From: Bacillota bacterium
GTDB lineage: Bacteria; Bacillota; Sulfobacillia; JAJZYS01; JAJZLH01
DNA length: 64,000 nucleotides
Assembly (NCBI GenBank): GCA_021803575.1
Contig: JAJZLH010000065.1
Coordinates: forward strand, 2,571 to 66,570
Direction of reading: 5' to 3'
The notes under the pieces are model-generated. The model worked only from the letters and a program-made list of their open reading frames with translations, ran no database searches and had not been told where the DNA came from. Position numbers and translations under genes: made by a program. Numbering within the stretch: position 1 is the stretch's first letter; each line of letters starts with the position of its first letter. Below are positions 1 through 64,000 of the stretch, one piece after another.

Positions 1-67
1 GCGGGCGGATCGAGGGCCAGCCCGGCCTGTCCAGAAGCGGTGAGGGGCGGTAGGCGCACCAGAGTTA

Positions 68-316
68 TTGGCCTTCTTCGACCGGTACGAGCGCTACCAG
101 GTCTCGGAGCCTGGCATGCCCCGTGAGACAGGTCAGGGAGTGGTGCGCCTGGTGGACTCAATCGGCACGGACAGCATGATCGTCCACACTCGGCTCGGTG
201 CCGCCGACGCCAAGCGGCGGATCCTGAGCGAAATGGGCCGCTTCAGCTGGCTGGGTCCAGAGACCGCCTCTGAGATTCCGCCATCGGCCGGGGCTGGCGA
301 GAGCCGGACTCGCTAG
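68..316 (+). CDS. hypothetical small protein (82 aa), no recognisable motif
   Basis: Open frame convergent with the lipoprotein gene; no family signature recognised. Could be spurious in high-GC DNA. Confidence 0.2.
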   Translation: MAFFDRYERYQVSEPGMPRETGQGVVRLVDSIGTDSMIVHTRLGAADAKRRILSEMGRFSWLGPETASEIPPSAGAGESRTR

Positions 317-981
317 TACCCGGGCGGGAACGGCAGGGCGTTCGAGTAGCTGCCGATCGGCATACCGGTGGTGGGTGCCAGCACCACGTGCACGGCGAAC
401 AGGTGGCGGAAGTTGACCGCGCCCTGGGTGGTGGAGGGGATGACCAGGAAGGACACCACCCATACGTCAGTGACACCGTGCAGATCGGACTGGAGGGTCT
501 TGGGCAGCTGAGAGACCGAAACCAGCCCGGCGCTGAAGCCGCAGACGGACTGGACCAGCGACAGGTAGCCCTGGTCCGAGAAGAGCGCTGCCACGGCCCT
601 GCGGGCGGCTGGTGTGGGGATGTAGACGTCGATGGCGGTGGCTGAGATGGCGGCCGCCGTCTGGTAGAAGGGCAGCCGGCTGATGATCTTGGCCCCGGCC
701 GTCTCCAGGAACAGGTAGTCGAAGGCTGGCAGGTTGGCCAGGGTGACCGGCTCGATGAAGGTGGCGCCGGCGCCGACCAGGAGGGCAGCGCTCTTCGGCA
801 GATACGGCCTCAGTGCGGTGCCGGTGGCGAGGTAGGGCTGGTGCGGGACGGCGTTGCCAGGCACCCGGGCCGTGGCGACGTTCTCCAGGTTGGAGATGTT
901 GACCCCCGATGCCCCGCCGCCGCAGCCGGCGAGGACAAGGGTGAGGATGAGCGCGGCGCACCAGGGTACCAGACGTCGCAC
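313..981 (-). CDS. putative lipoprotein
   Basis: N-terminus MRRLVPWCAALILTLVLAGCGGG is a signal peptide with a lipobox (LAGC); the rest is non-repetitive mature sequence. Confidence 0.45.
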   Translation of the reverse strand: MRRLVPWCAALILTLVLAGCGGGASGVNISNLENVATARVPGNAVPHQPYLATGTALRPYLPKSAALLVGAGATFIEPVTLANLPAFDYLFLETAGAKIISRLPFYQTAAAISATAIDVYIPTPAARRAVAALFSDQGYLSLVQSVCGFSAGLVSVSQLPKTLQSDLHGVTDVWVVSFLVIPSTTQGAVNFRHLFAVHVVLAPTTGMPIGSYSNALPFPPGY

Positions 982-1088
982 GGGCGAGCCTCCTTCAGTA
1001 AAACGGGCGAGGGCCCCGATTGCTCTCCAGTTGCTTATTGTACCGTTTTTGCCGCCTCTGCTAGACTGAGCAGCACGGAAGGGACGGG

Positions 1089-2549
1089 ATGGCGATGGTG
1101 CGGGTGCGGTTTGCTCCCAGTCCGACGGGACAGCCGCACATCGGCTGGGCCAGGACCGCCCTCTTCAACTGGCTGTTTGCCCGCCGTCATGGCGGCACCT
1201 TTGTGCTGCGCATCGAGGACACCGACCAGAAGCGGGCGGTGGCCGGCGCCCGGGAAGTCTTTGACGCCGCCTTCCAGTGGCTGGGCTTCACCTACGACGA
1301 GGGCCCTGGCAGGGACGGCGGCTATGGCCCCTACCTGCAGAGCCAGCGCATCGAGAGCCACCGGCGGGTGGCCGGGGAGCTCCTGGACCAGGGGCGGGCC
1401 TACCCCTGCTTCTGCACGCCTGAGGAGATCGAGGCCAGGCGGGCCGAGGACCGCAGGCTGGGCCGCCCGCCCCGATACCCCGGAACCTGCCGCCAGCTCA
1501 GCCAGGAGGAGAGGCGGCGACGCATGGCTGGGGGCGAGCCATACGTCATCCGGCTGCTGGCGCCGGAGGAGGGATCGATCGTCGTGCACGACCTGGTGCG
1601 CGGCGACGTCAGCTTCGATCTCGCGCTGCTCGACGACTTCGTCCTCATGAAGGCGGATGGCACGCCTACCTACAACTTCGCCTCGGTGGTGGACGACGCC
1701 GAGATGGCCATCACGCACGTGCTGAGGGCCGACGAGCACCTGGCCAACACCCCCAAGCAGCTGATCCTCTACCAGGCGATGGGACGCACCGCACCGGCCT
1801 TCGCCCATGTGCCGATGATCCTGGCCCCGGACCGGGCCAAGCTCTCCAAGCGCCACGGTGCCACCCCGCTGGCCGAGTTCATGGCCCAGGGCTACCTGCC
1901 GGAGGCGGTGGTCAACTACCTGATGCTCCTGGGCTGGAATCCGGGCGGCGACCGCGAGTTCCTGACCCTCACCGAGGGTGCCCAGCTATTCAGCCTAGAC
2001 CGCGTGCAGAAGAACCCCGCCGTCTACGACACCCAGAAGATGACCTGGATCAACGCCCACTATCTGCGCCAGCTGGGAGAAGAGGAACTGTGGCAGCGCG
2101 CCCAGCCCTTTCTCACGGCGCGGGACCTCGTCCCGGATCAGCCCAGCGCCGACCAGGCCGCCTACGCCAAAGCGGTGCTCAGCCTGATGCAAAGCCGGGC
2201 CTCGACCCTGGTCGAGCTGGCCGAGGCGGCGGCGGTGCTCCTGACCGAGCCCGAGGAGTTCGATGCCCAGGGCGTCCACCGCCACTTTGAGAGCCCCGGT
2301 GCGGCCGGGCGGCTCACCGCCCTGGCCGATCGGCTGCAGGGCGCCACCTTCGACGCCGCCGGTCTGGAGGCAGCCATCACCGAGCTGGCCGGCGAGATGG
2401 GGGTGGCCCGGGCCGAGCTGATTCACCCGGCGCGGCTGGCGGTGAGCGGGCGCACCGTCGGCCCCGGCCTGTTCGAGATGCTCTCGGTGCTGGGCCGGGA
2501 GCGCACGGTGGCCAGGCTCAGGCAGGCGGCCGCCCGGGCGTCGTCGTAG
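1089..2549 (+). CDS. gltX: glutamyl-tRNA synthetase (GluRS)
   Basis: N-terminus VRFAPSPTGQPHIGWARTALFNWLFARRHGG..LRIEDTDQKR carries the class I HIGH-region signature of GluRS; KLSKRHG (KMSKS-like motif) is present; 486 aa. Confidence 0.95.
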   Translation: MAMVRVRFAPSPTGQPHIGWARTALFNWLFARRHGGTFVLRIEDTDQKRAVAGAREVFDAAFQWLGFTYDEGPGRDGGYGPYLQSQRIESHRRVAGELLDQGRAYPCFCTPEEIEARRAEDRRLGRPPRYPGTCRQLSQEERRRRMAGGEPYVIRLLAPEEGSIVVHDLVRGDVSFDLALLDDFVLMKADGTPTYNFASVVDDAEMAITHVLRADEHLANTPKQLILYQAMGRTAPAFAHVPMILAPDRAKLSKRHGATPLAEFMAQGYLPEAVVNYLMLLGWNPGGDREFLTLTEGAQLFSLDRVQKNPAVYDTQKMTWINAHYLRQLGEEELWQRAQPFLTARDLVPDQPSADQAAYAKAVLSLMQSRASTLVELAEAAAVLLTEPEEFDAQGVHRHFESPGAAGRLTALADRLQGATFDAAGLEAAITELAGEMGVARAELIHPARLAVSGRTVGPGLFEMLSVLGRERTVARLRQAAARASS

Positions 2550-2602
2550 TCCTTACCGCGGTTTTGGCGGGAGGTGAAGGCTGTGCTACAATACGCGGGC
2601 TC

Positions 2603-2676
2603 TGGGGAGTGGTGTAACGGTAGCACAACAGGCTCTGGACCTGCGAGTGAGGGTTCGAATCCTTCCTCCCCAACCA
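2603..2676 (+). tRNA. tRNA-Gln (anticodon CTG)
   Basis: TGGGGAG acceptor stem pairs with CTCCCCA followed by A-CCA; T-loop TTCGAAT; anticodon loop ctCTGga; 74 nt with encoded CCA. Confidence 0.8.
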
Positions 2677-2678
2677 GC

Positions 2679-2754
2679 GGCCCAATCGTCTAGAGGCCTA
2701 GGACGCCGCGCTCTCAATGCGGTAACACGGGTTCGAATCCCGTTTGGGCTACCA
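2679..2754 (+). tRNA. tRNA-Glu (anticodon CTC)
   Basis: GTCTAGAGGCCTAGGAC D-arm typical of tRNA-Glu; anticodon stem ccgcg/tgcgg with loop ctCTCaa; GGTTCGAATCC T-arm; CCA encoded; 2 nt after tRNA-Gln. Confidence 0.85.
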
Positions 2755-2765
2755 ACCGACTTCCA

Positions 2766-2793
2766 GGAGCCGCCTCGCTGCGGCTCCTTTTTT
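2766..2793 (+). terminator. rho-independent terminator after the gltX-tRNA cluster
   Basis: ggagccgc-ctcgct-gcggctcc is an 8-bp GC-rich stem followed by TTTTTT. Confidence 0.7.
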
Positions 2794-2944
2794 GCTGGGA
2801 TAGAGCCAGGATGGAGGGTCGGAGGGGGGAACTCGGGCAGATACGGGAGGTGAGGACACGGCAGGTGACGAGGATCTCCTCTCGGCGCTGAGGAAGAGGG
2901 CCCGCCAGAGCAGCGGCTGGCTGCACGTCCCCTTCCATGGCGGG

Positions 2945-4225
2945 GTGAGCGAGGAGCCGGAACTGGCGCCCTGGTTCGCCCTCGACCAGACCGAGCTGGA
3001 CGGCCTGGACGACTGGGCCAGTCCCCAGGGGCTGATCCGCCAGGCCGAGGCCCGCCTCGCCCGGCACTACGGGCTGGATGAGGCCGCCCTCCTGATCGGC
3101 GGCTCCAGCCAGGGGCTGACCACCGCCCTCCTGGCGGCACTTGATCCGGGGGACGTCCTGATCAGCCACCGCGGCGCGCACCGCGCCCTGCTCCACGGAG
3201 TGCTCCTGACCGGCGCCCGGCTCCGCCTGGTCGAGGACCGCTCCGATACCGCCTGGGGCGTGAGCTGGCCGGACGTCGATGCCCTGGCCGCCGCCGTGCG
3301 CCGGCGGAGGCCAAGGGCCGTGCTGGTGACCTCTCCGACCTATAACGGTCTGGCGCCCGATCTCGGTGCGCTTCGCCGTGCCTGCGACCAGGCGGGGAGC
3401 CTCCTTCTGGTCGACGCCGCGCATGGCGCCCACTTCGGGCTCGGCCCGCTGCCGCCTTTGGCCAGCGCCGTGCGGCCCGACTTCATCGTGTTCGGCCTCC
3501 ATAAGTCCGGCGGTGCACCCACCGCCGGTGCGGTGCTGGGCCGGGTGGGACACGGTGTGAGCGACCAGCGCTGGCTGGGCGCCAGGCGCGCCGTCGGGAC
3601 ATCCTCGCCGAGCTACCCGCTGATGGCAGCCATCGAGCGGGCGGTGATGCGGCTGGAAGAGGACGGGGCCGAGGCGATGACCCGCCTGGCCGCCCTGATG
3701 GCGACGGTGGAAGGGCCGTCTGTGTTCAGACCGCCGGCTGGCCTCAAGGCCGATCCCACCCGGGTGACGGTTTCGGCCAGTGGCGCCCGCTCCCGCCAGG
3801 AGCTCAGGGAGCTCGGGGTGGACGCCGAGTACGTGGCGAGCCGACACCTCCTGCTTTTGGGCACGCTGGCCACCCACAGCCTGCCCAGCGGACTTGGCGA
3901 GTGGGTGGCTGGCCGGGCCGCCCCGGGGCCAGGGCCGGTGCCGCCGCCGCCGCCCGTCCGCCGCATGGAGGTGCGCGCCGCCTTTTTCGCGAGGAGTGAG
4001 CTGGTGGCGCTCCGGCGCGCCCGGGGGCGGGTCCTGGCTGTACCGCTGGTGCCCTCGCCACCAGGGGTTCCCTCGCTCTGGCCGGGCGAGGTGCTGGACA
4101 GCGCCCGGCTGGCCGAGGTGCTGGCGGCGGCGGCGGCCGGCCAGACGGTGCTCGGCCTGGACGGGGGACAGATCCCGGTGGTGGTGGAGCGGGCGGGGGC
4201 AGGGAACGAGGGCCAGCGCGGCTAA
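2945..4225 (+). CDS. Orn/Lys/Arg decarboxylase family PLP enzyme (YaaO/SpeA-like); true start probably upstream of 2945
   Basis: LHKSGG PLP-lysine motif and overall fold-type III decarboxylase similarity. The conserved N-terminal H-x-P-G-H-K block (here LHVPFHGG) is encoded in-frame upstream of the first ATG/GTG/TTG. Confidence 0.7.
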   Translation: MSEEPELAPWFALDQTELDGLDDWASPQGLIRQAEARLARHYGLDEAALLIGGSSQGLTTALLAALDPGDVLISHRGAHRALLHGVLLTGARLRLVEDRSDTAWGVSWPDVDALAAAVRRRRPRAVLVTSPTYNGLAPDLGALRRACDQAGSLLLVDAAHGAHFGLGPLPPLASAVRPDFIVFGLHKSGGAPTAGAVLGRVGHGVSDQRWLGARRAVGTSSPSYPLMAAIERAVMRLEEDGAEAMTRLAALMATVEGPSVFRPPAGLKADPTRVTVSASGARSRQELRELGVDAEYVASRHLLLLGTLATHSLPSGLGEWVAGRAAPGPGPVPPPPPVRRMEVRAAFFARSELVALRRARGRVLAVPLVPSPPGVPSLWPGEVLDSARLAEVLAAAAAGQTVLGLDGGQIPVVVERAGAGNEGQRG

Positions 4226-4230
4226 CTCTC

Positions 4231-4599
4231 TTGGTCCACGAACACGACAGATGGAAGGAGGGGCAGACGGTGCGGCTCATCTTTGCGGTGGTCCAGGACA
4301 AGGACGCCACCCATATCCTCGACGAGCTGGTGCAGCAGGGCTTTCGTGCCACCAGGCTGGCCAGCACGGGCAGCTTTCTGAGGGAGGGGAACACCACGCT
4401 CTTCCTCGGTGTGGACGACGATCAGGTGGAGACGGTGGTCGGGCTGATCGGCCGGTTGGGCCGGAAGCGCGAGAAGGTGGTGACGCCGATGGCGACGGTC
4501 GGGGCGCCGATGGATTCGTACGTGCCCTTCCCGGTGGAGGTGCAGATCGGCGGCGCCACCATCTTCACCCTGCCCGTCGAGCGCTTTGAGCGATTCTGA
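4231..4599 (+). CDS. darA: DarA/YaaQ (DUF970) PII-like cyclic-di-AMP receptor
   Basis: RLIFAVVQDKDATHILDELVQQGF...TTLFLGVDDDQVETVV matches the YaaQ/DarA family; same position as yaaQ in Bacillus. Real start probably near VRLIF. Confidence 0.7.
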   Translation: MVHEHDRWKEGQTVRLIFAVVQDKDATHILDELVQQGFRATRLASTGSFLREGNTTLFLGVDDDQVETVVGLIGRLGRKREKVVTPMATVGAPMDSYVPFPVEVQIGGATIFTLPVERFERF

Positions 4600-5473
4600 C
4601 GGCCAGGTCTGGGATCAGCCGGCGCTGACCGGCCAGGAGCACCTGCGAGCGGTCCTGGACCGCTGTGCCGGACAGAGCTTTCTGGTCACGGCGGAGTACG
4701 CCCAGGACGCCGAGGCGGCGGCCTGGCTTTTGGCCTGCCACTGGTCCGGCCATGGCGGCGACCCCTTGCCGGCCGACGTGGTGCGCTACCGGCAGCCAAA
4801 GATGGAGACCCTGCGCGACGAGGTGATCGGGCTGGCCCACCTCTCGCCGCTGGCTGGGCGGCGAAAGGCGATCGTGCTGGAGCTGGTCGAGGAGCCCCGC
4901 CCGGAGCACTCCAACATCCTGCTCAAACTGACCGAGGAGCCGCCGCCCCACCTGGGGCTGTTTGTGGCGGTGGCGAGGCGGGCCCGCCTGCCCGGTACCC
5001 TGCGTTCCCGGCTCTTCCACCTGCCGCTGCGGCCGATGGCCCAGGACCGCCTGGCCGACTGGCTGGGGGCGCGCCACCAGGTGCCGGCCGAGGCTGCCCG
5101 GCGGGCGGCCCTGGCCTCGCAAGGCTGGCCGCTGCGTGCCCTGGCCCTGGCCGCGGCCGGCGATGCGCCGCGCTGGCCAGCGCTCAGAGAGTCGCTGCAA
5201 AAGGGCGGCCTGGCCGGACTGGCCTCTGCCGGGTCCCTGGTCGACGGCCTCGCTGAGCTCCTGGACGCCCTGGAGCGCGAGTTTGCCGCCGAGGAGGGCG
5301 GGGACCGCCCCTTCTACCGGCGTGCCCGGTGGCATCTGGCCCGGGCCCGCCGTCACCTGGCGAAAAACGCCAACCGGCGGCTGGTGGTGGACAACCTCTT
5401 GAGTCAGCTGGCAGCTGACCTGGCCGCCCAGAGGCAGGGAGAGGCCACTTCGGCCACCTGGCCGACATGGTGA
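4586..5473 (+). CDS. holB: DNA polymerase III delta-prime subunit (HolB-like)
   Basis: Position between yaaQ and rsmI as in Bacillus; weak AAA-lid/clamp-loader-like similarity (LSPLAGRRKAIVLE, NILLKLTEEPP). Sequence conservation is low. Confidence 0.5.
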   Translation: MSDSDGQVWDQPALTGQEHLRAVLDRCAGQSFLVTAEYAQDAEAAAWLLACHWSGHGGDPLPADVVRYRQPKMETLRDEVIGLAHLSPLAGRRKAIVLELVEEPRPEHSNILLKLTEEPPPHLGLFVAVARRARLPGTLRSRLFHLPLRPMAQDRLADWLGARHQVPAEAARRAALASQGWPLRALALAAAGDAPRWPALRESLQKGGLAGLASAGSLVDGLAELLDALEREFAAEEGGDRPFYRRARWHLARARRHLAKNANRRLVVDNLLSQLAADLAAQRQGEATSATWPTW

Positions 5474-6375
5474 GGGCCAGCGGCGCTCAGCGTGGGGCCG
5501 CCGGCCCCCAGACCAGCTGGAGCCTGCCCCGCCCAGAGCAGGTGGTGCCGGCCCTCTACCTCTGCCCGACACCGATCGGCAACCTCGGTGACGTCACGTT
5601 GCGCACGCTGTGGGTGCTGAGTCGGGTCCAGCTGGTGCTGGCCGAGGACACGCGCCGGGCTGGCATCCTCTGTAAGGCCTATGGGCTGGCCCCGCTGCGG
5701 CTGGTGTCCTACCACCGCTTCAACGAGGCGGAGCGGATCGCCATGGTGCTGGCCAGCCTTCGAGCCGGTGAGAGCGTGGCCCTCATCTCGGACGCCGGCA
5801 CGCCGCTTGTGGCAGATCCCGGAGAGCGATTGGTGCGGGCCGTGCTGGCGGAGGGCGAGCGCGTCATCCCGCTGCCGGGTGCGCAGGCGGTGTGGCCAGC
5901 CCTCACCGCCTCGGGCCTGCCCGTCCTGCCCGCCCATGTCGAGGGCTTCCTGCCCCGGACCAGGGCTGCCCGCCGCCGCCGGCTCCAGGCCCTGGCCGGG
6001 CAGGCGGAAACGCTGCTGTTTTACGAGTCCCCGCAGCGGGTCCTGGCCACGCTCCAGGACATGAGGGAGGTGTTCGGGGACCGCCCGGCCTGCCTCGCCC
6101 GCGAGCTCACCAAGCGCCACGAGACATTCTGGCGGGGATCGCTCTCTGAGCTGGAGAAGAGGCTGAAAGGAGAGGCGCCGCGGGGTGAGGTGGTGCTGGT
6201 GGTCGGTGGCGGCGGCGCCGGACGAGGGGCGGCCGAGAGCCTCTCGGCCTGGGTGGACGCCATGCTGGCCCAGGGCCTGAGCAGCCGGGACATCCGGAAG
6301 AAAGCCCGTAGCGCAGGGCATCCGGGCAATCAGGCCTACCTTTTGGCTGAAGCCGGGCGCGATCGGGAGGCCTAG
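5467..6375 (+). CDS. rsmI: 16S rRNA (cytidine1402-2'-O)-methyltransferase RsmI
   Basis: LYLCPTPIGNLGDVTLR...LAEDTR...LISDAGTPLVADPG are RsmI (tetrapyrrole-methylase-fold) signatures. The annotated start is probably too far upstream. Confidence 0.85.
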   Translation: MVRASGAQRGAAGPQTSWSLPRPEQVVPALYLCPTPIGNLGDVTLRTLWVLSRVQLVLAEDTRRAGILCKAYGLAPLRLVSYHRFNEAERIAMVLASLRAGESVALISDAGTPLVADPGERLVRAVLAEGERVIPLPGAQAVWPALTASGLPVLPAHVEGFLPRTRAARRRRLQALAGQAETLLFYESPQRVLATLQDMREVFGDRPACLARELTKRHETFWRGSLSELEKRLKGEAPRGEVVLVVGGGGAGRGAAESLSAWVDAMLAQGLSSRDIRKKARSAGHPGNQAYLLAEAGRDREA

Positions 6376-6506
6376 CTTGTAGGTGCGGCGAACCTGGGAG
6401 GTGCGATCTGGTAAAAGTGCCAACAGGCCGTTTGACAAGATAGTGTGCACTTGGTAAGTACTGTAGCGAGATGACAAAGTCTAGACGATTGGAGTTGGGT
6501 ATGCCC

Positions 6507-6764
6507 ATGAAGGCAACCGGAATCGTGCGTCGGGTGGACGAGCTGGGGCGCGTGGTCCTGCCCGTTGAGCTGCGCCGCACCCTGGACATCAGCGACCGTG
6601 ACGCCTTGGAGATCTTCGTCGACGACGAACGGATCGTGCTCAGGAAGTATCAGCCAGACTGCATCTTCTGTGGCAGCATGGAGGACATCCAGCAGTACAA
6701 GGGCAAACCAATCTGCGCCAGCTGCCTGGGCGAGATGGGTGCCAAGGTTTCCGCCGCCAGCTAA
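6507..6764 (+). CDS. abrB: AbrB-family transition-state regulator with a Cys4 C-terminus
   Basis: MKATGIVRRVDELGRVVLPVELRRTLDISDRDALEIFVDDERIVLRKY is a near-identical AbrB swapped-hairpin N-domain. The C-terminus CIFCGSMEDIQQYKGKPICASC has CxxC-13-CxxC. Start taken at the internal ATG preceded by GGAG. Confidence 0.85.
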   Translation: MKATGIVRRVDELGRVVLPVELRRTLDISDRDALEIFVDDERIVLRKYQPDCIFCGSMEDIQQYKGKPICASCLGEMGAKVSAAS

Positions 6765-6790
6765 GCCAGGAGCGTGCACCTTCGACCTGA

Positions 6791-6814
6791 GAACCCGCCC
6801 TTCGGGGTGGGTTC
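6791..6814. terminator. hairpin between convergent abrB and the minus-strand island operon
   Basis: gaacccgccc-ttcg-gggtgggttc is a 10-bp stem followed by ttcccttgcctt. Confidence 0.45.
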
Positions 6815-6831
6815 TTCCCTTGCCTTAACCG

Positions 6832-7446
6832 TCACGGCGCGGCGTCCACCTGGCGGAGGCTGGGCATCACCTGCAGTGTGCCCTGGACCACCAGCGTGAA
6901 GAACTGTTCGCGCTGCCCATCCGTGACGCCGATCTGCCAGTTGCCATCAGCCGGCTGGGAAGAGGTCCAGGGCACGTACAGGACCCCCAGCTGATCGGCC
7001 CCGGTCACGGCCCAGGGCCGGGCGTTTAGAGAGGCGTAGTCGAGCACCTGGCCCTCGGCCGGCACCGAGATGCGAAACGCCGGCGGCAGGATGAAGGAGA
7101 GCGGCAGGCGGGCGCCCTGGACCAGCACCGACACCGCCTGGCCGCGCATGGCCTGGTGAGAGCCGGGTGCGATCGTCCAGTCGTCCTGAGGGCGAGGTCT
7201 GGCCACCACCGCCACCGCACGGCTGGCAAAGCCCCACTCACCCCGGTCGTCCTCCACCCACAGCGTCACGATATAGACTCCGGGGGAACCGAAGCTGCCG
7301 GCACGACCGAACCAGAGCTGGCGAATCAGGGCGTGCCCGGGGGCGGGATCGTATGAGCGGTCGATGTAGACGACGGGGCCTCCAACCAGCACCGGCGACG
7401 ACACATAGAAAGAAGCGACCGGCGGCGGGTAGTTAACCGGGCCCAT
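6832..7446 (-). CDS. hypothetical protein (205 aa), last gene of the Tad/T4SS-like operon
   Basis: Non-repetitive sequence MGPVNYPPPVASFYVSSPVLVGG...; ATG at 7444-7446 overlaps the stop of the upstream tadE-like gene. The 294-aa ORF in the track is this gene plus an out-of-frame read-through. Confidence 0.45.
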   Translation of the reverse strand: MGPVNYPPPVASFYVSSPVLVGGPVVYIDRSYDPAPGHALIRQLWFGRAGSFGSPGVYIVTLWVEDDRGEWGFASRAVAVVARPRPQDDWTIAPGSHQAMRGQAVSVLVQGARLPLSFILPPAFRISVPAEGQVLDYASLNARPWAVTGADQLGVLYVPWTSSQPADGNWQIGVTDGQREQFFTLVVQGTLQVMPSLRQVDAAP

Positions 7447-7891
7447 ACGCCACCTCCACATCGGCGGAGACCGCCTGCTGGAGGCCCATGCCGAGAAAGG
7501 AACTGGAAAAGGCCAGCTGACCGCCCAGGCCAGGCAGGGCGAAGTGGTAGCCGGTGACGGGATCGGTGGTGCCGGCGGCGTAGAGGGTGAGCGCGGGCGC
7601 TGCCGACTCGGCCAGGGCCGAGGGCAGATCAGCGGCCAGCACGGCGCGAAAGGTCTGCTTGGCCAGGGCCGGGTCGATCTGGGGGCCGAGCGGCCCGACG
7701 GGCAGGACCACCTCACTGCCGGCAGCGCGCAGGGCTGCAGAGAGAGCGGTGTAGGCCTGGAAGCGCGCCCACAGCGCCCGCTCCAGGGTGAGACCTGCTC
7801 CCAGTGCGAACATCAGGAGCAGCTCGACGAAGACGGCCAGAATGTAGATGACATGACCCTCGTCACGGCGTACCAGGTGCCACTTCCTCAC
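7433..7891 (-). CDS. TadE/TadG-like pseudopilin
   Basis: N-terminus EGHVIYILAVFVELLLMFALGAG is a TadE-like hydrophobic segment, then a soluble domain; 152 aa. Confidence 0.5.
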   Translation of the reverse strand: MRKWHLVRRDEGHVIYILAVFVELLLMFALGAGLTLERALWARFQAYTALSAALRAAGSEVVLPVGPLGPQIDPALAKQTFRAVLAADLPSALAESAAPALTLYAAGTTDPVTGYHFALPGLGGQLAFSSSFLGMGLQQAVSADVEVAYGPG

Positions 7892-8303
7892 TGTCCACTA
7901 CCTCCTGTTGGCCAAGGTGCAGGACCGTTCCGGCCAGGCCGAGCAAGGTGAAGGGGAAGCCCTGGAGGGGGATGCCAATAGCCACCGACACGGTCACGGG
8001 CTGGCCCCAGGGCACGACCGGCAGTGAGCCGGAAACCAGCGGCCGAGCAGAAATCCCGGCGTCGGCGAGGGCGCTCACCACAGCCTCAGACACCGCCGGC
8101 GTCACGCCGCCGTCCAGTGCCGCCGTCTCGGCGCCGACCTGAGCGGCGAAGGAGAGGTCGGTGGACCACTCGGCGACGCGCCAGGCGGCGAGGCCGCCGA
8201 ACAGGGTGAGCACCAGCAGTGGCAGCACCAGCGCCGTGGCGATGTAGACGTCGAGACTGCCCTCTTGCCGGGTGTGCCTACTGGCCGGTCGTGATCGGCA
8301 CAT
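7863..8303 (-). CDS. tadE: TadE-like pseudopilin
   Basis: RQEGSLDVYIATALVLPLLVLTLFGGLAAW closely matches the TadE N-terminal motif (a-LVLP-llll-fG); 146 aa. Confidence 0.6.
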   Translation of the reverse strand: MCRSRPASRHTRQEGSLDVYIATALVLPLLVLTLFGGLAAWRVAEWSTDLSFAAQVGAETAALDGGVTPAVSEAVVSALADAGISARPLVSGSLPVVPWGQPVTVSVAIGIPLQGFPFTLLGLAGTVLHLGQQEVVDSEEVAPGTP

Positions 8304-8496
8304 TCAGCCAGGCGGTGATGATGTCCCGGATGTGGGCGCCCACGGCGCTGAAGGCAAACAGAATGACCCCGGTCAGACTGACGGCAGCCAGGGCCATAAT
8401 GCCCTGTGCGATGTAGGTGGAGAGATCTCCGCGCTGGGAGCGGGCGAGGGTGGCGAGCGCCTGGCACCAGAGGCGGCCGTACGCAAACAGTGACAT
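8278..8496 (-). CDS. flp: Flp/Fap-type pilin candidate (73 aa), not present as a separate ORF in the track
   Basis: ATG at 8494-8496 overlaps the tadC stop (ATGA). Product MSLFAYGRLWCQALATLARSQRG|DLSTYIAQGIMALAAVSLTGVILFAF...: charged leader ending in G, then a ~25-aa hydrophobic helix with Tyr at +5 (class III signal-like). Confidence 0.5.
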   Translation of the reverse strand: MSLFAYGRLWCQALATLARSQRGDLSTYIAQGIMALAAVSLTGVILFAFSAVGAHIRDIITAWLNVPITTGQ

Positions 8497-9152
8497 CAGA
8501 GGATCCCCTTCCCGGGCAGAATGCCGAACTGGCGGATCAGAGCGACCAGGTGCGGGTAGCCGAACAAAATGGCGGCGTTGATCATGAACAGCCCGGCCAT
8601 CACGGTCAGGAGGTAGGGGACGAAGCCAGCCTGGCGGCGGATTCTGGAAAGGCGGGCCTGGCGCGAGATCGACTCCTGGGCTGCCATGGTCTGCCGGAGC
8701 GGGACGCCCAGCGTCTCTCCGGCACGTAGCGCCGAGATCAGGTTCTGGCCGGATGGGAAGGCGAGATCGCTGGACAGACGGGCCAGTGCGGCGGACAGAT
8801 CGGATGAGTGCAGCAGGTCGTCCCGGAACGACTTGAGCGGTGCAGCCAGGGGCCCCAGGGCGTCCGAGGGCAGGTGCAGCATGGTGGCCACGGCGCCCAG
8901 CCCGTTCTCCGCCGACATGCGCAGGAGCAGGAGGAGATCGGGGAACCAGGCCTCCATCCGCCCGAGCAGGCGCCGTCGGGCCAGGGCAGCGCTGAGCGGT
9001 GAGACACCGTAGGCAGCCAGAAGCGCCAGTGGTGTGAGGCTGGGGAAGAGCGGGGCAACCGCCATCAGGAGCCAGCCGCCCGGGTGGCGGGGCAGCCGCC
9101 TCCAGGCCAAGGCTGAGAGGGTCAGAGCGAGGGCGGCCAGATGACTCACCAT
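8496..9152 (-). CDS. tadC: TadC (type II secretion system F-domain platform protein)
   Basis: EAWFPDLLLLLRMSAENGLG...ISALRAGETLGVPLRQT...LLTVMAGLFMINAAILFGYP are T2SSF-domain signatures. Start placed at the ATG 9150-9152 with GGAG 7 nt upstream (overlaps the tadB stop); an alternative start is at 9227. Confidence 0.75.
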   Translation of the reverse strand: MVSHLAALALTLSALAWRRLPRHPGGWLLMAVAPLFPSLTPLALLAAYGVSPLSAALARRRLLGRMEAWFPDLLLLLRMSAENGLGAVATMLHLPSDALGPLAAPLKSFRDDLLHSSDLSAALARLSSDLAFPSGQNLISALRAGETLGVPLRQTMAAQESISRQARLSRIRRQAGFVPYLLTVMAGLFMINAAILFGYPHLVALIRQFGILPGKGIL

Positions 9153-9802
9153 AGGAGAGACTCCGGCTGGAAGTAGGGAGTACACAGCATGCTCGCCGTG
9201 GACAGAAGCACCCAACCGGAAAGCCACCGGCCGGCGCCTGACTGAAATAGGGAGCGTTCGGCCGGCGAGAGCAGGACGGCCGCCGCCAAGGCCAGCTCAA
9301 TCAGGAAGAAGAGGGCGGTGGCAGCTGTCAGTGCCGACTGCTCATTGCGCCACTGACCCGCCAGCTGGATGCGCTGCTCCACCTCCTGGAGGAGGATCAA
9401 TAGCGGGCGCTCCAGGCTGAGGCCGACCTGGACAGTGTCCTGGCCGAACAGTTGCCGGAGAGAGGTCTGGAGCCAGTGGGGCGCCCTGGGGTCGGACAGC
9501 AGAAACGAGGCCTCCGCGCCACCGGCGCCCAGCACCTCGTCGGGCTGGAGGGTGAGGGCGCTCATCTCGAACATCGCCTCCAGGCAGCGCTCGGTTGCAA
9601 CCAAGGTGCGACGGAGATCCCGGTTACGGCGCCAGCGGTCGAAGGCGGGCCAGGCGACGGCGCTCAGCGCCAGGGCCGGCACCAAGGTGACGGCGCCTCC
9701 CCACGTCCAGCCCAAGGCGGCGCCCAGCGGCAATAGAGCCAGCCGACGCTGGGTGATGGCCAGGGCGGAGGCGGAGAGAAGAGCGACCCACCAGATGGTC
9801 AC
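9146..9802 (-). CDS. tadB: TadB (T2SSF-domain platform protein)
   Basis: Three-TM T2SSF-like organisation (VTIWWVALLSASALA..., ...ALFFLIELALAAAVLL). GTG at 9800-9802 overlaps the cpaF stop (GTGA). The N-terminal 91 aa of the track ORF are an out-of-frame extension. Confidence 0.65.
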   Translation of the reverse strand: MTIWWVALLSASALAITQRRLALLPLGAALGWTWGGAVTLVPALALSAVAWPAFDRWRRNRDLRRTLVATERCLEAMFEMSALTLQPDEVLGAGGAEASFLLSDPRAPHWLQTSLRQLFGQDTVQVGLSLERPLLILLQEVEQRIQLAGQWRNEQSALTAATALFFLIELALAAAVLLSPAERSLFQSGAGRWLSGWVLLSTASMLCTPYFQPESLLW

Positions 9803-10806
9803 GGCCGGCCCTCCCCGGCCGCCCTCTGGCCATCGCTCCAGGCGAACTCGCCGCAGCGGTCCTCGATGGACAGGACCCGGACGCCCTCCTCGGTGCGGGA
9901 CATCAGTACCACCAGCCCGATCTCGGCGCGGAACGACTCCTCCAGGGCACTGGCGGAACTGGTGGGCAGTGCGGTCTGGGCCAGCCAGGCCAGGCGCTGG
10001 TGCACCCTGTCCGCACTGAGGGCGTGGATGGTGGCGAACGACCCGGCGTGTCCCGAGGAGAGGGCGAGCAACCACTCAAAGGCCTCCGCCCCGCGCAGCT
10101 CACCGATGCCCAGGCGATCGGGCCGCAGGTGCAGGGCGTGCCGAATGGCATCGCGGGCCGATACCGCGAAGCGGCCCTCGCGGTTGGCCGGTCTGGTCTC
10201 CAGTTCGATGACGTGCTGGTGGCATCCGACCAGGAACAGCTCGCGGACCTCTTCGACCACCACGATGCGATCGTCCGGAGGCATCTGGGACACCAGCCAG
10301 CGCAGGAGCGTCGTCTTACCGGACCCGGTCGGGCCGGCCACCAGGAATGAGCGGCGGCTATGGGCGATGGCACGCAGATGCCGCTCGGCCGTCGCATCGA
10401 ACATGCCGCGGCTGAGCAGGGCGTCCGTGGTCCACCGCTCGGGGCGGTGGATGCGGACCGAGATCGAGGGCTCCAGGGAATAGGGGGGAATGGTGAGGCC
10501 AATCCGGCAGTGGCCGAGCGTGATGGACTGGAAGGGCTGGGCCAGGGAGAGGTCGCGCCCTCCGGCTGTGGCCAGGTGAAGGGCCAGGTCGAGCGCAGCG
10601 ACCGGCGATGACAGCGTGCCAGCTGCCAGGAGGGCGTTGTCACGGCAAATCGTGATGGTGTTGCCACAGACGAAGACGTCGGAGACGGCGGGATCATCCA
10701 GAAACGGCCGCAGCGGGCCCCAGGGTGCGTCGTGCGGGCTCTCAGCGGAGGGGGCCGCCTCCCGGTTGAAGACGACTGAGCGGCTGGGGCTGCTGGCTGA
10801 TGCCAA
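9799..10806 (-). CDS. cpaF: CpaF/TadA pilus-assembly ATPase (VirB11/GspE superfamily), short form
   Basis: FLVAGPTGSGKTTLL Walker A; VVVEEVRE.. Walker B/Asp box; RPDRLGIGELRGAEAFEWL His box; 335 aa with no N-terminal accessory domain. Confidence 0.85.
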   Translation of the reverse strand: MASASSPSRSVVFNREAAPSAESPHDAPWGPLRPFLDDPAVSDVFVCGNTITICRDNALLAAGTLSSPVAALDLALHLATAGGRDLSLAQPFQSITLGHCRIGLTIPPYSLEPSISVRIHRPERWTTDALLSRGMFDATAERHLRAIAHSRRSFLVAGPTGSGKTTLLRWLVSQMPPDDRIVVVEEVRELFLVGCHQHVIELETRPANREGRFAVSARDAIRHALHLRPDRLGIGELRGAEAFEWLLALSSGHAGSFATIHALSADRVHQRLAWLAQTALPTSSASALEESFRAEIGLVVLMSRTEEGVRVLSIEDRCGEFAWSDGQRAAGEGRP

Positions 10807-11698
10807 TGGCGATCACCTCCTCGAGGCGCAGGTGGCGGAAGAGGTCACGGAACGGCGCCACGACCTGGGCCGGGAGGGGCCGGCCTGCAGCCAGGAGGTC
10901 GACTGGTGCCTGGCGCAGCCTGGGCAGGGCGAGTGCGGTTCCGGCCCCCAGCCGGCAACGACCCAGCACCTGGTTGAGGACGCACAGTCCCCCTGGGTCG
11001 GCGGGGGAGCGGGGCCGGCCGAGGGCCGGGGCGGAGAGGACGGTAACGGAGCGGCTTTGCGAAGGCTCCCACGGACCGTCGATCACACACACAGCCGGAT
11101 AGGGCGGCAGGGCCTCGCTGGAGCTGAGTAGCCTCGGCCCGCAGGCGGCTGACAGCTGGGGATGGTCGGTGAGGGACCGGGCGAGCAGGCCGTCGGCGGA
11201 CCGGTCCACCAGATAGGCCGCCATGCCCCGGGAGAGGCAGTAGAGAAACAGCCCCAGTGCCACCGTGCTCTGACCGATGCTGCCGGAGCGACGCTGGCAG
11301 GCGATCACGGTGACCGGCGGCAGGGCAGCGGCGATCAGCCGGAGCAGCGTCTCGCCGGTGAAGGCGCCGCTCAAGAGGTGCCTGACGCCAAGTTTGCGCA
11401 GGCCGATCACCGCCGCCGGGTCGCTGCGCGAGTCGGGCAGGATGTAGATGATCTGGCTGGGGGACATGTCGAGAGCCTGAACCAGTGCCAGGGGTCTCGC
11501 CGGCATGTCGGGCAGGGTGTGGCTGAGGATGAGCACATCCGGCCGGTGGGCGGCGACGGCATCAGCGACGAGGGCCGCAGACCGCACCTCGGCCACCACC
11601 TCCACCGCGCTCTGGGCATCGAGGAAGCGGCAGACGGCGTCCTGATCGAGGACACTGTGCGCCGCCACCAGCACTAAGGGACGCCCTACGAATGCCAC
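10742..11698 (-). CDS. cpaE: CpaE/TadZ-like (receiver-like N-domain plus ParA/MinD-like domain, atypical P-loop)
   Basis: N-terminal CheY-like fold (DAVAAHRPDVLILSHTLPDM) and C-terminal MinD-like region (VTVIACQRRSGSIGQSTVALGL) with a non-canonical Walker A; position between cpaB and cpaF. Confidence 0.55.
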   Translation of the reverse strand: MAFVGRPLVLVAAHSVLDQDAVCRFLDAQSAVEVVAEVRSAALVADAVAAHRPDVLILSHTLPDMPARPLALVQALDMSPSQIIYILPDSRSDPAAVIGLRKLGVRHLLSGAFTGETLLRLIAAALPPVTVIACQRRSGSIGQSTVALGLFLYCLSRGMAAYLVDRSADGLLARSLTDHPQLSAACGPRLLSSSEALPPYPAVCVIDGPWEPSQSRSVTVLSAPALGRPRSPADPGGLCVLNQVLGRCRLGAGTALALPRLRQAPVDLLAAGRPLPAQVVAPFRDLFRHLRLEEVIAIGISQQPQPLSRLQPGGGPLR

Positions 11699-12267
11699 GG
11701 CAGCACGACCACCTTTCCCCCCGCCAGGGCGTACTCCACCAATTCCGCCGCTCCCAGCGGCAGGCTGACTGAGACGAACGAGCCCTGGGCCGTGGTGAGA
11801 ACAGCAGCGACCGGTGCCCGTGCGACCAATACCTGGGGAGAGGGCGGGCCGGCCAAGAGCAGCATCACCGCCCCGTGTGCGCCGAGGCCGGGAGGGATGA
11901 TCGGCAGAGGGATCGTCACCAGCAGGGAGGACGGCGGCGGCTGGGGCTTCGGCATGTGCCTGGTCACGGCCCGGGGCGAGATCACCGTGCCCGGTGCAGC
12001 AGCTGCGATCAGGCGCCAGCCGACGGGCGGTGCGGGGAAGGTGCCGCCCGGCACGGCGGCCCCCGCCGCCAGCTCAAGCGGCAGGAGGTCCCGGGCTTCC
12101 AGGAGCGTCCCCGCCGGCAGCGGCCGGGCGGCCATCCAGACGGTGCGCCCGGACGGGGGGCCGGGCGGGAAGAGCGCCACCAGGAGAGCCGCCGCCGAGA
12201 GAATCACCGGCAGAAGGGACAAGGGCGGTCGCCAGGACCAGATCGAAGCCGGGCGAGCGGTGGTCAT
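11686..12267 (-). CDS. cpaB: CpaB/RcpC-like Flp-pilus assembly protein (TM plus SAF domain)
   Basis: ATG at 12265-12267 with GGGAGG 10 nt upstream. N-terminal TM LSLLPVILSAAALLVALF; SAF-like segment VWMAARPLPAGTLLEARDLLPLELAAGAAVPGG. Confidence 0.6.
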   Translation of the reverse strand: MTTARPASIWSWRPPLSLLPVILSAAALLVALFPPGPPSGRTVWMAARPLPAGTLLEARDLLPLELAAGAAVPGGTFPAPPVGWRLIAAAAPGTVISPRAVTRHMPKPQPPPSSLLVTIPLPIIPPGLGAHGAVMLLLAGPPSPQVLVARAPVAAVLTTAQGSFVSVSLPLGAAELVEYALAGGKVVVLPWHS

Positions 12268-12283
12268 TGGAGTGCGTACCTCC

Positions 12284-14161
12284 CTAACGCAGCGAGACAG
12301 GCGTGGTATTGGCGATCGATGACTCCAGGGCACTGAGGCTGATCGTGACCGGCCGCACGCCGCTGTCCACTAAGAGCGCCTCGCCCGGCTCGGCCAGGGA
12401 CAGCCACTGACTGGGGCGAGCCGACAGGCGGTAGCGCTGGCGGAGCATGCGGAGGTCATCAGGGCTCTGGCGGAACAGCACCAGCAGGCCGGCGTTGGCC
12501 AGCAGGAGGCCGCCGTCGTCGGAGAGCAGGAAGTCGCCGACGTTCTGGGTGACACCGGTGAAGCTGACGCCGACCTTTCTGGCCCGCTTCAACAGGGACA
12601 GGAGGCTGGATCGCACCTGGCCGTGGCGCAGGAAGAGATGCACCTCATCGAGCGTGACCGAGAGCGGATATCCCTGCTGGCGATGACTGCGCACCCAGTC
12701 TCCGACCAGTTCGATCAGGAGCGGAACGGCGGCCGAGACCGTTTCCGAGTCTGCCTGGCTCAGGTTGAAGGCGATCAGGCGGTGATCCGGAAAGCGGCGG
12801 AGGGGGGCCGAGAATCCCCTGAGCGGGCCATCCGCATAGGGCCACACCACCGGAAAGAGGGGATCGTCCGCGGGGATCCGCCCCAGCAGGTCGCGAAAGG
12901 TGGGTGCCGTGCTGTGCCGGTAGCACTCCGCCAGGAGGAGCCGGAGGCGGAGGACCTCGGCCGGGCCGAGGTTCCCTGCCAAAAGAGCCGGGATGCGCAA
13001 CAGCTTGCCCTCCACATCCCCTCGGCCGGGAGCGGCCAGGGGATTCAGCTGAGTGCCGCTGGCGCCGATCGGGATCGAGATTCCCTGCAGGTGGCGGACC
13101 AGCAGTTCGTACTCGCCTTCGGGATCAAAGACGATGGCTCTCGCATCGGACGCCTCGAGCCGTCGCAGGAGCTCGACCTTGCTAAACGTAGACTTGCCGC
13201 TTCCAGGAAGGCCCAGCACGAAGGCGGACGGATTGGTCTGCCAGCGCTGGTGCATGACCAGGCACTGGTGGTCCGAGTCAATGCCGAGGAATAGGTGTCG
13301 CTCCTGATCGGCCGCTGGGGCAGCCCACTCGTACAGGCCGAGGTGGGTGAGGGTCTGGGCGTCCAGCATGCGGAGCAGCGGCGGCTCAACCCCGAATCGC
13401 TCGCTGAACAGCCTGTGGACGCCGGCCTGCTGGAAGGGGATCGGTGCGAAGGCGAAGCCCAGGCTATGGGCAAGCTGACGAAACATGCGGAGCTCCCTAG
13501 ACGTGGGCAGACCTGGGAAAGCAGCCGCCACCGCCACCCGGAATAGACGATTGGTGCGCCCGACCAGCTGATCGAGCAGAGCCGCCGCGTCCTCAGCTGG
13601 GCGTTTATAGACGGGATCCCTGTGGACATGGGGGCCAAGCGCGCGCAGCCGGTGGCGGAGCAGCCGTGTGGCGTCGGTCACGGCCATGGGAGAGAAGTCG
13701 AACAGGAGGTCGAACCGGCCGGGGGCCGTGAACAGGGGGGCGAGCAGATCGATGGACAGTTGAGGTGGCCAGGAAGTGGCCACCAGGAAGGTGACATCAC
13801 CCTGGGAGCCGCTGATGTGGCGCAGGTGCTCTACAGCGACCGTTCCACCCGGCGCCCGAAGCAGTGGATCCGGCCGGCCAAACCGGAGGTGACGGGCCAA
13901 GGGAAGAGGCGTGAGGGCCCCCGGGGTGAGCAGGTGGAGGTCGGCGTGCCTGAGAGTGGCCGGCAGCTGGTGCCCCTCGTCGTAGAGATGGGCGAGGTGC
14001 GGCAGCTCGGATAGCTCTGTGTCACTGAGGGGCCGGGAGCGGAACCAGAACCTGAGATCGTGCGGGACGTGGAGGAGAAAGTTCAGGTCCTCTTCCTGGA
14101 AGGCAGACCGCTCATCGTCCCCAAGCCAGCGGAGGTGGACGGGGTGAACCAGCTGGCGCAT
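12284..14161 (-). CDS. VirB4/TrbE/CagE-family ATPase, short (625 aa)
   Basis: Walker A VLGLPGSGKSTF followed by AIVFDPEGEY; Walker B VTLDEVHLFL (DEAW-like); C-terminal KRARKVGVSFTGVTQN matches the VirB4 aRK..G....TQ motif; the N-terminal half resembles the VirB4 N-domain. Confidence 0.7.
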   Translation of the reverse strand: MRQLVHPVHLRWLGDDERSAFQEEDLNFLLHVPHDLRFWFRSRPLSDTELSELPHLAHLYDEGHQLPATLRHADLHLLTPGALTPLPLARHLRFGRPDPLLRAPGGTVAVEHLRHISGSQGDVTFLVATSWPPQLSIDLLAPLFTAPGRFDLLFDFSPMAVTDATRLLRHRLRALGPHVHRDPVYKRPAEDAAALLDQLVGRTNRLFRVAVAAAFPGLPTSRELRMFRQLAHSLGFAFAPIPFQQAGVHRLFSERFGVEPPLLRMLDAQTLTHLGLYEWAAPAADQERHLFLGIDSDHQCLVMHQRWQTNPSAFVLGLPGSGKSTFSKVELLRRLEASDARAIVFDPEGEYELLVRHLQGISIPIGASGTQLNPLAAPGRGDVEGKLLRIPALLAGNLGPAEVLRLRLLLAECYRHSTAPTFRDLLGRIPADDPLFPVVWPYADGPLRGFSAPLRRFPDHRLIAFNLSQADSETVSAAVPLLIELVGDWVRSHRQQGYPLSVTLDEVHLFLRHGQVRSSLLSLLKRARKVGVSFTGVTQNVGDFLLSDDGGLLLANAGLLVLFRQSPDDLRMLRQRYRLSARPSQWLSLAEPGEALLVDSGVRPVTISLSALESSIANTTPVSLR

Positions 14162-14165
14162 GCGC

Positions 14166-14480
14166 CTAGGTGCGTCGGACGAGGCGGGGTGCTACGGACC
14201 TGGCAGCCGGGCGGCGACGGAGCTGGCGGACGAGCCAGGGAGCGGCCCACATCAGCAGCGTGCGCAGGGCGAAGCCATCCACGGCGGCGAAACAGAGCAG
14301 TAGGAACGTCGCCCACAGAGCGGCGGCCAGTGCCATGGCAGCGGTGGAGCCAACGGTCAGTAGCTGGAAGGTGAGCATGGCCAGAGCAATGGCGCAGACG
14401 GCTGTCCATCCGTCCAGACCCCACAGCACAGGTTCACTCGACCGCAGCAGGTCCTGGGGGACCGGGTGGTGGGAGGGCAT
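14166..14480 (-). CDS. VirB3-like small two-TM membrane protein (104 aa)
   Basis: Directly upstream of, and 4 nt from, the VirB4-like gene, which is the canonical virB3-virB4 order. EPVLWGLDGWTAVCAIALAMLTF resembles the VirB3 P-x-x-x-G-L-T-R-P plus TM region; two hydrophobic helices. Confidence 0.4.
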   Translation of the reverse strand: MPSHHPVPQDLLRSSEPVLWGLDGWTAVCAIALAMLTFQLLTVGSTAAMALAAALWATFLLLCFAAVDGFALRTLLMWAAPWLVRQLRRRPAARSVAPRLVRRT

Positions 14481-14504
14481 AGGGGCGGCACCTCTGCTTT
14501 CGTC

Positions 14505-15257
14505 TCAAAAGTTCAGCCATTGAGCCGCCGCCGCCCACAGCGGATAGGATCGCCCGCTGCCGCTGATCAGGCGGCGGAAGAGGGCGGGAGCGCGAATCAT
14601 CAGGTAGAGGGCTGCCAGCCCGACCAGGGCGTTGGCAGGGCCTGGGCCTTCCAGTCCGGAGAGTCCCCTCGATAGCACCAGCACAAAGGCCTGCACCGTC
14701 TGAACCAATGTGACGACCACCAGTTCCTCGAAATAACGGGTGCCCACCCTGCGTGTCTCGGGCCAGGCGATCGCCATCATGCCCAGCGGCGAGATGGTGG
14801 CCAGAAACATGAGTTCGATGGCGCGGATCAGATAGACAACGGTGAGAGCGATGAGCAACAGCAGGTAGGGTAGCCACAGGACCAAGTCGGCCAGGATCTG
14901 TGTGGGCAGCGAAATGGGGCTCAGGTGGATGGCGACCCGGGCGGCGAGAGAGGCGATCAGGGCGTTGTTGAGATGAATCAGGAAGATGCAGATGCGCATG
15001 GAGAGAAGGGCCAGCACCGCCGTTAGAGCCAAAGACACCAGCAGCTTGAGCCAGTTGACGGGCGAACCGGTCATGGTGCGGGCCGCCGTGGCAAGGACCA
15101 GGATGACGGTGCACACCCCGACCAGCGACAGCGAGAAGTGCCATAGGGTGGACACGATCGGCAGCAGCCAGACGGCTGGGGTGATGGAGACCAGGGGAGC
15201 GAGGATGCCGAACACGCTCTGGAGAATGGGCTGGACCGCTGCTGCGATGAGGCTCAA
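14505..15257 (-). CDS. VirB6/TrbL-like polytopic membrane protein (250 aa, about 6 TM)
   Basis: Six predicted hydrophobic helices with no Asp/GGD prepilin-peptidase motifs; size and topology fit a VirB6/TrbL (or archaeal CedA-like) channel protein. Confidence 0.45.
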   Translation of the reverse strand: MSLIAAAVQPILQSVFGILAPLVSITPAVWLLPIVSTLWHFSLSLVGVCTVILVLATAARTMTGSPVNWLKLLVSLALTAVLALLSMRICIFLIHLNNALIASLAARVAIHLSPISLPTQILADLVLWLPYLLLLIALTVVYLIRAIELMFLATISPLGMMAIAWPETRRVGTRYFEELVVVTLVQTVQAFVLVLSRGLSGLEGPGPANALVGLAALYLMIRAPALFRRLISGSGRSYPLWAAAAQWLNF

Positions 15258-15493
15258 AAGGGTGCACCCTGTCCCGCCCAGGAGTAGACGAGGCGGACCA
15301 GGTCCTGGGCGAAGACCACCACCACCAGCCCGCCCACGACGGCCGCCAGATGGCGCCAGGCATGGCTGCGTTGAGCCGGGTTATCGCCGCTGGTCCACAG
15401 CAGGTAGCCTCCCCACAGCAAGAACAGCACGCTCGCTGTCCCCAGCCACGCCTGAACGGTGGAGATGACGTTGAGCAGGAAGTGCTGAACCAT
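15254..15493 (-). CDS. small two-helix membrane protein (79 aa), VirB2/TrbC-pilin-like candidate; first gene of the operon
   Basis: Two hydrophobic segments (TASVLFLLWGGYLLW and LAAVVGGLVVVVFA) separated by a polar loop; AAGGAG RBS 9 nt upstream; stop overlaps the next gene's start. Confidence 0.35.
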   Translation of the reverse strand: MVQHFLLNVISTVQAWLGTASVLFLLWGGYLLWTSGDNPAQRSHAWRHLAAVVGGLVVVVFAQDLVRLVYSWAGQGAPF

Positions 15494-15639
15494 GACGGTG
15501 GCTCCTTTGGCGGGTGCGGTGGACCGACGGCAGGGCCATCTGCAACATCCCTCGCCGCTGGTGCCAAGGGTGCAACGACAGGTGCCAACATCAAACCGCC
15601 CCTTCCCAGTGCTGTCTGTGCACGGGAAGGGTTCGCATG

Positions 15640-15720
15640 GGGCCAGGGCCTACCTCCCCATAAAAAAGTATAGTTTCCAGATACTGGTTATCCGTGGTGG
15701 GGGGACCGGAGTGGGCCGAT
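15640..15720 (-). promoter_or_regulatory. AT-rich patch upstream of the island operon (putative promoter region)
   Basis: ccccataaaaaagtatagtttccagatactggttatccg stands out in 70% GC DNA. On the minus strand it contains TATACT; no convincing -35 was found. Confidence 0.25.
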
Positions 15721-15728
15721 CCTCTCGC

Positions 15729-16043
15729 TCAGGCCAAAGCGGCGAGATGTGCCTCCAGCTCGGCCAGATCGAAGGCCTGCCCCGGGTTGGCCTGGGCCCG
15801 CAGGTAGCGGACCGCACCCGCCCGGTCGATCACAGCGGTGGCGCTCACCTGCAAGGTGCCGAGGAGCAGGCGGCGAAGTCCGAGGGCGTCGTAGATGTGC
15901 CTGCCCGGGTCCGCCAGGACGGGGAGCGTGAGAGCCAGCGCGACCTGAAGATGGCGGGCCGTCTTCTCGCCGGAGGGAACCACCACCACCAGCCCGACCT
16001 CTCTGTTTTGCCACCTCTCGCCATTGGCGGCCAACTGCCGCAC
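15729..16043 (-). CDS. thioredoxin-fold (AhpC/TSA/redoxin-like) C-terminal fragment, possible gene remnant
   Basis: REVGLVVVVPSGEKTARHLQ...LTLPVLADPGRHIYDALGL...TAVIDRAGAVRY matches the C-terminal two-thirds of redoxins. The N-terminal CxxC-bearing part is not in frame upstream. Confidence 0.35.
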   Translation of the reverse strand: MRQLAANGERWQNREVGLVVVVPSGEKTARHLQVALALTLPVLADPGRHIYDALGLRRLLLGTLQVSATAVIDRAGAVRYLRAQANPGQAFDLAELEAHLAALA

Positions 16044-16279
16044 ATGCCGCTGGCAGGCGATTCAGGTGGCCGCCCGCATCAGGTGGAACACGGTGAGGCG
16101 CCGCTCACGCAACAGGGCTCGCAGCGTCTGCTGCGCATAGTGGGCGTCGAGCACCGGGTCCGGAAGAATCTGACCGACGAGCGCCATACTGGTGGCCTCC
16201 TTCCGCTATCCTCCGGGGCGAGTCTGGGAGCCTGGGATTTAAGGAGTGAGCCAAGACGGACGGTGCCAAGATCGCCATC

Positions 16280-16663
16280 GTGTCCATCCCCGTGTCGGAC
16301 CAGAGCAGGGCCAAGGAATTCTACTGTCACGGATTAGGTTTCGTTCCACTGCTCGACACGGCCTTCGAGCAGGACGGCCGGACACAGCGCTGGGTGATGC
16401 TGGGGCTGCCAGACGGCGGGACGGCCGTCACCCTGGTCACCTGGTTCGAGACGATGCCGGCAGGCGCCCTGCGTGGCATGGTGGTGTCGGTGTCCGACAT
16501 CGAACAGGCGGCCAGAGAGCTGACGGACCGCGGTGTGGCGGGAGCCAACGCACCGATCCAGGAATCGCCCTGGGGTCGCTGGCTCACGGTCGAGGACCCG
16601 GACGGAAACGCCTGGGTGATCCAGCAGGACCGCCGGCCGGCCGCCCACACTGCCTCGCTTTGA
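16280..16663 (+). CDS. glyoxalase/bleomycin-resistance (VOC) family protein
   Basis: IPVSDQSRAKEFYCHGLGF...WVMLGLPDGGTAVTLV...WLTVEDPDGNAWVIQQ is a typical VOC beta-alpha-beta-beta-beta pair. Start may be a few codons upstream (GTG). Confidence 0.7.
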   Translation: MSIPVSDQSRAKEFYCHGLGFVPLLDTAFEQDGRTQRWVMLGLPDGGTAVTLVTWFETMPAGALRGMVVSVSDIEQAARELTDRGVAGANAPIQESPWGRWLTVEDPDGNAWVIQQDRRPAAHTASL

Positions 16664-16688
16664 CACTCGGACCGCCGCTCCCTATACT
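16660..16688 (+). promoter_or_regulatory. sigma-A-type promoter for the metG leader
   Basis: TTGACA (16660-16665), 17-nt spacer, TATACT (16683-16688). The -35 overlaps the glyoxalase stop codon. Confidence 0.55.
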
Positions 16689-16694
16689 TACCGC

Positions 16695-16940
16695 TACAAT
16701 CCGAATAGTGGCGATGACTGGGGAAGAGTATCGGCTGCGCAGGGTGCAGAGAGCCAGGTGGTGGTGAGAACCTGGTCCCGGCTGGCGAGAAGATGACCCT
16801 AGGAGCTGCCGTGAGGCCGGCTTGCCACCGATAGAGGGAGACGGGCCCGATGGCCCGCATAAGCCCGTCCCGGAGGGATGGGGGAAAGGGTGGTACCGCG
16901 ACTCACGTCGCCCCTGGCAGGGGCGGCGTTTTTGTTTCCT
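16695..16940 (+). promoter_or_regulatory. T-box riboswitch leader (Met specifier) with intrinsic terminator
   Basis: Stem-I AGAGAG motif (gcagagagcc); candidate specifier gagaagATGAcc; conserved T-box AAAGGGTGGTACCGCG at 16885-16900; terminator cgcccct-ggc-aggggcg followed by TTTTTGTTT at 16909-16937. Confidence 0.7.
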
Positions 16941-16970
16941 GGAGCGTCCGTAAAGCCGGGGGAGGAAGAC

Positions 16971-18872
16971 ATGATGAGCAAGTTTTACATCACGACCCCG
17001 ATCTACTACCCGAACGATCGGCTGCATATCGGCCACGCCTATACCACCGTCGCCGCCGACGCCCTGGCGCGCTACCACCGCCTGCTGGGGGATGAGGTCT
17101 TCTTCCTGACCGGCACCGACGAGCACGGCCAGAAGATCGCCCGCACGGCGGCGGAGGTCGGCCTCAGCCCCCAGGCCTACGTAGACCAGATCGTGGCCAC
17201 GATTCGCGAGCTGTGGCAGACCCTCGCCATCTCCTACGACGACTTCATCCGCACCAGCGAGGGACGGCACCGGACCGTGGTGCAGGAGGTGTTTCGCCGG
17301 CTGGAGGCCCACGGCGATGTGTACAAGGGCACCTATGAAGGCTGGTACTGCACGCCCGACGAGTCGTTCTGGCCAGAGGGCCGCCTGGTGGACGGCAAGT
17401 GCCCGGTCTGTGGCCGGGCGGTGGAGCGGGTGCAGGAGGAGAGCTACTTCCTGAGGCTGGCGCCGTACGCCGACACTCTCCGCCAGCACATCGTGGACCA
17501 TCCGGAGTTCATACAGCCGGACAGCCGCCGGAACGAGATGCTGGCCTTCATCGACCAGGGGCTGGACGACCTGTCCATCTCCCGCACCAGCTTCGACTGG
17601 GGCGTGCCGCTGCCCGGCGACCCTGGCCACGTGGCGTACGTCTGGATCGATGCTCTCACCAACTACATCACGGCAGCTGGCTTCGGCTCCGACCCCGCGC
17701 GCTTCCAGCGGCTGTGGCCGGCCGACGTCCACCTGGTCGGCAAGGAGATCGTCCGCTTTCACGCCATTATCTGGCCGATCATTCTGCTCGCCCTGGGGCT
17801 GCCTTTGCCGAAGACCATCTTCGGTCACGGCTGGCTGCTTCTGGACGACGCCAAGATCGGCAAGTCGACCGGCAATGTGATCGACCCCACCACGCTGGTC
17901 ACGCGCTACGGGGTGGACGCGGTGCGCTACTATCTCCTGCGCGAGGTGGCCTTTGGTGCCGACGGCTCCTACAGCGAGCCAGCGCTGGTGCTGCGCACCA
18001 ACGTCGATCTCGCCAACGACCTCGGAAACCTGCTCTCCCGCACCACGGCGATGCTGGAGCGCTTCGCCGGCGGTGTGATCCCCGAACCTGGCCCAGACAG
18101 CCTGCTCCGGCCGGTGGCCGAGGCCGCCGTCCTGGAGTGTGAGGCGGCCCTGGCCCGGCTGTCCCTGCCCGATGCCCTGGTGGCGGTGTTCCGCTTGGTC
18201 AAGGCGGCGAACAAGGCGATCGAGGACGAGGCGCCGTGGGTGCTCCACCGCCAGGGGGACCCGCGCCTGGCCACGGTCCTCTACGACCTGGCCGAAAGCC
18301 TCCGAGTGACGGCGGTGGCGCTCAGGCCGTTCCTGATCGATGCACCCGGAAAGATCTACACCCAGCTCGGCGCCGGCGACATCACGGCCACCAGCTGGCG
18401 GGACGTGGCCTGGGGCGGCCTGAGGCCAGGCACCGCCATCCGGCGCGGCCAGCCAATCTTTCCCCGCATCGAGGTGACCACCGCCAGCGAGGCGGTCGGG
18501 GGAGCGGCGAAGGAAGAGGCACCTGCCGAGGCAGCAGCCCCCGGCCGGCCGAAGCTGTCCCTGGATGCCTTCAAGCAGCTGGATCTGCGGGTGGCAAGGG
18601 TCGTAGCGGCGGAAGCGGTGGCGGGCAGCCGCAAACTGCTGAAGCTGGAACTGGACCTGGGCGGAGAGCGGCGCACGGTGGTGTCCGGCATCTCAGCGCA
18701 CTATCAGGCGGCGGAGCTCGTGGGCAAGGATGTGGTGGTAGTGGCCAACCTGGAGCCAGCGACCATTTTCGGCATCGCCTCCAGCGGCATGATCCTGGCC
18801 GCCCGTGACCAGGACCAGCTTCGGCTGCTGACCGTGGACGGGCCCCTCGCTCCGGGTGCGCCGGTGTCGTGA
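16971..18872 (+). CDS. metG: methionyl-tRNA synthetase with C-terminal EMAP/Trbp111-like tRNA-binding domain
   Basis: TTPIYYPNDRLHIGHAYT (HIGH); CPVCG zinc knuckle; KIGKSTGN (KMSKS); C-terminal KLSLDAFKQLDLRVARVV tRNA-binding domain. ATG 16971 follows GGGGGAGGAAG; the track ORF begins upstream inside the leader. Confidence 0.95.
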   Translation: MMSKFYITTPIYYPNDRLHIGHAYTTVAADALARYHRLLGDEVFFLTGTDEHGQKIARTAAEVGLSPQAYVDQIVATIRELWQTLAISYDDFIRTSEGRHRTVVQEVFRRLEAHGDVYKGTYEGWYCTPDESFWPEGRLVDGKCPVCGRAVERVQEESYFLRLAPYADTLRQHIVDHPEFIQPDSRRNEMLAFIDQGLDDLSISRTSFDWGVPLPGDPGHVAYVWIDALTNYITAAGFGSDPARFQRLWPADVHLVGKEIVRFHAIIWPIILLALGLPLPKTIFGHGWLLLDDAKIGKSTGNVIDPTTLVTRYGVDAVRYYLLREVAFGADGSYSEPALVLRTNVDLANDLGNLLSRTTAMLERFAGGVIPEPGPDSLLRPVAEAAVLECEAALARLSLPDALVAVFRLVKAANKAIEDEAPWVLHRQGDPRLATVLYDLAESLRVTAVALRPFLIDAPGKIYTQLGAGDITATSWRDVAWGGLRPGTAIRRGQPIFPRIEVTTASEAVGGAAKEEAPAEAAAPGRPKLSLDAFKQLDLRVARVVAAEAVAGSRKLLKLELDLGGERRTVVSGISAHYQAAELVGKDVVVVANLEPATIFGIASSGMILAARDQDQLRLLTVDGPLAPGAPVS

Positions 18873-19660
18873 GCTGGACGGATTCCCACGCCCACCTCTT
18901 CGACCCGGCCTTCGACGCCGACCGCGCCGCCGTCCTGAGGCGGGCCCGAGACGCTCAGGTAGGACGGCTGGTGGTGGTGGGATGTGAGCCGTCATCGTGG
19001 CAAGAGGTTGTGCACTGGTCGAGCCTGGGCGGGGGTCGGGTCGGGATTCTCGGCCTCCACCCCTCTCTGGCCGAGGAGGTGTCTGATCAGTCCTTGGAGG
19101 AGCTGGGGCACCTATTGCCGTCACCAGGGATCCGGGCCCTCGGTGAGGTGGGACTCGACTACCACTGGACTCCCTTCTCGCCAGCCCGACAGAGGCAGCT
19201 ATTGGACGCTCAGCTGGCCATGGCCGAGGCGGTGGGCCTGCCAGTCGTGATCCACGAGCGGGACGCCTTTCCCGACCTTCTGGCGGCACTGTCAGGTGTC
19301 AGGGTCCCGGTGCTGCTGCACTGCTTCTCGCACGGACCAACGGAGGCAGAGGCTGCCCTGGCCAGAGGCTACTTTCTCTCCTTCGCTGGTCCGATCACCT
19401 TTCCCAAGGCCGAGACACTGCGCCAGGCGCTGGTCGCATGCCCAGCGGAGCGTCTATTGCTGGAAACCGACGCGCCCTACCTCTCCCCGCACCCGGGGCG
19501 CGGCAACCGCAACGAGCCAGCCCGGGTGGCCGTGACTGGAGCTATGGCCGCCCGGGTGCGCCAGGTCAGTCCCGACGAACTGATGGCGTCGGTCAGCGCT
19601 GCCAGCCAGGCCTTCTTCGGAGACTTTGAGGAGATGGACGCCAGCTGGCCGGAGGAATAG
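18869..19660 (+). CDS. tatD: TatD-family metal-dependent DNase (YabD)
   Basis: DSHAHL...GEVGLDYHW...VVIHERDA...ETDAPYL are TatD motifs; overlaps the metG stop (GTGA). Confidence 0.9.
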   Translation: MSWTDSHAHLFDPAFDADRAAVLRRARDAQVGRLVVVGCEPSSWQEVVHWSSLGGGRVGILGLHPSLAEEVSDQSLEELGHLLPSPGIRALGEVGLDYHWTPFSPARQRQLLDAQLAMAEAVGLPVVIHERDAFPDLLAALSGVRVPVLLHCFSHGPTEAEAALARGYFLSFAGPITFPKAETLRQALVACPAERLLLETDAPYLSPHPGRGNRNEPARVAVTGAMAARVRQVSPDELMASVSAASQAFFGDFEEMDASWPEE

Positions 19661-19721
19661 CCTGGGTCGGCCAGACGAAGATTGTGAAGGAAGGGTATAA
19701 TCGGCTGGCAGTTGCATCCAT

Positions 19722-20663
19722 ATGGCCGAGAGAGACCTGTCGACGACTGGGAGGGAAAGAATGATTTTTACGCGCATAGGCCAGGCCGCCGAAGCGCTCG
19801 GGCACGAGTGGCGAGCCGGACTGGGAGCGACGCTGCAGGTCTGGGTGTTTGTGCTCTTGCTGATGGGTGCCGGCGCCGTCCTTTTCTCCGGTGGGCCGAT
19901 CGGCTCCAAAGAGGCTGCGGCCCAGGTGCATCAGGCCAAGCCTCTGGCCATCACCGTCCTGTTCAACCGTGGCCCATCGCTGCACGTCAGCACCGAGGCC
20001 CGCACCGTGGGTGGGGCCCTCAGTCAGATCGGGATCCCGCTTGGCGCCAACGTGGTGGTCAGTCCTGGCCTCGGCCAGACTCTGACCGCCGGCGAGACGA
20101 TCCATGTCACCGCCGCCTCGGCACAGCCGATCTCCCTGACCACCGCCTTGTCCTACCCGGTGATTCAGGTGGCTGACAAGACGCTGGCCAGAGGGTTGAG
20201 CGTCCTCGTGCAGGGCGGGCAGAGCGGGCTTGACACCAGCCTGAGCCAGCCGAGCCTGGCCTTCGGTGCTCCGGGCCCCAGTCAGGTGCTCCGCCCCGGC
20301 ACCATCCGGCGGGCAGTGCCGGAACTGGTGCTGGTGGGGACGACGCCCCTTGCCGCCGATACCTATCACGGGGCCTACCTGAGTGCATTCACGGTCAAGG
20401 CCACCGCCTACTGGCGGAATCCGGAATACTCCAACGGGCGGACTGCCACCGGGGCCAAGGTGGCCTTTGGCTCCATCGCCGTTGACCCCGCCGTGATCCC
20501 GCTCGGCAGCCGGCTCTTCGTCCAGGGCTATGGCCTGGGTGTGGCCGATGACACCGGATCCGATGTGATCGGGCTGCACGTCGACCTCTACTTTCCAACC
20601 CTGGCCGAGGCCAGGGCCTGGGGTCTGCGCTATGTGACCGTATACGTCATCTCGCGCGGATGA
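19722..20663 (+). CDS. YabE-like cell-wall-binding protein (DUF348/G5 plus 3D domain)
   Basis: N-terminal TM, then G5-like repeats, then a C-terminal 3D domain (GSRLFVQGYGLGVADDTGSDVIGLHVDLYFP); same position as yabE in Bacillus. Confidence 0.7.
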   Translation: MAERDLSTTGRERMIFTRIGQAAEALGHEWRAGLGATLQVWVFVLLLMGAGAVLFSGGPIGSKEAAAQVHQAKPLAITVLFNRGPSLHVSTEARTVGGALSQIGIPLGANVVVSPGLGQTLTAGETIHVTAASAQPISLTTALSYPVIQVADKTLARGLSVLVQGGQSGLDTSLSQPSLAFGAPGPSQVLRPGTIRRAVPELVLVGTTPLAADTYHGAYLSAFTVKATAYWRNPEYSNGRTATGAKVAFGSIAVDPAVIPLGSRLFVQGYGLGVADDTGSDVIGLHVDLYFPTLAEARAWGLRYVTVYVISRG

Positions 20664-21496
20664 CCGGACGGCCCGCGCCGATACCGGCCAGCCTCCGCCA
20701 GCTGCTGCCAGACCCATCGTTCCGGCCCCAGCCCGGCTGGGGCCAGAACTTCCTGCTCGATCAGCGCATCGCCCAGCGCATGGTGGACGCGTTGGAACCG
20801 GCACCCGGTCAGAGGGTGCTTGAAATCGGACCTGGCACCGGCAGCCTGACCAGGCTCCTGCTGGCAACTCAGGCGGCGGTGGCCGCCATCGAAATCGACC
20901 GGCGGCTCGAGACGGCGCTGGGACCGCTGACCCAGCAGGGACTGCGGCTGACCTGGGGCGACGCCCTGGCCCTGGACTGGCAGGAGGTGCTGGGCGGGGC
21001 GGTCGAGGAGGCCCTGATCGTCTCCAACATCCCCTATGCCATCTCCGGTCCGCTGCTGGTGCGCATCGTGAAGAGCCGCCCCAGGTGCGCCCTGGTGATG
21101 GTGCAGGCGGAGGTGGCAGATCGGTTGCTGGCTCCAGTCGGCGACAGCCGGCGGGGCTCGTTGACCCTGGTCCGCGAAGCCCATGCCCACGCCGAGCTCC
21201 TGTTCCGGGTGAAGGGGGCGGCCTTCTGGCCGGCCCCAGAGGTGACCTCGGCGGTGCTCAGGCTCTGGCCGAGAGCGGCCGCGGTCGAGCAGGGAGCGGA
21301 GTGGATCTGGACGAATCTCTTTCACTACCGGCGCAAGACCGTCCGGCGGAGCCTCCAGGAGGCGTTTTCGCTCAGCCCCAAGGAGGCCCTCGCCATCTTG
21401 GCGGAGGCAGGGCTGGACTCCCGGCTGAGACCGCAAGAGCTGCCCCTCGGTGCGTTTGAGTCTCTGGCCCGATTGCTGCCCCGACGAGAGGACTGA
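20660..21496 (+). CDS. rsmA: 16S rRNA (adenine1518/1519-N6)-dimethyltransferase RsmA/KsgA
   Basis: GQNFLLDQRIAQRMV...VLEIGPGTGSLT...VSNIPYAISGPLL are KsgA motifs. Confidence 0.9.
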   Translation: MTGRPAPIPASLRQLLPDPSFRPQPGWGQNFLLDQRIAQRMVDALEPAPGQRVLEIGPGTGSLTRLLLATQAAVAAIEIDRRLETALGPLTQQGLRLTWGDALALDWQEVLGGAVEEALIVSNIPYAISGPLLVRIVKSRPRCALVMVQAEVADRLLAPVGDSRRGSLTLVREAHAHAELLFRVKGAAFWPAPEVTSAVLRLWPRAAAVEQGAEWIWTNLFHYRRKTVRRSLQEAFSLSPKEALAILAEAGLDSRLRPQELPLGAFESLARLLPRRED

Positions 21497-21501
21497 TCTG
21501 G

Positions 21502-21984
21502 GTGCCCGAGCTGTTCTTCATCAGCCCGACCAAGGGCCGGATCGACTACGGCGCCATGATCGCCGACATCCTCAGCTACATCGCCTCTGACCCGGACTCG
21601 CCGCACAAACTGATCGTCGGCACCGACTCCCAGGTGACGCGCGAGGAGGTCGTGTTCGTCACCGCCGTGGTCTGCCACCGCGTCGGCAAGGGCGCCCGCT
21701 TCTACTACCAGAAGGAGCACCGTCGGCCGATCCGTTCCCTCCGGCAGAGGATCTTCTACGAGGTCTCGCTGTCTCTGCAGCTGGCCGGGCGGGTGGCGGG
21801 AGACATGGCCAAGGCCGGCAGCACGGTCAACAACCTGGAGATCCACCTGGACATTGGGCAGCAGGGAGCTAGCTCCGAGCTGATTCGGGAGATCGTGGGC
21901 ATGGTCAGCGGCAGCGGCTTCGACGCCAAGATCAAGCCGGATTCCTTCGGCGCCTCCAAGGTGGCCGACAAGTTCACCAAGTAG
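21502..21984 (+). CDS. YkuK/DUF458 family (RNase-H-like fold) protein
   Basis: KLIVGTDSQV...HRVGKGARFYY...EIHLDIG...ADKFTK aligns with B. subtilis YkuK (LMIGTDSQV, HRKGKGA, AHIDIG, ANRYTK). Confidence 0.65.
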   Translation: MPELFFISPTKGRIDYGAMIADILSYIASDPDSPHKLIVGTDSQVTREEVVFVTAVVCHRVGKGARFYYQKEHRRPIRSLRQRIFYEVSLSLQLAGRVAGDMAKAGSTVNNLEIHLDIGQQGASSELIREIVGMVSGSGFDAKIKPDSFGASKVADKFTK

Positions 21985-22036
21985 CGACGAGGCAGGCCGG
22001 CGCGGTGCCTTTTCTCCGTCAGGTGCGCCTCCTGCC

Positions 22037-22065
22037 TTGACACCGGGGAAGTGAGTCGCTACAAT
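22037..22065 (+). promoter_or_regulatory. consensus sigma-A promoter upstream of veg
   Basis: TTGACA (22037-42), 17 nt, TACAAT (22060-65). A second TTGACA lies at 22076-81 with a weak -10. Confidence 0.7.
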
Positions 22066-22162
22066 GCTTCGCCCTTGACAGATTAGCCCCGGCACGTTAG
22101 TCTATTCACAAGTTCGGCGCGCCATATGGAAAGGGTGCAGTTCTACGGCAGCTAGGCGCATC

Positions 22163-22423
22163 TTGGCTGACATCAAGCGGGATCTGGACGGATTGATCGG
22201 CGAGCGCATCCGGTTGCGTGCCAATCGGGGGCGGCGGCGGATCGACGAGAAGGAGGGCGTTCTGGAGAAGACCTACCAAAGCATTTTCGTGATTCGGCTG
22301 GACGAGGCCGGTTCGGTGTCGCGGCGTGTCTCCTTCAGCTACGCCGATGTGCTGACCGAGACGGTGGCGCTGGAAGTCGCCTCCGGCGAGGGTGAGTACC
22401 ATCCGGTCGTGGTCGCCGAGTAG
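22163..22423 (+). CDS. veg: Veg (biofilm/sporulation-associated small protein)
   Basis: IKRDLDGLIGERIRLRANRGRRRIDEKEGVLEKTYQSIFVIRLDE...SFSYADVLTE is near-collinear with B. subtilis Veg; 86 aa. Confidence 0.85.
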   Translation: MADIKRDLDGLIGERIRLRANRGRRRIDEKEGVLEKTYQSIFVIRLDEAGSVSRRVSFSYADVLTETVALEVASGEGEYHPVVVAE

Positions 22424-22507
22424 TCTATTTCCCAACGCCACAGGCGGCCGTATGGCCGCCTGCTTCGCGCCTGCCCCGGCTCATCCCGCAGAGGGCCGGC
22501 TTAGCCG

Positions 22508-23380
22508 GTGCTGACGGTTGCGGCTCCGGCCAAGCTGAATCTGTCCCTGGACGTGCTGGGGACGCGCCAGGACGGTTACCACGAGATCCGATCGGTGGTC
22601 CAGACCGTGTCCCTGTGCGACCAGGTGCGGCTCAGGGCGGCGCCAGGACTGGTGGTGGACTCGCCGATCGCGCCGCCGACAGCCGACCTGGCGTGGCGGG
22701 CGGCCACCCTTTTGCAGCAGCGATACCAGGTGCGCTCCGGCGCACACATCGCCCTCGACAAGGCGATCCCCATCGGCGCCGGCCTGGGCGGCGGCAGCGC
22801 TGACGCGGCGGCGGTGCTGGTCGGTCTCAACCAGCTGTGGGAGCTTGGTCTCAGCGCCAGCGAACTGACCCTGGTGGCTGCCGAACTGGGCTCGGACGTG
22901 CCGTTCATGATCCAGGGCGGCACGGCGCTGATCGAGGGCCGCGGCGAGAGGGTCACCCAGCTCAGGGCGCCGGGCCACCCCTGGTTCGTCGTCGCCATGC
23001 CAAAGATGGAGCTGTCCACCGCTGAGGTGTACGCCCGGGCCCGGCCAGGCGATGGCCGGCGCAGCGAGCGCCTGCTGGCCGAGATGGCAAGCGGGACCTG
23101 GCAGCCGGCTGGCAACGATCTGACCGAAGCAGCATGGGAGGTTCTGCCCATGCTCGGCGCCCTGACCGATGGTCTCGCTGCCCGCGCCGGCGTGCGGCCG
23201 GAGCTGACCGGCAGCGGCAGCGCCCTGTTCTGGCTGGTGCCGTCGCGGAAGGCGGGTCAGGAACTGGCGGCCAGGCTGCCCCCGGGCCTGGTCGTGCGGG
23301 TGGTGGAGGCTGTGGAGGAGAAGTCTGTGGAGCGGGCGAAAGCCACGGCGGACCGAGGGAGGGACCGGGGTGCTGACTGA
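22508..23380 (+). CDS. ispE: 4-diphosphocytidyl-2-C-methyl-D-erythritol kinase
   Basis: AKLNLSLDVLG.R.DGYH...PIGAGLGGGSADAAAVL are GHMP-kinase/IspE motifs. Confidence 0.9.
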   Translation: MLTVAAPAKLNLSLDVLGTRQDGYHEIRSVVQTVSLCDQVRLRAAPGLVVDSPIAPPTADLAWRAATLLQQRYQVRSGAHIALDKAIPIGAGLGGGSADAAAVLVGLNQLWELGLSASELTLVAAELGSDVPFMIQGGTALIEGRGERVTQLRAPGHPWFVVAMPKMELSTAEVYARARPGDGRRSERLLAEMASGTWQPAGNDLTEAAWEVLPMLGALTDGLAARAGVRPELTGSGSALFWLVPSRKAGQELAARLPPGLVVRVVEAVEEKSVERAKATADRGRDRGAD

Positions 23381-24143
23381 CGCCGTTCTGCTCGCCGGCC
23401 GCCACAACCGGGGTCCCCTGCTGGGTGTGTCAAACGCTCCCTGGGAGGCACTGGTGCCGATCGGGGGGCGGCCGATGGCCGCCTGGGTGGTGGACGCCGC
23501 CTTGGCGTGCTCCGGCATCGGCAGGCTGGCGGTGGTGGGACCGGCCGAGCTGCGGCTGGCAATTGCCGATCGGGCCTCGGAGCGGCTGGTGATGGTGGCG
23601 CCTGAGGGCTCCATGTTCGACAACCTGAGGCGGGGCGTGGCTGCCCTGGGCGATCCCGAGGAGCTGATCCTGATCCTCACCTCGGACATCCCGCTGGTGC
23701 GCCCTGGCATGCTGGAGGTATTCCTGGACCGGGCGCTGGCCAGGAAGCCGCGGGCGGACTTCTACTACCCGGTGGTGCCCAAGGAAGCGGTGGAGCTGCG
23801 CTTTGGCAAGAGTCACCGCACATACGTCCGCCTGCGCGAGGGCGTCTTCACCGGCGGCAACGTGGCGCTGGTCCGCCCCGGCGTGCTCGACCGCATGGCC
23901 CATGAGGTGGAGACGTTCATGGCGCTGCGCAAGTCGCCGCTCAAATTGGCTAGGCGCCTGGGCTGGCCGTTCCTGCTCCGCTTCCTGATTGGCCGCCCCA
24001 CCATCAGCCAGGTCGAGGCCCACTTCTCGGCCCTGTTCGGCGTCCGCGGCCAGGCCGTGATCGTGACCGACGCCGAAATCGGCGTCGACGTCGACAAGCC
24101 CGAGGATGTGGCGCTCTGTGAGGCGGTGCTGGCCCATGCCTGA
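23370..24143 (+). CDS. MobA-like NTP-transferase-domain protein (nucleotidyltransferase)
   Basis: AVLLAGRHNRGPLLGVS...WEALVPIGGRPM is an N-terminal nucleotide-binding glycine-rich loop typical of NTP_transf_3; the rest is not diagnostic. Confidence 0.45.
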   Translation: MLTDAVLLAGRHNRGPLLGVSNAPWEALVPIGGRPMAAWVVDAALACSGIGRLAVVGPAELRLAIADRASERLVMVAPEGSMFDNLRRGVAALGDPEELILILTSDIPLVRPGMLEVFLDRALARKPRADFYYPVVPKEAVELRFGKSHRTYVRLREGVFTGGNVALVRPGVLDRMAHEVETFMALRKSPLKLARRLGWPFLLRFLIGRPTISQVEAHFSALFGVRGQAVIVTDAEIGVDVDKPEDVALCEAVLAHA

Positions 24144-25005
24144 GCCAGGTGAGCTGGGTGGGGCGAAGACGAGCCGCCCCATCCGGCTGGTGCGTCTGGT
24201 CAACCGGTTGATGGCAGACCCCGGCGTCAGCATCAGGCTGCAGGAGCTGGGGGCTGCCACAGGAGCCGCCAAGTCCACCCTGTCCGAGGACGTGGCGACC
24301 ATCGACCGGGCGCTGGAGGCCGAGGGCCGCGGCTATGTGGAGCGCACCCTCGGCCCGGCCGGCGGTGTGCGCTACCTGCCTTTTCCAGCGCCAGACAAGA
24401 CCGAAGCGGCGCTCGACGAGCTGGCCACCGAGCTGTCCCGCCCGGAGCGGCGACTGCAGGGCGGCTTTTTGTACCTGACCGACATCGTCTTTTCCCCGCA
24501 GTGGGTGTCGCGGCTCGGTGAGATCTTCGCCTCCCTGTTCGCCGCCGGTCAGCCGGACATGGTGCTGACGGTGGAGACCAAGGGCATCCCGCTGGCCCTG
24601 ATGACGGCCCGGGCCCTCGGTATCCCTCTGGCCGTGGCCCGCCGCGAGGCGGGCATGACGGAGGGGCCGGCCCTGGGGCTGAACTACCTGTCCGGCACCG
24701 CCCGCCGCATGGGCACCATGACCCTGGCCCGGCGCGCCGTCCCGGAGGGGTCGCGGGTGCTGATCATCGACGATTTCCTGAAGGGCGGCGGCACCGCCCG
24801 CGGCCTGGTCGACATGATGGCCGAGTTCAACGCCGAGGTGACCGGAATTGGGGTCCTGATCGCCACAAAAGACCCCGAAGAGAAGCTGGTGGACGACTTC
24901 GTGGCACTGCTCGAACTCGCCGCCGACAATGACAGCGCCGGTGCGGCCTTCCAGTTGACCAGACAGCTCAAGCTGGCGCCCAGGCGCTCTGGCGGGAGGG
25001 CCTGA
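24106..25005 (+). CDS. purR: pur-operon repressor PurR (winged helix plus PRTase domain)
   Basis: RLVRLVNRLMADPGVSIRLQELGA...KSTLSEDVATI...GGVRYLP N-domain; PRTase fold with VLIIDDFLKGGGTARGLVDM PRPP motif. Confidence 0.85.
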   Translation: MWRSVRRCWPMPEPGELGGAKTSRPIRLVRLVNRLMADPGVSIRLQELGAATGAAKSTLSEDVATIDRALEAEGRGYVERTLGPAGGVRYLPFPAPDKTEAALDELATELSRPERRLQGGFLYLTDIVFSPQWVSRLGEIFASLFAAGQPDMVLTVETKGIPLALMTARALGIPLAVARREAGMTEGPALGLNYLSGTARRMGTMTLARRAVPEGSRVLIIDDFLKGGGTARGLVDMMAEFNAEVTGIGVLIATKDPEEKLVDDFVALLELAADNDSAGAAFQLTRQLKLAPRRSGGRA

Positions 25006-26366
25006 TGTTGGAAGCGGTGGTGCTGGCAGCCGGCGAGGGCAAGCGCATGCAGTCGGCGCTGCCCAAGGTGCTGCACCCGGTGCTGGAGGAGCCGATGCTG
25101 GCGCACGTGCTGCGCGCCTTGACCGGGGCTGGGCTGGCACGGCCGCTGGTGGTGGTCGGGCCGGGGGCCGAGGCGGTGGAGGAGGCGTTTTCCGGACAAG
25201 CCGTATTCGCTCGCCAGGACCCGCCCAGAGGGACCGGGGACGCCTTGCGGGTGGCGCTTGACCACCTGGGCGGGGACGGCCCGCTGCTCGTGATCCAGGG
25301 TGACACGCCGCTGTGGCGGCCGGAGACGCTCAGGGCGTTCTTGGCCGACATGGCCGGCAAGGGCTCAGGCCTCGCCTCGGCCGAGGTTGAAGACCCCCGT
25401 GGCTACGGCCGTATCCTGCGTCAGGACGGCCGCTTCCTCGGCATCGTCGAGGAGCGGGACGCCAAGCCGGGGCAGCGGCGGATCCGCGAGGTGAACGCCG
25501 GGCTCTACGTGCTGGACCGCGCCCGGGCCAGAAGCCTGGTGACGAGGCTGAGCACCGCCAACGCTCAGGGTGAGTTCTACCTGACTGACCTGTTCGGGCT
25601 CTTGGCGAAAGGCGAGCCGGTGGAGGTGTGGCGGCTGGCCGACCCCGCCGAGATGCACGGCGTCAACGACCGCCGGCAGCTGGCGGCGGCCAGTGCCATC
25701 CTGCGGCAGAGGGTGGTGGAGTACTGGCTGGACCACGCTGTCAGCATCTGTGACCCGGCTACCACCTGGATCGGGGCCGCGGTGGAGATGGAGGCAGATG
25801 TGGTGGTCGACCCCGGCGCCAGAATCCTCGGTCACAGCCGGATCGGCCGGGCCAGCCGGATCGGCCCCATGAGCGAGGTGACCGACGCGGTGATCGGCCA
25901 CTCCTGCCGCATCCACAGCTCGGTGGTGGAGTCCTCCACCGTGGGCGACCGGGTGACGATCGGCCCCCTGGCCCACCTCCGGGCCGGCTGCGTGGTCGGC
26001 GACGATGTGGAGATCGGGAACTACGCCGAGCTGAAGAACACCCGGATCGGGCCCGGCAGCAAGGCGCACCACCACTGTTACCTGGGTGATGCCGAGATCG
26101 GTTCTGGGGTGAACATTGGCGCCGGCGCCATCACGGTGAACTATGATGGTAGGGCGAAGCACCGGACGCTGATCGGAGACGGCGCCTTCATCGGTTGCAA
26201 CGCCAACCTGATTGCGCCGGTGACGATTGGGGCCCACGCCTATGTGGCGGCCGGCTCGACCGTGACCCAGACCGTCCCGGCCAGCGCCCTGGCCGTGGCC
26301 AGAGAGCGCCAGCGCAACATCGAAGGCTGGGCCGACCGCCGATCGGGAAGCCGCAAGGAGGAGTGA
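25005..26366 (+). CDS. glmU: bifunctional UDP-GlcNAc pyrophosphorylase / GlcN-1-P acetyltransferase
   Basis: VVLAAGEGKRMQSALPKVLH N-terminal NTP-transferase loop; C-terminal left-handed beta-helix hexapeptide repeats; 453 aa. Confidence 0.95.
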   Translation: MLEAVVLAAGEGKRMQSALPKVLHPVLEEPMLAHVLRALTGAGLARPLVVVGPGAEAVEEAFSGQAVFARQDPPRGTGDALRVALDHLGGDGPLLVIQGDTPLWRPETLRAFLADMAGKGSGLASAEVEDPRGYGRILRQDGRFLGIVEERDAKPGQRRIREVNAGLYVLDRARARSLVTRLSTANAQGEFYLTDLFGLLAKGEPVEVWRLADPAEMHGVNDRRQLAAASAILRQRVVEYWLDHAVSICDPATTWIGAAVEMEADVVVDPGARILGHSRIGRASRIGPMSEVTDAVIGHSCRIHSSVVESSTVGDRVTIGPLAHLRAGCVVGDDVEIGNYAELKNTRIGPGSKAHHHCYLGDAEIGSGVNIGAGAITVNYDGRAKHRTLIGDGAFIGCNANLIAPVTIGAHAYVAAGSTVTQTVPASALAVARERQRNIEGWADRRSGSRKEE

Positions 26367-26368
26367 GG

Positions 26369-27310
26369 GTGGCCCTGGCCCACGGCGACCTGAAGATTTT
26401 CACAGGTTCGGCCAACACCAAACTGGCTGAGTCCATGGTGCGCCATCTTGGCACCCGGCTCGGCGAATGCCTGGTCGGCCGCTTCACCAACGGCGAAGTC
26501 CGGGTCATGCTGCAGGAGAATATCCGCGGCGCTGACGTGTTTCTGGTACAGCCCTTGTGCCACCCGGTCAACGAGAACCTGATGGAACTCCTGGTGATGC
26601 TCGACGCCTGCCGGCGGGCTTCGGCCAGGCGGCTGACGGCTGTGGTGCCTTACTACGCCTATGCCCGCCAGGACCGCAAGGCCCGCGGCCGGGAGCCGAT
26701 CTCAGCCAAGCTGGTGGCCAATCTGTTGGTCACGGCCGGGGCCGACCGGGTCCTGACCATGGACCTGCACGCCCCCCAGATCCAGGGATTTTTCGACATC
26801 CCGCTCGATCACCTGAAGGCGGCCCCGATCCTGGCCGCCTACCTTAAGCAGCGCGACCTGTCCGACGCCGTGGTGGTGGCCCCGGACGCCGGGTCCGGGA
26901 ACCGGGCCCGGGAGATGGCCGAGATCCTGGACGTGCCGATCGGCTTCATCGACAAGCGCCGCACCGAACCGGGCAAGAGCGAAGTGATGAACATCATCGG
27001 TGAGGTGGAAGGCCGCACCGCCCTCATGATCGAGGATATGATCGACTCAGGCGGTACCATCCTGGAGTCGGCGCACGCGCTCTTGGAGCGGGGCGCCAAG
27101 GCGGTGGTGGTGGCCTGCACCCATCCCGTGCTGTCCGGGCCCGGCCTGGAGCGGGTCATGCAGGGGCCGTTCGCCGAAGTGATCGTCACCGACTCGATCC
27201 CGCTGCCGATCGAGCCGCCGGAGCGGATCAAGGTGCTGTCGGTGGCGCCGCTGCTGGGGGACGCCCTCTGGCGCATCCACCAGGACCTGTCGGTCAGCGA
27301 ACTGTTCTAG
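26369..27310 (+). CDS. prs: ribose-phosphate pyrophosphokinase
   Basis: GTG at 26369 after AAGGAGGAG; LKIFTGSANTKLAE...RFTNGEVRV...VVAPDAGSGNRAREMAE...EDMIDSGGT are Prs signatures. The track ORF start inside glmU is an artefact. Confidence 0.95.
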   Translation: MALAHGDLKIFTGSANTKLAESMVRHLGTRLGECLVGRFTNGEVRVMLQENIRGADVFLVQPLCHPVNENLMELLVMLDACRRASARRLTAVVPYYAYARQDRKARGREPISAKLVANLLVTAGADRVLTMDLHAPQIQGFFDIPLDHLKAAPILAAYLKQRDLSDAVVVAPDAGSGNRAREMAEILDVPIGFIDKRRTEPGKSEVMNIIGEVEGRTALMIEDMIDSGGTILESAHALLERGAKAVVVACTHPVLSGPGLERVMQGPFAEVIVTDSIPLPIEPPERIKVLSVAPLLGDALWRIHQDLSVSELF

Positions 27311-27330
27311 GAGAAATCGGCTTTCCGAGT

Positions 27331-27990
27331 ATGAAGGAGGAGACAGGGATGGCGGAGAGACACACAGGACACACCCAGATCGATTGTGAGGCCAGGGATA
27401 CCGGCAGCGCCGCTGCCAGGCGGCTGCGCCGGGCAGGCCTCATACCGGCGGTCGTGTACGGCGGCAAGGGGGAGTCGGTGGCGGTGGCGGTGGAGTCGGC
27501 CAGCCTGAACAAGGCGCTGGCCGCCCACACCGGTCCGGTGCTGGAGGCCACCCTGCCCGGGGGCGACAAGGCCCGGCTGCTCGTGCGCGAGGTCTTCCGC
27601 TACCCTTTGGACGGCCGCATCTGGCACGTCGACTTTCAGCGCGTGCTGGCCGGGCAGACCATCCGTTCGGACGTCTCGGTGGCACTGGACGACGAGTCTG
27701 TGATCATCAAGAAGGGCCTGATCCCGTCCTGGAGCCTGACCCACGTCCACATCGAGGCCGCGCCGGACGCCTTGCCGGAGGCGCTGCACATCTCGGCGCT
27801 GGAGCTGGAGTTCGGCTCGCACGTCACGGCAGGGGACATCCCGATGCCGGCCGGTGTCAAGCTCTTGACGGCGCCTGACACGCTGGTCCTGAGCGTGGTG
27901 GCGCCGAGGGTTGAGGCTGAGCCGGTGGCCGAGCCGGCGGCCCAGGCGCCTGAGGAGGAAGCGGCCGAGACGCCGGATGAGGGAAACTAG
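27331..27990 (+). CDS. rplY: ribosomal protein L25 / general stress protein Ctc
   Basis: RRLRRAGLIPAVVYG...LLVREVFRYPLDGRIWHVDFQRV is the L25/Ctc N-domain; an acidic C-terminal extension as in Ctc-type proteins. Confidence 0.85.
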   Translation: MKEETGMAERHTGHTQIDCEARDTGSAAARRLRRAGLIPAVVYGGKGESVAVAVESASLNKALAAHTGPVLEATLPGGDKARLLVREVFRYPLDGRIWHVDFQRVLAGQTIRSDVSVALDDESVIIKKGLIPSWSLTHVHIEAAPDALPEALHISALELEFGSHVTAGDIPMPAGVKLLTAPDTLVLSVVAPRVEAEPVAEPAAQAPEEEAAETPDEGN

Positions 27991-28558
27991 GCTCGTCGTC
28001 GGCCTGGGCAACCCAGGCCTGTTCTACCGAGGCACCAGGCACAACCTCGGATTTGTGGTGGTGGAGGCACTGGCTGCCCGCCACCGGGCCGGCTTTCGCC
28101 GCCGTGCCTACAACGGCCGCTTCACCACCATCAGGGTGGGCGGCCGCGAGGTGGCGCTGCTCCTGCCCCAGACCTTCATGAACATGTCAGGCGACGCCGT
28201 GCGTCTGGCGGCGGCGGCGCTGTCAGTGGCCCCGGAAGAGGTGGTGGTGGTGATGGACGACATCGACCTGCCGCCCGGCGCCCTGCGCCTGAGAGCGGCC
28301 GGATCGGCCGGTGGCCACAACGGGCTGGAGTCGATCATCCAGGCACTGGGCAGTGACCGGGTGCCACGCCTGCGCGTCGGCATCGGCAGACCGACCGATC
28401 AGATGGTGGTGGAGTGGGTGCTGGGCTACCCGTCGGCAGCCGACCGCCAGCGGCTCCATCGGGCGGTGCCGAAGGCGGTGGCGGTGCTGGACACCTTGAT
28501 CGCAGGCGGACTTGAGGCCGGTCAGCGCCTGGCTACGGAGAGCAGCCAGGAGGAATGA
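27977..28558 (+). CDS. pth: peptidyl-tRNA hydrolase
   Basis: LVVGLGNPGLFYRGTRHNLGF...GGHNGLESI...RLRVGIGRP are Pth motifs; internal ATG 27977 chosen (the Arg-rich upstream extension is implausible). Confidence 0.9.
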   Translation: MRETRLVVGLGNPGLFYRGTRHNLGFVVVEALAARHRAGFRRRAYNGRFTTIRVGGREVALLLPQTFMNMSGDAVRLAAAALSVAPEEVVVVMDDIDLPPGALRLRAAGSAGGHNGLESIIQALGSDRVPRLRVGIGRPTDQMVVEWVLGYPSAADRQRLHRAVPKAVAVLDTLIAGGLEAGQRLATESSQEE

Positions 28559-31500
28559 AGGGCAACCGGCTGCCTGATCTCTTGGGGGCGGTGGCCAGCT
28601 GGCCGGAGGTGGCTGAACTCGCCGCCTCCCTAGAGCGGCCGGGCCGGCCCCAGACCCTGGTGGGCCTCAGTGGGTCTGCGCTGCGCCTCATCACCGCAGC
28701 CCTGGCCCGCTCCGGCCCGCGCACGGTGCTGGTGGTGGTGCCAGGCGAGGCCCAGGCAGACGAGGTCCGTCAGGACCTGGAAAGCCTTGGTCTGGCCGAT
28801 GCCGTGATCTTCCCGCCGCACCCGGTGCTGCCCTATGAGGTGCTGGCCGAGAGCCGCCACGCCCAGGACCGGCGCATCGCCGTGCTCAGCCGGCTGGCCC
28901 AGGGCGGCCCATCGGTGATCGTGGCGCCCTTGGAAGCGGTGGCCGGGCGCATGATGCCACAGGCTATCTGGCGGGATCACATGCTGTCGCTCAGCCGCCA
29001 CCATGAGGTCGACCTCGGGGCCCTGATCCGGCGGCTGGGGACGCTCGGCTACGAGCGGGTCAGCCGGGCGGAGGCCACGGGCCAGATGGCCGTGCGCGGC
29101 GGCATCATCGACCTCATCGATCCCGCGGCGGGACCGCTCCGGCTGGAGTTCGACGGCGAACGCCTGGAGTCGGTGCACCGCTTCGAGATCAGTTCGCAGC
29201 GCTCGACGGTGTCGCTGTTGGAGGTAGAGATCGTCCCCGCCGATGAGGTGGTGGTGGGCCAGGCCGAGGCGGCGCGTGGCCTCAGCCGCATCCGGCGGGA
29301 TCTGGCAGAGCGCACAGCTGCGCTCCGGGCGACCGGCCGGGCGCAGGCGGCGGCCCACCTCAGCGAACGGATCGGCCACCTGATGGAGAGCTGGCAGGGA
29401 GCCCCTACCGGCCGTTCCGCCGCCCGTTTTCTGCCCTACTGGTACCCGCCCGCCACCCTGATTGACGCCCTGCCGGACGATGCCCTGGTGGTGCTGGAAG
29501 AGGCAGACCGCCTGCCCCAGACCGGCGAGCACCTGGAGCGGGAGGCGGCGCACCGGACGGAGGCGCTCCTGGCCGAGGGCAGCCTCCTGCCAGCCCAGGG
29601 CGAGATCCTGGTCTCCTACCACGCCCTGGAGCAGGCGATGCGGACCAGGGCGCTTCTCGCCTGCCAGCAGCTGTTCCATCGAGCCCATGGCGGGGCGGTG
29701 CGGGCGATCGAGATGCGGTCCGGCGAGCGCTACGGCGGTCGGTGGGAGTTGGTGCTCGAGACGTTGGCCCGGGCACAGCGCGACCAGGAGGCCGTGCTGA
29801 TCATCGCGGCGACGGCGGAGCGGCTGGAGATGACCCGCGCCCGGCTGGAAGACGCCGACATGGCCGTGGCGGTGGCTGAGGGGGCCTTCTTGCCGCCGCC
29901 CGGGAAGGTCGGCGCCTTTCTGGGCACGCTGTCCCAGGGCTTCCTCCTGCCCGGCTTGCACCTGCGCGTCCTCACCGACAGCGAACTGTTCGGCAGCGAG
30001 CGCCGGGCCCGCCGCCGGCTGCCGGCGGCTGCCGGCGAGCAGATCACCTCGCCCTTGCAGCTGCGCCAGGGAGACTACGTGGTGCACGTCCAGCACGGGA
30101 TCGGCCGCTACCTGGGGCTAACCGCCATGGTGGCCGGGGGCGTCAAGCGCGACTACCTGATCGTGGCCTACGCCGACGGCGACCGGCTGTATGTGCCAAC
30201 CGACCAGATCCGCCTGGTCCACCGCTACGTCGGTCAGGAGGGGCGGGAGCCCCGCATCTACCGTCTGGGCGGCGCCGACTGGGAGCGGGTCAAGACCCGG
30301 GTCAAGGCATCGGTGCAGGCGATGGCCGAGGACCTCCTTCGCCAGCAGGCGCTCCGGCAGGCGGCCCAGGGACTGCGGTGCGGCGCCGACACGCCCTGGC
30401 AGCGCGCCCTGGAGGAGAGCTTTGCCTACGAGGAGACCCGCGACCAGGTGCGGGCCATGGCTGAGATCACCGCTGACCTGGAGAGCGGGCGGCCGATGGA
30501 TCGCCTGTTGCTGGCCGACGTCGGCTATGGCAAGACCGAGCTGGCGATCCGGGCCGCCCTGAAAGTGGTGGCGGAAGGCGCCCAGGTGGCAGTGCTGGTG
30601 CCGACCACCATCCTCGCCCAGCAACACTTCCAGACCTTCAGCGAGCGGCTGGGGTCCTTGCCGGTGTCGGTGGACGTGCTGTCCCGATTCCGCGGCGCCG
30701 CCGAGCAGCGGGCCACCCTCAGGCGCCTGGCCAGCGGACAGCTGGATGTGATCATCGGCACGCATCGCCTGCTCAGCCGGGATGTCACCTTTCACCGGCT
30801 GGGTCTGATCGTGGTCGACGAAGAGCAGCGCTTCGGCGTCGGCGACAAGGAACGGCTGAAGGCGCTCAAGGCAGGCGTGCACGTCCTGACCCTGACCGCC
30901 ACGCCTATCCCGCGCACCCTGCAGATGGGGTTTTTCGGGCTGCGGGACATCTCCCGCATCGACACACCGCCGGAGGACCGGCGGCCAGTGGAGACGGTGG
31001 TGGCCGAGTTCGATGCCGATCTGGTGCGCGACGCCATCTACCGTGAGCTTGACCGCGGCGGGCAGGTCTTCTACGTGCACAACCGGGTGGAGAGCATCGG
31101 CGCGGCACTGGGCCGCCTCACGGCCCTCACCCCGGAAGCGAGGGTGATGCTGGCGCACGGGCGGATGGGCGAGGGCGAGCTGGAGGAGACAATGATGGCC
31201 TTTCAGAACGGCGACGCCGACGTGCTCCTGGCCACCACCATCGTCGAGTCCGGACTGGACATCCCGAACGTCAACACCCTGATCGTGGAGGACGCCGACC
31301 GGCTGGGCCTCGGTCAGATGTACCAGCTCAGGGGCCGCATCGGCCGCTCCCACCGCCAGGCCTTCGCCTACTTCACCTACCGCACGCACCGTGCCCTGAG
31401 TGAGGAGTCAGAAAAGCGCCTGCGTGCCATGCGCGAGTTCACGGAGCTGGGCGCCGGCTTCCAGATCGCCCTGCGCGATCTGGAGATCCGCGGCGCCGGC

Positions 31501-32079
31501 AACATCCTGGGGCCAGAACAGCACGGATTCATGCTGGACGTGGGGCTCGACCTGTACAGCGAACTGCTCAAGGAGGCGGTGCGGTCTTTGGCCGGACAGG
31601 AGGCCGAGGAGCGCCCCGTGCCTGTGATCGAGCTGCCGGTCGACGCCTACATTCCCGACCAGCTGGTGCCGGACGGCCGGGAGAAGGTGGCGCTCTACCG
31701 GCGTCTGGCCGGCTGTGACAGTGAGGCGGTGGTGGACGATCTGGAGGCGGAAATTCATGAGCGCTTCGGCGAGCCGCCGCCGCCGGTGCTGGCGCTCCTG
31801 GCGGTGGCCAGGCTCAGGATCCGGGCCAGCCTGCTCGGCCTCAGGGCCATCCGCCTGGTCGGGGCGGGCGTGCGCATCGAGGTCGGGCCCACGCCGCGCC
31901 TGGACCCCCTGCGCGTGGTGGGCCTGGCGGTGGACTTCAAGGGGCGGATCAGCGTGCATGAGGGCAAGGAACCGCACATCTCGCTTCGGCCCCAGGCCCA
32001 AGAGGGCCCGGCGCTCTTGGCCGAGGTGGGGCGGGTGCTGGAGTTCCTGGCCGGGAAGCCTGCCATGGACCACGCCTGA
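28555..32079 (+). CDS. mfd: transcription-repair coupling factor Mfd
   Basis: 1174 aa. UvrB-homology N-terminus; RNAP-interaction domain; superfamily-2 helicase motifs ([53 protein letters not shown]); TRG motif. Confidence 0.95.
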
Positions 32080-32100
32080 GCGCTTTGTGCGCTGGCGGCG

Positions 32101-32517
32101 TTGTGCTACACTCCGGCTGGATCAAGGCCTGCCACGGGCGAGGTGGGAACCCTGTTAGCACTCTACCTTCCCATCGTGATTTACTTCACGATTTCCCTGC
32201 TGGTGTGCATCGGCATCATGGGCGCCTCCCACGTCATCGGCCGGCCGAGGCGCCGGCAGTCGGCCGCCAAGCTGGCTCCCTACGAGTCAGGGATCGTGCC
32301 CAAGGCGCAGCTCGGACCGAGGTTCTCGATCAAGTTCTACCTGGTGGCCATGCTCTTTCTGATCTTCGACGTGGAGGCCGTGTCGTTCTACCCGTGGGCC
32401 GTCCTGATGCGGCAGCTCCGGCTGTACGGACTTTTGGAGATGGGCCTGTTCATCGTGGTGCTGGCCATCGGCTACGCCTATGTCTGGAAGCGGGGGGGAT
32501 TCCAGTGGGATCGCTAG
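32101..32517 (+). CDS. nuoA: NADH-quinone oxidoreductase subunit A
   Basis: Three-TM protein with [25 protein letters not shown], characteristic of NuoA/ND3; start uncertain (possibly the GTG near 32143). Confidence 0.8.
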
Positions 32518-33011
32518 AAGACCGCCCGTTTCTGCTCACGTCGGTGGACCGCATGCTGCGCTGGGCGCAGAAGAATTCGATCTGGCCAGCCCAGTTCGGA
32601 CTCGCCTGCTGCGCCATCGAGATGATGTCGACGGCTGCCGCCCGCTTCGATCTGGCCCGTTTTGGCGCTGAGGTGATGCGGGCCTCGCCCCGGCAGGCCG
32701 ACCTGATGATCGTGGCCGGGCGGGTGGCGCAGAAGATGGCACCGGTCCTGCGCCAGATCTACGACCAGATGCCGGACCCGAAGTGGGTGATCTCGATGGG
32801 CGCCTGCGCCTCCTGCGGCGGCGTGTTCAACAACTACGCCATCCTGCAGGGCGTGGACCGGGTGGTGCCGGTGGACGTGTACGTGCCGGGCTGCCCGCCC
32901 ACGCCGGAGCAGCTTCTGGACGGCATCATCAAGCTGCAGCAGAAGATCACGGCCGGCGGCATCCCAGCCAACCGGGGCCATGCTCTGGCCCAGACGGCAG
33001 GGCGGCCATGA
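32505..33011 (+). CDS. nuoB: NADH-quinone oxidoreductase subunit B (N2 cluster)
   Basis: [22 protein letters not shown]...[17 protein letters not shown]...VPGCPP are NuoB cysteine motifs; start (GTG 32505 or a later ATG) uncertain. Confidence 0.85.
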
Positions 33012-33481
33012 CGGCGACCGGCGTGTCGGCTGCCCTCTTGGAGGCCTTTCCCGATGTGCAGGAGGAAGCCGCATCCGGCCACAGCCTCCTGGTGGCGCCG
33101 GTGGAGCGCCTCGTGCCGCTCTTGGAGGCCCTGAAGGGCGACGGCTACACCCTGCTGGTGGATATCGGCATGATCGATCACTGGTCCCAGGGGCGGGTGC
33201 CCAGGTTTGACCTGGTGTACATCCTGAGGCGGCCGAAGAGCGGCGAGGCGGTGTGGGTCAAGGTCAAGGTGGCGGACGGTGAGACGCCACCCAGCGCCAT
33301 CTCCGTCTTCCGAGGCGCCGACTGGCCGGAGCGGGAGATCTACGACCTGTTCGGGATCTCCTTCCAGGGCCACCCCAACATGGCCCGCATCCTGATGCCG
33401 GAGGACTGGGAGGGCCACCCCCTGCGCCGGGACTACCCCCTGGTCGGCACCAAGCCCTCTCCGCCGCTGGCCCGGGAATAG
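33008..33481 (+). CDS. nuoC: NADH-quinone oxidoreductase subunit C (30 kDa)
   Basis: [46 protein letters not shown] is the NuoC signature; ATG overlaps the nuoB stop. Confidence 0.85.
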
Positions 33482-33485
33482 GAGC

Positions 33486-34670
33486 ATGGACGTGGCTGAG
33501 GAGAAACGATCGCTCACCCTGAACATGGGGCCGCAGCACCCGTCGACGCACGGCGTGCTGAGGCTGGTGCTGGAGCTGGACGGCGAGGTGGTGCGGCGCT
33601 GCGAGCCGGTGATCGGCTACCTGCACACCGGCATTGAGAAAACGGCTGAGAACCTGACCTACAACCAGGCAGTGACCGTGATCGACCGCATGGACTACCT
33701 GTCGCCTTTGACCAACAATCTGGCCTACGTGTTGGCTGTGGAGAAGCTCCTGGGCATCACGGTGCCCCCCCGCACCCGCACCATCCGGGTCATGTTCTCC
33801 GAGCTGTCCCGCATCGCCAGCCACCTGGTGTGGCTGGGCACGGCGGCGATGGACATGGGCGCAATGAGCGTCTTCTTCTACTGCTTCAGGGAGCGCGAGA
33901 AGATCCTCGACCTGATCGAGATGACGGCCGGCACCCGCATGAACCCGAGCTACTTCCGGGTTGGCGGTCTGTTGGCGGACCTGCCGGATGGCTTTTCAGA
34001 CAAGCTTGGGGCCCTCTTGGATGAGTTCCCGACCTGGCTCCAGAACTACCGTGACCTCCTGGGCAGCAACCTGCTCTGGGTGGAGAGATTGCGCGGAGCG
34101 GCGGTGATCTCCAAGGAGGACGCCCTGGCCTACGGGCTGACCGGCCAGACCTTGCGCTCCACCGGGGTCGACCTCGACCTCAGAAAGGCCCAGCCCTACT
34201 CCGGGTATGAGGACTTCACCTTCAACGTGCCGGTGCGCCAGCATGGCGATGCTTACGACCGCTACGAGCTGCGCCTGGAGGAGATGGTGGAGAGCGCCGG
34301 CATCGTGCGCCAGGCCATCGAGCGGCTGCCGGACGGACCATGGCACATCGACGACTGGCGGATCTTCCCGCCGGACAAGCACCAGCACGTGGAGCGGGAC
34401 ATGGAGGCCTTGATCTACCACTTCAAGCTCTTCACCCAGGGGTTCAAGGTGCCGCCCGGGGAGGCCTACCAAGGTGTGGAGGGCCCCCGCGGCGAGATCG
34501 GCTGCTACGTCGTGGCCGACGGCACGGCGCGGCCGATGCGGGTCAGGGTGCGGGCACCGTCCTTCTACAACCTGCAGTCCTTGCCGCTGATGGTGAAGGA
34601 CCGGCTGATCGCCGACCTGATCACCGCCATTGGCTCCATCGACATCGTGTTGGGAGATGTGGATAGATGA
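33486..34670 (+). CDS. nuoD: NADH-quinone oxidoreductase subunit D (49 kDa)
   Basis: LNMGPQHPSTHGVLRLVLELDGE...RIASHLVWLGT...GPRGEIGCYVVADG are NuoD motifs. Confidence 0.95.
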   Translation: MDVAEEKRSLTLNMGPQHPSTHGVLRLVLELDGEVVRRCEPVIGYLHTGIEKTAENLTYNQAVTVIDRMDYLSPLTNNLAYVLAVEKLLGITVPPRTRTIRVMFSELSRIASHLVWLGTAAMDMGAMSVFFYCFREREKILDLIEMTAGTRMNPSYFRVGGLLADLPDGFSDKLGALLDEFPTWLQNYRDLLGSNLLWVERLRGAAVISKEDALAYGLTGQTLRSTGVDLDLRKAQPYSGYEDFTFNVPVRQHGDAYDRYELRLEEMVESAGIVRQAIERLPDGPWHIDDWRIFPPDKHQHVERDMEALIYHFKLFTQGFKVPPGEAYQGVEGPRGEIGCYVVADGTARPMRVRVRAPSFYNLQSLPLMVKDRLIADLITAIGSIDIVLGDVDR

Positions 34671-35158
34671 CAGAGGCCCTCAGGCACCAGTGTGAGGCGA
34701 TCAAGCGGGCATACCCGGACGCCGACTCCGCACTGATCCCCATCCTGCACGCCTTGCAGGACGCCTACGGGTCGATCACCCCCGAGGCGGTGGAGGACGC
34801 TGCCCAGCTGATGAATCTCTCACCGGCCCAGGTGGAGGGTGTCACCTCCTTCTACACCCTGTTCCATCGCCAGCCGCACGGGCGCTTTCACCTCCAGGTC
34901 TGTGACAACCTGTCCTGCCGCCTTCGGGGCAGCGACCAGCTCCTGGCGCACCTGGCCGAGCGGTGGCACCTGGAGCCGGGAGCTCCCAGCCGGGACGGGC
35001 TCTTCTCGCTGGAGCGGGTGGAGTGCCTGGCCGCCTGTGGCTATGCCCCGGCGGCCCAGATCAACCTGCGTTACTATTACCGCCTGACACCGGAGAAGGC
35101 TGACCGGCTGTTGGCGGAGCTTGAGGACGGGAAGGAGGCCAGCGGTGAGCGAGTGTAG
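34667..35158 (+). CDS. nuoE: NADH-quinone oxidoreductase subunit E (24 kDa, 2Fe-2S)
   Basis: Thioredoxin-like fold with cysteine pattern VCDNLSC...ERVECLAACGYAP. Confidence 0.9.
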   Translation: MTEALRHQCEAIKRAYPDADSALIPILHALQDAYGSITPEAVEDAAQLMNLSPAQVEGVTSFYTLFHRQPHGRFHLQVCDNLSCRLRGSDQLLAHLAERWHLEPGAPSRDGLFSLERVECLAACGYAPAAQINLRYYYRLTPEKADRLLAELEDGKEASGERV

Positions 35159-36422
35159 GGTCCTGCTCGCCAACGCCGACGTGGAGGGCATCGAGAGACT
35201 GCCCGTCTATGAGGCGCACGGCGGCTACCGGACGCTCAGAAAGGGCCTGACCGAGATGACGGCGGCCGACGTCGCCAAGGAGGTTCTGGACTCCGGGCTG
35301 CGCGGCCGCGGCGGTGCCGGCTTTCCCACCGGCCGGAAGTGGAGCTTCCTGCCCAACGACGGCCGGCCCCGCATCCTGGTCTGCAACGCCGATGAGGGCG
35401 AGCCGGGCACCTTCAAGGACCACTATCTGATCCACCGCCTGCCCCACCTCCTGCTCGAGGGCATGATCCTCTCCGCCTACGCCATCGGAGCGGGGCGAGC
35501 CTTCATCTACCTGCGCGGCGAGTTTCTGCAGGGCTACGAACTGCTGGAGGCGGCGATGGCGGAGGCCCACGAGGCGGGGTATCTGGGCGAGCACATCCTG
35601 GGCACGGACTACTCGCTGGACCTTTGCCTCTACCGCGGTGCCGGCGCCTACATCTGCGGCGAGGAGACGGCGCTGCTCGACTCCCTGGAAGGCAAGCGCG
35701 GCATCCCCCGCATGAAACCGCCCTTTCCGGCCACAGCCGGCCTCTATGGTCTGCCCACGGTTGTGAACAACGTGGAGACCCTGGCGGCGGTGGTGCCGAT
35801 CGTGGCCGAGGGAGCCCAGTGGTATCGCACCATGGGCACCGAGAAGAGCCCCGGCACCAAGATCTACTCGATGTCAGGATGCCTCGAGCGGCCCGGCAAC
35901 TACGAGTTCCCGATGGGGACGCCGCTCAGCGAACTGATCGAGGCGGCGGGCGGTCTGTTGCCGGGCCGCCGCTTCAAGGCAGTGGTGCCCGGCGGCGCCT
36001 CTGCCGCCTATCTGACCGGCGACCACATCGACATCGCCATGGACTATGATTCACTGGCCGCCGCTGGCACCATGCTCGGCTCCGGCGGTGTGATCGTGCT
36101 CGACGACTCGGTCTGCATCGTCTCCTTCACCGAGCGGGCGATTGAGTTCTTCCGCCACGAGTCCTGCGGCAAGTGCTCGCCGTGCCGGGAGGGCACCTTG
36201 TGGATGAGTCAGGTGCTGGGCCGGCTGGAACGGGGAGAGGGCAGCGAGGCCGACCTGGATCTGCTCCTCGACCTGACCGACAACATCGCCGGCCGCACCT
36301 TCTGCGCCTTCGGCGACGCGGCGGTGGCCATGGTGGCGTCCAGCGTGCGCATGTTCCGCGACGAGTACCTTGAACATTTCGCGCAGCAGGGATGCCCGTT
36401 GGAGAAGGAGCGTGTCGGATGA
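35121..36422 (+). CDS. nuoF: NADH-quinone oxidoreductase subunit F (51 kDa, FMN/NADH, 4Fe-4S)
   Basis: GRGGAGFPTGRKW; NADEGEPGTFKD; CGKCSPCREG cluster motif. True start probably a GTG a few codons downstream, overlapping the nuoE end. Confidence 0.9.
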   Translation: MRTGRRPAVSECRVLLANADVEGIERLPVYEAHGGYRTLRKGLTEMTAADVAKEVLDSGLRGRGGAGFPTGRKWSFLPNDGRPRILVCNADEGEPGTFKDHYLIHRLPHLLLEGMILSAYAIGAGRAFIYLRGEFLQGYELLEAAMAEAHEAGYLGEHILGTDYSLDLCLYRGAGAYICGEETALLDSLEGKRGIPRMKPPFPATAGLYGLPTVVNNVETLAAVVPIVAEGAQWYRTMGTEKSPGTKIYSMSGCLERPGNYEFPMGTPLSELIEAAGGLLPGRRFKAVVPGGASAAYLTGDHIDIAMDYDSLAAAGTMLGSGGVIVLDDSVCIVSFTERAIEFFRHESCGKCSPCREGTLWMSQVLGRLERGEGSEADLDLLLDLTDNIAGRTFCAFGDAAVAMVASSVRMFRDEYLEHFAQQGCPLEKERVG

Positions 36423-38593
36423 TCAACCTGACGGTGGATGGGCGTGAGGTGGAGGTCGAGCCTGGCACCCTGGTGATCGAGGCGGCCAAGAAGCTCGGCA
36501 TCGATATCCCGATCTTCTGCTACCACCCGCGCATGAAGCCGGTGGCTGCCTGCCGCATGTGCCTGGTGGCGATCGAGAAGATGGGCAAGCTGCAGCCGGC
36601 CTGTGCCACCCAGGTGGCGGACGGCATGGTGGTCTACACCCAGCGGGCGGACGTCAAGAAGGCGCAGGCCGGCGTCCTGGAGTTCCTCCTGGCCCAGCAC
36701 CCCTTGGACTGCCCGATCTGCGACAAGGGCGGCGAGTGCCCGCTCCAGGATCAGGCCTTTGCCTATGGGCCGGGGGCCACCCGCTTTTCCGAACCAAAGC
36801 GTCACCTGCACAAGGCCTGGCCGCTTGGCCCCAGGATCCTGCTCGACCAGGAGCGCTGCGTGCAGTGCCAGCGCTGCACCCGCTTCATGGAGGAGATCGT
36901 GGGCGACCCGGCGCTGGTGCTGAAGCAGCGGGGCGCCGAGACGGTGGTGGACGTGGCCGAGGGCCGCGCCCTGAACAGCCCCTTCGCCGGCAACACCATC
37001 GAGATGTGTCCGGTCGGTGCCCTCACCTCCCGGCCCTACCGCTTCCGGGCCCGGCCCTGGGACGTGGTGGCGGTATCGTCTGTCTGCCCGCACTGCCCGG
37101 TCGGGTGCAACCTGACCGTGACCAACCGCGACGGCCATCTGTTGCGGGTGCTGTCCAGGGAGAACGAGGCGGTGGATCAGGGCTGGCTGTGCGACCGCGG
37201 CCGCTTTGGATATGGCTTTCTGACCGACCCCGCCCGCATCACGGCGCCCTTGGTGCGCCGGCACGGGGAGCTCCAAGAGGCCAGCTGGGAGGAGGCGCTG
37301 GCGGCGGCCCGGGCCGGCCTGGCCGGCCGCATCGGCATCCTGGGCGGCGGCCGTCTGTCCCTGGAGGCGCAGCACCTCTTGAGCCGACTGCGCGACCAGC
37401 ATGACGGGGCGGTGGCCGACTGGCGGGTGGGTGGCCAGCACACGGCAGTGGCGCCGGCGGCGCAGGGACACATCGCCGACCTGGATGAGGCCGCCTGGGT
37501 GCTGTTCTTGGAGAGCGATCCCCAGACCGAGACGCCGGTGGCCTGGCTCCGGCTCCGCCAGAATGTGGTGCACGGCCGGGGCGCCCGGGTGGTGGCACTC
37601 GGCCCCCGGATTGCTCCCGGCCTCCCGGCCAGCCAGGTATTGTACCGCCCTGGGGAGGGCGCCCGGGTGCTGGCGGCCGCACTCAATGGCCAGGGAGAAG
37701 AGGCGCTGGTGGCGGCGCTCGCCACCGAGGAGCACCTGGCGGTGCTCTGGAACGGCAAGGACCCAGCGCTGTACGCAGTGCTGGCCGACCTGGCCGGCCG
37801 GCGCTCTGGCAGGACGTCGATCCTGGTGACCGGTGCCGAGGGCAACGGATTCGGAGCTGAGGCGATGGGACTCACGCCCAGGGCTGGTGAGGGCGGCGTC
37901 GACCGGCTGCTCGGGCAGGCTGCGGCCGGCGAGCTGGACGGGCTCTTTCTGGCCGGCGCAGACCCCTTGCGCCAGGCGCCGGATGGGAGGCTGGCCGAGG
38001 CGGCGCTCAGCGGCGAGTGCTTCGTGGTGGTGGCAGACGTGACCATGTCCCCTGCCGCCAGCCTGGCCGACGTGGTGCTGCCGCTCGCCGCCTTCGCCGA
38101 GGCGGACGGGACGCTGGTCAACATGGAGGGCCGGGCGCAGGCCTTCGAACCCTCGGCCACCGCCGCCGGACAGAGCCAGGCCGACTGGCTGGTGATGGCG
38201 GGCCTGCTCGAGGAGACGGTGACGCTCGACGAGGTGCGGGCGGCGGCCCTGGCCAGGCTGGCTGCATTCAAGCCGGCAGCGCCCGGGGCCCAGGACTGGC
38301 AGGAGGCCGCTGTGGTGCGCATTCCCACCCTCTATTACCGGGGCGTCACGCCGGAGCCGCACCTGGTTTCGATGGAGCCGGCGCGTGTGGTGGAGGTGGC
38401 CCCTGCCACGGCCCGGGACTTCCAGGTGAGCGACGGTGAGGAGGTGCTCGTGGCCGACGGCGAGACAGAGCTGGCGGTGCGGGTGACGGTCACGGACAGC
38501 GTGGTGCCAGGATGCCTGGTGCTGGGCGACTGGCCGGGGTCGAACCGGGTGGGTGCCGGTGCCAGGCTGGTGGTACGGGAGAGGAGCGTTTAG
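36419..38593 (+). CDS. nuoG: NADH-quinone oxidoreductase subunit G (75 kDa)
   Basis: N-terminal 2Fe-2S and 4Fe-4S motifs (CYHPRMKPVAACRMC, CPICDKGGECPLQD, CVQCQRCTRF); molybdopterin-oxidoreductase-like C-terminal domain; ATG overlaps the nuoF stop (ATGA). Confidence 0.9.
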   Translation: MINLTVDGREVEVEPGTLVIEAAKKLGIDIPIFCYHPRMKPVAACRMCLVAIEKMGKLQPACATQVADGMVVYTQRADVKKAQAGVLEFLLAQHPLDCPICDKGGECPLQDQAFAYGPGATRFSEPKRHLHKAWPLGPRILLDQERCVQCQRCTRFMEEIVGDPALVLKQRGAETVVDVAEGRALNSPFAGNTIEMCPVGALTSRPYRFRARPWDVVAVSSVCPHCPVGCNLTVTNRDGHLLRVLSRENEAVDQGWLCDRGRFGYGFLTDPARITAPLVRRHGELQEASWEEALAAARAGLAGRIGILGGGRLSLEAQHLLSRLRDQHDGAVADWRVGGQHTAVAPAAQGHIADLDEAAWVLFLESDPQTETPVAWLRLRQNVVHGRGARVVALGPRIAPGLPASQVLYRPGEGARVLAAALNGQGEEALVAALATEEHLAVLWNGKDPALYAVLADLAGRRSGRTSILVTGAEGNGFGAEAMGLTPRAGEGGVDRLLGQAAAGELDGLFLAGADPLRQAPDGRLAEAALSGECFVVVADVTMSPAASLADVVLPLAAFAEADGTLVNMEGRAQAFEPSATAAGQSQADWLVMAGLLEETVTLDEVRAAALARLAAFKPAAPGAQDWQEAAVVRIPTLYYRGVTPEPHLVSMEPARVVEVAPATARDFQVSDGEEVLVADGETELAVRVTVTDSVVPGCLVLGDWPGSNRVGAGARLVVRERSV

Positions 38594-39583
38594 ATGGCGC
38601 TGACCATCGGCATCGATATTGGGAAGGCCCTGGTCGTCATCATCTTTCTGCAGGCCGCCTTCGGCTATCTGACCCTGATCGAGCGCAAGCTCCTGGGACG
38701 CTTTCAGCTCCGGCCCGGGCCCAACCGGGCGGGCCCTTTCGGTGTGCTGCAGCCCCTGGCCGACGGCGTCAAACTATTGTTCAAGGAGGAGATCATCCCA
38801 GCGGGCGTCGACCGCTTCGTGTTCATCATCGCCCCCATGCTGTCCTTGCTCGGGGCCCTGATGGCGTTTGCAGTCATCCCCTTCGGCGCCCCTGTCACCA
38901 TGTTCGGCCGCGTGGTACCGCTGCAGGTGGCGGGGCCTGGGCTGAGCCTGCTGTATGTGTTCGCGGTGGCTTCCTTGGGCGTCTACGGCATCGTGCTCGG
39001 CGGCTGGGCCTCTCAGAACAAGTACGGGCTGTTGGGTGGGCTTCGGGCCTCCGCCCAGATCATCTCCTACGAACTGGCCATGGGCATGTCCGTGATCGGC
39101 GTGCTGATCGCCGCCGGTTCGGCCAACCTCAACCAGATCGTCGGCGCCCAGGCCAAGGAGTGGTTCGTGTTTCCGCAGATCGTGGGCTTCATCGTCTACT
39201 TCATCTGTGCCATCGCCGAAACCAACCGGGCGCCCTTCGACCTGCCGGAGGCGGAGCAGGAACTGGTGGCCGGCTACCACACCGAGTACACCGGCATGAA
39301 GTTCGCCATGTTCTTCATGGCGGAGTACATCAACATGATCACCGTCTCCGCCCTGGCCACCACCCTCTTCCTGGGCGGCTGGCACGGGCCGGCATTCCTG
39401 CCCAGCTACCTCTGGTTCCTGATCAAGGTGGCGGTGTTCTTGTTCGTGTTCGTCTGGCTGAGAGCCACCTTGCCCCGCATCCGCTACGACCGCCTGATGG
39501 CCTTCGGCTGGAAGGTGCTGTTGCCAGTGGCGCTCCTGAACGCCATCGGCACGGCGGCCTGGGTGGCCCTGGTTCACCCCTGA
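38594..39583 (+). CDS. nuoH: NADH-quinone oxidoreductase subunit H
   Basis: GYLTLIERKLLGRFQLRPGPNRAGPFGVLQPLADGVKL and eight TM helices as in NuoH/ND1. Confidence 0.95.
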   Translation: MALTIGIDIGKALVVIIFLQAAFGYLTLIERKLLGRFQLRPGPNRAGPFGVLQPLADGVKLLFKEEIIPAGVDRFVFIIAPMLSLLGALMAFAVIPFGAPVTMFGRVVPLQVAGPGLSLLYVFAVASLGVYGIVLGGWASQNKYGLLGGLRASAQIISYELAMGMSVIGVLIAAGSANLNQIVGAQAKEWFVFPQIVGFIVYFICAIAETNRAPFDLPEAEQELVAGYHTEYTGMKFAMFFMAEYINMITVSALATTLFLGGWHGPAFLPSYLWFLIKVAVFLFVFVWLRATLPRIRYDRLMAFGWKVLLPVALLNAIGTAAWVALVHP

Positions 39584-39605
39584 GATCCGCTCGAGGAGGG
39601 ACGAG

Positions 39606-40112
39606 ATGGCCAATCTGATCGCAATCCTGGCGGCGGCGCTCTGCCTGGTCATGGGCGTGGTGGTGATCAGCGCCAGGAATCCGATGCACGGCGTGATCGC
39701 ACTGGTCGCCAACTTCCTCGGCCTGGGCGTGCTCTTCTTGCTCCTGCACGGCGAGTTTGTCGCCCTGATCGAGGTCATCGTCTATGCCGGCGCCGTGATG
39801 GTGCTGTTCTTGTTCGTGGTCACCCTCCTGATGGCGGGCACCGAGCCGCCGAAGGAGGGTGCCGGCAAGAATCTTCCCGGCCAGCTGCTCTGGGCGATCG
39901 TGGTGATCGGCGCCCTCACCGCGCTGATCGGTTTCGTGCTGGCGGTGCGCACCGTCCTGACCCAGCCGCCGCCGTCCACCCAGGCCTTTGGCAGCATCAC
40001 GGACTTTGGGAGATCGCTGCTCACCACCTACATGCTGCCGTTCGAGCTGACGGCCCTGGTGCTCCTGGCAGCCGTGATCGGTGTGGTGTTCCTGGCCCGG
40101 GAGCGCTCGTGA
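39606..40112 (+). CDS. nuoJ: NADH-quinone oxidoreductase subunit J
   Basis: VIALVANFLGLGVLFLLLHGEFVALIEVIVYAGAVMVLFLFVV is a NuoJ/ND6 signature. It lies only 22 nt after nuoH, so no nuoI lies between them. Confidence 0.85.
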   Translation: MANLIAILAAALCLVMGVVVISARNPMHGVIALVANFLGLGVLFLLLHGEFVALIEVIVYAGAVMVLFLFVVTLLMAGTEPPKEGAGKNLPGQLLWAIVVIGALTALIGFVLAVRTVLTQPPPSTQAFGSITDFGRSLLTTYMLPFELTALVLLAAVIGVVFLARERS

Positions 40113-40125
40113 GGGGGGTGGTGCG

Positions 40126-40431
40126 GTGACCTTGCCAACGGTGGATTTCCTTCTTGTTTCGGCGGTGCTGTTCGCCATCGGCGCCCTGGGCGTGGTGATC
40201 AGGAAGAACCCCCTGGTCATGTTCATGGCCATCGAGTTGATGTGGAACGCGGTCAACCTGACCCTGGTCGCCTTTGCCCGTCAGTTTCTGGCCATCGCCG
40301 GACACATCTTCGTGTTCGTGGTGGTGGTGGTGGCGGCGGCCGAGGTGGCGATCGGGCTGATCGTGATCGTGCTGGTCTTCCGCAACCGGTCCGAGGCTGA
40401 CGTGGATAGCCTGAACACGATGAAGGGGTAG
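40126..40431 (+). CDS. nuoK: NADH-quinone oxidoreductase subunit K
   Basis: LFAIGALGVVIRKNPLVMFMAIELMWNAVNLTLVAF is a NuoK/ND4L signature; GTG start after GGGGGG. Confidence 0.85.
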   Translation: MTLPTVDFLLVSAVLFAIGALGVVIRKNPLVMFMAIELMWNAVNLTLVAFARQFLAIAGHIFVFVVVVVAAAEVAIGLIVIVLVFRNRSEADVDSLNTMKG

Positions 40432-40435
40432 GGGC

Positions 40436-42304
40436 ATGGCCAGCGTGATCGTCCTCGCACTCCTGTTCCCGGCCCTGGGTGCCATGGCCCTGGCCTGGCT
40501 GGGACCGCGCCTGAGCCATCGCCAGATCGCCTGGGTGGGGGTGGGCTCGGTCAGCCTCGCCTTCCTGGTGGCGGTGGCAGCCTTCGTCCGCCTGGCTAGC
40601 CTGCCAGCGGCCCACCGCCTGATCCAGGACACGCTGTTCACCTGGAACCAGGCCGCGGGCGCCCCGATTCACTTCAGCCTCTTGGTCGACCCCATCTCCG
40701 TGCTGTTCATGCTGGTCATCACCGGGGTCGGTGCCCTCATTCACCTCTACTCAGCCGGATACATGGACGACGATGAGGGATTCAGCCGCTTCTTCTGGCA
40801 GATGAACCTGTTCATCGTGGCCATGCTGCTCCTGGTCATGGCCGGCAACTTCTTCTTCCTCCTGGTCGGCTGGGCCGGCGTGGGACTCGCCTCCTACTTC
40901 CTGATCGGCTTCTGGTACACCAGACCGGCAGCGGTGGCGGCGGCCAAGAAGGCCTTCGTCGTAAACGTGGTGGGTGATGTGGCGCTCACCCTGGCCATCT
41001 TCCTGCTGTTCGTGAACCTGGGCCACATCGGCTACCAGACGGTCTTTCGGCAGTTCGCCACCCTGCCCATCGCCACCCGTGACCTGGTGGCGGCCTTGCT
41101 GTTCGTGGCCGCCGCCGCCAAAAGCGCCCAGTTCCCGCTGCATGTCTGGCTGCCGGACGCCATGGAGGGCCCGACGCCCGTCTCCGCCCTGATCCACGCC
41201 GCCACCATGGTCACAGCCGGCGTCTACCTGGTGGCGCGGGCCTTCCCGATATTCGGCCTGGCTCCAGGCGTGGCCACCACGGTGGCCTGGGTAGGCGGCT
41301 TCACGGCTCTGTTCGCCGCCACCATCGCCATCGCCCAGGACGACATCAAGCGGGTGCTGGCCTACTCCACCGTGTCGCAGCTCGGCTACATGTTCATGGC
41401 CGTGGGCACCGCCGCATACGCCGCCGGCGTCTTTCACTTCCTGACCCACGCCTTCTTCAAGGCCCTGCTCTTCCTGGCTGCCGGATCGGTGATCCACGCC
41501 CTGGGCGGCGAGCAGGACATGTGGAAGATGGGCGGCCTGAGACGGACCATCCCCCTGACCGCAGCCTGCTTCCTGGTCGGGACACTGGCCATCTCCGGCA
41601 TCCCGCCCTTCGCCGGATTCTTCTCCAAGGACGAGATCCTGGGCGGGCTCCTGTCCACCGGACAGGTCGGGCTGTGGGCGATCGGCACGCTGGCAGCCGG
41701 CCTCACCGCCTTCTACATGTTCCGCCTCTACTTCGTGGTGTTCGGCGGCAGTGCCCGCGCCCCGGGCCATGCCCATGAGTCGCCGTCGGTGATGACGGCG
41801 CCGCTGGTGGTGCTGGCCGTCCTGTCCACGGTGGGAGGGTTCCTGGTCCTGCCTGGCGGCTACAACCTGATCGAGTCCTGGCTCTTGCCGGCGCTCACCC
41901 GCTTTGGACCGACACCGCCCCTGCCGCCGGCCACCAACTGGGCGGCGATGGGGGTGTCTTTGGCCATGGCGCTGGCTGGAGGGGCCCTGGCCTGGTCGCT
42001 GTACGGACGCCGCCAGGTGGCCAGCGAGCCGTTGGCCGGGGCGCTCTACCGTGCGCTCAAGGGCAAGTGGTACATCGATGAGCTGGGCGAGTTCCTGATC
42101 GTGCGGCCGGCTCTGTGGTTGGGCGCCCAGCTCGGCCGCTTCGACCGCCAGGGACTGGACCAGGCCTTCAATCAGCTCGGTCGGCTGGTGGCTGGCTGGG
42201 GAGAGTCGCTCCGGCCCAGCCAGTCCGGCTACGTCCGCCGCTACGCCCTCACCTTCGCCCTTGGCGTGCTGCTGGTCGTCGCCTTCCTCTCGGTCCACCC
42301 CTAA
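40436..42304 (+). CDS. nuoL: NADH-quinone oxidoreductase subunit L
   Basis: 622-aa antiporter-like subunit with WAGVGLASYFLIGFWY, LHVWLPDAMEGPTPVSALIHAATMVTAG and the long C-terminal horizontal-helix region. Confidence 0.95.
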   Translation: MASVIVLALLFPALGAMALAWLGPRLSHRQIAWVGVGSVSLAFLVAVAAFVRLASLPAAHRLIQDTLFTWNQAAGAPIHFSLLVDPISVLFMLVITGVGALIHLYSAGYMDDDEGFSRFFWQMNLFIVAMLLLVMAGNFFFLLVGWAGVGLASYFLIGFWYTRPAAVAAAKKAFVVNVVGDVALTLAIFLLFVNLGHIGYQTVFRQFATLPIATRDLVAALLFVAAAAKSAQFPLHVWLPDAMEGPTPVSALIHAATMVTAGVYLVARAFPIFGLAPGVATTVAWVGGFTALFAATIAIAQDDIKRVLAYSTVSQLGYMFMAVGTAAYAAGVFHFLTHAFFKALLFLAAGSVIHALGGEQDMWKMGGLRRTIPLTAACFLVGTLAISGIPPFAGFFSKDEILGGLLSTGQVGLWAIGTLAAGLTAFYMFRLYFVVFGGSARAPGHAHESPSVMTAPLVVLAVLSTVGGFLVLPGGYNLIESWLLPALTRFGPTPPLPPATNWAAMGVSLAMALAGGALAWSLYGRRQVASEPLAGALYRALKGKWYIDELGEFLIVRPALWLGAQLGRFDRQGLDQAFNQLGRLVAGWGESLRPSQSGYVRRYALTFALGVLLVVAFLSVHP

Positions 42305-42316
42305 GGAGGGTCGCTC

Positions 42317-43810
42317 GTGCTGGTGTTATTGCCGCTCGTCCTCTTGGTGCTGGGCAGCCTGGCGGCGTTCTTGCTGGGGCAGCGCCCAGGCCTGATCCGA
42401 CGCCTTGCCCTGGCCGCCGCCGGGCTTTCTCTCCTGGCGGCGGTGGCCGGCATCGTGAGCGGCCCGGCCAGCTTCAGCGTGCCCTGGCTGCCCGGTCTGG
42501 GCATGGCGTTCACCATGCGCCTGGACGGCCTGTCCATGTTCCTGGTGGCCCTGACCGCTCTGGCCACCGTAGCCGTGGTCGCCTTCTCCTCGGAGCAGGA
42601 GCGGCCCGGCGGCTACTACGGACTGATCCTCCTGATGGCTGCCACCGCGATCGGCACCTTCCTCAGCACCAACCTGCTCCTCTTCTACGTCTTCTGGGAA
42701 CTGATGATCATCCCCAGCTACGTCCTGATCGGCAGCTACGGCGAGGGAGCGGCCAGCCGGCGGGCGGCGCTGAAGTTTTTGGTCTACTCGCTGGTGCCAT
42801 CGGCCTTCCTGCTGGTGGCGATCATTGCCCTGGCCGTGGCCGCCCAGCCTGCGCTCGGCCACCTCAGCTTCAGCTTGGCGGCGCTGGAGCGGGTGCACCT
42901 GGCTGCCTCCACCCAGAACTGGATCTTCGTCCTGTTCGCCCTCTCCTTCATGGTCAAGGTGCCGATCTGGCCGCTGCACGCCTGGATGCCGGACGCCTAC
43001 GGCGAGAGCCGGCCCCAGGTGGCAGCCATGCTGTCCGGGGTCCTGTCCAAGACCGGCCTCTACGCCCTGATCCGCTTCGCCTTCCCGCTCCTGCCCGAGG
43101 CCGCCCGCCTGTTTGCGCCGGCCCTGGCCGTGATCGCCCTGGCCTCCATCCTGTACGGCGCCTGGGTGGCACTCGGTCACAAGGACGGGCGGATGGTGAT
43201 TGCCTACTCGTCCTTGTCCCACCTGGGGCTGGTGTTTCTGGCCGTGGTGGCGCTGAACGCCCTTGGCCTCGATGCCGCCGTGCTGCAGATGCTGAACCAT
43301 GGCATCTACGCCGTGGCCCTGTTCTTGCTGTTCGGCCTGGTGGAGCGCTCAAGCGGCACCCGTCTCCTGGAGCGCTTGGGCGGGGTGGCGCGGGCGGCGC
43401 CCTTGTTCGCCGGGTTCTTCTGGATCACGGTGCTGGCCGCCCTCGGCCTGCCGGGCCTGAACGGCTTCTCCGGAGAGTTCCTGCTCCTGCTCGCCGTCTT
43501 CCGCACCAACCAGGTGTGGGCCTGGATTGCCATCGCCGCCGCCGTGTTCTCAGCCGCCTACTTCATCCGCCTCTTCCAGTTGACCAGCCAGGGGCCGAGC
43601 GCGCCGCCGCTTAAGTCCAAGCTGGTCTTGAGGCCGGTGCAGCTGGCCGTTCTCCTGCCCATGGTGGCGCTGATGGTCTACCTCGGCTTTCAACCGGGGC
43701 AGGTCACATCCCGGGTGGCGCCGGTCGCCCAAAGCATCAGCCGGCTCGAGGCCAGGGCCCCTGGCACATCTCCAGTCGGCAATCTGAGCTGGGAGGCTAG
43801 CCGGCTGTGA
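42317..43810 (+). CDS. nuoM: NADH-quinone oxidoreductase subunit M
   Basis: Antiporter-like subunit; WPLHAWMPDAYGESRPQVAAMLSGVLSKTGLY motif. The overlapping 499-aa alternative-frame ORF was rejected. Confidence 0.9.
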   Translation: MLVLLPLVLLVLGSLAAFLLGQRPGLIRRLALAAAGLSLLAAVAGIVSGPASFSVPWLPGLGMAFTMRLDGLSMFLVALTALATVAVVAFSSEQERPGGYYGLILLMAATAIGTFLSTNLLLFYVFWELMIIPSYVLIGSYGEGAASRRAALKFLVYSLVPSAFLLVAIIALAVAAQPALGHLSFSLAALERVHLAASTQNWIFVLFALSFMVKVPIWPLHAWMPDAYGESRPQVAAMLSGVLSKTGLYALIRFAFPLLPEAARLFAPALAVIALASILYGAWVALGHKDGRMVIAYSSLSHLGLVFLAVVALNALGLDAAVLQMLNHGIYAVALFLLFGLVERSSGTRLLERLGGVARAAPLFAGFFWITVLAALGLPGLNGFSGEFLLLLAVFRTNQVWAWIAIAAAVFSAAYFIRLFQLTSQGPSAPPLKSKLVLRPVQLAVLLPMVALMVYLGFQPGQVTSRVAPVAQSISRLEARAPGTSPVGNLSWEASRL

Positions 43811-45318
43811 ACTTGCCATTGATTCGGCCGCCCGCCGTGGCGCTCAACCTGATCACGCCGGAACTGGCGCTGCTCGCCACCTCGATCCTGATCCTCTTGG
43901 TGGCTCTGTTTGACCGGCCGGGCCATGGCCACCTCCGGCTCAGCCTGATCGCCATGGCCGGCATCCTGGTGGCCGTGGTGCGCGACGGCATGCTCTTGGC
44001 AGGGGGAAGTCTGCCGGCCACCACCTTCGCTGGCACGTTGATCATGGATCCCCTGTCCGCGGTGCTGGACCTGGTCATCCTGCTTTCGGCCCTGGTGGCG
44101 GTGGTACTGGCCATGAACCGCCCGGAGGGGTCGCCTGACTACCTGGCCCTTTTGCTCTGGTCGGCCATCGGCATGATGGTGCTGGTCTCGGCCCATGACC
44201 TGATCGTGCTCTTTCTGGCGGTCGAGGTGCTGTCCTTGCCGCTCTACATCCTGTGCGCCTTCCGGCCGGACCGCCCGGCCTCCCTGGAGGCGGCGGTCAA
44301 GTACTTCCTGCTCGGCGCCTTCTCCTCCGGTTTTCTCCTCTACGGACTGGCCCTCTTGTTCGGCCTCTCCGGCGGCACCAACCTGAGCCAGGTGGCATCG
44401 GCCCTGGCCGGGGTAGGCTCGGCGCCCCTGTTCGCGCACTCGGCGGCCAGCGCCGGCGTGCTGGCCGAGGTGGCCGTGGGGCTGGTGGTGGTGGGCCTCG
44501 GCTTCAAACTGGGCGCCGTGCCGTTCCACCAGTGGGTGCCGGACGTGTACGAAGGGGCGCCCACCTCGGTCGTGACCTTCATGTCGGTGGGCACCAAGGT
44601 GGCGGCCTTCGGCGTGCTGGCCCGCCTGGTGGTGACCGTGCTTCAGGGCAGCGCCGTCGACTGGCAGAGCCTGCTCGGCGCCCTGGCGGTGGCGACCATC
44701 ATCGGCGGCGCCCTCCTGGCGCTGCCGCAGCGGAACTTCAAGCGCCTCTTGGGCTACTCCGGCATCCTGAACGCCGGCTATCTGGTGGCGGTGCTGGTGG
44801 TTGGCACCGCCGCCGCCCAGGCCGCCGGCGTCTACTTCCTCATCACCTACGCCCTGATGAATCTGGGCGCCTTCGCCGTCATCTCGGCGGTCTCAGCCGG
44901 TCATGAGGACGGCGTCATGCTGGAGCACTACCGGGGCCTCTTCTACCGGCAGCCCTGGATGGCGGTGGCGATGGCCGTGTTCTTGCTGTCCCTGGCGTCG
45001 ATCCCGCCGCTCAGCGGCTTCTTCGGCAAGCTGTTCCTCTTGGAGGCCCTGATCAGCGGCCACCAGCTGTTCCTGGCCCTCACCGTGGTGGCCGGCACCG
45101 CCGTCACCCTGATCGTGTACGGCCGTCCGCTGCTGGCCATGTTCATACCGGCCGACGCGCCCGCGGCGCCGTCCGCCCGTCCGGCGCCTGCGGTGGCGGT
45201 GGCGGTGGGCGTGCTGGCGGTGGCGGTGGTAGCGGTCGGGGTGGCACCGGGACTCCTGGTCCAGCTGGTGCACGGGGTGGCGCACAGCGGGCCCCTGGCC
45301 GGGATCAGCCGGCGCTAG
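43807..45318 (+). CDS. nuoN: NADH-quinone oxidoreductase subunit N
   Basis: Antiporter-like subunit; FLAVEVLSLPLYILCAF, GAVPFHQWVPDVYEGAPTSVV motifs. Confidence 0.9.
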   Translation: MNLPLIRPPAVALNLITPELALLATSILILLVALFDRPGHGHLRLSLIAMAGILVAVVRDGMLLAGGSLPATTFAGTLIMDPLSAVLDLVILLSALVAVVLAMNRPEGSPDYLALLLWSAIGMMVLVSAHDLIVLFLAVEVLSLPLYILCAFRPDRPASLEAAVKYFLLGAFSSGFLLYGLALLFGLSGGTNLSQVASALAGVGSAPLFAHSAASAGVLAEVAVGLVVVGLGFKLGAVPFHQWVPDVYEGAPTSVVTFMSVGTKVAAFGVLARLVVTVLQGSAVDWQSLLGALAVATIIGGALLALPQRNFKRLLGYSGILNAGYLVAVLVVGTAAAQAAGVYFLITYALMNLGAFAVISAVSAGHEDGVMLEHYRGLFYRQPWMAVAMAVFLLSLASIPPLSGFFGKLFLLEALISGHQLFLALTVVAGTAVTLIVYGRPLLAMFIPADAPAAPSARPAPAVAVAVGVLAVAVVAVGVAPGLLVQLVHGVAHSGPLAGISRR

Positions 45319-48265
45319 GAGCGGTCCCGCCGTTCTCAGCGACCGAGCGGATGGAGCCCGGTGCCTCAGCCAGGGCCTCCCGCAGCGCCTGCTCGGCGCC
45401 GCTCACCAGTAAGGCGGCCTTCCGTCCGCTGGTCGGGAAGGTGGCAAGCCCGACGCTCACCGTGAGGTCGAAGTCGGCGGCCAGGGGGCCGTGGCTGATG
45501 GCGTCCTGAAGGCGGAGGGCGAGGGCGCGGGCGGAGCGCTCCCGGGCGCCGCCGGCGATGACCGCCATGGTGTCGTCGTCCCAGCGGGCCGGAAAGTCGC
45601 CGCGCCGGCAGTGGGCGCGCACCGACCGGCCGACCTCCGCCAAAAGGCGGTCGGCGGCGGCGGCACCGAACAGCTCCCTGACTCTCGCCAGGTCTGAGAT
45701 GTGAAAGAGGAGCAGTGAGAAGGAGCGGCGGCCGCGCACGGCTTGCGCAGTGTCGCGGTCCAGCTGGTCCAGAAAGGCCTGTTGGTTGGCGAGACCGGTG
45801 GCGTGGTCGGTGAGGGCCAGCCGCCGGATCTCCTGTTCGCGCTGGTGGCGGTAGATGATCAGGCTGACCAGGCCGGAGAACACCTCCAGCATGGAGCGGA
45901 CCGGCGGCGGGAAGGCGTCCACCTTCCGGCTCTCAATGTTCAAGACCCCCTCGACGCGGCCGTCGACGATGATGGGCAGGGCCAGTTCTGAGCGCACCTC
46001 CGGGTTTCCCATCACATAGATGGGATCGGACAGCACGTTCGGCACGTAGTAGGGGAGGCCGTTTCTGGCCACCCAGGCCACCACGCCGCGGTTGCCCTGC
46101 ACCTCGACCCGGAGGTCACCGATCAGCTGCCGGGTGTAGCCGCGCTGACAGGCCACGTAGAGCTCCCGCCGCTGCTCGTCCAGGAGCAGGATGGACCCCA
46201 GCTCGGTCAGGAACAGCTCCTCCAGCGACTTGAGGATGACGTCCAACAGCCCCTGCAGGCTGCCCTCGCCAGGCGGCACGCTGAACAGCGCCTCGGTCAG
46301 GGCGCCCGGCTCCAGCCGGGACAGGATGTGACGCTGCACCGACTCCGGCTGGGGCAGGGTCGGTGCCTCGGTCTCCAGGGCGGGCGCACCGCTGGTCAGC
46401 TCCGCCTCGCTGAGGCGCAAGAACGCCTCCACCACGCCGGGGTCGAACTGCCGGCCCTGCTCCCGCACCAGCTCTGCCACGGCGTCCTGGTGGGTGAGGG
46501 GATGGCGGTAGGGCCGGATCGAGGTCATGGCGTCGTAGGAGTCGGCGACCGAGAAGATGCGGGCCAAGAGCGGGATGTTCTCGGCGGCGATGCCCTCCGG
46601 ATAGCCGGTCCCGTCGTAGCGCTCATGGTGGCAGCGCACCACGTCCAGGCTCTTGCCCAGGAAGTCGAGGTGGGAGAGCATGCGGTAGCCCAGGGTCGGG
46701 TGCGCCTGCATCACCTGGCGCTCCTCGTGGGTGAGCGGTCCCGGCTTGCTGAGAATGGCGTCTGGCACGCCGATCTTGCCGATGTCGTGCAGGTGGGCGC
46801 CCCACTCCAGATGGAGGAGGTCTTCCCGGCCCAGTCCCAGGCGGCGGCCCAGTGCCAGGGCGATGCGCACGGCCCGGTCCGAGTGGCCCATGGTGCCTGG
46901 GTCGCGCAGCCCGAGGGCGTCACCGAGGGCGGCCAGCGTGGCCGTGTAGCCGTTCCACAGGGCCTCCTGGCGCCGCTCGCTCTCCACCTGCAGGGCGGTG
47001 AGCTGGGTGAGCTGCTGCAGGGTGCGGGCCCGGGCGTAAGCGCCGGCCAGGGCCAGGGCCGTCTGCTCGGCGGCCAGGGTGAGGAGGGTGGCCTCCGAGC
47101 TTCCGTAGGCGACTGGCGGCCTGGCGGCCGCCACCACCACGCCCAAGAGCTGATCGGCCATGCGCATCGGACTGACCAGGAGGCTCTGGGCGCCGGTCTT
47201 GGCCAAGGCCGGCGGCACGGGCCAGGGGGCCGCCGTGACCGACGGCAAAAGGAGCGTCTCCCGGCCCCGGGCGGCTGTGGCGATGGCATCCTGTGCGGTG
47301 GCCAGTCTGATCTCGTTCAGGGCCTGGGGCCACTGGTGGCCCACGCCGACCGAGAGCGAGAGCATCTCCTCGTCCGGGGTGTAGACGGCCACGAAGTCAG
47401 CCGGCAGCACCGGCGCCAGCATCTGGACCAGGGCCTGGGCGATGTCGCCGGGCTGCTCCAGAGCGAGCAAGCGCGCGCTGAAGGCGGAGAGGGCGTCGGT
47501 CCGGTCGGTGCGGCGCGGCGTGACCGGCGCCAGCAGAGCGGTGTCGTCGACGATGGCGCCGAGGAGGGCCGAGACCCGCCGCACCGTCTCCGCCTCGAGC
47601 GGCGTCACCAGGCGCTCTTCGGCGAAGGCCAAGGAAAGCAGGCCCACCGGCCGGCCCAGGCTGAGCAAGGTACCGCTCAGGTGCCAGGACAGGGACGAGG
47701 CGTGCCCGGGACCCTGGTCCAGCCGCTCGCAGGTCTCCACCCGGCGGCCCGAGGCCAAGACGCCCTGGTCCAGCTGGTGCTGGCACCAGCACGGCGACCA
47801 GGTGAGGGCGGCCTGCCCGTGGGCGGCCAGCGCCTTCGGCAGCTGCCAGCTGGCTAGCAGGACAAAACTGGCGTCCGAACGCCGGCCGTGGATCCAGCCG
47901 GCGTCGGCGCCCATGGCGGTCCCCAGTCTGGCCAAAAAGCGCTCCGCCACGGCGGCGGCATCTGTGCCCTGCATCACCTCGTCCGCCAAATCGGCGAGAA
48001 GGCCGCGAGCCTTGGCCGGCGTCAGGTGGGACAGCGTGATGATGATCCCTCCGAACGACCGGGGTAGGAGGAGATGCGCAGCGACGGTATCGGCGAGGTC
48101 GAATGGGTGCGGTGTTCGACGCCGGGCCACCACATCCTTGTGCCGGCAGTAACAGGGAGGGCGGCGGCGGTCGGCGAAGGGGCTGGGCCGAGAGTGAGGG
48201 GGTCGAGCGGTGCCCAGACACTTCCTGAGAGGCGCCTTTTTGCTCGCCCTAGCCGGGTTCCTCAC
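45305..48265 (-). CDS. multidomain c-di-GMP signalling protein: GAF domains, HD-GYP phosphodiesterase, C-terminal degenerate GGDEF
   Basis: HD-GYP core HLHDIGKIGVPDAILSKPGPLT...HHERYDGTGYPEG; GAF-like blocks; C-terminal GGDEF-fold region where the GG(D/E)EF motif reads RWDDDTMAVIAGG. The first ~60 aa of the track ORF are low-complexity, so the true start is probably downstream. Confidence 0.7.
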   Translation of the reverse strand: MRNPARASKKAPLRKCLGTARPPHSRPSPFADRRRPPCYCRHKDVVARRRTPHPFDLADTVAAHLLLPRSFGGIIITLSHLTPAKARGLLADLADEVMQGTDAAAVAERFLARLGTAMGADAGWIHGRRSDASFVLLASWQLPKALAAHGQAALTWSPCWCQHQLDQGVLASGRRVETCERLDQGPGHASSLSWHLSGTLLSLGRPVGLLSLAFAEERLVTPLEAETVRRVSALLGAIVDDTALLAPVTPRRTDRTDALSAFSARLLALEQPGDIAQALVQMLAPVLPADFVAVYTPDEEMLSLSVGVGHQWPQALNEIRLATAQDAIATAARGRETLLLPSVTAAPWPVPPALAKTGAQSLLVSPMRMADQLLGVVVAAARPPVAYGSSEATLLTLAAEQTALALAGAYARARTLQQLTQLTALQVESERRQEALWNGYTATLAALGDALGLRDPGTMGHSDRAVRIALALGRRLGLGREDLLHLEWGAHLHDIGKIGVPDAILSKPGPLTHEERQVMQAHPTLGYRMLSHLDFLGKSLDVVRCHHERYDGTGYPEGIAAENIPLLARIFSVADSYDAMTSIRPYRHPLTHQDAVAELVREQGRQFDPGVVEAFLRLSEAELTSGAPALETEAPTLPQPESVQRHILSRLEPGALTEALFSVPPGEGSLQGLLDVILKSLEELFLTELGSILLLDEQRRELYVACQRGYTRQLIGDLRVEVQGNRGVVAWVARNGLPYYVPNVLSDPIYVMGNPEVRSELALPIIVDGRVEGVLNIESRKVDAFPPPVRSMLEVFSGLVSLIIYRHQREQEIRRLALTDHATGLANQQAFLDQLDRDTAQAVRGRRSFSLLLFHISDLARVRELFGAAAADRLLAEVGRSVRAHCRRGDFPARWDDDTMAVIAGGARERSARALALRLQDAISHGPLAADFDLTVSVGLATFPTSGRKAALLVSGAEQALREALAEAPGSIRSVAENGGTAPSAG

Positions 48266-49757
48266 CAGCGTCTTAGGCCTCTACCGCTTGCTGCTGCCCG
48301 CCCTGATCGGCGCCCAGGGCGTGGGCCTCTACCAGATGGCCTACCCGATCTACGGCATCTTGTTCATCCTCTCCACCGGCGGCCTGCCGGTGGCCATCTC
48401 CAAGATGGTGGCCGAGCGGCTGGCCGGCGGCGACACGGCCGGCACCGGGCGGGTGTTCCGGGTGTCGATGCGCGCTCTCGGCCTGATCGGGCTGCTACTT
48501 GGCCTGGCGATGGCCCTGCTGGCCTCCACCCTGGCTGCCGACGTGGCCCGGGACCCCAGGGCGACGCTCTCCATCCTGGCCATCTCGCCGGCCATCTTGC
48601 TCACCGCCGTGGCGGCGGTGTGGCGCGGCCACTTTCAGGGCCATCAGGACATGGTGCCGACCGCCCTGTCGCAACTGGTCGACCAAGCGGTGCGGGTGGT
48701 GTTCATCGTCGTGCTGGTGGTGGTGCTGAGGCCGGATGGCCTGGCTGTCCAGGCGGCAGGCGCCACCTTCGCCGCCGTGATCGGCATGGCGGCGGACCTG
48801 GCGGTGCTGACCCTCTACCGGCGCCGCTACCCGGTGCCCGCACCCGGCCATAGCGACGGCGGCGACGGCCGGCTGCTCCGGGAGCTGATCCTCCTGGCGG
48901 TCCCCGTGGCGGCCGCCACCCTGGTGGTGCCGCTGATGCAGCTGGGCGACCTCTTTCTGGTGCCGAGCCTCTTGCTGCACACCGGGCTGGCGCTGGCCGT
49001 ACGCACCGGCCTCTATGGCGAGCTCAGCGGTTATGCCTTCCCGGTCATGCTCCTGCCCTCTGTGGCCACCTTCGCGGTGGCGGTGGCGATCGTCCCATCC
49101 TTGGCCGAGGCGGCGGTGCGAGGGGATCGGGGAACGCTGGTGCGGCGGTCTGCCGACGGCATGCGGGCGGCGGCCATGGTCGCCATACCCTCCACCGTCG
49201 GCCTGTGGGTGCTGGGCACCCCGATCATGGTGCTGCTCTTCCACACCCCATCCGCCGGCCCGATGCTGACCATGTTGGCGCCGTCGGTGCTCGGGCTGGG
49301 CGTGTTGCAGGTGGCGACCGGCATCCTGCAGGGGGTGGGCAAAGCCAACCTTCCGCTCTGGGGCATCGGGCTCGGCTTCGTGCTGAAGCTGGTGCTGACG
49401 GTGCTCCTCTTGCCGGCCATGGGCGTGTCAGGCGCCGCCCTCGCCACCTCCATCGGCATGCTGGCCGGCGGTGCCCTGACCCTGGGTATCGCGCTGCGCC
49501 AGCTGGGCACCGCCCGCTGGCTGGTGGAGGGACTCGTGAGGCCCCTGGCCGGCATCCCGCTGATGGCCCTGGTGCTGTGGTGGCTGATGGCGCACGCTGG
49601 CCTTGCCGGCTCGCACCAGAGGCTGTGGGGCCTGGTCGAGGTGGCGGCCGGCGCCGTCGCCTACGCGGTGGGCTCATTGACCATGGGCGGATGGAGCCGA
49701 GAAGAGCGCCGCCTCCTCCTTCGCCACCCCCTCACCATCCTGCGCGGCCGAGGCTAG
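48210..49757 (+). CDS. MurJ/MviN/SpoVB-family (MOP superfamily) polysaccharide/lipid-II flippase, YabM-like
   Basis: About 14 TM helices; LYRLLLPALIGAQGVGLYQMAYPIYGILFILSTGGLPVAISKMVAE is characteristic of SpoVB/MurJ; same position as yabM. Confidence 0.75.
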   Translation: MPRHFLRGAFLLALAGFLTSVLGLYRLLLPALIGAQGVGLYQMAYPIYGILFILSTGGLPVAISKMVAERLAGGDTAGTGRVFRVSMRALGLIGLLLGLAMALLASTLAADVARDPRATLSILAISPAILLTAVAAVWRGHFQGHQDMVPTALSQLVDQAVRVVFIVVLVVVLRPDGLAVQAAGATFAAVIGMAADLAVLTLYRRRYPVPAPGHSDGGDGRLLRELILLAVPVAAATLVVPLMQLGDLFLVPSLLLHTGLALAVRTGLYGELSGYAFPVMLLPSVATFAVAVAIVPSLAEAAVRGDRGTLVRRSADGMRAAAMVAIPSTVGLWVLGTPIMVLLFHTPSAGPMLTMLAPSVLGLGVLQVATGILQGVGKANLPLWGIGLGFVLKLVLTVLLLPAMGVSGAALATSIGMLAGGALTLGIALRQLGTARWLVEGLVRPLAGIPLMALVLWWLMAHAGLAGSHQRLWGLVEVAAGAVAYAVGSLTMGGWSREERRLLLRHPLTILRGRG

Positions 49758-49982
49758 TCACCACGGGCGCCGGCGGGCGAGGAGCGGCATTCCGGCTGTC
49801 CCAGGCCGCGTCCCGGTGGGACGGTGAAGGGAAAGGCTTGTCTGACAAGGGTTTCGACTGTAATCACACCTTGCCGGGCCCTGCCTGGCTAACAGGTGTG
49901 AGCGAGGGGAGGCGGGTGGGAGGCGGCGGCGGAAGCGCCTAATTGCCTGCTCCGAGGCTGGGAAAGAAGGAACGGCGTAGGT

Positions 49983-50309
49983 TTGCGAGAAGTGCTAAGG
50001 CCAAATGCCGAAAGGAAGGAGGGGATAGTTACGAACAAGGCGGAGTTGGTAGGCAAGATCGCCGACCACACGGGGCTCACCAAGAAGAGTGCAGAGAAGG
50101 CGGTCAACGCTTTCGTCAGCACCGTTCAGGGTGCGCTGAAGTCTGGTCACAAGGTGTCTCTGGTCGGCTTCGGCACGTTCGAGGTGCGCCACCGCAGTGC
50201 GCGCAAGGGTCGCAACCCTCAGACCGGGCAGGTCATCTCGATCAAGGCAAGCAAGGTCCCGGCGTTCAAGGCGGGCAAGGCCCTCAAGGAATCTGTGGGC
50301 GGTCGCTAG
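49983..50309 (+). CDS. hup: DNA-binding protein HU
   Basis: [28 protein letters not shown]...[41 protein letters not shown] is a canonical HU. The start codon is unclear: the best SD, GGAGG, sits just before ATA/GTT. Confidence 0.85.
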
Positions 50310-50324
50310 GTCGGAGATCAGCGG

Positions 50325-50348
50325 AAGGCCGGCCTTCGGGCCGGCCTT
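50325..50348 (+). terminator. hairpin after hup
   Basis: aaggccggcc-ttcg-ggccggcctt perfect 10-bp stem followed by cttg; weak U-tract. Confidence 0.4.
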
Positions 50349-50365
50349 CTTGCGTCTGGGGGAGG

Positions 50366-50647
50366 ACGTGGTCCGGCACGAGACTCGACAAGTTTCTGCA
50401 GCTGAGCCGGCTGGTCAAGCGGCGGACCGTGGCCAAGGAGCTGACAGACGCCGGGCGCGTCTCGCTGAACGGGAGGCCCGCCAAGGCCTCTGCCGAGGTG
50501 GGCGTGGGAGACCGGATCAAGGTGCGCCTCGGCCGCTCAGAGCTGGAGGCGGTGGTGCTGGCGGTGCCCCAGTCGGCACGCCCGCCCAGGGGTGCGCCCC
50601 TGGTCGAGGTGCTGGAGCGAAGAAGCAGGGAAGACGGCGAGAGCTGA
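50366..50647 (+). CDS. S4-domain RNA-binding protein YabO/Hsp15-like; start not resolved
   Basis: RLDKFLQLSRLVKRRTVAKELTDAGRVSLNGRPAKASAEVGVGDRIKV is a canonical S4 domain. There is no in-frame ATG/GTG/TTG between the hup terminator and the RLDKFL codons; the nearby GTG (50368) is in the +2 frame. Confidence 0.6.
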   Translation, partial: TWSGTRLDKFLQLSRLVKRRTVAKELTDAGRVSLNGRPAKASAEVGVGDRIKVRLGRSELEAVVLAVPQSARPPRGAPLVEVLERRSREDGES

Positions 50648-50777
50648 GGCGGCGGGTGGGATCTCCCACCCGCCGCCGCCGTGTGAGCAGGAGATGGCAT
50701 GGCCGCGCCGAAGCACAGCGGTCCTGAGTTATGCACAAAATGTTGATGAAATGTGGACAAAGTGAAGGAGAGCAGGC

Positions 50778-51020
50778 GTGAGGATCGAAATCCGGGGAGC
50801 TGAGCGGCTCTCCTTCCGGGAGCGGCAGGTGGTGGTGCTGAAGGAGACCGGCCTCAGCGCCGAGGCGATCGCCGCCCGGCTGGGCATCTCCCAGGCATCG
50901 GTGGCCACCTTGTATCACCGGGCCAAGACCAAGGGGTACCAGGTGGTGATCGTGATCGAGGGCGATCCCCTGGCCATTCAGGGGGACCCAGGTGACGACG
51001 GGGAGGGCGATCTGACGTGA
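50778..51020 (+). CDS. small sigma-70-region-4/LuxR-type HTH protein (80 aa)
   Basis: LSFRERQVVVLKETGLSAEAIAARLGISQASVATLYHRAKTKG is a region-4-like HTH; it occupies the slot of yabP/yabQ in sporeformers. Confidence 0.4.
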   Translation: MRIEIRGAERLSFRERQVVVLKETGLSAEAIAARLGISQASVATLYHRAKTKGYQVVIVIEGDPLAIQGDPGDDGEGDLT

Positions 51021-51364
51021 TCCAGCGCCAGTCGGGGCGGCAGCTGCACGTGCCGATGGATGACAGTTTCGTCCTGCCCCTGCCCCGGCGCTCCCTGCGC
51101 ATCCGCTGGAGCCGGCTGCTCCTGGCCGCCTTCGTGCTCTACCTGGCGGTGATGACCGGCTGGGGTGCCATCGTCACCATGCAGCTGGCCGCCAAGGAGG
51201 CAGCGCTGGCGGCCCAGGTCCGCTCGGAGGAGGCGTCCAACCTCCAACTCGAGCAGCAGATACGCGCCTACAGCGGCAGCCAGGGGCGGGAGGCGGCCAT
51301 CCAGTCCCAGTTCGGCCTGGTGCCCGCCGGTCAGATCCCGGTCAAGGTGCAATCCGCACCCTGA
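51017..51364 (+). CDS. divIC: septum-formation initiator DivIC/FtsB-family protein
   Basis: Single TM (LLLAAFVLYLAVMTGWGAIV) followed by a coiled coil (QLAAKEAALAAQVRSEEASNLQLEQQIRAY); conserved position before the S1 gene. Confidence 0.6.
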   Translation: MIQRQSGRQLHVPMDDSFVLPLPRRSLRIRWSRLLLAAFVLYLAVMTGWGAIVTMQLAAKEAALAAQVRSEEASNLQLEQQIRAYSGSQGREAAIQSQFGLVPAGQIPVKVQSAP

Positions 51365-51402
51365 GCACCGCCGCCCCGGCCGGTTCGCCAGGGGGCCGCG
51401 CG

Positions 51403-51430
51403 TTGACAGCGAGGGGGCCGGTGCTACAAT
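51403..51430 (+). promoter_or_regulatory. consensus sigma-A promoter for yabR
   Basis: TTGACA (51403-08), 16 nt, TACAAT (51425-30), located inside the divIC 3' end and intergenic region. Confidence 0.6.
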
Positions 51431-51455
51431 CAAGGGACACTGGCGCCAGCGGACT

Positions 51456-51923
51456 GTGGAAAGCGGGGAGACCTTGGCGGAATCGGATATCGAAGTCGGG
51501 CAGATCGTCGAAGGCGTGGTCACTGGCATCACCCACTTCGGCGCTTTTGTTTTGCTGCCGGGCGGCAAGACCGGACTCGTCCACATCTCTGAAATCGCGG
51601 ACAGCTATGTGCGGGACGTTCACGAATTCCTGAAAGAGAACGATACGGTCAAGGTCAAGGTGCTGTCCTTCGACGGCGCCAGCAAGATCGCACTCTCCAT
51701 CCGACAGGCGGCACCCAGGCCGCCGGTGGCGGCAACCGGCGGCGAGGCGCCGCGCTCCCTGGGCCGTCCGCTCAGAGGTGCACCGTCCAGGACGGGCGCA
51801 GGCCGCGGCACCTTCGAGGACAAGCTGACCAAGTTTCTGAAGGAGTCGGACGAGAAGCTCACCGCCCTGCGCCGGCATCAGGACAAGCGCGGCCACCACG
51901 GGGGCCGGCCGGCCGGCCACTAG
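51456..51923 (+). CDS. S1 RNA-binding domain protein YabR-like
   Basis: VGQIVEGVVTGITHFGAFVLLPGGKTGLVHISEIADSYVRDVHEFLKENDTVKVKVLSFD is a canonical S1 domain. Start GTG 51456 or TTG 51474; the upstream part of the track ORF is out of frame. Confidence 0.8.
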   Translation: MESGETLAESDIEVGQIVEGVVTGITHFGAFVLLPGGKTGLVHISEIADSYVRDVHEFLKENDTVKVKVLSFDGASKIALSIRQAAPRPPVAATGGEAPRSLGRPLRGAPSRTGAGRGTFEDKLTKFLKESDEKLTALRRHQDKRGHHGGRPAGH

Positions 51924-51937
51924 GCCGGGCGAGAGGC

Positions 51938-53014
51938 GTGGAGCGCTTTGCGTTTCTGTTCCACCCGCTGCAGCACACCGACTTCGCTCGCAAATTCCCG
52001 ATCCTGATGCGGCTGCCGTCCTCCTGGGTGGAGGGCGGCATGAAGTATCTGCCGCCGCTCCACATCTCGCACGTGACCGGCGCCCGCTCGCTGACCGGCG
52101 TCGAGCTGGAGGGCGACTTCGTCGGCCTGGGCATGACGCCCCGGGTGCTGCTCGAGTCCGACTTCGAGCACTTCGTGCTGCCCCGGCTGATCCGGGCCGG
52201 CCAGCTGGCGGAGCGGCTGGGCGCCAGGATCCTGGGGCTGGGCGCCTTCACCAAGATCGTCGGCGACCGCGGCGTATCGGTGGCCAAGGCGCTGAACATC
52301 CCGGTCACGACCGGAAACTCCTACACAGCCGCCTCAGCGGTGGAAGGCGCGCTGAAGGCGGTGGACCGCATGCAGAAAGACCGGGCGAACGTCGAGGCGG
52401 CGGTGATCGGTGCCACCGGGTCGATCGGTCGGGCCGTCTCCCATCTTCTGGCCGAGCAGGTCGGGGCCCTGACCCTGGTGGCCCGGGGCGAGGAGCGCCT
52501 GGAGGCGCTGGCCAGCGCCCTCGGCGGGCACGGCGCCCTGATCCGTACCTCCACCGATCCGCGCTCCGCCGCCCGCAGTGCCGACCTGGTGCTGACCGTG
52601 AGTTCGGCTACCGGCGTGCTGGTGGAACCGGAGGACTTTCGACCGGGCGCCGTGGTCTGCGACGTGGCCCGGCCGCGCAACGTCTCAGCCGCCGTCTACC
52701 AGCACCGCGACGACGTACTGGTGCTGGACGGCGGCGTGATCCGGGTGCCCGGAGCGGTGGACTTCGGCTTCTCCTTCGGCTTTCCGCCGCAGATGGCCGA
52801 GGCCTGCATGGCTGAGACGATGATCCTGGCCATGGAGGGCCGCTACGAGTCGTTCACGCTGGGCGCCGACATCGAGGTGGAGAAGGTGCGCCTGATCCAG
52901 GCTCTGGCCGCCAAGCACGGCTTCACCGTCGAGGGTTTCCGCCGCTTCGAGCGGGCCATCGCCGACCAGGAGGTGGAGGAGATCCGGCAGCGGGCCAGCC
53001 GGGCGGGCCACTGA
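51938..53014 (+). CDS. acyl-ACP reductase (AAR)-family NAD(P)-binding protein
   Basis: Collinear with cyanobacterial AAR: FAFLFHPL vs FGLIGHLTSL; AVIGATGSIGRAV vs AVVGATGDIGSAV; C-terminal MAEACMAETMILAMEGRYESFTLGADIEVEKVRLIQALAAKHGF vs [44 protein letters not shown]. Confidence 0.65.
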   Translation: MERFAFLFHPLQHTDFARKFPILMRLPSSWVEGGMKYLPPLHISHVTGARSLTGVELEGDFVGLGMTPRVLLESDFEHFVLPRLIRAGQLAERLGARILGLGAFTKIVGDRGVSVAKALNIPVTTGNSYTAASAVEGALKAVDRMQKDRANVEAAVIGATGSIGRAVSHLLAEQVGALTLVARGEERLEALASALGGHGALIRTSTDPRSAARSADLVLTVSSATGVLVEPEDFRPGAVVCDVARPRNVSAAVYQHRDDVLVLDGGVIRVPGAVDFGFSFGFPPQMAEACMAETMILAMEGRYESFTLGADIEVEKVRLIQALAAKHGFTVEGFRRFERAIADQEVEEIRQRASRAGH

Positions 53015-53024
53015 GCCGCGGTGC

Positions 53025-55016
53025 CTAGGGCATGGTGGGCAGGAAGAAGGCGGCCAGGAGCTTGACCATGGCCGCCCGCGAGGTGAGGGACAGGGGCTGG
53101 AAGGTGCCGTTGGGGAAGCCCTGGACCACGCCCATGGCGGCTGCTGCTGCCACGTAGCCCACGTCCTGGGCTGGAATCTGGGCCGCATCGGTAAAGGGCG
53201 GCTGGGTGGAGAGGGGGGCGACCCCCTCTCCTTGCATCAGCCAGCGCACCACCTGGTCGCGGGGGGCGGCCTGGGACAGCGAGCCGACGTCGGCCGGCGT
53301 GATCAGGCCGTTGGCGAGTGCCCAGGAGGCGGCCGCCTGGCCCCAGCTGGGCAGGGACGAGGTCTCCGGGCTGAGTGTGGTGGCGGGGGAGCCCGCCTGG
53401 CGGTAGATCAGGGTCAGGGCCTGCAGGCCGGTCACCGGCGCCAGCGGCGCGAAGATGCCATGGCCCATGCCCTCGACCACGCCCCGGTTGTAGGCGGAGA
53501 TGATGGGCTGGGCCGCCCAGGAGGCCTCGGTCAGATCGCTGAAGGGCGGCGATGAGATGGGCACCACCTGGCCGCCCATGCTGACGCCGCTCAGACTGGG
53601 CGGCTGGGTGAAGGTAGCCACGGCCGTGTGCTGGGTGAAGGTCCAGGCCGGAGTCAGGCCAGGGCTGGCACCGACCAGGGTCGGCTGGGGGTTGGAGGCG
53701 AGGTCGAGCTCGTGGCCGGTTACGACCAGCGTGTTGCCGATCAGGTAGGCGGCGGTGAGGGAGGCGAGGGGCCTGGTCGTGAACGACCAGGTGGCACTGA
53801 AGGGCTGGCTGCCGCCTCCCACCAGGTTCTCCGTGCCGCTGAAGCTGACCGTGTACACCGTGTCCGGCAAGAGCGGCGACTGGCCGAACAGGGCGGCGCC
53901 CCGCGCCATCGACTCGCCGCCGTACACCGGGTTGGTGTCGGTGTAGGTGGCGCCGTCGATCAGATAGGTGGGCACCACGCCCTGAGCGTCGGTGAGCTGG
54001 GCCTGGCTGATCTCGACCGACGTGGCGGCCAGGCTGGAGAAGGAGATGGAGACCGGATAGCCGGCTGGGTCCGTGCTGAGCTGGGCATTGGAGCGGATGC
54101 CGGAGAGCGGATTGGGGTCTTCGCCGACGTAGCTGAGCGGCACGTTCTGAGCACCCTGCACCGGAAACAGGAGGTCGGCCGGCGGCGTCACCTGGGCGGC
54201 GGCGTTGCCGGTGATGTCGCTCACCACCACTGACGGTGCCGTGCCGGAGGACGGTTGCCAGCCCACTCCGATCGCGTTCACCTGTGCGGAAAGCAAGCCG
54301 AAGCGGTGGAAGGTGGTGTCCATCAGGGCCCGGTAGGCCTGGACCGCGGTTGGCCGCCCGGTGGCCAGCACCTCGAGGTCCAGCCCTGAGAACACCGCAC
54401 CCACCGCAATGTCCCGCTGGTAGGGGGTCTGGCCGGTGTAGCCGTTCGGGTAGCTGGGGGACTCGTCGTGCAGGCTGAAGCTGCCGGAGGCGTAGAGCGA
54501 GTTGGCGTAGGTCTGGTAGTAGCTGGCGTGAGCCGCCGAGGCGGCGGACAGGATGGGGTCGTAGGTCAGGGTGGGCAGGCCTTGCCGGGTGCGATCGGAG
54601 TTGAGCAGGGCCTGGAACTGCCAGGCGGCCAGGGACTCGGGAAGCGGCTGTACCGGTGCGCTGGCCTCGGTGAAGGAGAGGGGGATCACCTCGGTGACGT
54701 AGCCGGGGTCCGAGATCGACACGTCGCCCGTGACCTGGGTTCCCGGCGGCGGCGGCGTGGGCAGCACCACCGACGCCACGTCCAGAGCCGGGTTGACCGT
54801 CATCGGGAGGCTCTGTCCGGTGGACAGCTCCAGGGTGACGGTCAGGCTGGAGGGCGTACTGCTCTGCACATAAAGCCAAACGGTGGGGTCGGGAGAGAAT
54901 GAGGTCCCGGAGGGATAGACGGTGGTGCCGTAAGAGTAGCCCCCGGCCAGTGCTGGCAGGGCCACAAGCGGCGATGCCGCCAGGATGATGACGAGGAGTA
55001 GAGCGACGCGGCGCAT
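53025..55016 (-). CDS. secreted CAP (SCP/PR-1)-domain protein with three C-terminal SLH domains
   Basis: Signal peptide MRRVALLLVIILAASPLVALPALA at the internal ATG; central CAP-like region (AAWQFQALLNSDR...HRFGLL...IGVGW); C-terminal SLH repeats (FSDLTEASWAAQPIISAYNRGVVEGMG..., ...FTDAAQIPAQDVGYVAAAAAMGVVQGFPNGTFQPLSLTSRAAMVKLL). Coordinates near 55013-55030 may be off by 1 nt. Confidence 0.7.
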   Translation of the reverse strand: MRRVALLLVIILAASPLVALPALAGGYSYGTTVYPSGTSFSPDPTVWLYVQSSTPSSLTVTLELSTGQSLPMTVNPALDVASVVLPTPPPPGTQVTGDVSISDPGYVTEVIPLSFTEASAPVQPLPESLAAWQFQALLNSDRTRQGLPTLTYDPILSAASAAHASYYQTYANSLYASGSFSLHDESPSYPNGYTGQTPYQRDIAVGAVFSGLDLEVLATGRPTAVQAYRALMDTTFHRFGLLSAQVNAIGVGWQPSSGTAPSVVVSDITGNAAAQVTPPADLLFPVQGAQNVPLSYVGEDPNPLSGIRSNAQLSTDPAGYPVSISFSSLAATSVEISQAQLTDAQGVVPTYLIDGATYTDTNPVYGGESMARGAALFGQSPLLPDTVYTVSFSGTENLVGGGSQPFSATWSFTTRPLASLTAAYLIGNTLVVTGHELDLASNPQPTLVGASPGLTPAWTFTQHTAVATFTQPPSLSGVSMGGQVVPISSPPFSDLTEASWAAQPIISAYNRGVVEGMGHGIFAPLAPVTGLQALTLIYRQAGSPATTLSPETSSLPSWGQAAASWALANGLITPADVGSLSQAAPRDQVVRWLMQGEGVAPLSTQPPFTDAAQIPAQDVGYVAAAAAMGVVQGFPNGTFQPLSLTSRAAMVKLLAAFFLPTMP

Positions 55017-55038
55017 CGGTTGTTCGCCTCCTGGGGAT

Positions 55039-55890
55039 TCAGGCAGGGTGGCTCCGGCTTGGGCCGAGGAAGCGGTCCAGGTGGTGAGCCACTTCCTCCG
55101 CCATCTCCCAGTGGAAGAGGTGGCTGGACCTGGGGCCCCGGAGCAGATGGTGCTGGGCGCCGGGGATGAGGGCGGCCACCTCCTCACCATACACCGAGCG
55201 AATCATCAGGTCATGCTCGCCGGATAGCACCAGCGCCGGTAGCTCAAGGGCGCTGAGGCGGGAGGCGGTGTCGTGGTCCTGGCCGATCGTGAGCTGGCGG
55301 CCAAGCTCACCCGAGGGAAGCGCCCGCCGGCCGGTGAACATGCCGCGCAAGAGCCCTCGCCGGTTCTGGTCATCGTTCAAGAAGGGGCGCGAGGCGATCA
55401 GGTAGAGCAGGGCCGGGCCGTACAGCTCCGGATCCCCACTGGCGACGATACCCTGGGTGAGGCGGAACTGCAGGGCCAGGTAGGGATCAGTCCGGGCCCA
55501 GGTGGCGAGCAGCACCAGGTGCGAGAAGCGCCCGGGCCGGCTGAGCGCCATCTCCTGCGCCACGGCCGAACCCAGGGACTGACCCAGCAGCACGGCCGGA
55601 CCTTCCCCCAGCTGGTCCAAGACGGCCAGGGCATCCTGGGCCAGATCAAGGACACCGGAGGCGGGAGGGCCTGGATCGGAGCCGCCCACACCGCGGGCGT
55701 TCAGCACCCAGACGGCGAAGCCCCGGCCGGCCAGGTGCCTGGCCTGCAGGGACAGGCTCAGATGGTCGGCGCCGGCCCCCGGCAAGAGGACGGCCAGAGG
55801 CCGGCCCGACGCGCCCCAGCGGGCCGCCATCAGGCGACGGCCCTCTACCTGAAAGGGGATGAGCTCGTAGCTCTCAGCCGAGGAACTCAA
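55039..55890 (-). CDS. alpha/beta-hydrolase fold protein
   Basis: LAVLLPGAGADHLS...LLGQSLGSAVAQE (GxSxG nucleophile elbow)...GEHDLMIR; TTG 55888-55890 overlaps the stop of the upstream ocd-like gene. The track ORF N-terminal extension is out of frame. Confidence 0.6.
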   Translation of the reverse strand: MSSSAESYELIPFQVEGRRLMAARWGASGRPLAVLLPGAGADHLSLSLQARHLAGRGFAVWVLNARGVGGSDPGPPASGVLDLAQDALAVLDQLGEGPAVLLGQSLGSAVAQEMALSRPGRFSHLVLLATWARTDPYLALQFRLTQGIVASGDPELYGPALLYLIASRPFLNDDQNRRGLLRGMFTGRRALPSGELGRQLTIGQDHDTASRLSALELPALVLSGEHDLMIRSVYGEEVAALIPGAQHHLLRGPRSSHLFHWEMAEEVAHHLDRFLGPSRSHPA

Positions 55891-56833
55891 GGTCCTCCCC
55901 GACACCCTGAGCGCGGGCCAGGGCGAGGCAGCGGCAGGCCACTGACACATCTTCGGCCGCCATGCCGTGCGACTCGAAGGCCGTGATCTGATCCGCTGCG
56001 GTGCGCCCCGGTCGGGTGCCGACCACGATCTCACCCAGCTCGTGCACATCCTCCCAAGAGAGCACGCCGGCGGCGATGGCCGGCAGGAGGTCGCCGGATT
56101 CCACCTGGGCGGTGGCCAGATGGTCGACCGTGACGAGGTCGGTCCGCGACCACACGGTGGTATCCGCCTCCTGGCGGCTGGGGTGGTTGGAGCCGATCAG
56201 GTTGAGATGTGTACCCGGCCTCAGCCACTCGCCCTTCAGGACAGGCGTTCTGGCGGTGGTGGCGGTGATCACGATATCGGCCTCCGCCACCGCCCGCCCG
56301 GGGTCGTCGGCCGCCTCCACCCGGATGCCGAGTGCCTGGGCCATGCTGGCGACGAAGGCATCGCGGCGGCCCTGGTCGCGGCCGATCACCTGTACCAGAT
56401 CGATCGGCCTGACCAGGGTCATGGCCTTCAGCTGTGAGGCTGCCTGCCAGCCGGCCCCGAAGATGGCGACCTGGTGGGCGTCCTCCCTGGCCAGGTGCTT
56501 CGTCGCCACGCCGGAGGCGGCGCCGGTGCGGATCTGGCCGAGGGTGTCCGCCTCCAGGAGTGCCTTCAGGCTCCCATCCTGGCTGTCGAACAGCGTGACC
56601 AGGAAGTGGGCGCCCTCGCCGGTCACGGTGTAGAGCTTGGCACCGGCCAGGTGCTCGCCGTCGTTGGCCGAGAACATGACGTTGAAGGTGCTGTCGCGGC
56701 TGACCAGGCGGTGGCGCTCCACATTCTGCAGCTCGCCCCGGCCCTGCTGGCGAAAGGTGCCCTCAATCGCTCCCAGCGCCTCCTCCATGGTGAGGAGGGC
56801 TCGCACGTCGGATTCCCGGATCACTCTGGCCAC
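55874..56833 (-). CDS. ornithine cyclodeaminase / mu-crystallin family protein
   Basis: IRESDVRALLTMEEALGAIEGTF...QIRTGAASGVATKHLAREDAHQVAIFGAGWQA...IVITATTAR are OCD-family motifs. Confidence 0.8.
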   Translation of the reverse strand: MARVIRESDVRALLTMEEALGAIEGTFRQQGRGELQNVERHRLVSRDSTFNVMFSANDGEHLAGAKLYTVTGEGAHFLVTLFDSQDGSLKALLEADTLGQIRTGAASGVATKHLAREDAHQVAIFGAGWQAASQLKAMTLVRPIDLVQVIGRDQGRRDAFVASMAQALGIRVEAADDPGRAVAEADIVITATTARTPVLKGEWLRPGTHLNLIGSNHPSRQEADTTVWSRTDLVTVDHLATAQVESGDLLPAIAAGVLSWEDVHELGEIVVGTRPGRTAADQITAFESHGMAAEDVSVACRCLALARAQGVGEDLEFLG

Positions 56834-56867
56834 ACTGTCACCTCACGCTGCCTTGCCAAGGGCCCGA

Positions 56868-57296
56868 TTAGTGAGACGGCGCCCCGGCCGGCGCCCCCAG
56901 GGCTTCCAGCAGGCGGCGGCGGACGGAGCTCTGGTTTCGGAAGCGGCCGACCAGGCGGCAGAGGAAGTCGACGAACAGGGAGTCGTCGGCACTGGCCGGG
57001 CCGAAGGCGTCGGCGGTCAGCTCGGCCATGATATCGGCGATCGCCAGCTTGCCTTCGGGTGTGCGCATCCAACGCTCCAGCGCACCCTGAATCTCCGGCT
57101 CCATCCGCTCGATCACCCAGGAGGTGACCAGGGACTTCAGTCCGTTCAGCACCGGCGCATCCCTCCTCGGTCCCTGGGAAGTTCCACCCGCCGCCGGCCT
57201 CGACCTTCCCAAGCCGCCGCCAGGGGGAGTGTCCCCTGAGAGGGAAGCACCGGGGGATAGGGAGGAGGTGGCGGCACGGAGGCTGACCTGGTGCAC
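56868..57296 (-). CDS. hypothetical protein; true start probably internal
   Basis: Only the C-terminal ~95 aa (from VLNGLKSLVTSWVIERMEPEIQG...) look protein-like; the N-terminal third is a Gly/Pro/Ser-rich low-complexity read. Confidence 0.25.
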   Translation of the reverse strand: MHQVSLRAATSSLSPGASLSGDTPPGGGLGRSRPAAGGTSQGPRRDAPVLNGLKSLVTSWVIERMEPEIQGALERWMRTPEGKLAIADIMAELTADAFGPASADDSLFVDFLCRLVGRFRNQSSVRRRLLEALGAPAGAPSH

Positions 57297-58013
57297 CGGC
57301 TCCGCGCCGCCGGCATCTACGCCGTCGGCTTCGATCTGGACGGCACCCTGCTCGACAGTGAGCCAGCCGAGGCCGCCGCCTTCGAGGAGATGTGGCGCTT
57401 TATCACGGGCGAGCCGTGCCCGAGCGCGCGCCTCGAGGTGTATCTGGGAGAGCTGGAGGCGATCAGCCTAGCCTGGGACGAGGGCCGGATCAGCGCCGAG
57501 GAACTGGGCGGCGCGGCGATCCGTCAGGCCGCCCTGAAGGCTGGTCTCAAGGCCGCCCCCTCACAGCTGCCTGCCCTGGAAGAGATCTATCTGGAGATGG
57601 CGGCGGCCCACGGGCATCTCTTCCCCGAAGTCCCGGGGTGCCTGGAGCAGTTGTCCGGCCGCCTGCCGCTGGCCATCCTGACCAACGGCCCAGGTCCGTT
57701 GCAGCGGCGCAAGATCGAGCGTCACGGCCTCGAGCTCCGCATCCAGACGGTGCTGATCTCAGGCGAGACCGGGTCTGCCAAGCCGGAACGAGATGCCTTC
57801 AGGAGGCTAGCCGAAGCCGTTGGAGAGGTGCCGGAGCGCATCGCCTTCATCGGGGACAGCCCCGGCAGCGACATGCTGGGAGCCGTCCTGGCTGGGATGC
57901 GGGCGGTCTGGCTGAACCGCTACGGCGAGACCTACCCCGGCCGCCTTCCTGCGCCGTGGGCCACCGTCACCGACCTCAGGCGGGCGCTCGCCGTCCTCAG
58001 CGCACCTGGGTGA
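57291..58013 (+). CDS. HAD-superfamily hydrolase (subfamily IA-like)
   Basis: VGFDLDGTLLDS (motif I, DxD)...ILTNG (motif II)...KPERDAF...FIGDSPGSDMLGA (motifs III/IV). Confidence 0.7.
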   Translation: MHRLRAAGIYAVGFDLDGTLLDSEPAEAAAFEEMWRFITGEPCPSARLEVYLGELEAISLAWDEGRISAEELGGAAIRQAALKAGLKAAPSQLPALEEIYLEMAAAHGHLFPEVPGCLEQLSGRLPLAILTNGPGPLQRRKIERHGLELRIQTVLISGETGSAKPERDAFRRLAEAVGEVPERIAFIGDSPGSDMLGAVLAGMRAVWLNRYGETYPGRLPAPWATVTDLRRALAVLSAPG

Positions 58014-58052
58014 GGGCAGGGAAGCGGGGGCCGGGAAAGAAGATGTGCCCCA

Positions 58053-58138
58053 GCCGAGGTGGCGGAACGGCAGACGCGGGGGACTTAAAATCCCCTATCG
58101 GAAACGGTATGTGGGTTCGAATCCCACCCTCGGCACCA
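58053..58138 (+). tRNA. tRNA-Leu (anticodon TAA), long variable arm
   Basis: GCCGAGG acceptor pairs with CCTCGGC plus A-CCA; anticodon stem gggga/tcccc with loop cTTAAaa; long variable arm; GGTTCGAATCC T-arm; 86 nt. Confidence 0.85.
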
Positions 58139-58192
58139 AGCGCCTTGCCCTGAGCGGTCCCGAGGCGGGGTCCACATCGCCCGGTCCGGCTG

Positions 58193-58750
58193 GTGGAGAC
58201 GCGGTGCCATCGCCCGGCTGGACGTGGGGGCGTGAGATTGCCCAGGTATCTGGCCCTCTTGCGCGGCGTCAACGTGGGCGGGCACAACCTGGTGGCGATG
58301 CGCGACCTGAGGCGCCTGTTCAGCAGCTTGGGCCTCGCCGACGTCACGACCTATCTGCAGTCCGGAAACGTGCTGTTCAGCACCAGCGGGTCAGCCCCCG
58401 CAGAGGAGGCCCTCGAGCAGGCGATCCTGCAGGAGCTGGGAGTGCGCACACGGGTGCTGCTCCGCCGGGGCGCGGAACTGGCCCAGATCTGCACAGCCAA
58501 TCCGTTCGCCGGGTCGGTAGACGTGGACCCCGCCCAGCTCTATCTCGCCTTCCTGAGAGCAGAGCCAGGGGCCGGAGGCCTGGCCGCCTTCTCGGTGCCA
58601 GGCACTGGTGGGGAGCGGTTCACTGTCCGTGGCCGCGAGATCTACCTCTACTATCCGGGTGGGTACGGCGGCACCAAACTGACCAACGGCTACATTGAGC
58701 GGCGCCTCGGGGTGATCGCCACCACCCGCAACTGGCGGGTGGTCCAGTAG
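58193..58750 (+). CDS. DUF1697-family protein
   Basis: YLALLRGVNVGGHNLVAMRDLRRLFSSLGLADVTTYLQSGNVLF matches the DUF1697 N-terminal signature; real start probably near 58238. Confidence 0.55.
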   Translation: METRCHRPAGRGGVRLPRYLALLRGVNVGGHNLVAMRDLRRLFSSLGLADVTTYLQSGNVLFSTSGSAPAEEALEQAILQELGVRTRVLLRRGAELAQICTANPFAGSVDVDPAQLYLAFLRAEPGAGGLAAFSVPGTGGERFTVRGREIYLYYPGGYGGTKLTNGYIERRLGVIATTRNWRVVQ

Positions 58751-58864
58751 CTGGCCCTCCAGTTCGAGGGGTAATCAAGCCGCATCGGGCCAGCGACGAA
58801 GGGGCCGGGGGCAGCGTCTGCTGCCCCCGGCGGGTCGTTCCTGCATATGTGTTGGTGTGAGTGG

Positions 58865-60178
58865 CTACTCTCCGGACGCCGTCTGAATGCTGAGGCCAAG
58901 TCCGGTCTCACGGCCCTTGACCAACCAGGCGGTGGCGGCCACGAGGCCCACGAACCACACCGCGGCGTTGAAGAGGATGTACGTCGAGGCCGGCATTGAG
59001 GAAGTCAAGATGTACGCAGGGATGAGCAAGCCGATGGACACGAAGCGGGCGATGGCGGTCAGTGTGCCGCGCTGCAGGGTGGGCCAGACCTCGGCTTTGA
59101 TCGTGTCCTCGGTCAGATACTGCAGCGAGTTGATGCCGGCCAGGATGACCAACAGGATCCAGAACAAGGTCATGTTGTGCTGCCAGGTGCCGGTGGTGAG
59201 GCCGATGATCACGGTGACCACAAAGGTGCCGAGCATGGTCCAGAACAACATCTTCTTGCGCGACACGCGGTCCGCGATCAGACCGACGAAGCCGACCACG
59301 AAGCCGACGCCCTCGAAGATGGCCAGAATGGTCGGCTGCAGGTGCGGGAAGAAGGCGAAGGCGAGAGAATAGGCCATCAGGCCGAAGCCGATGGTGTTGG
59401 CGGCAGCGATCAGGATCATGATCAGCATGGTGAAGCCCATCGATACGTTGGATACAGCGCTGACCGGCTTCGGAGCGGGCGGCTGCAGGTCAAGCTCTGC
59501 CTCCCAGTTGGCGCCGTAGTAGGACTGGATCACCTTCTGAGCCTCGGTGGTGCGTCCCTTTTTGTAAAGCCAGAGCACCGACTCCGGCATGCTGACCCTC
59601 GTCAGGAACAAGATGACCACCACGATCAGGACCGCCGCAGCGACTACATCGCGCTGGAAGGAGACTGCCGAGGCGGCGCTGGAGAGCGCCAGCACAGCCA
59701 GCACCAGACCCCCGAAGTTGATGCCGTTGATGATCATCATGGTGGCCTTGCCGCGGTGCTTGCGCGGCATCAGCTCATGGCTGGCGATCATGATCGAGTT
59801 CATCTCGCCGCCGCCGGCCATCAGCATGATCGCCAGCGAGAACAGGATCATGCCGTACGTGGAGCTGAAGAACAGAAGCAAGCCGCCTATGGCGTAGAGG
59901 AGCAGCGTCAGGTAGAGGGTGATCTTCCGACCAAATTTGTCGGAAAACGGCCCTGCGACAATGATGCCGACGATCAGCCAGATCGGCGCCCAGACCAAGA
60001 GCAACGTGCCAAGGGCCTTGGGGATCGCCACCCAGTAGATGGCGATCGAGGCTAACGAGAAGACGTATGATTCCAGAGCGAGGCCGAGCGCGAAGGAAAT
60101 GAACATCGAGGTGGTTTTCCCGCTCCAGCGGGTTTCCCCCAGGCGTTCGACGTTGACCACAGTCAGATGCCTCCCCAC
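58865..60178 (-). CDS. MFS transporter
   Basis: 12 TM helices; GPFSDKFGRKITL (MFS motif A, G-x-x-x-D-R/K-x-G-R-R/K). The region appears lower in GC (~58-60% by eye) than its surroundings. Confidence 0.8.
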   Translation of the reverse strand: MGRHLTVVNVERLGETRWSGKTTSMFISFALGLALESYVFSLASIAIYWVAIPKALGTLLLVWAPIWLIVGIIVAGPFSDKFGRKITLYLTLLLYAIGGLLLFFSSTYGMILFSLAIMLMAGGGEMNSIMIASHELMPRKHRGKATMMIINGINFGGLVLAVLALSSAASAVSFQRDVVAAAVLIVVVILFLTRVSMPESVLWLYKKGRTTEAQKVIQSYYGANWEAELDLQPPAPKPVSAVSNVSMGFTMLIMILIAAANTIGFGLMAYSLAFAFFPHLQPTILAIFEGVGFVVGFVGLIADRVSRKKMLFWTMLGTFVVTVIIGLTTGTWQHNMTLFWILLVILAGINSLQYLTEDTIKAEVWPTLQRGTLTAIARFVSIGLLIPAYILTSSMPASTYILFNAAVWFVGLVAATAWLVKGRETGLGLSIQTASGE

Positions 60179-60358
60179 ACATGATCAGTCCAACGGAGGC
60201 CGCGTATGCGAAATGGGGCGCGACACCCTCCCTTCCCGGCGACTCAACTGACCTGCACTTCGCCCTGACCACCGTTGCTCCTGCCCTTTGCGCGGTGGCA
60301 AAAAGAACACGCCAGATGGGCGGGACGGAAGGCCTAGAGCGGCGCTGGCCCCCGCTAC

Positions 60359-60388
60359 TTGTCAAGGGCGAACCCGGAGCGGTACAAT
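60359..60388 (+). promoter_or_regulatory. sigma-A-type promoter upstream of the RRM gene
   Basis: TTGTCA (60359-64), 18 nt, TACAAT (60383-88). Confidence 0.5.
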
Positions 60389-60454
60389 CCCGAACGTGCA
60401 TGCGGGGACTCGGTTTAGGTGTTCCGGTGCAACATCTGTGTGGGAGTGTGAGGC

Positions 60455-60724
60455 GTGACCAAGACCCTGTTTGTTGGCAATCTGCCGTGGACGGTGGAAA
60501 GTTCCGAGTTGCTCCAGGTGTTCAGCGAGCATGGCGGTGCAGAGGTCATCTCCGCCCGCGTCATCTCCGACCGTGAGACCGGCCGCTCTCGTGGCTTCGG
60601 CTTCGTGGAGGTGCCGGCGGACAAGGCCGAGGCGGTGATCGAGGCGATGAACAACGCCCAGTGGGGCGGACGCACGATCGTGGTCAACGAGGCCAAGCCC
60701 AGGGAGGGCGGGCCCCGCAACTAG
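60455..60724 (+). CDS. RRM-type RNA-binding protein
   Basis: KTLFVGNLPW (RNP-2) and SRGFGFVEV (RNP-1), followed by a short Gly/Arg-rich tail; GTG start. Confidence 0.8.
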   Translation: MTKTLFVGNLPWTVESSELLQVFSEHGGAEVISARVISDRETGRSRGFGFVEVPADKAEAVIEAMNNAQWGGRTIVVNEAKPREGGPRN

Positions 60725-60799
60725 AGAGCCCGACCGCGTACGGAGCCAGGGGCCCGGGTGCTGCCCGGGCCCCTGGCGTGGGTCCGGGAATGGCACACC

Positions 60800-61873
60800 C
60801 TATGGCGAGCGGCTAAGCCGGGCCAGTGGCAGCCACCAGTGGGCGCGGCCGCCGGCCAGCCGCACCACCTGGCGGAACAGGGGGCGCGGCAGGCGCCCGG
60901 CCTTGTGGTCAGCCAGATAGAAGGTGGGCAGGCCGCTCAGGATCCAGCGGTGATCGCCAGGGTCAGGCAGCCGATCCAGTGCCGCCGCCGCTGATGTGAA
61001 GAGACGGCCAAGCCCTGCGACCGTCGCCTGGTCGTCGCGGTAGCAGCGGACGAAGTTGAAGTCGTGGCCGGCCAGATCCTCCTCCTGGTCGACCAGATAG
61101 TCGAGTAGGATGTGGAGGCCGCCGATCCATGGGAAGTAACAGGCGGACAGGACTTGGATTTGCGCGGGATCCGGACGCCGGCTGGCCGCCTCCCGGAGCA
61201 GGGCGAAGAGGCCGAGCGTCGAGCCGGCCGCCGCCGCCAACTCCCACCAGGCAACCGGCCAGCGGCCCTGGTTGTGGCGATCGGCCCAGGCCTCGAGCCG
61301 CTCGGCCCGACGGGCCCGCTCCGGGCTGTGCTTCAGGCTCTGCAGTTCGCCGTAGCGCTCCACCAGCCACCGCACCGGCCGGCCGACGGTGAGAAGACCG
61401 GGCAGGGCCCGGGCCTCCGCTCGGCAGGCACTGACCAGCCAGTCCAGGTAGCCGTCGTCCGTCACCAGGCCAAACACGTGCCTGTCCGCGCCGCGAGTCT
61501 CTTGGTCCAGCGCCAGCAGCAATGTGCCATGCAGGGCCGTGATGGCCTCAGAGTTGAGGCGCGGCCCGCGGTCGGTCACAGTGTCCAGATAGTCGCAGAG
61601 GGTCTGGTAGAGGACGATCAGGCGGGTCAGGCCCGGCTCGCCGCTGGCCAGCACGGCGGCGCCCTCGCAGTGAAAGCGCTTGGTGGTGAGGGCCTCTTCT
61701 GCCAGGTGGCGGACGGCGGGGTCGCTGATCAACTCCGCCCGGGCGACAACCGGCTGGAGAGCGTGTCGGACCGCCGGCCGGACCCGGGTCAGGTAGGTCC
61801 AGGAGCGGCGGAGGGTGTCCCCGGATTGAACGGACACGGCTACGTCTCCTCCCAGAGGGCCCTTACTCGCCAC
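60800..61873 (-). CDS. YtpB-like tetraprenyl-beta-curcumene synthase (DUF2600)
   Basis: Collinear with B. subtilis YtpB: TKRFHCEGAAV vs TKTFHCEGGGI; IVLYQTLCDYLDTVTDR vs IVAYQTISDYLDNLCDR; YFPWIGGLHILLDYLVDQEEDLAGHDFNFVRCY vs YFPYVQGLHILLDYLIDQEEDREEGDLNFVSYY. Confidence 0.8.
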   Translation of the reverse strand: MASKGPLGGDVAVSVQSGDTLRRSWTYLTRVRPAVRHALQPVVARAELISDPAVRHLAEEALTTKRFHCEGAAVLASGEPGLTRLIVLYQTLCDYLDTVTDRGPRLNSEAITALHGTLLLALDQETRGADRHVFGLVTDDGYLDWLVSACRAEARALPGLLTVGRPVRWLVERYGELQSLKHSPERARRAERLEAWADRHNQGRWPVAWWELAAAAGSTLGLFALLREAASRRPDPAQIQVLSACYFPWIGGLHILLDYLVDQEEDLAGHDFNFVRCYRDDQATVAGLGRLFTSAAAALDRLPDPGDHRWILSGLPTFYLADHKAGRLPRPLFRQVVRLAGGRAHWWLPLARLSRSP

Positions 61874-61886
61874 GAATGGGTCGGCC

Positions 61887-62681
61887 TCAGAGGCGGTCGA
61901 CCCGGCGGGCGATGGAGGCGGTGGCCCGGTCGGCGAGTGCGGGGAAGATGCGGGCCATGGTGGAGAGCATGGCGTCCGAGGCCGTGACGAAGACCTCCTG
62001 CCTCCCGCTGTCCAGCGCTCGCATCAGCGCCTGGGCCACACGCTCAGGCGGCACGGAGGGAATCCGCGGCAGCCGTTCCAGGTCGGGGCCGGTGCTGGAC
62101 AGGCGGTTTTGGATAAAGGAGGTGGCGGTGGACCCCGGGTAGAGGGTGATCACCCGCACCCCGTCCGGCCGCGCCTCGGCGCGCAGCGTGCGCGAGAAGG
62201 CTGTGAGGGCGAACTTAGTGGCGCTGTACGCGCCGGAGAAGGGCAGCGGTACCGTGCCCACCACTGAGCTGACGTTGACGACGGTGCCATGTCCCTCCTT
62301 CAGGAGCGGGTAGAGGGCGCGGGTCAGGGCCACCGGCACCAGCACGTTCAGCCTGAACAGGGTCTCGATCAGGGCGTCAGGCAACTCCACGAGGCGCCCC
62401 GACATGCCCAGGCCGGCGTTGTTGACCAGGAGATCGAGCCGTCCCCCCAGATTACAGGCGGCCACCAGTTCCGCCACCGCCCCAGGCTTGGTCAGGTCGT
62501 GGGTGAGCGCCACCACCTGGTTGCCAGCCTCCTTGCAGGCCGATGCCGTCTGGGTGAGACGCTCCCCATCGCGGCCATCCAGCACCAGGTCGTAGCCGCG
62601 GCGGGAGAGGGCGATGGCAACCTGGCGGCCGATGCCGCTGGAGGCTCCCGTGACGAGGGCCCGGGGCGTGGATGCGGACAA
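61887..62681 (-). CDS. short-chain dehydrogenase/reductase (SDR)
   Basis: ALVTGASSGIGRQVA (TGxxxGxG) ... NNAG ... catalytic YSATK (YxxxK). Confidence 0.85.
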   Translation of the reverse strand: MSASTPRALVTGASSGIGRQVAIALSRRGYDLVLDGRDGERLTQTASACKEAGNQVVALTHDLTKPGAVAELVAACNLGGRLDLLVNNAGLGMSGRLVELPDALIETLFRLNVLVPVALTRALYPLLKEGHGTVVNVSSVVGTVPLPFSGAYSATKFALTAFSRTLRAEARPDGVRVITLYPGSTATSFIQNRLSSTGPDLERLPRIPSVPPERVAQALMRALDSGRQEVFVTASDAMLSTMARIFPALADRATASIARRVDRL

Positions 62682-62794
62682 GCAGATCCTCCTTCGTGCC
62701 GGTGGTGCGTGGGCATCGATGCGCTACCTGCTATTCTAGTCGAGGTCGGGCAGATGGGGAGGGATATGCACTGGCAACCTACTTTCAGGACACC

Positions 62795-63718
62795 ATGCCG
62801 ATCTTCCTGGACTGCGATCCCGGCATCGATGACGCCTTTGCGATCATGGTCCTGCTCGGCATCAAGCGTCTCACGCTGCTTGGCATCTCGACAGTCGGGG
62901 GGAACGTGCCCCTGGAACTGACCTCCCTGAACGCCAGGCGAGTGCTGGAGCTGTGCGGCCGAGGAGAGATCCCGGTGGCCGGCGGACGCCCCGGGCCCCT
63001 CCAGAAGACGCTCGTCTCCGCCGAAGAGGTGCACGGCCGGGACGGGCTCGGCAACATCAGCCTGCCCGAGCCGGCGGCGCCGGAAGCGAAGGGCGGCGGC
63101 ATCAGCCTGCTGGTCGACAAGATCTTATCCGTGCCCCGGGCCATTCTGCTGGCTACGGCGCCCTTGACCAACGTGGCAGTCGCCTTGGCCGAGCACCCGG
63201 AGATCCGCAGCCACATCCAGCGCATCGTCTGGATGGGTGGGTCGACCAGCTTCGGAAACGTCACGCCGGCGGCAGAGTACAATGCGTGGGCGGATCCGGA
63301 GGCGGCCAGGCAGGTGATCCGCTCCGGCGTGCCGTTCGTGATGGTGGGGCTGAACGTCACCCACCAGGTGGCGCTAGACCGCGCAACGCTGGCCCACTAT
63401 CGGGCGCTCGGAAACCGGGTGGCGGCAACCGCAGCCCAGATGCTGGACTTCTACGTCACCTTCCACGAGCAGGTGGCCGGCACCGACCGCTCGCCGATCC
63501 ATGACGCGGTGGCGGCGGTGGCGGCGGTCTACCCGGCGTCACTTCGCACCGCCGCCTGTGCGGTGGACGTGGAGACCACGGGTGAGCTGACCGAGGGTGC
63601 CACGGTGGTCGACCTGCGCGGGCTCGTTGCTCCTGAGAGGCCCATCGAGGTGGGCATGGACGTAGACGCGGAGTTCCACCTCGAGGTGATGAGAGACGCC
63701 CTGGCCTCGTTCGCCTGA
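62795..63718 (+). CDS. nucleoside hydrolase (IU-NH family)
   Basis: MPIFLDCDPGIDDAFAI carries the N-terminal DxDxxxDD calcium/ribose-binding signature; start taken at the internal ATG 62795. Confidence 0.85.
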   Translation: MPIFLDCDPGIDDAFAIMVLLGIKRLTLLGISTVGGNVPLELTSLNARRVLELCGRGEIPVAGGRPGPLQKTLVSAEEVHGRDGLGNISLPEPAAPEAKGGGISLLVDKILSVPRAILLATAPLTNVAVALAEHPEIRSHIQRIVWMGGSTSFGNVTPAAEYNAWADPEAARQVIRSGVPFVMVGLNVTHQVALDRATLAHYRALGNRVAATAAQMLDFYVTFHEQVAGTDRSPIHDAVAAVAAVYPASLRTAACAVDVETTGELTEGATVVDLRGLVAPERPIEVGMDVDAEFHLEVMRDALASFA

Positions 63719-63791
63719 GCTGGCCGCCCTGTCTGGACCAGTGCCGGTAGCAGTCGTGTTGGTATGACTTCGGATGATGGACCCCGATGCC

Positions 63792-63821
63792 TTGACCTTT
63801 AGGAAAGGCGGACCCTATAAT
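63792..63821 (+). promoter_or_regulatory. sigma-A-type promoter for the tRNA-fMet / tRNA-Met pair
   Basis: TTGACC (63792-97), 18 nt, TATAAT (63816-21), about 15 nt upstream of the tRNA 5' end. Confidence 0.55.
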
Positions 63822-63836
63822 GGCCCCTGCCTACAT

Positions 63837-63913
<77 letters not shown>

Positions 63914-63919
63914 GTTTTA

Positions 63920-63996
63920 GGCGGCGTAGCTCAGTTGGTCAGAGCATACGGTTCATACCCGTAGTGTCGCTGGTTCGAATCCAGCCGCCGCTACCA
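63920..63996 (+). tRNA. tRNA with CAT anticodon (elongator Met or lysidine-modified Ile2)
   Basis: GGCGGCGTAGCTCAGTTGGTCAGAGCA...acggttCATacccgt...GGTTCGAATCCAGC...CCA; cloverleaf intact. Met versus Ile2 identity cannot be decided by eye. Confidence 0.75.
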
Positions 63997-64000
63997 TTGC

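Follow-up and report, generated by a model that had tools for sequence, protein, structure and literature searches.

One operon of 13 genes, combining a Tad-type pilus module with the core of a type IV secretion system (T4SS), is fixed in the chromosome of a small Sulfobacillus-like (Bacillota) clade. With a probability of about 0.45 it is a domesticated machine for cell contact and DNA transfer that works like the archaeal Ups and Ced systems combined, which would make it the likely bacterial counterpart of that DNA-exchange machinery.

Organisation of the operon

The 13 minus-strand open reading frames (Table 1) occupy positions 6832-15493 of the window, the whole 64-kb stretch of DNA analysed. 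The components and order proposed by a sequence-only reading are borne out, the same 13 genes recurring at homologous loci. The VirB2-like pilin comes first, followed by the VirB6/TrbL-like protein, the small 2-TM protein and VirB4, then by the CpaB-like, TadZ-like and CpaF proteins; the distal part encodes the TadB-like protein, TadC, the Flp-like prepilin, a pair of pseudopilin-like proteins and the tandem Ig/PKD protein. With refined starts all junctions overlap by 1-65 nt or leave gaps of at most 24 nt, and the tight coupling proposed earlier holds. A sequence scan found no promoter-like sites inside the block, and a simple terminator scan found terminator-like sites there in numbers not above chance; one co-transcribed operon would seem the best explanation. 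g13 and abrB converge on a GC-rich hairpin, a probable terminator, which that scan missed because it has no T-run. The block had been taken as the sole insert between abrB and metG, but three further features separate the operon from metG, namely an AhpC/TSA-like gene that contains an in-frame TGA, a glyoxalase gene and the metG T-box leader.

Firm HMM support places the pilin, VirB6, VirB4 and CpaF in their families and is limited to these four, with TadC borderline. The remaining products are provisionally identified by motifs, topology and position; the earlier names VirB3-like, TadB, flp-like, TadE/G-like and CpaE agree with these features and with weak matches, although none has a significant family HMM.

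Table 1. Features of the operon and its surroundings, in window coordinates
Feature	Positions	Strand	Basis or location
g01 VirB2/TrbC-like T4SS pilin, 79 aa	15254..15493	minus	Pfam
g02 VirB6/TrbL-like polytopic membrane protein, 250 aa, TTG start	14505..15257	minus	Pfam, hhalign
g03 small 2-TM protein in VirB3/PrgI position, 104 aa	14166..14480	minus	position, topology
g04 VirB4-family ATPase, 625 aa, short N-terminus	12284..14161	minus	NCBIfam, PDB profile
g05 CpaB/RcpC-like single-pass protein, 193 aa	11686..12267	minus	topology, sub-cut-off HMMs
g06 TadZ/CpaE-like, 318 aa, pseudo-receiver and degenerate MinD/ParA P-loop	10742..11698	minus	weak HMMs, alignment
g07 CpaF/TadA secretion ATPase, 335 aa	9799..10806	minus	Pfam, NCBIfam
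g08 TadB-like membrane protein, 218 aa	9146..9802	minus	position, size, TM pattern
g09 TadC, T2SSF-domain platform protein, 218 aa	8496..9152	minus	Pfam, borderline
g10 Flp-like prepilin, 72 aa	8278..8496	minus	motif, topology
g11 TadE-like pseudopilin, 146 aa	7863..8303	minus	Pfam below GA, motif
g12 second pseudopilin-like protein, 152 aa	7433..7891	minus	N-terminal motif, topology
g13 tandem Ig/PKD-like beta-sandwich protein, 204 aa	6832..7446	minus	profile, AF2 model, Foldseek
GC-rich hairpin GAACCCGCCC-TTCG-GGGTGGGTTC, probable terminator	6791..6814	no strand	between convergent g13 and abrB ends; read from sequence
Leader hairpin CCCTTCCC-N16-GGGAAGGG	15600..15631	minus	in the ~160-nt leader; read from sequence
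Sigma-H-type promoter-like element GGAGGTAGG-N11-TGCGAAC	15631..15657	minus	164 nt 5' of first start codon
AhpC/TSA-like gene with in-frame TGA	15729-16187	minus	operon-metG interval
Glyoxalase gene	16280-16663	plus	operon-metG interval
metG T-box leader	16705-16918		operon-metG interval

The T4SS-like module

The pilin g01 and the VirB6/TrbL-like g02 both score above Pfam gathering thresholds (GA), as their earlier assignments would have it. g01 matches T4SS_pilin (PF18895; 6.4e-8, 33 bits, GA 26.6) as well as TrbC (PF04956; 2.5e-7, 31.2 bits, GA 27.9), and is the best-conserved gene of the operon, with 77-96% identity between lineages and the lowest dN/dS (0-0.075); between groups the identity of this protein exceeds that of metG. 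g02 contains five hydrophobic segments and matches TrbL_4 (1.3e-9, 38.3 bits, GA 27) and, by hhalign, the TrbL protein of the ICE-like locus L006 (probability 80%, E 1.4e-5, 193 columns).

g03 has two TM segments and sits between the VirB6-like and VirB4 genes, the place occupied by PrgI in L004, L006 and L008. Its matches to the SCO6880-family N-terminus (2.2e-5) and to the L006 PrgI (hhalign probability 9.9%) are weak.

g04 belongs to the VirB4 family, as proposed, and not to HerA/FtsK alone. It matches the NCBIfam CD1110-type VirB4 (9.1e-40, 137 bits) and VirB4_CagE (3.4e-7) models, and its family profile recovers the VirB4 C-terminal domain 4AG5 at 7.6e-20, compared with 2.6e-5 for HerA. 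Both Walker motifs, A (GLPGSGKST) and B (D505-E506), are invariant. The nearest relatives are the CD1110-type ATPases of monoderm conjugation, which are DNA-transfer machines, and all characterised relatives in this clade are named conjugal DNA-transfer ATPases.

The Tad module

g05 has one N-terminal TM segment and matches the SAF domain (0.0026) and TIGR03177 pilus_cpaB (0.022, and 6.4e-4 with the L001 orthologue), all under curated cut-offs. It had been read as overlapping VirB4, but its start most likely lies at 12267, 16 nt past that gene. g06 gives weak receiver-domain matches in the window, and its L001 orthologue matches the CheB N-terminal receiver (3.6e-7) and the BcsQ P-loop region (0.0044). 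In the aligned orthologues the position of the acceptor Asp holds Ser/Asn, and Walker A reads SG(G/S)xGQ(S/T)T without Lys. The CpaF/TadA assignment of g07 is confirmed by Pfam T2SSE (1.5e-32), NCBIfam VirB11 (2.8e-39) and the top model TIGR03819 (TadA family, conjugal transfer-associated; 1.2e-64); the closest proteins outside its family are CpaF/TadA proteins at 34-41% identity.

g08 overlaps g07 by GTGA, has no Pfam or NCBIfam match and weakly resembles the TadC family (hhalign probability 10.6%, E 0.003). g09 falls 0.2 bits short of the Pfam T2SSF threshold (2e-5, 25.0 bits, GA 25.2), and four of the seven g09 orthologues match T2SSF. g10 matches neither Flp_Fap nor any other HMM; in all lineages it comprises a short charged leader, an invariant (R/K)G, the motif DLS(T/A)Y(I/L)AQG and a hydrophobic helix. 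It has one TM segment and carries Tyr at the position of Flp pilin Glu5. g11 matches Pfam TadE under GA (0.0046) and has the conserved N-terminus G/SLD(V/I/T)(Y/F)(I/V)A..(L/M)(V/I/A)LP(L/V)(L/I), while g12, with no HMM match, starts with a conserved Gly followed by a hydrophobic helix and has one TM segment.

g13 starts at the ATG at 7446, with GGAGG just before it, which shortens the protein by one residue from the 205 aa first given. It has neither a signal peptide nor a TM segment, and its homologues are confined to this operon family. The family profile matches collagenase PKD domains (E 0.0027), and the AF2 model (pLDDT 86.1) has two beta-sandwich domains whose best Foldseek PDB matches are cadherins, the S-layer protein SbsC, RbmA and the SraP adhesin. 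On this modelled fold, g13 is probably an adhesin-type protein.

The leader and the SSB gene

Each of the eight loci examined has a single copy of the motif AGG-N17-[AC]GAA within the 300 nt upstream (0.035 expected). In L022 the element is GAAGGATTA-N11-GTCGAAT, in which the -35 matches the sigma-H consensus RMAGGRWWW-N11-12-RRMGAAW perfectly and the -10 is identical to one listed for a Listeria sigma-H promoter; in Listeria comG, comE and coiA are driven by promoters of this type (PMC4754846). The element may therefore be read as a putative sigma-H promoter of the operon. The leader hairpin has comparable stems in L002, L009 and L010 and matches no Rfam family. There is no LexA/Cheo box in the promoter region (15494-15730), so DNA-damage induction as for Ced/Ups is not indicated.

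In three of the seven lineages (L001, L003, L020) the operon opens with a short SSB gene (TIGR00621, 81.5 bits). It is absent from the window operon, where no remnant is detectable. In the ICE-like relatives L006 and L007 an SSB gene lies directly 3' of VirB4.

Distribution, descent and missing partners

The gene arrangement is far beyond chance. The same genes recur in identical order in ten further loci. With the window these represent seven lineages, and a synteny comparison finds the operon at one abrB-metG site in all of them. Searches whose only seeds were the VirB4, CpaF and g13 proteins of the operon family recovered no half-only loci. Identity in the operon correlates with that in metG (r 0.98, 21 pairs), dN/dS is 0-0.35 across all 13 genes, the G+C content equals that of the flanks and no att-like repeats surround the operon. 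The block had been called an accessory insertion; the shared site, metG co-divergence, low dN/dS and lack of att repeats and integrase argue instead for an old, vertically inherited and functional locus under purifying selection. Among 1.84 billion representatives the operon family forms an isolated clade of three clusters at 870-1050 bits, the next match scoring 260 bits. In PLSDB neither the TrbL-like nor the TadZ-like protein has a plasmid homologue and the VirB4s are only ~26% identical, and no operon homologue was found in viral contigs.

Neither the Pfam-annotated gene calls of the window (~18-60 kb) nor the 10 kb on each side of the homologous loci contain a relaxase, VirD4/T4CP, hydrolase, VirB8, integrase or prepilin peptidase, which upholds the absence of relaxase and coupling protein noted earlier. 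No toxin/immunity pair or recognisable effector lies in or beside the operon at any locus.

Proposed function

In the proposed mechanism the operon would encode two cooperating envelope machines, switched on by the sigma-H-type promoter. The distal nine genes would build a minimal monoderm Tad-type pilus, with CpaF as motor, TadB/TadC as platform, a degenerate TadZ, the CpaB-like protein as anchor, g13 as the adhesin-type part and three pilins (one major and Flp-like, two minor) that a prepilin peptidase encoded elsewhere would process. The proximal four would form the barest core of a conjugation channel of monoderm type, comprising a VirB2-like subunit, a VirB6-like pore, its VirB3-like partner and the VirB4 motor. 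The pilus may make and tighten contact with a partner cell, or capture DNA, while the channel would move DNA, probably single-stranded, through membrane and wall with no need of a relaxase or coupling protein, as in Ced with Ups pili; in SSB-bearing lineages the SSB would coat the transferred DNA. We infer the co-operation of the halves from co-inheritance and overlapping genes only. The ancestry of the VirB4 core, together with an SSB gene in only three of seven lineages, suggests DNA as substrate; the direction of transport is a presumption.

SSB linkage, CD1110-type kinship, the sigma-H-type element, the fixed site and low dN/dS speak for this reading, as do the precedents of Ced with Ups (PMC9905601, PMC11868833), Tad-dependent transformation in Micrococcus and the relaxase-less T4SS of Patescibacteria (PMC12102498). 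Against it, the thick wall of a monoderm should call for a VirB1-type hydrolase and a VirB8-like scaffold, and none appears in the gene calls within 10 kb; no HMM significantly supports TadB, Flp, TadZ or either pseudopilin, the canonical Glu5 is missing from the Flp-like pilin and an export signal from g13, and the window has neither SSB nor a LexA/Cheo box.

The operon could instead serve adhesion, aggregation or biofilm formation only, co-expressing the Tad pilus with a VirB2-type pilus that VirB4, VirB3 and VirB6 would build, with neither nucleic acid nor protein translocated. This is unlikely, although adhesion is the classical role of Tad pili, the last gene encodes an adhesin-type protein, no coupling protein or relaxase is there to recruit a substrate and four of the seven lineages, the window included, lack SSB. 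The VirB2-like protein is the slowest-evolving, surpassing metG in identity between groups, which is atypical of an exposed adhesive filament; SSB heads the operon in three lineages, and the named functions in the VirB4 clade are all conjugal. Improbable to a somewhat greater degree is a conjugation module still at work in a mobile or mobilising system, be it an element that integrated long ago or a mating-pair-formation module of the chromosome. The latter would draw on a relaxase, a coupling protein and an oriT located elsewhere and permit Hfr-like, ICE or plasmid transfer, the Tad pilus stabilising mating pairs as the thin pilus does for R64. The genome seen here amounts to 64 kb, leaving room for trans-acting factors, and the pilin-VirB6-VirB3-VirB4(-SSB) core matches ICE-like loci with integrase, FtsK or relaxase; pL15/pY0017 and the Kr1 element combine CpaF/TadB/TadC, VirB4, TraG and relaxase (PMC6803676), as do C. 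acnes plasmids (PMC5696575). Mobility is, however, hard to reconcile with a single chromosomal site in seven lineages, co-divergence with metG, flank-like G+C, the lack of att repeats and integrase, the plasmid and viral searches and the isolation of the clade.

Contact-dependent protein delivery or killing, in which the Tad pilus engages a neighbour and the T4SS-like core injects an effector, would be a surprising outcome. It is suggested by analogy with the Myxococcus Kil system or bacteria-killing T4SSs, and g13, lacking a signal peptide, could itself be the substrate. The absence of toxin/immunity pairs and effectors stands against it, as does that of a coupling protein, which known effector-translocating T4SSs need, and the SSB linkage suggests DNA.

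Comparison with known systems

The Ced system of Sulfolobales (CedA/CedA1/CedA2/CedB) resembles the operon in being chromosomal and "domesticated", with a VirB2-like pilin, VirB6-like pore, small 2-TM protein and short VirB4-like ATPase, in lacking relaxase and coupling protein, and in pairing with type IV pili of the Tad/archaeal branch, Ups, as the operon does with a Tad pilus (PMC9905601, PMC11868833). The Ced-related Ted loci often carry a MinD/ParA-type gene, where the operon has its TadZ-like gene. There is no membership by sequence, however: the CedB model gives g04 0.0018 and 17 bits (cut-off 700), compared with 137 bits for CD1110-type VirB4, and since CedB scores so far under its cut-off the T4SS core is, judging by these profiles, of an origin independent of Ced, from monoderm bacterial conjugation. 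Ups and Ced are described as separate systems (PMC9905601, PMC11868833), whereas here pilus and translocon share one operon; Ced/Ups have a UV-inducible archaeal promoter and the operon a putative sigma-H-like one.

The monoderm MPF_FATA-type conjugative core, whose CD1110-family VirB4 is closest to that of the operon, has the same order of pilin (PF18895), TrbL/VirB6, PrgI/VirB3 and VirB4, sometimes with SSB (L006/L007, L004, L008). In contrast to these mobile loci the operon is vertically inherited, lacks T4CP (VirD4/TcpA/FtsK-like), relaxase, NlpC/P60 or VirB1 hydrolase, VirB8/TcpC-like protein and integrase, and its VirB4 has a shorter N-terminus (625 aa in total against roughly 720-800 aa). 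Minimal monoderm/actinobacterial Tad loci, such as the nearest outgroup locus L043, which has no VirB4, share with the operon a short TIGR03819 CpaF, a T2SSF-type platform, a tiny Flp-like prepilin, TadE-like proteins and the absence of a secretin. The operon differs in a CpaF at most 41% identical to any outside CpaF, Tyr for Glu5 in its Flp-like pilin, a TadZ without Walker lysines and the joined VirB4 module.

The pairing of Tad with VirB4, earlier thought undescribed, occurs on the Sulfobacillus thermotolerans plasmids pL15/pY0017, the Kr1 integrated element (PMC6803676) and Cutibacterium acnes linear plasmids (PMC5696575), monoderm replicons that also combine MinD-like, CpaF/TadA and TadB/TadC proteins with a VirB4-type conjugation system. 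Unlike the operon these are mobile and carry relaxase/T4CP or TraG/FtsK-type translocases and transglycosylase or TcpC; in the literature we found no description of a relaxase-free chromosomal Tad-VirB4 fusion. PLSDB searches brought no demonstration of homology between these replicons and the operon: the TrbL-like and TadZ-like proteins had no match, and Sulfobacillus is not among the 25 VirB4 matches listed or the 10 genera named, with 12 further genera given without names.

The Helicobacter pylori ComB system for DNA uptake and the Patescibacteria T4SS are likewise chromosomal, lack a cognate relaxase and serve purposes other than self-transfer (PMC12102498, PMC12857230). ComB also lacks VirD4, yet is diderm with VirB7-10. 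Patescibacteria combine VirB2-like pilins with type IV pili, like the operon, but keep VirB1-, VirB8- and VirD4-like genes (PMC12857230), and for neither system is a Tad-operon fusion described (PMC12102498, PMC12857230). Tad-dependent transformation in Micrococcus appears as a cited report in PMC5696575, and the Myxococcus Kil Tad pilus, which works with a needleless T3SS, is a precedent for joining a Tad pilus to the basal body of a different secretion system (PMC12075869).

Organisation and flanks of the operon

The Tad and VirB4 operon consists of thirteen consecutive ORFs on the minus strand of the window (6832-15493), numbered g01 to g13 in transcription order, with start codons refined by orthologue comparison and ribosome-binding sites. 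The successive junctions are an overlap of 4 nt, gaps of 24, 4 and 16 nt, and overlaps of 13, 65, 4, 7, 1, 26, 29 and 14 nt. The thirteen-gene block of the sequence-only reading is thus real, with every junction overlapping or spaced by at most 24 nt. A consensus scan revealed no sigma-70-like promoter inside the operon, a scan for terminator-like sites gave a count not above chance, and a GC-rich hairpin (6791-6814) separates g13 from abrB where the two genes converge. By gene packing the operon is a single transcription unit of about 8.7 kb.

Genes of the operon and its promoter-like element, in window coordinates
Feature	Position	Strand	Length or basis
g01	15254-15493	-	79 aa
g02	14505-15257	-	250 aa
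g03	14166-14480	-	104 aa
g04	12284-14161	-	625 aa
g05	11686-12267	-	193 aa
g06	10742-11698	-	318 aa
g07	9799-10806	-	335 aa
g08	9146-9802	-	218 aa
g09	8496-9152	-	218 aa
g10	8278-8496	-	72 aa
g11	7863-8303	-	146 aa
g12	7433-7891	-	152 aa
g13	6832-7446	-	204 aa
Sigma-H-type promoter-like element	15631-15657	-	consensus match

The block was earlier placed between abrB and metG, and this position is right, except that the interval also holds, on the metG side of the operon, genes for an AhpC/TSA-like protein and a glyoxalase as well as the T-box leader of metG. The AbrB-type gene (6471-6764, plus strand) encodes a MazE_antitoxin/SpoVT-AbrB fold (3e-10), and residues 61-89 weakly resemble a double zinc ribbon (DZR_2, E 0.011, not reaching the cut-off). 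It is convergent with the operon, its end lying 67 nt from the operon end, an adjacency that is kept in all lineages. AbrB is a repressor of transition-state genes in Bacillus, and a regulatory link between the AbrB-type gene and the operon is conceivable.

The AhpC/TSA-like thioredoxin-fold gene (15729-16187, minus strand) contains an in-frame TGA at 16062-16064 that would create a U-I-A-C (UxxC) redox motif, and when read through this codon it covers positions 1-123 of 124 of the AhpC-TSA model (E 1.1e-11). Two homologous loci, L002 and L009, keep both the TGA and, downstream of it, a CTGCC-N12-GGCAG hairpin. The gene may encode a selenoprotein and include a SECIS element, or it may be a conserved pseudogene. 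On the plus strand upstream of metG there is a near-consensus sigma-70 promoter, TTGACA-17-TATACT (16660-16688), and, within 16660-16918, a T-box leader (RF00230, E 9e-13) whose 65.7 bits fall short of the gathering score of 93. Two genes further away in the window are unrelated to the operon, an 889-aa GAF-HD-GAF-GGDEF protein downstream of the nuo operon (window ~45300-48000, minus strand; 7096-9765 in L046) and, further downstream, an SLH-domain protein (14816-16807 in L046, roughly window 53.0-55.0 kb).

The T4SS-type half

The first four genes make up a minimal T4SS-type core. g01 matches T4SS_pilin and TrbC/VirB2 above the Pfam gathering scores. g02 is a VirB6-like protein that reaches 38.3 bits with TrbL_4 (GA 27) and aligns with the TrbL of L006, an ICE-like locus, at an hhalign probability of 80%; its family profile has no match in the PDB. 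g03 has the position and size of VirB3/PrgI proteins and two TM segments, but an HMM search gave neither a PrgI nor a VirB3 match and the hhalign comparison with the PrgI of L006 is weak (probability 9.9%), so that position, size, topology and conserved motifs only hint at a VirB3-like protein.

g04 was taken for a VirB4/TrbE-family ATPase in the sequence-only reading, as opposed to a helicase of HerA or FtsK kinship only, and the profile searches agree with this assignment. Its scores are 9.1e-40 for CD1110-type VirB4, 2.7e-20 for VirB4_plasma, 2e-8 for TraC and 3.4e-7 for VirB4_CagE, as against 5.7e-3 for HerA and 0.0018 for CedB, and the family profile finds the VirB4 C-terminal domain 4AG5 in the PDB at 7.6e-20 and HerA at 2.6e-5. 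Walker A and Walker B are invariant among the homologues aligned. As the VirB4 scores stay under the NCBIfam equivalog cut-offs, g04 is, judged by its profile matches, a divergent VirB4-family member. An AF2 model built from an 8-sequence alignment had a pLDDT of 55, which did not permit a fold search, and the model was left unused.

The Tad-type half

g07 matches T2SSE (1.5e-32), TIGR03819 (1.2e-64, below the equivalog cut-off) and VirB11 (2.8e-39), and its nearest outside relatives are CpaF/TadA proteins of 34-41% identity, which firmly points to a CpaF/TadA protein. A reading as VirB11 was set aside because the TadA score is the better one and T2SSF and prepilin-like genes adjoin, although g07 may have a dual TadA/VirB11 role. 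Assignment of g09 to TadC is borderline, as its T2SSF score of 25.0 bits lies just under the cut-off of 25.2; four of seven orthologues match T2SSF. g08 has no HMM match and a weak profile similarity to TadC; its position, size, membrane topology and conserved motifs are suggestive of a TadB-like protein. g05 may be CpaB-like, with matches below cut-off to SAF (0.0026) and, in one orthologue, to TIGR03177 (6.4e-4). g06 combines a receiver-like N-terminus devoid of the acceptor Asp with a P-loop domain that gives a weak BcsQ/MinD-like match and has lost the Walker lysines, features that are compatible with a TadZ-like protein.

g10, g11 and g12 each start with a short leader ending in a conserved Gly that is followed by a hydrophobic helix. 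The g10 sequence reads (R/K)G/DLSTY(I/L)AQG, with Tyr in place of the usual Glu5 of the Flp processing motif G/xxxxEY, and g10 has no Flp_Fap match; g11 reaches 0.0046 with TadE. Position, size, topology and motifs thus suggest that the three are prepilin-like proteins. No prepilin peptidase (Peptidase_A24; TadV/CpaA) was found in the operon, in the gene calls of window ~18-60 kb or in the flanks of the homologous loci, and the enzyme may be encoded elsewhere in the genome. In sum, most of the earlier parts list stands. Pilin, VirB6, VirB4 and CpaF are firm, but several of its Tad parts and the VirB3-like protein are weakly supported.

Homologues of g13 occur only inside this operon family. 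The AF2 model of g13 (pLDDT 86) comprises two Ig/PKD-type beta-sandwiches whose closest structural neighbours are cadherins and S-layer and adhesin domains. g13 lacks a signal peptide and a TM segment, and because it carries no export signal it might be made as a g12-g13 fusion or frameshift product, a pilin-anchored Ig/PKD adhesin. In one lineage, that of L022 (16125-16766) and L044 (12880-13524), the g12 frame runs ~60 codons beyond the usual stop and overlaps g13, giving 214 aa against ~152 aa.

The TadC/Flp junction is the only site of the operon that tolerates insertions. In L003 (15683-16398) it holds two extra ORFs without Pfam match, one of 107 aa and the other, on the opposite strand, of 162 aa, and in L023 (4842-5463) ~620 nt of non-coding DNA. 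These insertions suggest that a second promoter ahead of the pilin genes is possible.

Promoter-like element, leader and SSB

Upstream of the first gene, exactly one AGG-N17-[AC]GAA element is present in each of the eight loci examined, against an expectation of 0.035 per 300 nt. In spacing and core it agrees with the sigma-H consensus RMAGGRWWW-N11-12-RRMGAAW as applied to comGA, comEA and coiA, which have sigma-H promoters in Listeria (PMC4754846). In the homologous locus L022, where the element reads GAAGGATTA-N11-GTCGAAT, the -35 matches perfectly and the -10 equals one of the Listeria sigma-H -10 sequences. This promoter-like match is a predicted sigma-H-type promoter. For the CTGGAA motif that is conserved upstream, sigma-54 and ECF were weighed by eye and dropped, as the sigma-H-type spacing fits all eight loci examined. 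No LexA/Cheo box (GAAC-N4-GTTC, up to 1 mismatch) is present in the operon promoter region 15494-15730.

In the window the element is followed by a leader of ~160 nt, and across the lineages that lack SSB the leader is untranslated and 160-290 nt long. Directly after the promoter-like -10 lies a hairpin, CCCTTCCC-N16-GGGAAGGG (15600-15631, minus strand), which is kept in the window and its three closest relatives (L002, L009 and L010) and might act in attenuation or in processing; the leader matches no Rfam family. In three of seven lineages (L001, L003, L020) the operon instead opens with an SSB gene of 114-115 aa, 4 nt before the pilin gene, which scores 81.5 bits with TIGR00621 (cut-off 54), the match being limited to the OB-fold part of the model. 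An SSB gene directly follows VirB4 in the ICE-like relatives too (28% identity). SSB is absent from the window and three other lineages, and a search of the long leaders of SSB-less loci for a remnant gave noise only.

Distribution and descent

Only eight close homologues of g04 exist among 5.8 billion clustered proteins, and a HMMER scan of 1.84 billion representatives returned three clusters at 870-1050 bits and then, at 260 bits, ordinary CD1110-type VirB4s. One family member carries the NCBI name 'VirB4 family type IV secretion system protein [Sulfobacillus sp.]'. The operon was found at ten more loci (L001, L002, L003, L009, L010, L020/L021, L022, L023 and L044), which together with the window represent seven lineages; it is rare and clade-restricted. 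At all of them gene content and order are identical and the chromosomal site is the same, bordered by abrB and, at the opposite end, by metG-tatD-rpfB-like-ksgA, and the gene calls of window ~18-60 kb are housekeeping genes (purR, glmU, prs, pth, mfd and the nuo operon).

The sequence-only reading had regarded the block as an accessory insertion, which does not hold for an operon fixed at one site in seven lineages. Pairwise identities of the operon proteins follow those of MetG with a Pearson r of 0.98 over 21 locus pairs, and Nei-Gojobori dN/dS in unsaturated comparisons is 0-0.35 for every gene, lowest for the VirB2-like g01 (0-0.075), which between the two main groups is ~80% identical against 69% for MetG. 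The G+C of the operon equals that of its flanks with no composition anomaly, a search for att sites as flanking direct or inverted repeats gave chance-level imperfect matches only, and no integrase, relaxase, coupling protein, wall hydrolase or prepilin peptidase was found within 10 kb in any locus. Co-divergence with metG, purifying dN/dS, flank-like G+C and the lack of att-like repeats and of a nearby integrase therefore argue against a recent insertion. In PLSDB, tblastn with the TadZ-like g06 and the TrbL-like g02 gave no match, and with g04 only ~26%-identical conjugation ATPases among the matches listed; an IMG/VR scan revealed no relative of the operon. The operon is ancient, functional and vertically transmitted in one clade, conserved over genus-to-family-level divergence.

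Proposed function and alternatives

Because its composition equals that of the archaeal DNA-import system Ced plus the partner Ups pilus, it is proposed, with a probability of roughly 0.45, that the operon encodes a domesticated contact and DNA-transfer machine working like Ced with Ups. The operon would then give rise to a Tad-type pilus and a minimal VirB2/VirB3/VirB4/VirB6 translocon as one unit of expression and inheritance. The presumed cooperation of the two halves would begin with the pilus, perhaps together with the Ig/PKD protein g13, contacting a partner cell or capturing DNA, whereupon the VirB4-driven channel would move DNA, probably single-stranded, in a relaxase-independent manner, and SSB, where present, would coat the transported DNA. 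Substrate, direction of transport and regulation are likewise conjectural. The more specific version, in which a Bacillota clade joined a domesticated conjugation core and a Tad pilus in one sigma-H-controlled operon for relaxase-independent exchange or import of chromosomal DNA, an independent reinvention of Ups and Ced, is put forward tentatively.

The main weaknesses of the DNA-transfer model are that neither the operon proteins nor the flanks of the homologous loci include a cell-wall hydrolase (VirB1/PrgK/NlpC-P60) or a VirB8/TcpC-like scaffold for the Gram-positive wall, that SSB is patchy across the lineages and that several Tad parts have weak HMM scores. Purely adhesive filaments would be one alternative, a rather unlikely one, and even then the operon would be a useful minimal VirB2 pilus example in a Gram-positive cell. 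Somewhat less likely still is a mating-pair-formation module that continues to serve conjugation with relaxase and coupling protein encoded in trans. Neither a coupling protein (VirD4/TcpA/FtsK-like) nor a relaxase is found in the Pfam-annotated gene calls of window ~18-60 kb or in the 10-kb flanks of five homologous loci (L001, L002, L003, L020 and L044), but the survey covers 64 kb of the genome and such factors may lie beyond. Contact-dependent protein delivery, as by the Myxococcus Kil Tad pilus with its needleless T3SS (PMC12075869), appears improbable.

In 2023, hyperthermophilic archaea were described as the only organisms known to have domesticated a conjugation apparatus for cellular DNA exchange (PMC9905601). 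If the DNA-transfer proposal is true, the operon would be a second bacterial case of domesticated conjugation machinery and would constitute a natural gene-transfer route in monoderm bacteria that is distinct from both ComG/ComEC competence and classical conjugation. With contact pilus, channel, motor and sometimes SSB in one unit, it offers a compact, clonable test bed for DNA movement by a VirB4/VirB3/VirB6/VirB2 core without coupling protein or relaxase, for the cooperation of type IV filaments with T4SS-type channels and for the conversion of mobile-element machinery into host machinery.

Relation to known systems

With g03 taken as VirB3-like, the core g01-g04 is the same four-gene core as in monoderm conjugative elements with more distant VirB4 relatives. 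L004, which also has T4CP and relaxase, carries Maff2-TrbL_2-PrgI-VirB4; L006/L007, which have an integrase, carry T4SS_pilin-TrbL-PrgI-VirB4-SSB-FtsK; and L008 carries pilin-X-PrgI-VirB4-TrwB-like-relaxase. With conjugative T4SSs of the monoderm MPF_FATA type the operon shares a VirB6-like protein adjoining VirB4; unlike them it has, in the window and flanks covered, no T4CP, relaxase, hydrolase or VirB8-like scaffold, and it resides at a fixed chromosomal site and not on a mobile element. Of the outside CpaF proteins examined, the nearest (38%) is encoded in L043, a minimal Tad locus of actinobacterial type that has no VirB4.

The sequence-only reading knew of no described system with VirB4 and Tad genes in the same operon, but complete novelty does not hold. 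In Sulfobacillus thermotolerans, the plasmids pL15/pY0017 and the integrated element Kr1 are already on record as carrying Tad genes together with a VirB4 conjugation system (PMC6803676). Unlike the operon these elements retain relaxases and TraG/FtsK-type translocases, and no homology to the operon was found via PLSDB. A literature search returned no description of a fused, relaxase-free chromosomal Tad and VirB4 operon, and a 2025 T4SS nomenclature review nowhere mentions Tad, so that the fused, relaxase-free single-operon form is apparently undescribed. The system is a monoderm T4SS core with a monoderm Tad pilus, domesticated and relaxase-free in a single operon.

Ced comprises the VirB2-like CedA1, the VirB6-like CedA, the 2-TM CedA2 and the short VirB4-like CedB, is chromosomal without relaxase or T4CP, and depends on the type IV pilus Ups for cell contact (PMC9905601, PMC11868833). 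The operon equals Ced with Ups in composition and architecture, and the likeness lies there only. g04 falls outside the CedB family (17 bits, E 0.0018, cut-off 700), and its partners match the bacterial TrbL_4, T4SS_pilin and TrbC instead of CedA and CedA1. As the families of the ATPase and of its partners are those of conjugation in monoderm bacteria, the operon would represent a domestication independent of Ced.

Follow-up and report, generated by a model that had tools for sequence, protein, structure and literature searches.

A minus-strand gene at positions 8278..8496 of the window (the whole stretch of DNA that was analysed, 64,000 nucleotides) probably encodes the major prepilin, Flp-like but non-canonical, of a divergent Tad-like (type IVc) surface filament of acid-loving, Sulfobacillus-related Bacillota, with predicted cleavage of a leader peptide and assembly of the mature part. 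It is a real gene under selection, as seen from its translation, coding GC pattern, pN/pS and family alignments. The sequence-only reading of this DNA had presented the product as an Flp-type pilin, an interpretation that was partly supported.

The reading frame extends from an ATG at 8496-8494 to a TAG at 8280-8278 and contains 73 codons including the stop, as had been described; the product is 72 aa plus the stop rather than the 73 aa first given, and its sequence, Gly23 and the Tyr at +5 were read correctly. The TGA of the tadC frame (8498-8496) has one base in common with the candidate ATG (TGATG), in place of the ATGA overlap originally proposed. A Shine-Dalgarno-like AAGGGG was read directly from the sequence at 8505..8510 (-), 8 nt 5' of the ATG and within the 3' end of tadC. 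A later start codon was rejected, as no further ATG, GTG or TTG occurs from 8496 to the prepilin-like motif. At its 3' end the gene overlaps by 26 nt a TadE-like gene that begins at ATG 8303, a start kept in orthologues as M-x-RSRP, and the 192-nt gap between tadC and this TadE-like gene was as reported. The candidate is translationally coupled on both sides, to tadC and to the TadE-like gene. A 340-aa read-through ORF (8278..9300) does exist in the same frame as the candidate; upstream of 8496 its GC by codon position is of a non-coding pattern (0.80/0.72/0.53), and the tadC frame there has a coding one (0.71/0.51/0.85). The gene had been taken as unannotated, but the identical 72-aa product is already called in GCA_027420335.1 and GCA_027420365.1 and versions of it in relatives, all under the name hypothetical protein in the NCBI MAG annotations.

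The product (7.68 kDa at full length) has the prepilin-like layout claimed for it: its leader is basic and finishes with an invariant Gly, a hydrophobic helix of ~27 residues comes next, and Tyr stands at +5. The predicted leader peptide (8428..8496 (-), residues 1-23, MSLFAYGRLWCQALATLARSQRG) has a mass of 2.6 kDa, a pI of 10.8 and a net charge of +3 and ends in Gly23; its 23 residues are moderately hydrophobic (GRAVY 0.17), which counts against a prepilin. The predicted mature pilin (8281..8427 (-), residues 24-72, DLSTYIAQGIMALAAVSLTGVILFAFSAVGAHIRDIITAWLNVPITTGQ) has 49 aa and a mass of 5.10 kDa, and the tryptic peptide expected from the protein is DIITAWLNVPITTGQ. The hydrophobic run directly after the Gly (DLSTYIAQGIMALAAVSLTGVILFAFSAVGA) was modelled as helix with pLDDT above 90. 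The AF2 model is a single long helix over residues 3-64 (overall pLDDT 81, 92-95 at residues 31-60); the single helix was counted for a pilin, and its continuation through the predicted leader against one. A Foldseek search of this model against the PDB gave no match, and a one-helix protein makes such a search uninformative. By published definition a class III signal peptide combines a hydrophilic leader of 6-26 aa, with Gly as its last residue, and ~21 mostly hydrophobic residues after it, and a type IV pilin has Glu at +5 (PMC4471445); the first two features are present here, the leader being no more than moderately hydrophilic, and the third is absent. Flp pilin precursors are 50-80 aa in length (PMC4322843), a range that includes this precursor of 72 aa within a tad locus, between TadC-like and TadE-like genes. 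Two other kinds of leader were rejected: a double-glycine bacteriocin leader, for want of GG, and a Sec signal peptide, since the cleavage-type motif stands before the hydrophobic core and not after it.

The family is tiny, with 15 clusters among 1.84 billion representatives and about 12 Bacillota/Sulfobacillus MAG species. In close relatives the sequence from ..DERG|DLS[TA]Y[LI]AQG to the C-terminus is near-invariant, whereas leader residues 3-20 vary even between orthologues that are 72-85% identical (QRG is conserved) and leaders in the family may be as short as ~8 aa or as long as 50 aa; this combination of a variable leader and a near-invariant remainder is pilin-like and was counted for the pilin reading. 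The mature part is 46-50 aa across the family, a hydrophobic helix followed by a short amphipathic tail, and its size, which fits Flp pilins (PMC4322843), was counted likewise. Residues G23, D24, L25, S26, A30, Q31 and G32 are invariant among the 15 family members, so that Asp1 of the predicted mature part (D24) is conserved throughout. Position +5 is Tyr (Y28) in 14 of the 15 and Glu in none, in agreement with the earlier observation that the conserved Glu is missing; position +6 is Ile or Leu in every one of the 15, and the hydrophobic stretch contains no Glu.

The Pfam comparison proposed with the sequence-only reading gave no support. Flp_Fap (PF04964), DUF4244 (PF14029) and other pilin HMMs had no match at E<=10 to the candidate, either full-length or mature, or to 16-17 of its relatives; NCBIfam scans likewise returned no pilin model for the candidate or its relatives, and a PDB sequence search with the family profile returned no pilin. 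A place for the candidate in the Flp family proper is thus unsupported. The only PDB match, to uracil-DNA glycosylase (E=0.01, on GDLSGWAKQGVLLLNA), was set aside as coincidence, that protein being a globular enzyme. Processing of PF04964 pilins follows the rule G/XXXXEY, with Gly at -1, Glu at +5 and Tyr at +6 (PMC4322843); in the candidate family the Gly at -1 is invariant, but Glu at +5 and Tyr at +6 are lacking. Family members scored no more than 10.6 bits against an HMM built from 18 PF04964 proteins and no more than 11.8 bits against one built from 23 PF14029 proteins. In profile-profile alignment (hhalign) the family matched DUF4244 over 52 collinear columns with a score of 18.0 (E=0.0096, probability 4.3%; column shuffles 10.3+/-2.5, 2/100 reaching the score) and Flp with a score of 16.3 (reached by 3/100 shuffles), in a test with little power on short peptides, for which the positive control of DUF4244 versus Flp_Fap scored only 11.5 and the reversed DUF4244 profile 16.4. 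The scores stand weakly above noise, and since 2-3% of shuffles reach them, these alignments do not establish that the family is homologous to Flp or DUF4244. The end-to-end collinearity of the DUF4244 match was counted for a pilin; the shuffle result, the missing HMM match and the loss of Glu5 were counted against one.

The gene order in the window is CpaB-like, TadZ-like, TadA, TadB, TadC, the small gene and TadE-like, all on the minus strand, and the candidate does occupy the Flp position between the TadC-like platform gene and the TadE-like gene, as had been claimed. The CpaB/RcpC-like SAF-domain protein (11686..12267, 193 aa by the public call) was matched below threshold by SAF (E=0.0026) and TIGR03177 pilus_cpaB (E=0.022). 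The TadZ-like protein (10742..11698) has a weak receiver-like N-terminus (Response_reg, E=0.015, sub-threshold) and was assigned mainly by its position upstream of tadA. The TadA/CpaF-type ATPase (9799..10806) matches Pfam T2SSE (1.5e-32); its best PDB relative is CpaF (1.4e-34) and its best NCBIfam match TIGR03819, 'TadA family conjugal transfer-associated ATPase' (1.2e-64; its 218.7 bits do not reach the cutoff of 373). The TadB-like membrane protein (9146..9802, 218 aa) had no Pfam match and no detectable similarity to TadC; it was assigned by position only, and its size and position match the T2SSF pair in an actinobacterial locus (L024). The TadC-like platform protein (8496..9152, 218 aa by the public call) resembles Pfam T2SSF (E=2.6e-5; the 24.6 bits fall below the cutoff, 25.2), and its orthologue in L006 has a precomputed PF00482 match. 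The Flp slot in this order and the CpaF-type ATPase were both counted for the pilin reading.

Downstream of the candidate, the TadE-like minor prepilin (7863..8303 (-), ...TRQEG|SLDVYIATALVLPLL) has a sub-threshold resemblance to Pfam TadE (PF07811, E=0.0046, 17.5 bits, below the gathering cutoff of 22.9); its single-sequence AF2 model had a pLDDT of 55, too low for use. A third prepilin-like gene in the TadF position (7433..7891 (-), ...RRDEG|HVIYILAVFVELLLMFALGAG) encodes a charged leader ending in Gly and then ~22 hydrophobic residues, with no HMM match. The last gene of the module, orf204 (6832..7446 (-), 204 aa), has a faint PKD-like segment (PKD_4, E=0.043 on a longer ORF); its 204-aa form had no Pfam match. 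In all 12 related loci with downstream sequence, the TadE-like protein (137-152 aa) bears the signal [DE]RG|[DSA]L[SD]x[YF][LIV]A, with Tyr at +5 in 10 and Phe in two (L015 and L017), and a six-frame scan for the motif over all loci returned the candidate and the TadE-like gene only, plus one spurious match. The third gene, with its leader-Gly-hydrophobic layout and a looser form of the signal, was found in 10 of 12 related loci examined. The signal shared with the TadE-like protein and the layout of the third gene were counted for the pilin reading.

No gene for an A24 prepilin peptidase turned up anywhere in the window, of which 42-64 kb was covered by screening ORFs for transmembrane segments and Pfam domains; the sequence-only reading had noted the same for this island. 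None was seen in the annotated flanks of related loci either, and this lack of a nearby enzyme was counted against the pilin. In Gram-positive tad loci tadV is typically unlinked (PMC4322843), so an unlinked peptidase here would not be unusual. The proposed sequence of events is that the precursor would insert N-in into the membrane and that an unlinked A24 aspartic prepilin peptidase of TadV or PilD type would cut after Gly23, leaving a mature pilin of 5.1 kDa that begins Asp-Leu-Ser-Thr-Tyr. Assembly would be primed by the TadE-like and TadF-like proteins, themselves cut by this peptidase, and the filament would be extruded by the CpaF-type ATPase together with TadB and TadC. Bacterial type IV pilins are described as having Glu5 almost without exception and as needing it for homopolymer assembly (PMC4471445, PMC10191384); the residue is always dispensable for prepilin cleavage, and Glu5 mutants of the bacterial pilins studied form no homopolymeric filaments (PMC4471445). 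Its dispensability for cleavage and the usual lack of linkage of tadV were counted for the pilin reading. Speculatively, the invariant Asp1 and/or polar contacts of the near-invariant Tyr5 and the invariant Gln8 could take over what Glu5 usually does in the filament core, which is to neutralise the N-terminal amine. A natural lineage with Tyr at +5 in both the presumed major pilin, which also has the invariant Asp1, and its TadE-like partner (Phe in two orthologues) would directly test the role of Glu5 in assembly.

The strongest competing explanation, which we regard as unlikely, is that the protein is an uncleaved bitopic inner-membrane accessory of a Tad-like or T4SS-like machine, with its basic N-terminus in the cytoplasm and ERGDLSxY as a juxtamembrane interaction motif. 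The lack of support from pilin HMMs, the absence of Glu5 and of a peptidase nearby, and the modelled helix that passes unbroken through the supposed leader are all consistent with such a protein. A retained cytoplasmic segment would be unlikely to vary between 8 and 50 residues and be hardly conserved beside a near-invariant remainder, however, and the same motif stands at the helix start of the TadE-like protein, the TadE family being one of processed pseudopilins; the gene order also matches flp-tadE-tadF (PMC4322843).

Comparison of the related loci bears on a further explanation, that the protein is a genuine prepilin-type subunit that is not assembled by the adjacent TadA/B/C and that the module serves a type IV filament machine encoded elsewhere (e.g., a Com-like or T4aP-dependent pseudopilus), in which case its place beside tadABC in the window would be secondary. 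No other part of the locus is conserved as widely as the four-gene module of the small pilin, two TadE-like genes and orf204 (orf204 is conserved along with the pilin genes in L001, L008 and L012-L020). In L012, L014, L017 and L020 this module adjoins abrB and the 10 kb upstream contain no TadA/B/C, so the tie of the candidate to this TadABC machine is not universal. Against this, the window and the loci L001, L006, L007, L010, L011 and L021 all have the candidate gene directly after tadC, and in the window the tadC stop and the candidate start overlap. IS elements lie upstream in L014, so that its arrangement may have arisen by secondary disruption. Service to another machine is given a somewhat smaller chance than the uncleaved accessory. 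The candidate might also be an ORF that arose by chance in GC-rich DNA, or mere non-coding sequence separating tadC from tadE; chance ORFs of similar length are plentiful in the window, and the product has no database family. This suggestion was refuted by the coding-type GC3 periodicity, the substitution pattern and the conservation of the protein, and its probability is negligible.

Length alone is not significant for an ORF in DNA of 69% GC, since dozens of chance ORFs are listed for the window. The candidate has a GC content by codon position of 0.59/0.51/0.85, similar to that of neighbouring genes; it differs from the L001 and L010 orthologues by 21-22 synonymous and 3-6 non-synonymous substitutions (pN/pS 0.05-0.10, pS ~0.6), and it is conserved at the protein level in 14 other loci. 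Codon-position GC, this conservation and the low pN/pS together place it beyond chance. The antisense ORF at 8272..8493 (+) is a shadow ORF, as judged from its GC1 of 0.84 and GC3 of 0.61.

Among known systems, the divergent Tad-like prepilin proposed here was compared with the small, Flp-like DUF4244 proteins (PF14029) of the actinobacterial TIGR03819 'helicase/secretion neighbourhood' tad loci, where the same slot is seen in the order TadZ-like, TadA, TadB, TadC, small gene, TadE-like; in the Pseudonocardia locus L024 the order is identical, with the DUF4244 gene after tadC, the position held by the candidate. The ATPase of the window is also best matched by TIGR03819, and a helicase neighbour is also present in the relative L007. 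The two proteins are alike in size and in having a variable leader with [DE]xG at its end, and their match runs collinearly through leader, helix and amphipathic tail. They differ in that the candidate has G|DLSxYLAQG versus G|M[AS]T[AV]EYA (Glu5 to Tyr, Tyr6 to Leu/Ile) and two extra residues before the LAA core, in that the Pfam model does not match it, and in their hosts, which are Actinobacteria for DUF4244 and Bacillota for the candidate. We take M. tuberculosis Rv3656c to be a DUF4244 protein.

The Flp/Fap type IVc pilins (PF04964; Caulobacter PilA, A. actinomycetemcomitans Flp1) are likewise small prepilins in which a leader ending in Gly precedes a hydrophobic helix at the N-terminus, and their tad loci also contain a CpaF-type ATPase and TadE/TadF-like genes (PMC4322843, PMC10191384); the candidate differs in having no HMM match and Tyr in place of Glu at +5, and its locus, in a monoderm host, lacks tadV and secretin genes. 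Archaeal class III signal-peptide pilins differ in their setting, the candidate having a bacterial host and a CpaF-type ATPase. Imam et al. 2011 (PMC3244431) described Gram-positive tad loci with small pilin-like proteins that depart from the Flp motif, and others without any recognisable prepilin-motif protein ('no-Flp'). The candidate family fits the gap represented by these 'Flp pilin-like' and 'no-Flp' operons (PMC3244431), with the difference that the published variants keep E/D at +5 and lose Tyr6, whereas the present family loses Glu5 and has its motif in common with the TadE-like neighbour. It would explain why some Gram-positive tad loci seem to be without a pilin (PMC3244431), as current HMMs and motif rules miss it. 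The practical reach is narrow, at about a dozen uncultured species and a gene already called as hypothetical; the family alignment made here could seed an annotation model.

A co-directional T4SS-like module (12284..15493 (-)) lies upstream of the tad genes and comprises a TrbC/VirB2-like pilin (15254-15493; T4SS_pilin 6.4e-8, TrbC 2.5e-7), a TrbL/VirB6-like protein (14505-15257; TrbL_4 1.3e-9), orf104 (14166-14480) and a VirB4-like ATPase (12284-14161; CD1110 family, 9.1e-40), all on the minus strand. The T4SS-like and Tad-like region is located between metG and abrB and contains no relaxase or coupling protein. In a search of a plasmid collection, tblastn with the pilin gave no match and the ATPase found only generic CpaF at 33-38% identity. 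It is conceivable, if rather doubtful, that a filament which has lost Glu5 from all its major and minor subunits, with core packing and charge neutralisation left to an Asp1/Tyr5/Gln8 N-terminus, works with the VirB2/VirB6/VirB4-like module as a chromosomal apparatus for cell-to-cell DNA transfer or uptake, a Tad/T4SS hybrid of acidophilic Bacillota. Such a hybrid would be reminiscent of the conjugation backbone of T4SS plus Tad genes on Sulfobacillus plasmids (PMC6803676). The T4SS-like arrangement is conserved in the related loci L001, L010 and L011.

The candidate is a 72-codon minus-strand frame, opened by an ATG at 8496-8494 and closed by a TAG at 8280-8278, between TadC-like and TadE-like genes. 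Its protein was found conserved in 14 loci from some 12 species-level MAGs that carry the label "Bacillota bacterium"; the close homologues number six, some labelled Sulfobacillus sp., and a search of 1.84 billion proteins placed the family in 15 representative clusters. In close relatives residues 3-20 vary almost freely, and Q21-R22-G23 through the C-terminus is essentially invariant. Family-wide, the leader is ~8 to 50 residues long and ends in [DE]-[ER]-G, residues G23, D24, L25, S26, A30, Q31 and G32 are invariant and Y28 nearly so, and the consensus reads ..L.DERG/DLS[TA]Y[LI]AQGILALAAxSLTGVV..F..VG...DIV..W...P (slash, predicted cleavage point). Cleavage after Gly23 is predicted to release a basic leader of 2.6 kDa from a peptide of 49 aa and 5.1 kDa that is very hydrophobic (GRAVY 1.08). 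AF2, run on the family alignment, returned a single long helix spanning residues 3-64, with a pLDDT of 81 on average and >90 between residues 31 and 60. Extra copies of the small gene, found in different MAGs, have an aberrant C-terminus in common (..QKGPDIFTLT..; L013, 329-502, minus strand; L020, 5587-5730; L022, 10001-10144; proteins P0017 and P0020), and short N-terminal fragments lie elsewhere in two related loci (L014, 7132-7188; L020, 7066-7125). Paralogues or pseudogenes, perhaps tied to IS activity, may account for them.

The strongest new evidence is a signal shared with the downstream TadE-like gene. In the window and in 12/12 related loci with downstream sequence, the gene directly after the small one encodes 137-152 aa, and the candidate's signal recurs at the N-terminus of its product: RQEG/SLDVYIATALVLPLL in the window (7863-8303, minus strand), SSRG/ALSTYVATAIVLPLL in L007 and LSDRG/DLSAYLAVAMLLPLL in L014. 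The window protein matches Pfam TadE below threshold (E=0.0046). When a hydrophobic run preceded by G-x-L-x-x-[YF]-[ILVM]-A was sought in all six frames of every locus, matches fell only in these two genes, besides one spurious match inside TadA. A third gene, recovered in 10/12 related loci examined, carries a looser signal, a charged leader with terminal Gly and then ~22 hydrophobic residues (..RRDEG/HVIYILAV.. in the window, ..AREDG/VWGVLAAA.. in relatives). Three prepilin-like genes stand in a row after tadC, the known flp-tadE-tadF layout of tad loci (PMC4322843, PMC10191384).

The candidate is probably a non-canonical Flp-like major prepilin, which an unlinked A24 peptidase would cut after Gly23 and which TadA/B/C would assemble into a filament primed by the two TadE-like proteins. 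That it is instead an uncleaved bitopic membrane accessory protein seems unlikely, since the supposed leader is hypervariable in sequence and variable in length and the TadE-like partner bears the same motif. The flp-type pilin proposed in the sequence-only reading is favoured in this non-canonical form; the pilin HMM match (Pfam Flp_Fap) suggested as its check did not appear. The candidate and 16 relatives gave no pilin match at E<=10 in Pfam (including Flp_Fap and DUF4244), NCBIfam or PDB sequences. Authentic DUF4244 (PF14029) and Flp_Fap (PF04964) database proteins, verified by precomputed Pfam tags, were aligned and compared with the family by hhalign, a method powerless on such short hydrophobic peptides: the score was 18.0 (E=0.0096) against DUF4244, over 52 collinear columns from leader through Gly to the C-terminal amphipathic segment, 16.3 against Flp_Fap, and only 11.5 for the control of DUF4244 against Flp_Fap. 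Column shuffles averaged 10.3+/-2.5 and reached the observed score in 2-3/100, a reversed DUF4244 profile scored 16.4, and all cross HMM scores were <=12 bits; homology is possible on these numbers. By position, the candidate sits precisely where DUF4244 does in an actinobacterial Pseudonocardia locus (L024), which is ordered Rv3660c_N protein, T2SSE, T2SSF, T2SSF, DUF4244, TadE/Tad, with a helicase nearby. A match of the family profile to human-type uracil-DNA glycosylase (E=0.01; GDLSGWAKQGVLLLNA...WLN, residues 23-49, window 8350-8430) was judged coincidental.

In the aligned register the family reads G/D-L-S-T-Y-[IL]-A, whereas DUF4244 reads G/M-A-T-A-E-Y-A and Flp reads G/A-T-A-I-E-Y-G; Glu5 is replaced by Tyr and Tyr6 by Ile/Leu. 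The missing Glu and the Tyr at +5, noted at first in the single sequence, hold across the family alignment, and the TadE-like partner is changed in the same way. According to reviews, bacterial pilins nearly always keep Glu5 and archaeal ones often lack it; cleavage can always proceed in its absence, homopolymer assembly needs it (PMC4471445), and its partner is a neighbouring subunit's N-terminal amine (PMC10191384). Its loss is therefore no argument against processing and implies another packing solution, for which the invariant Asp1 (D24) and Gln8 (Q31) and the near-invariant Tyr5 (Y28) are the obvious candidates. As read from sequence, the family is a lineage-restricted set of putative Flp-like pilins lacking Glu5 in major and minor subunits, to which current HMMs and the G/XXXXEY rule are blind, and it is in line with the earlier finding that pilins look deviant or absent in some Gram-positive tad loci (PMC3244431). 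The observation holds up, and a signal without Glu5 would be of interest to specialists; the family is small, its gene already called and its prepilin role predicted.

The entire cluster lies on the minus strand, transcribed from high to low coordinates, between metG and abrB-rsmI-holB, a site shared by all relatives having it. The order is TrbC/VirB2-like pilin (79 aa), TrbL/VirB6-like protein (250 aa, ~7 TM), orf104 (2 TM), VirB4-like ATPase (625 aa), CpaB/SAF-like, TadZ-like, CpaF-type ATPase, TadB-like, TadC-like, candidate, TadE-like, second prepilin-like protein and a 204-aa protein. The CpaF-type ATPase is clearly Tad-type, with CpaF as its closest solved relative (1.4e-34) and TIGR03819 ("TadA family conjugal transfer-associated ATPase"; 1.2e-64, under the model cutoff) as its top NCBIfam match. 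The public call for this gene (9799-10806, minus strand; 8093-8698 in L004) in the MAG to which the window belongs is only 201 aa long; its start is probably mis-set, because the length is 333-335 aa by the ORF and by the L001 orthologue.

The four co-oriented T4SS-like genes (12284-15493, minus strand), directly upstream of the Tad-like genes, keep their arrangement in L001, L010 and L011, and recall the mixed T4SS/Tad conjugation backbone reported for Sulfobacillus plasmids (PMC6803676). No relaxase or coupling protein was found between metG and abrB. The two modules might conceivably have a more unusual joint function. In L007, a more distant relative, and in L021 the place of the VirB-like genes before tadA/B/C and the small gene is taken by a DEXQ-type helicase (in L007, 909 aa, DEXQ/Suv3-type, 929-3658), a reminder of the helicase/secretion neighbourhood seen in TIGR03819 loci of actinobacteria; the helicase near the L024 genes is of DEAD/MZB type.

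As the sequence-only reading had stated for the island, no A24 peptidase gene was found in the 64-kb window, of which annotated flanks cover 1-42 kb; among stop-to-stop frames of >=110 aa, every one that had at least three hydrophobic segments could be assigned to a Tad/T4SS, Nuo, flippase, MFS, GGDEF or nucleoside-hydrolase gene. In Gram-positive tad loci it is normal for tadV to be unlinked (PMC4322843). In L012, L014, L017 and L020 (match at ~10001 in each) the small gene, TadE-like gene, third prepilin-like gene and 204-aa gene stand beside abrB-rsmI, and TadA/B/C were not found in the 10 kb upstream; in L014 that stretch carries ISL3 and IS4-type transposases as well as an AraC regulator. 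Such loci prompt the idea of a true pilin module served by another machine, a reading we hold improbable, somewhat more so than the accessory protein.

A chance ORF is excluded to near certainty by three independent signals, codon-position GC, protein conservation and pN/pS, by which the candidate is a gene. Chance ORFs of its size are frequent in this window (69% GC), so length is no proof. Its GC by codon position (0.59/0.51/0.85) matches every adjacent gene, and its mature part differs from the L001 and L010 orthologues by 21-22 synonymous and only 3-6 non-synonymous changes (pN/pS 0.05-0.10). The 340-aa mechanical ORF at 8278-9300 is present as described, with a non-coding pattern upstream of 8496 (0.80/0.72/0.53), where the coding pattern follows the tadC frame. 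An exact antisense mirror (8272-8493, plus strand, 73 aa) has the mirrored GC pattern (GC1 0.84, GC3 0.61), which identifies it as the shadow of the minus-strand gene. AAGGGG lies 8 nt 5' of the ATG. The TadC-like frame stops with TGA at 8498-8496 and shares one base with the start (TGATG), not the ATGA overlap reported earlier; the 192-nt gap before the TadE-like ATG at 8303 was borne out, with 26 nt of overlap between the candidate and the TadE-like gene. Nor is the gene unannotated, an identical product having been called, never with a function, in GCA_027420335.1, GCA_027420365.1 and other assemblies.

The 204-aa protein (6832-7446, minus strand) has a faint PKD-like segment and no evident signal peptide in the window, and its L008 homologue begins with the signal-peptide-like MKRTVLWLIPTVLLFP; the window protein may be an adhesin associated with the pilus, or may have a mis-set start. 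A 986-aa GAF-HD(HD_5)-GAF-GGDEF protein (45305-48265, minus strand), 37 kb from the pilus cluster, likely has a role in cyclic-di-GMP signalling.
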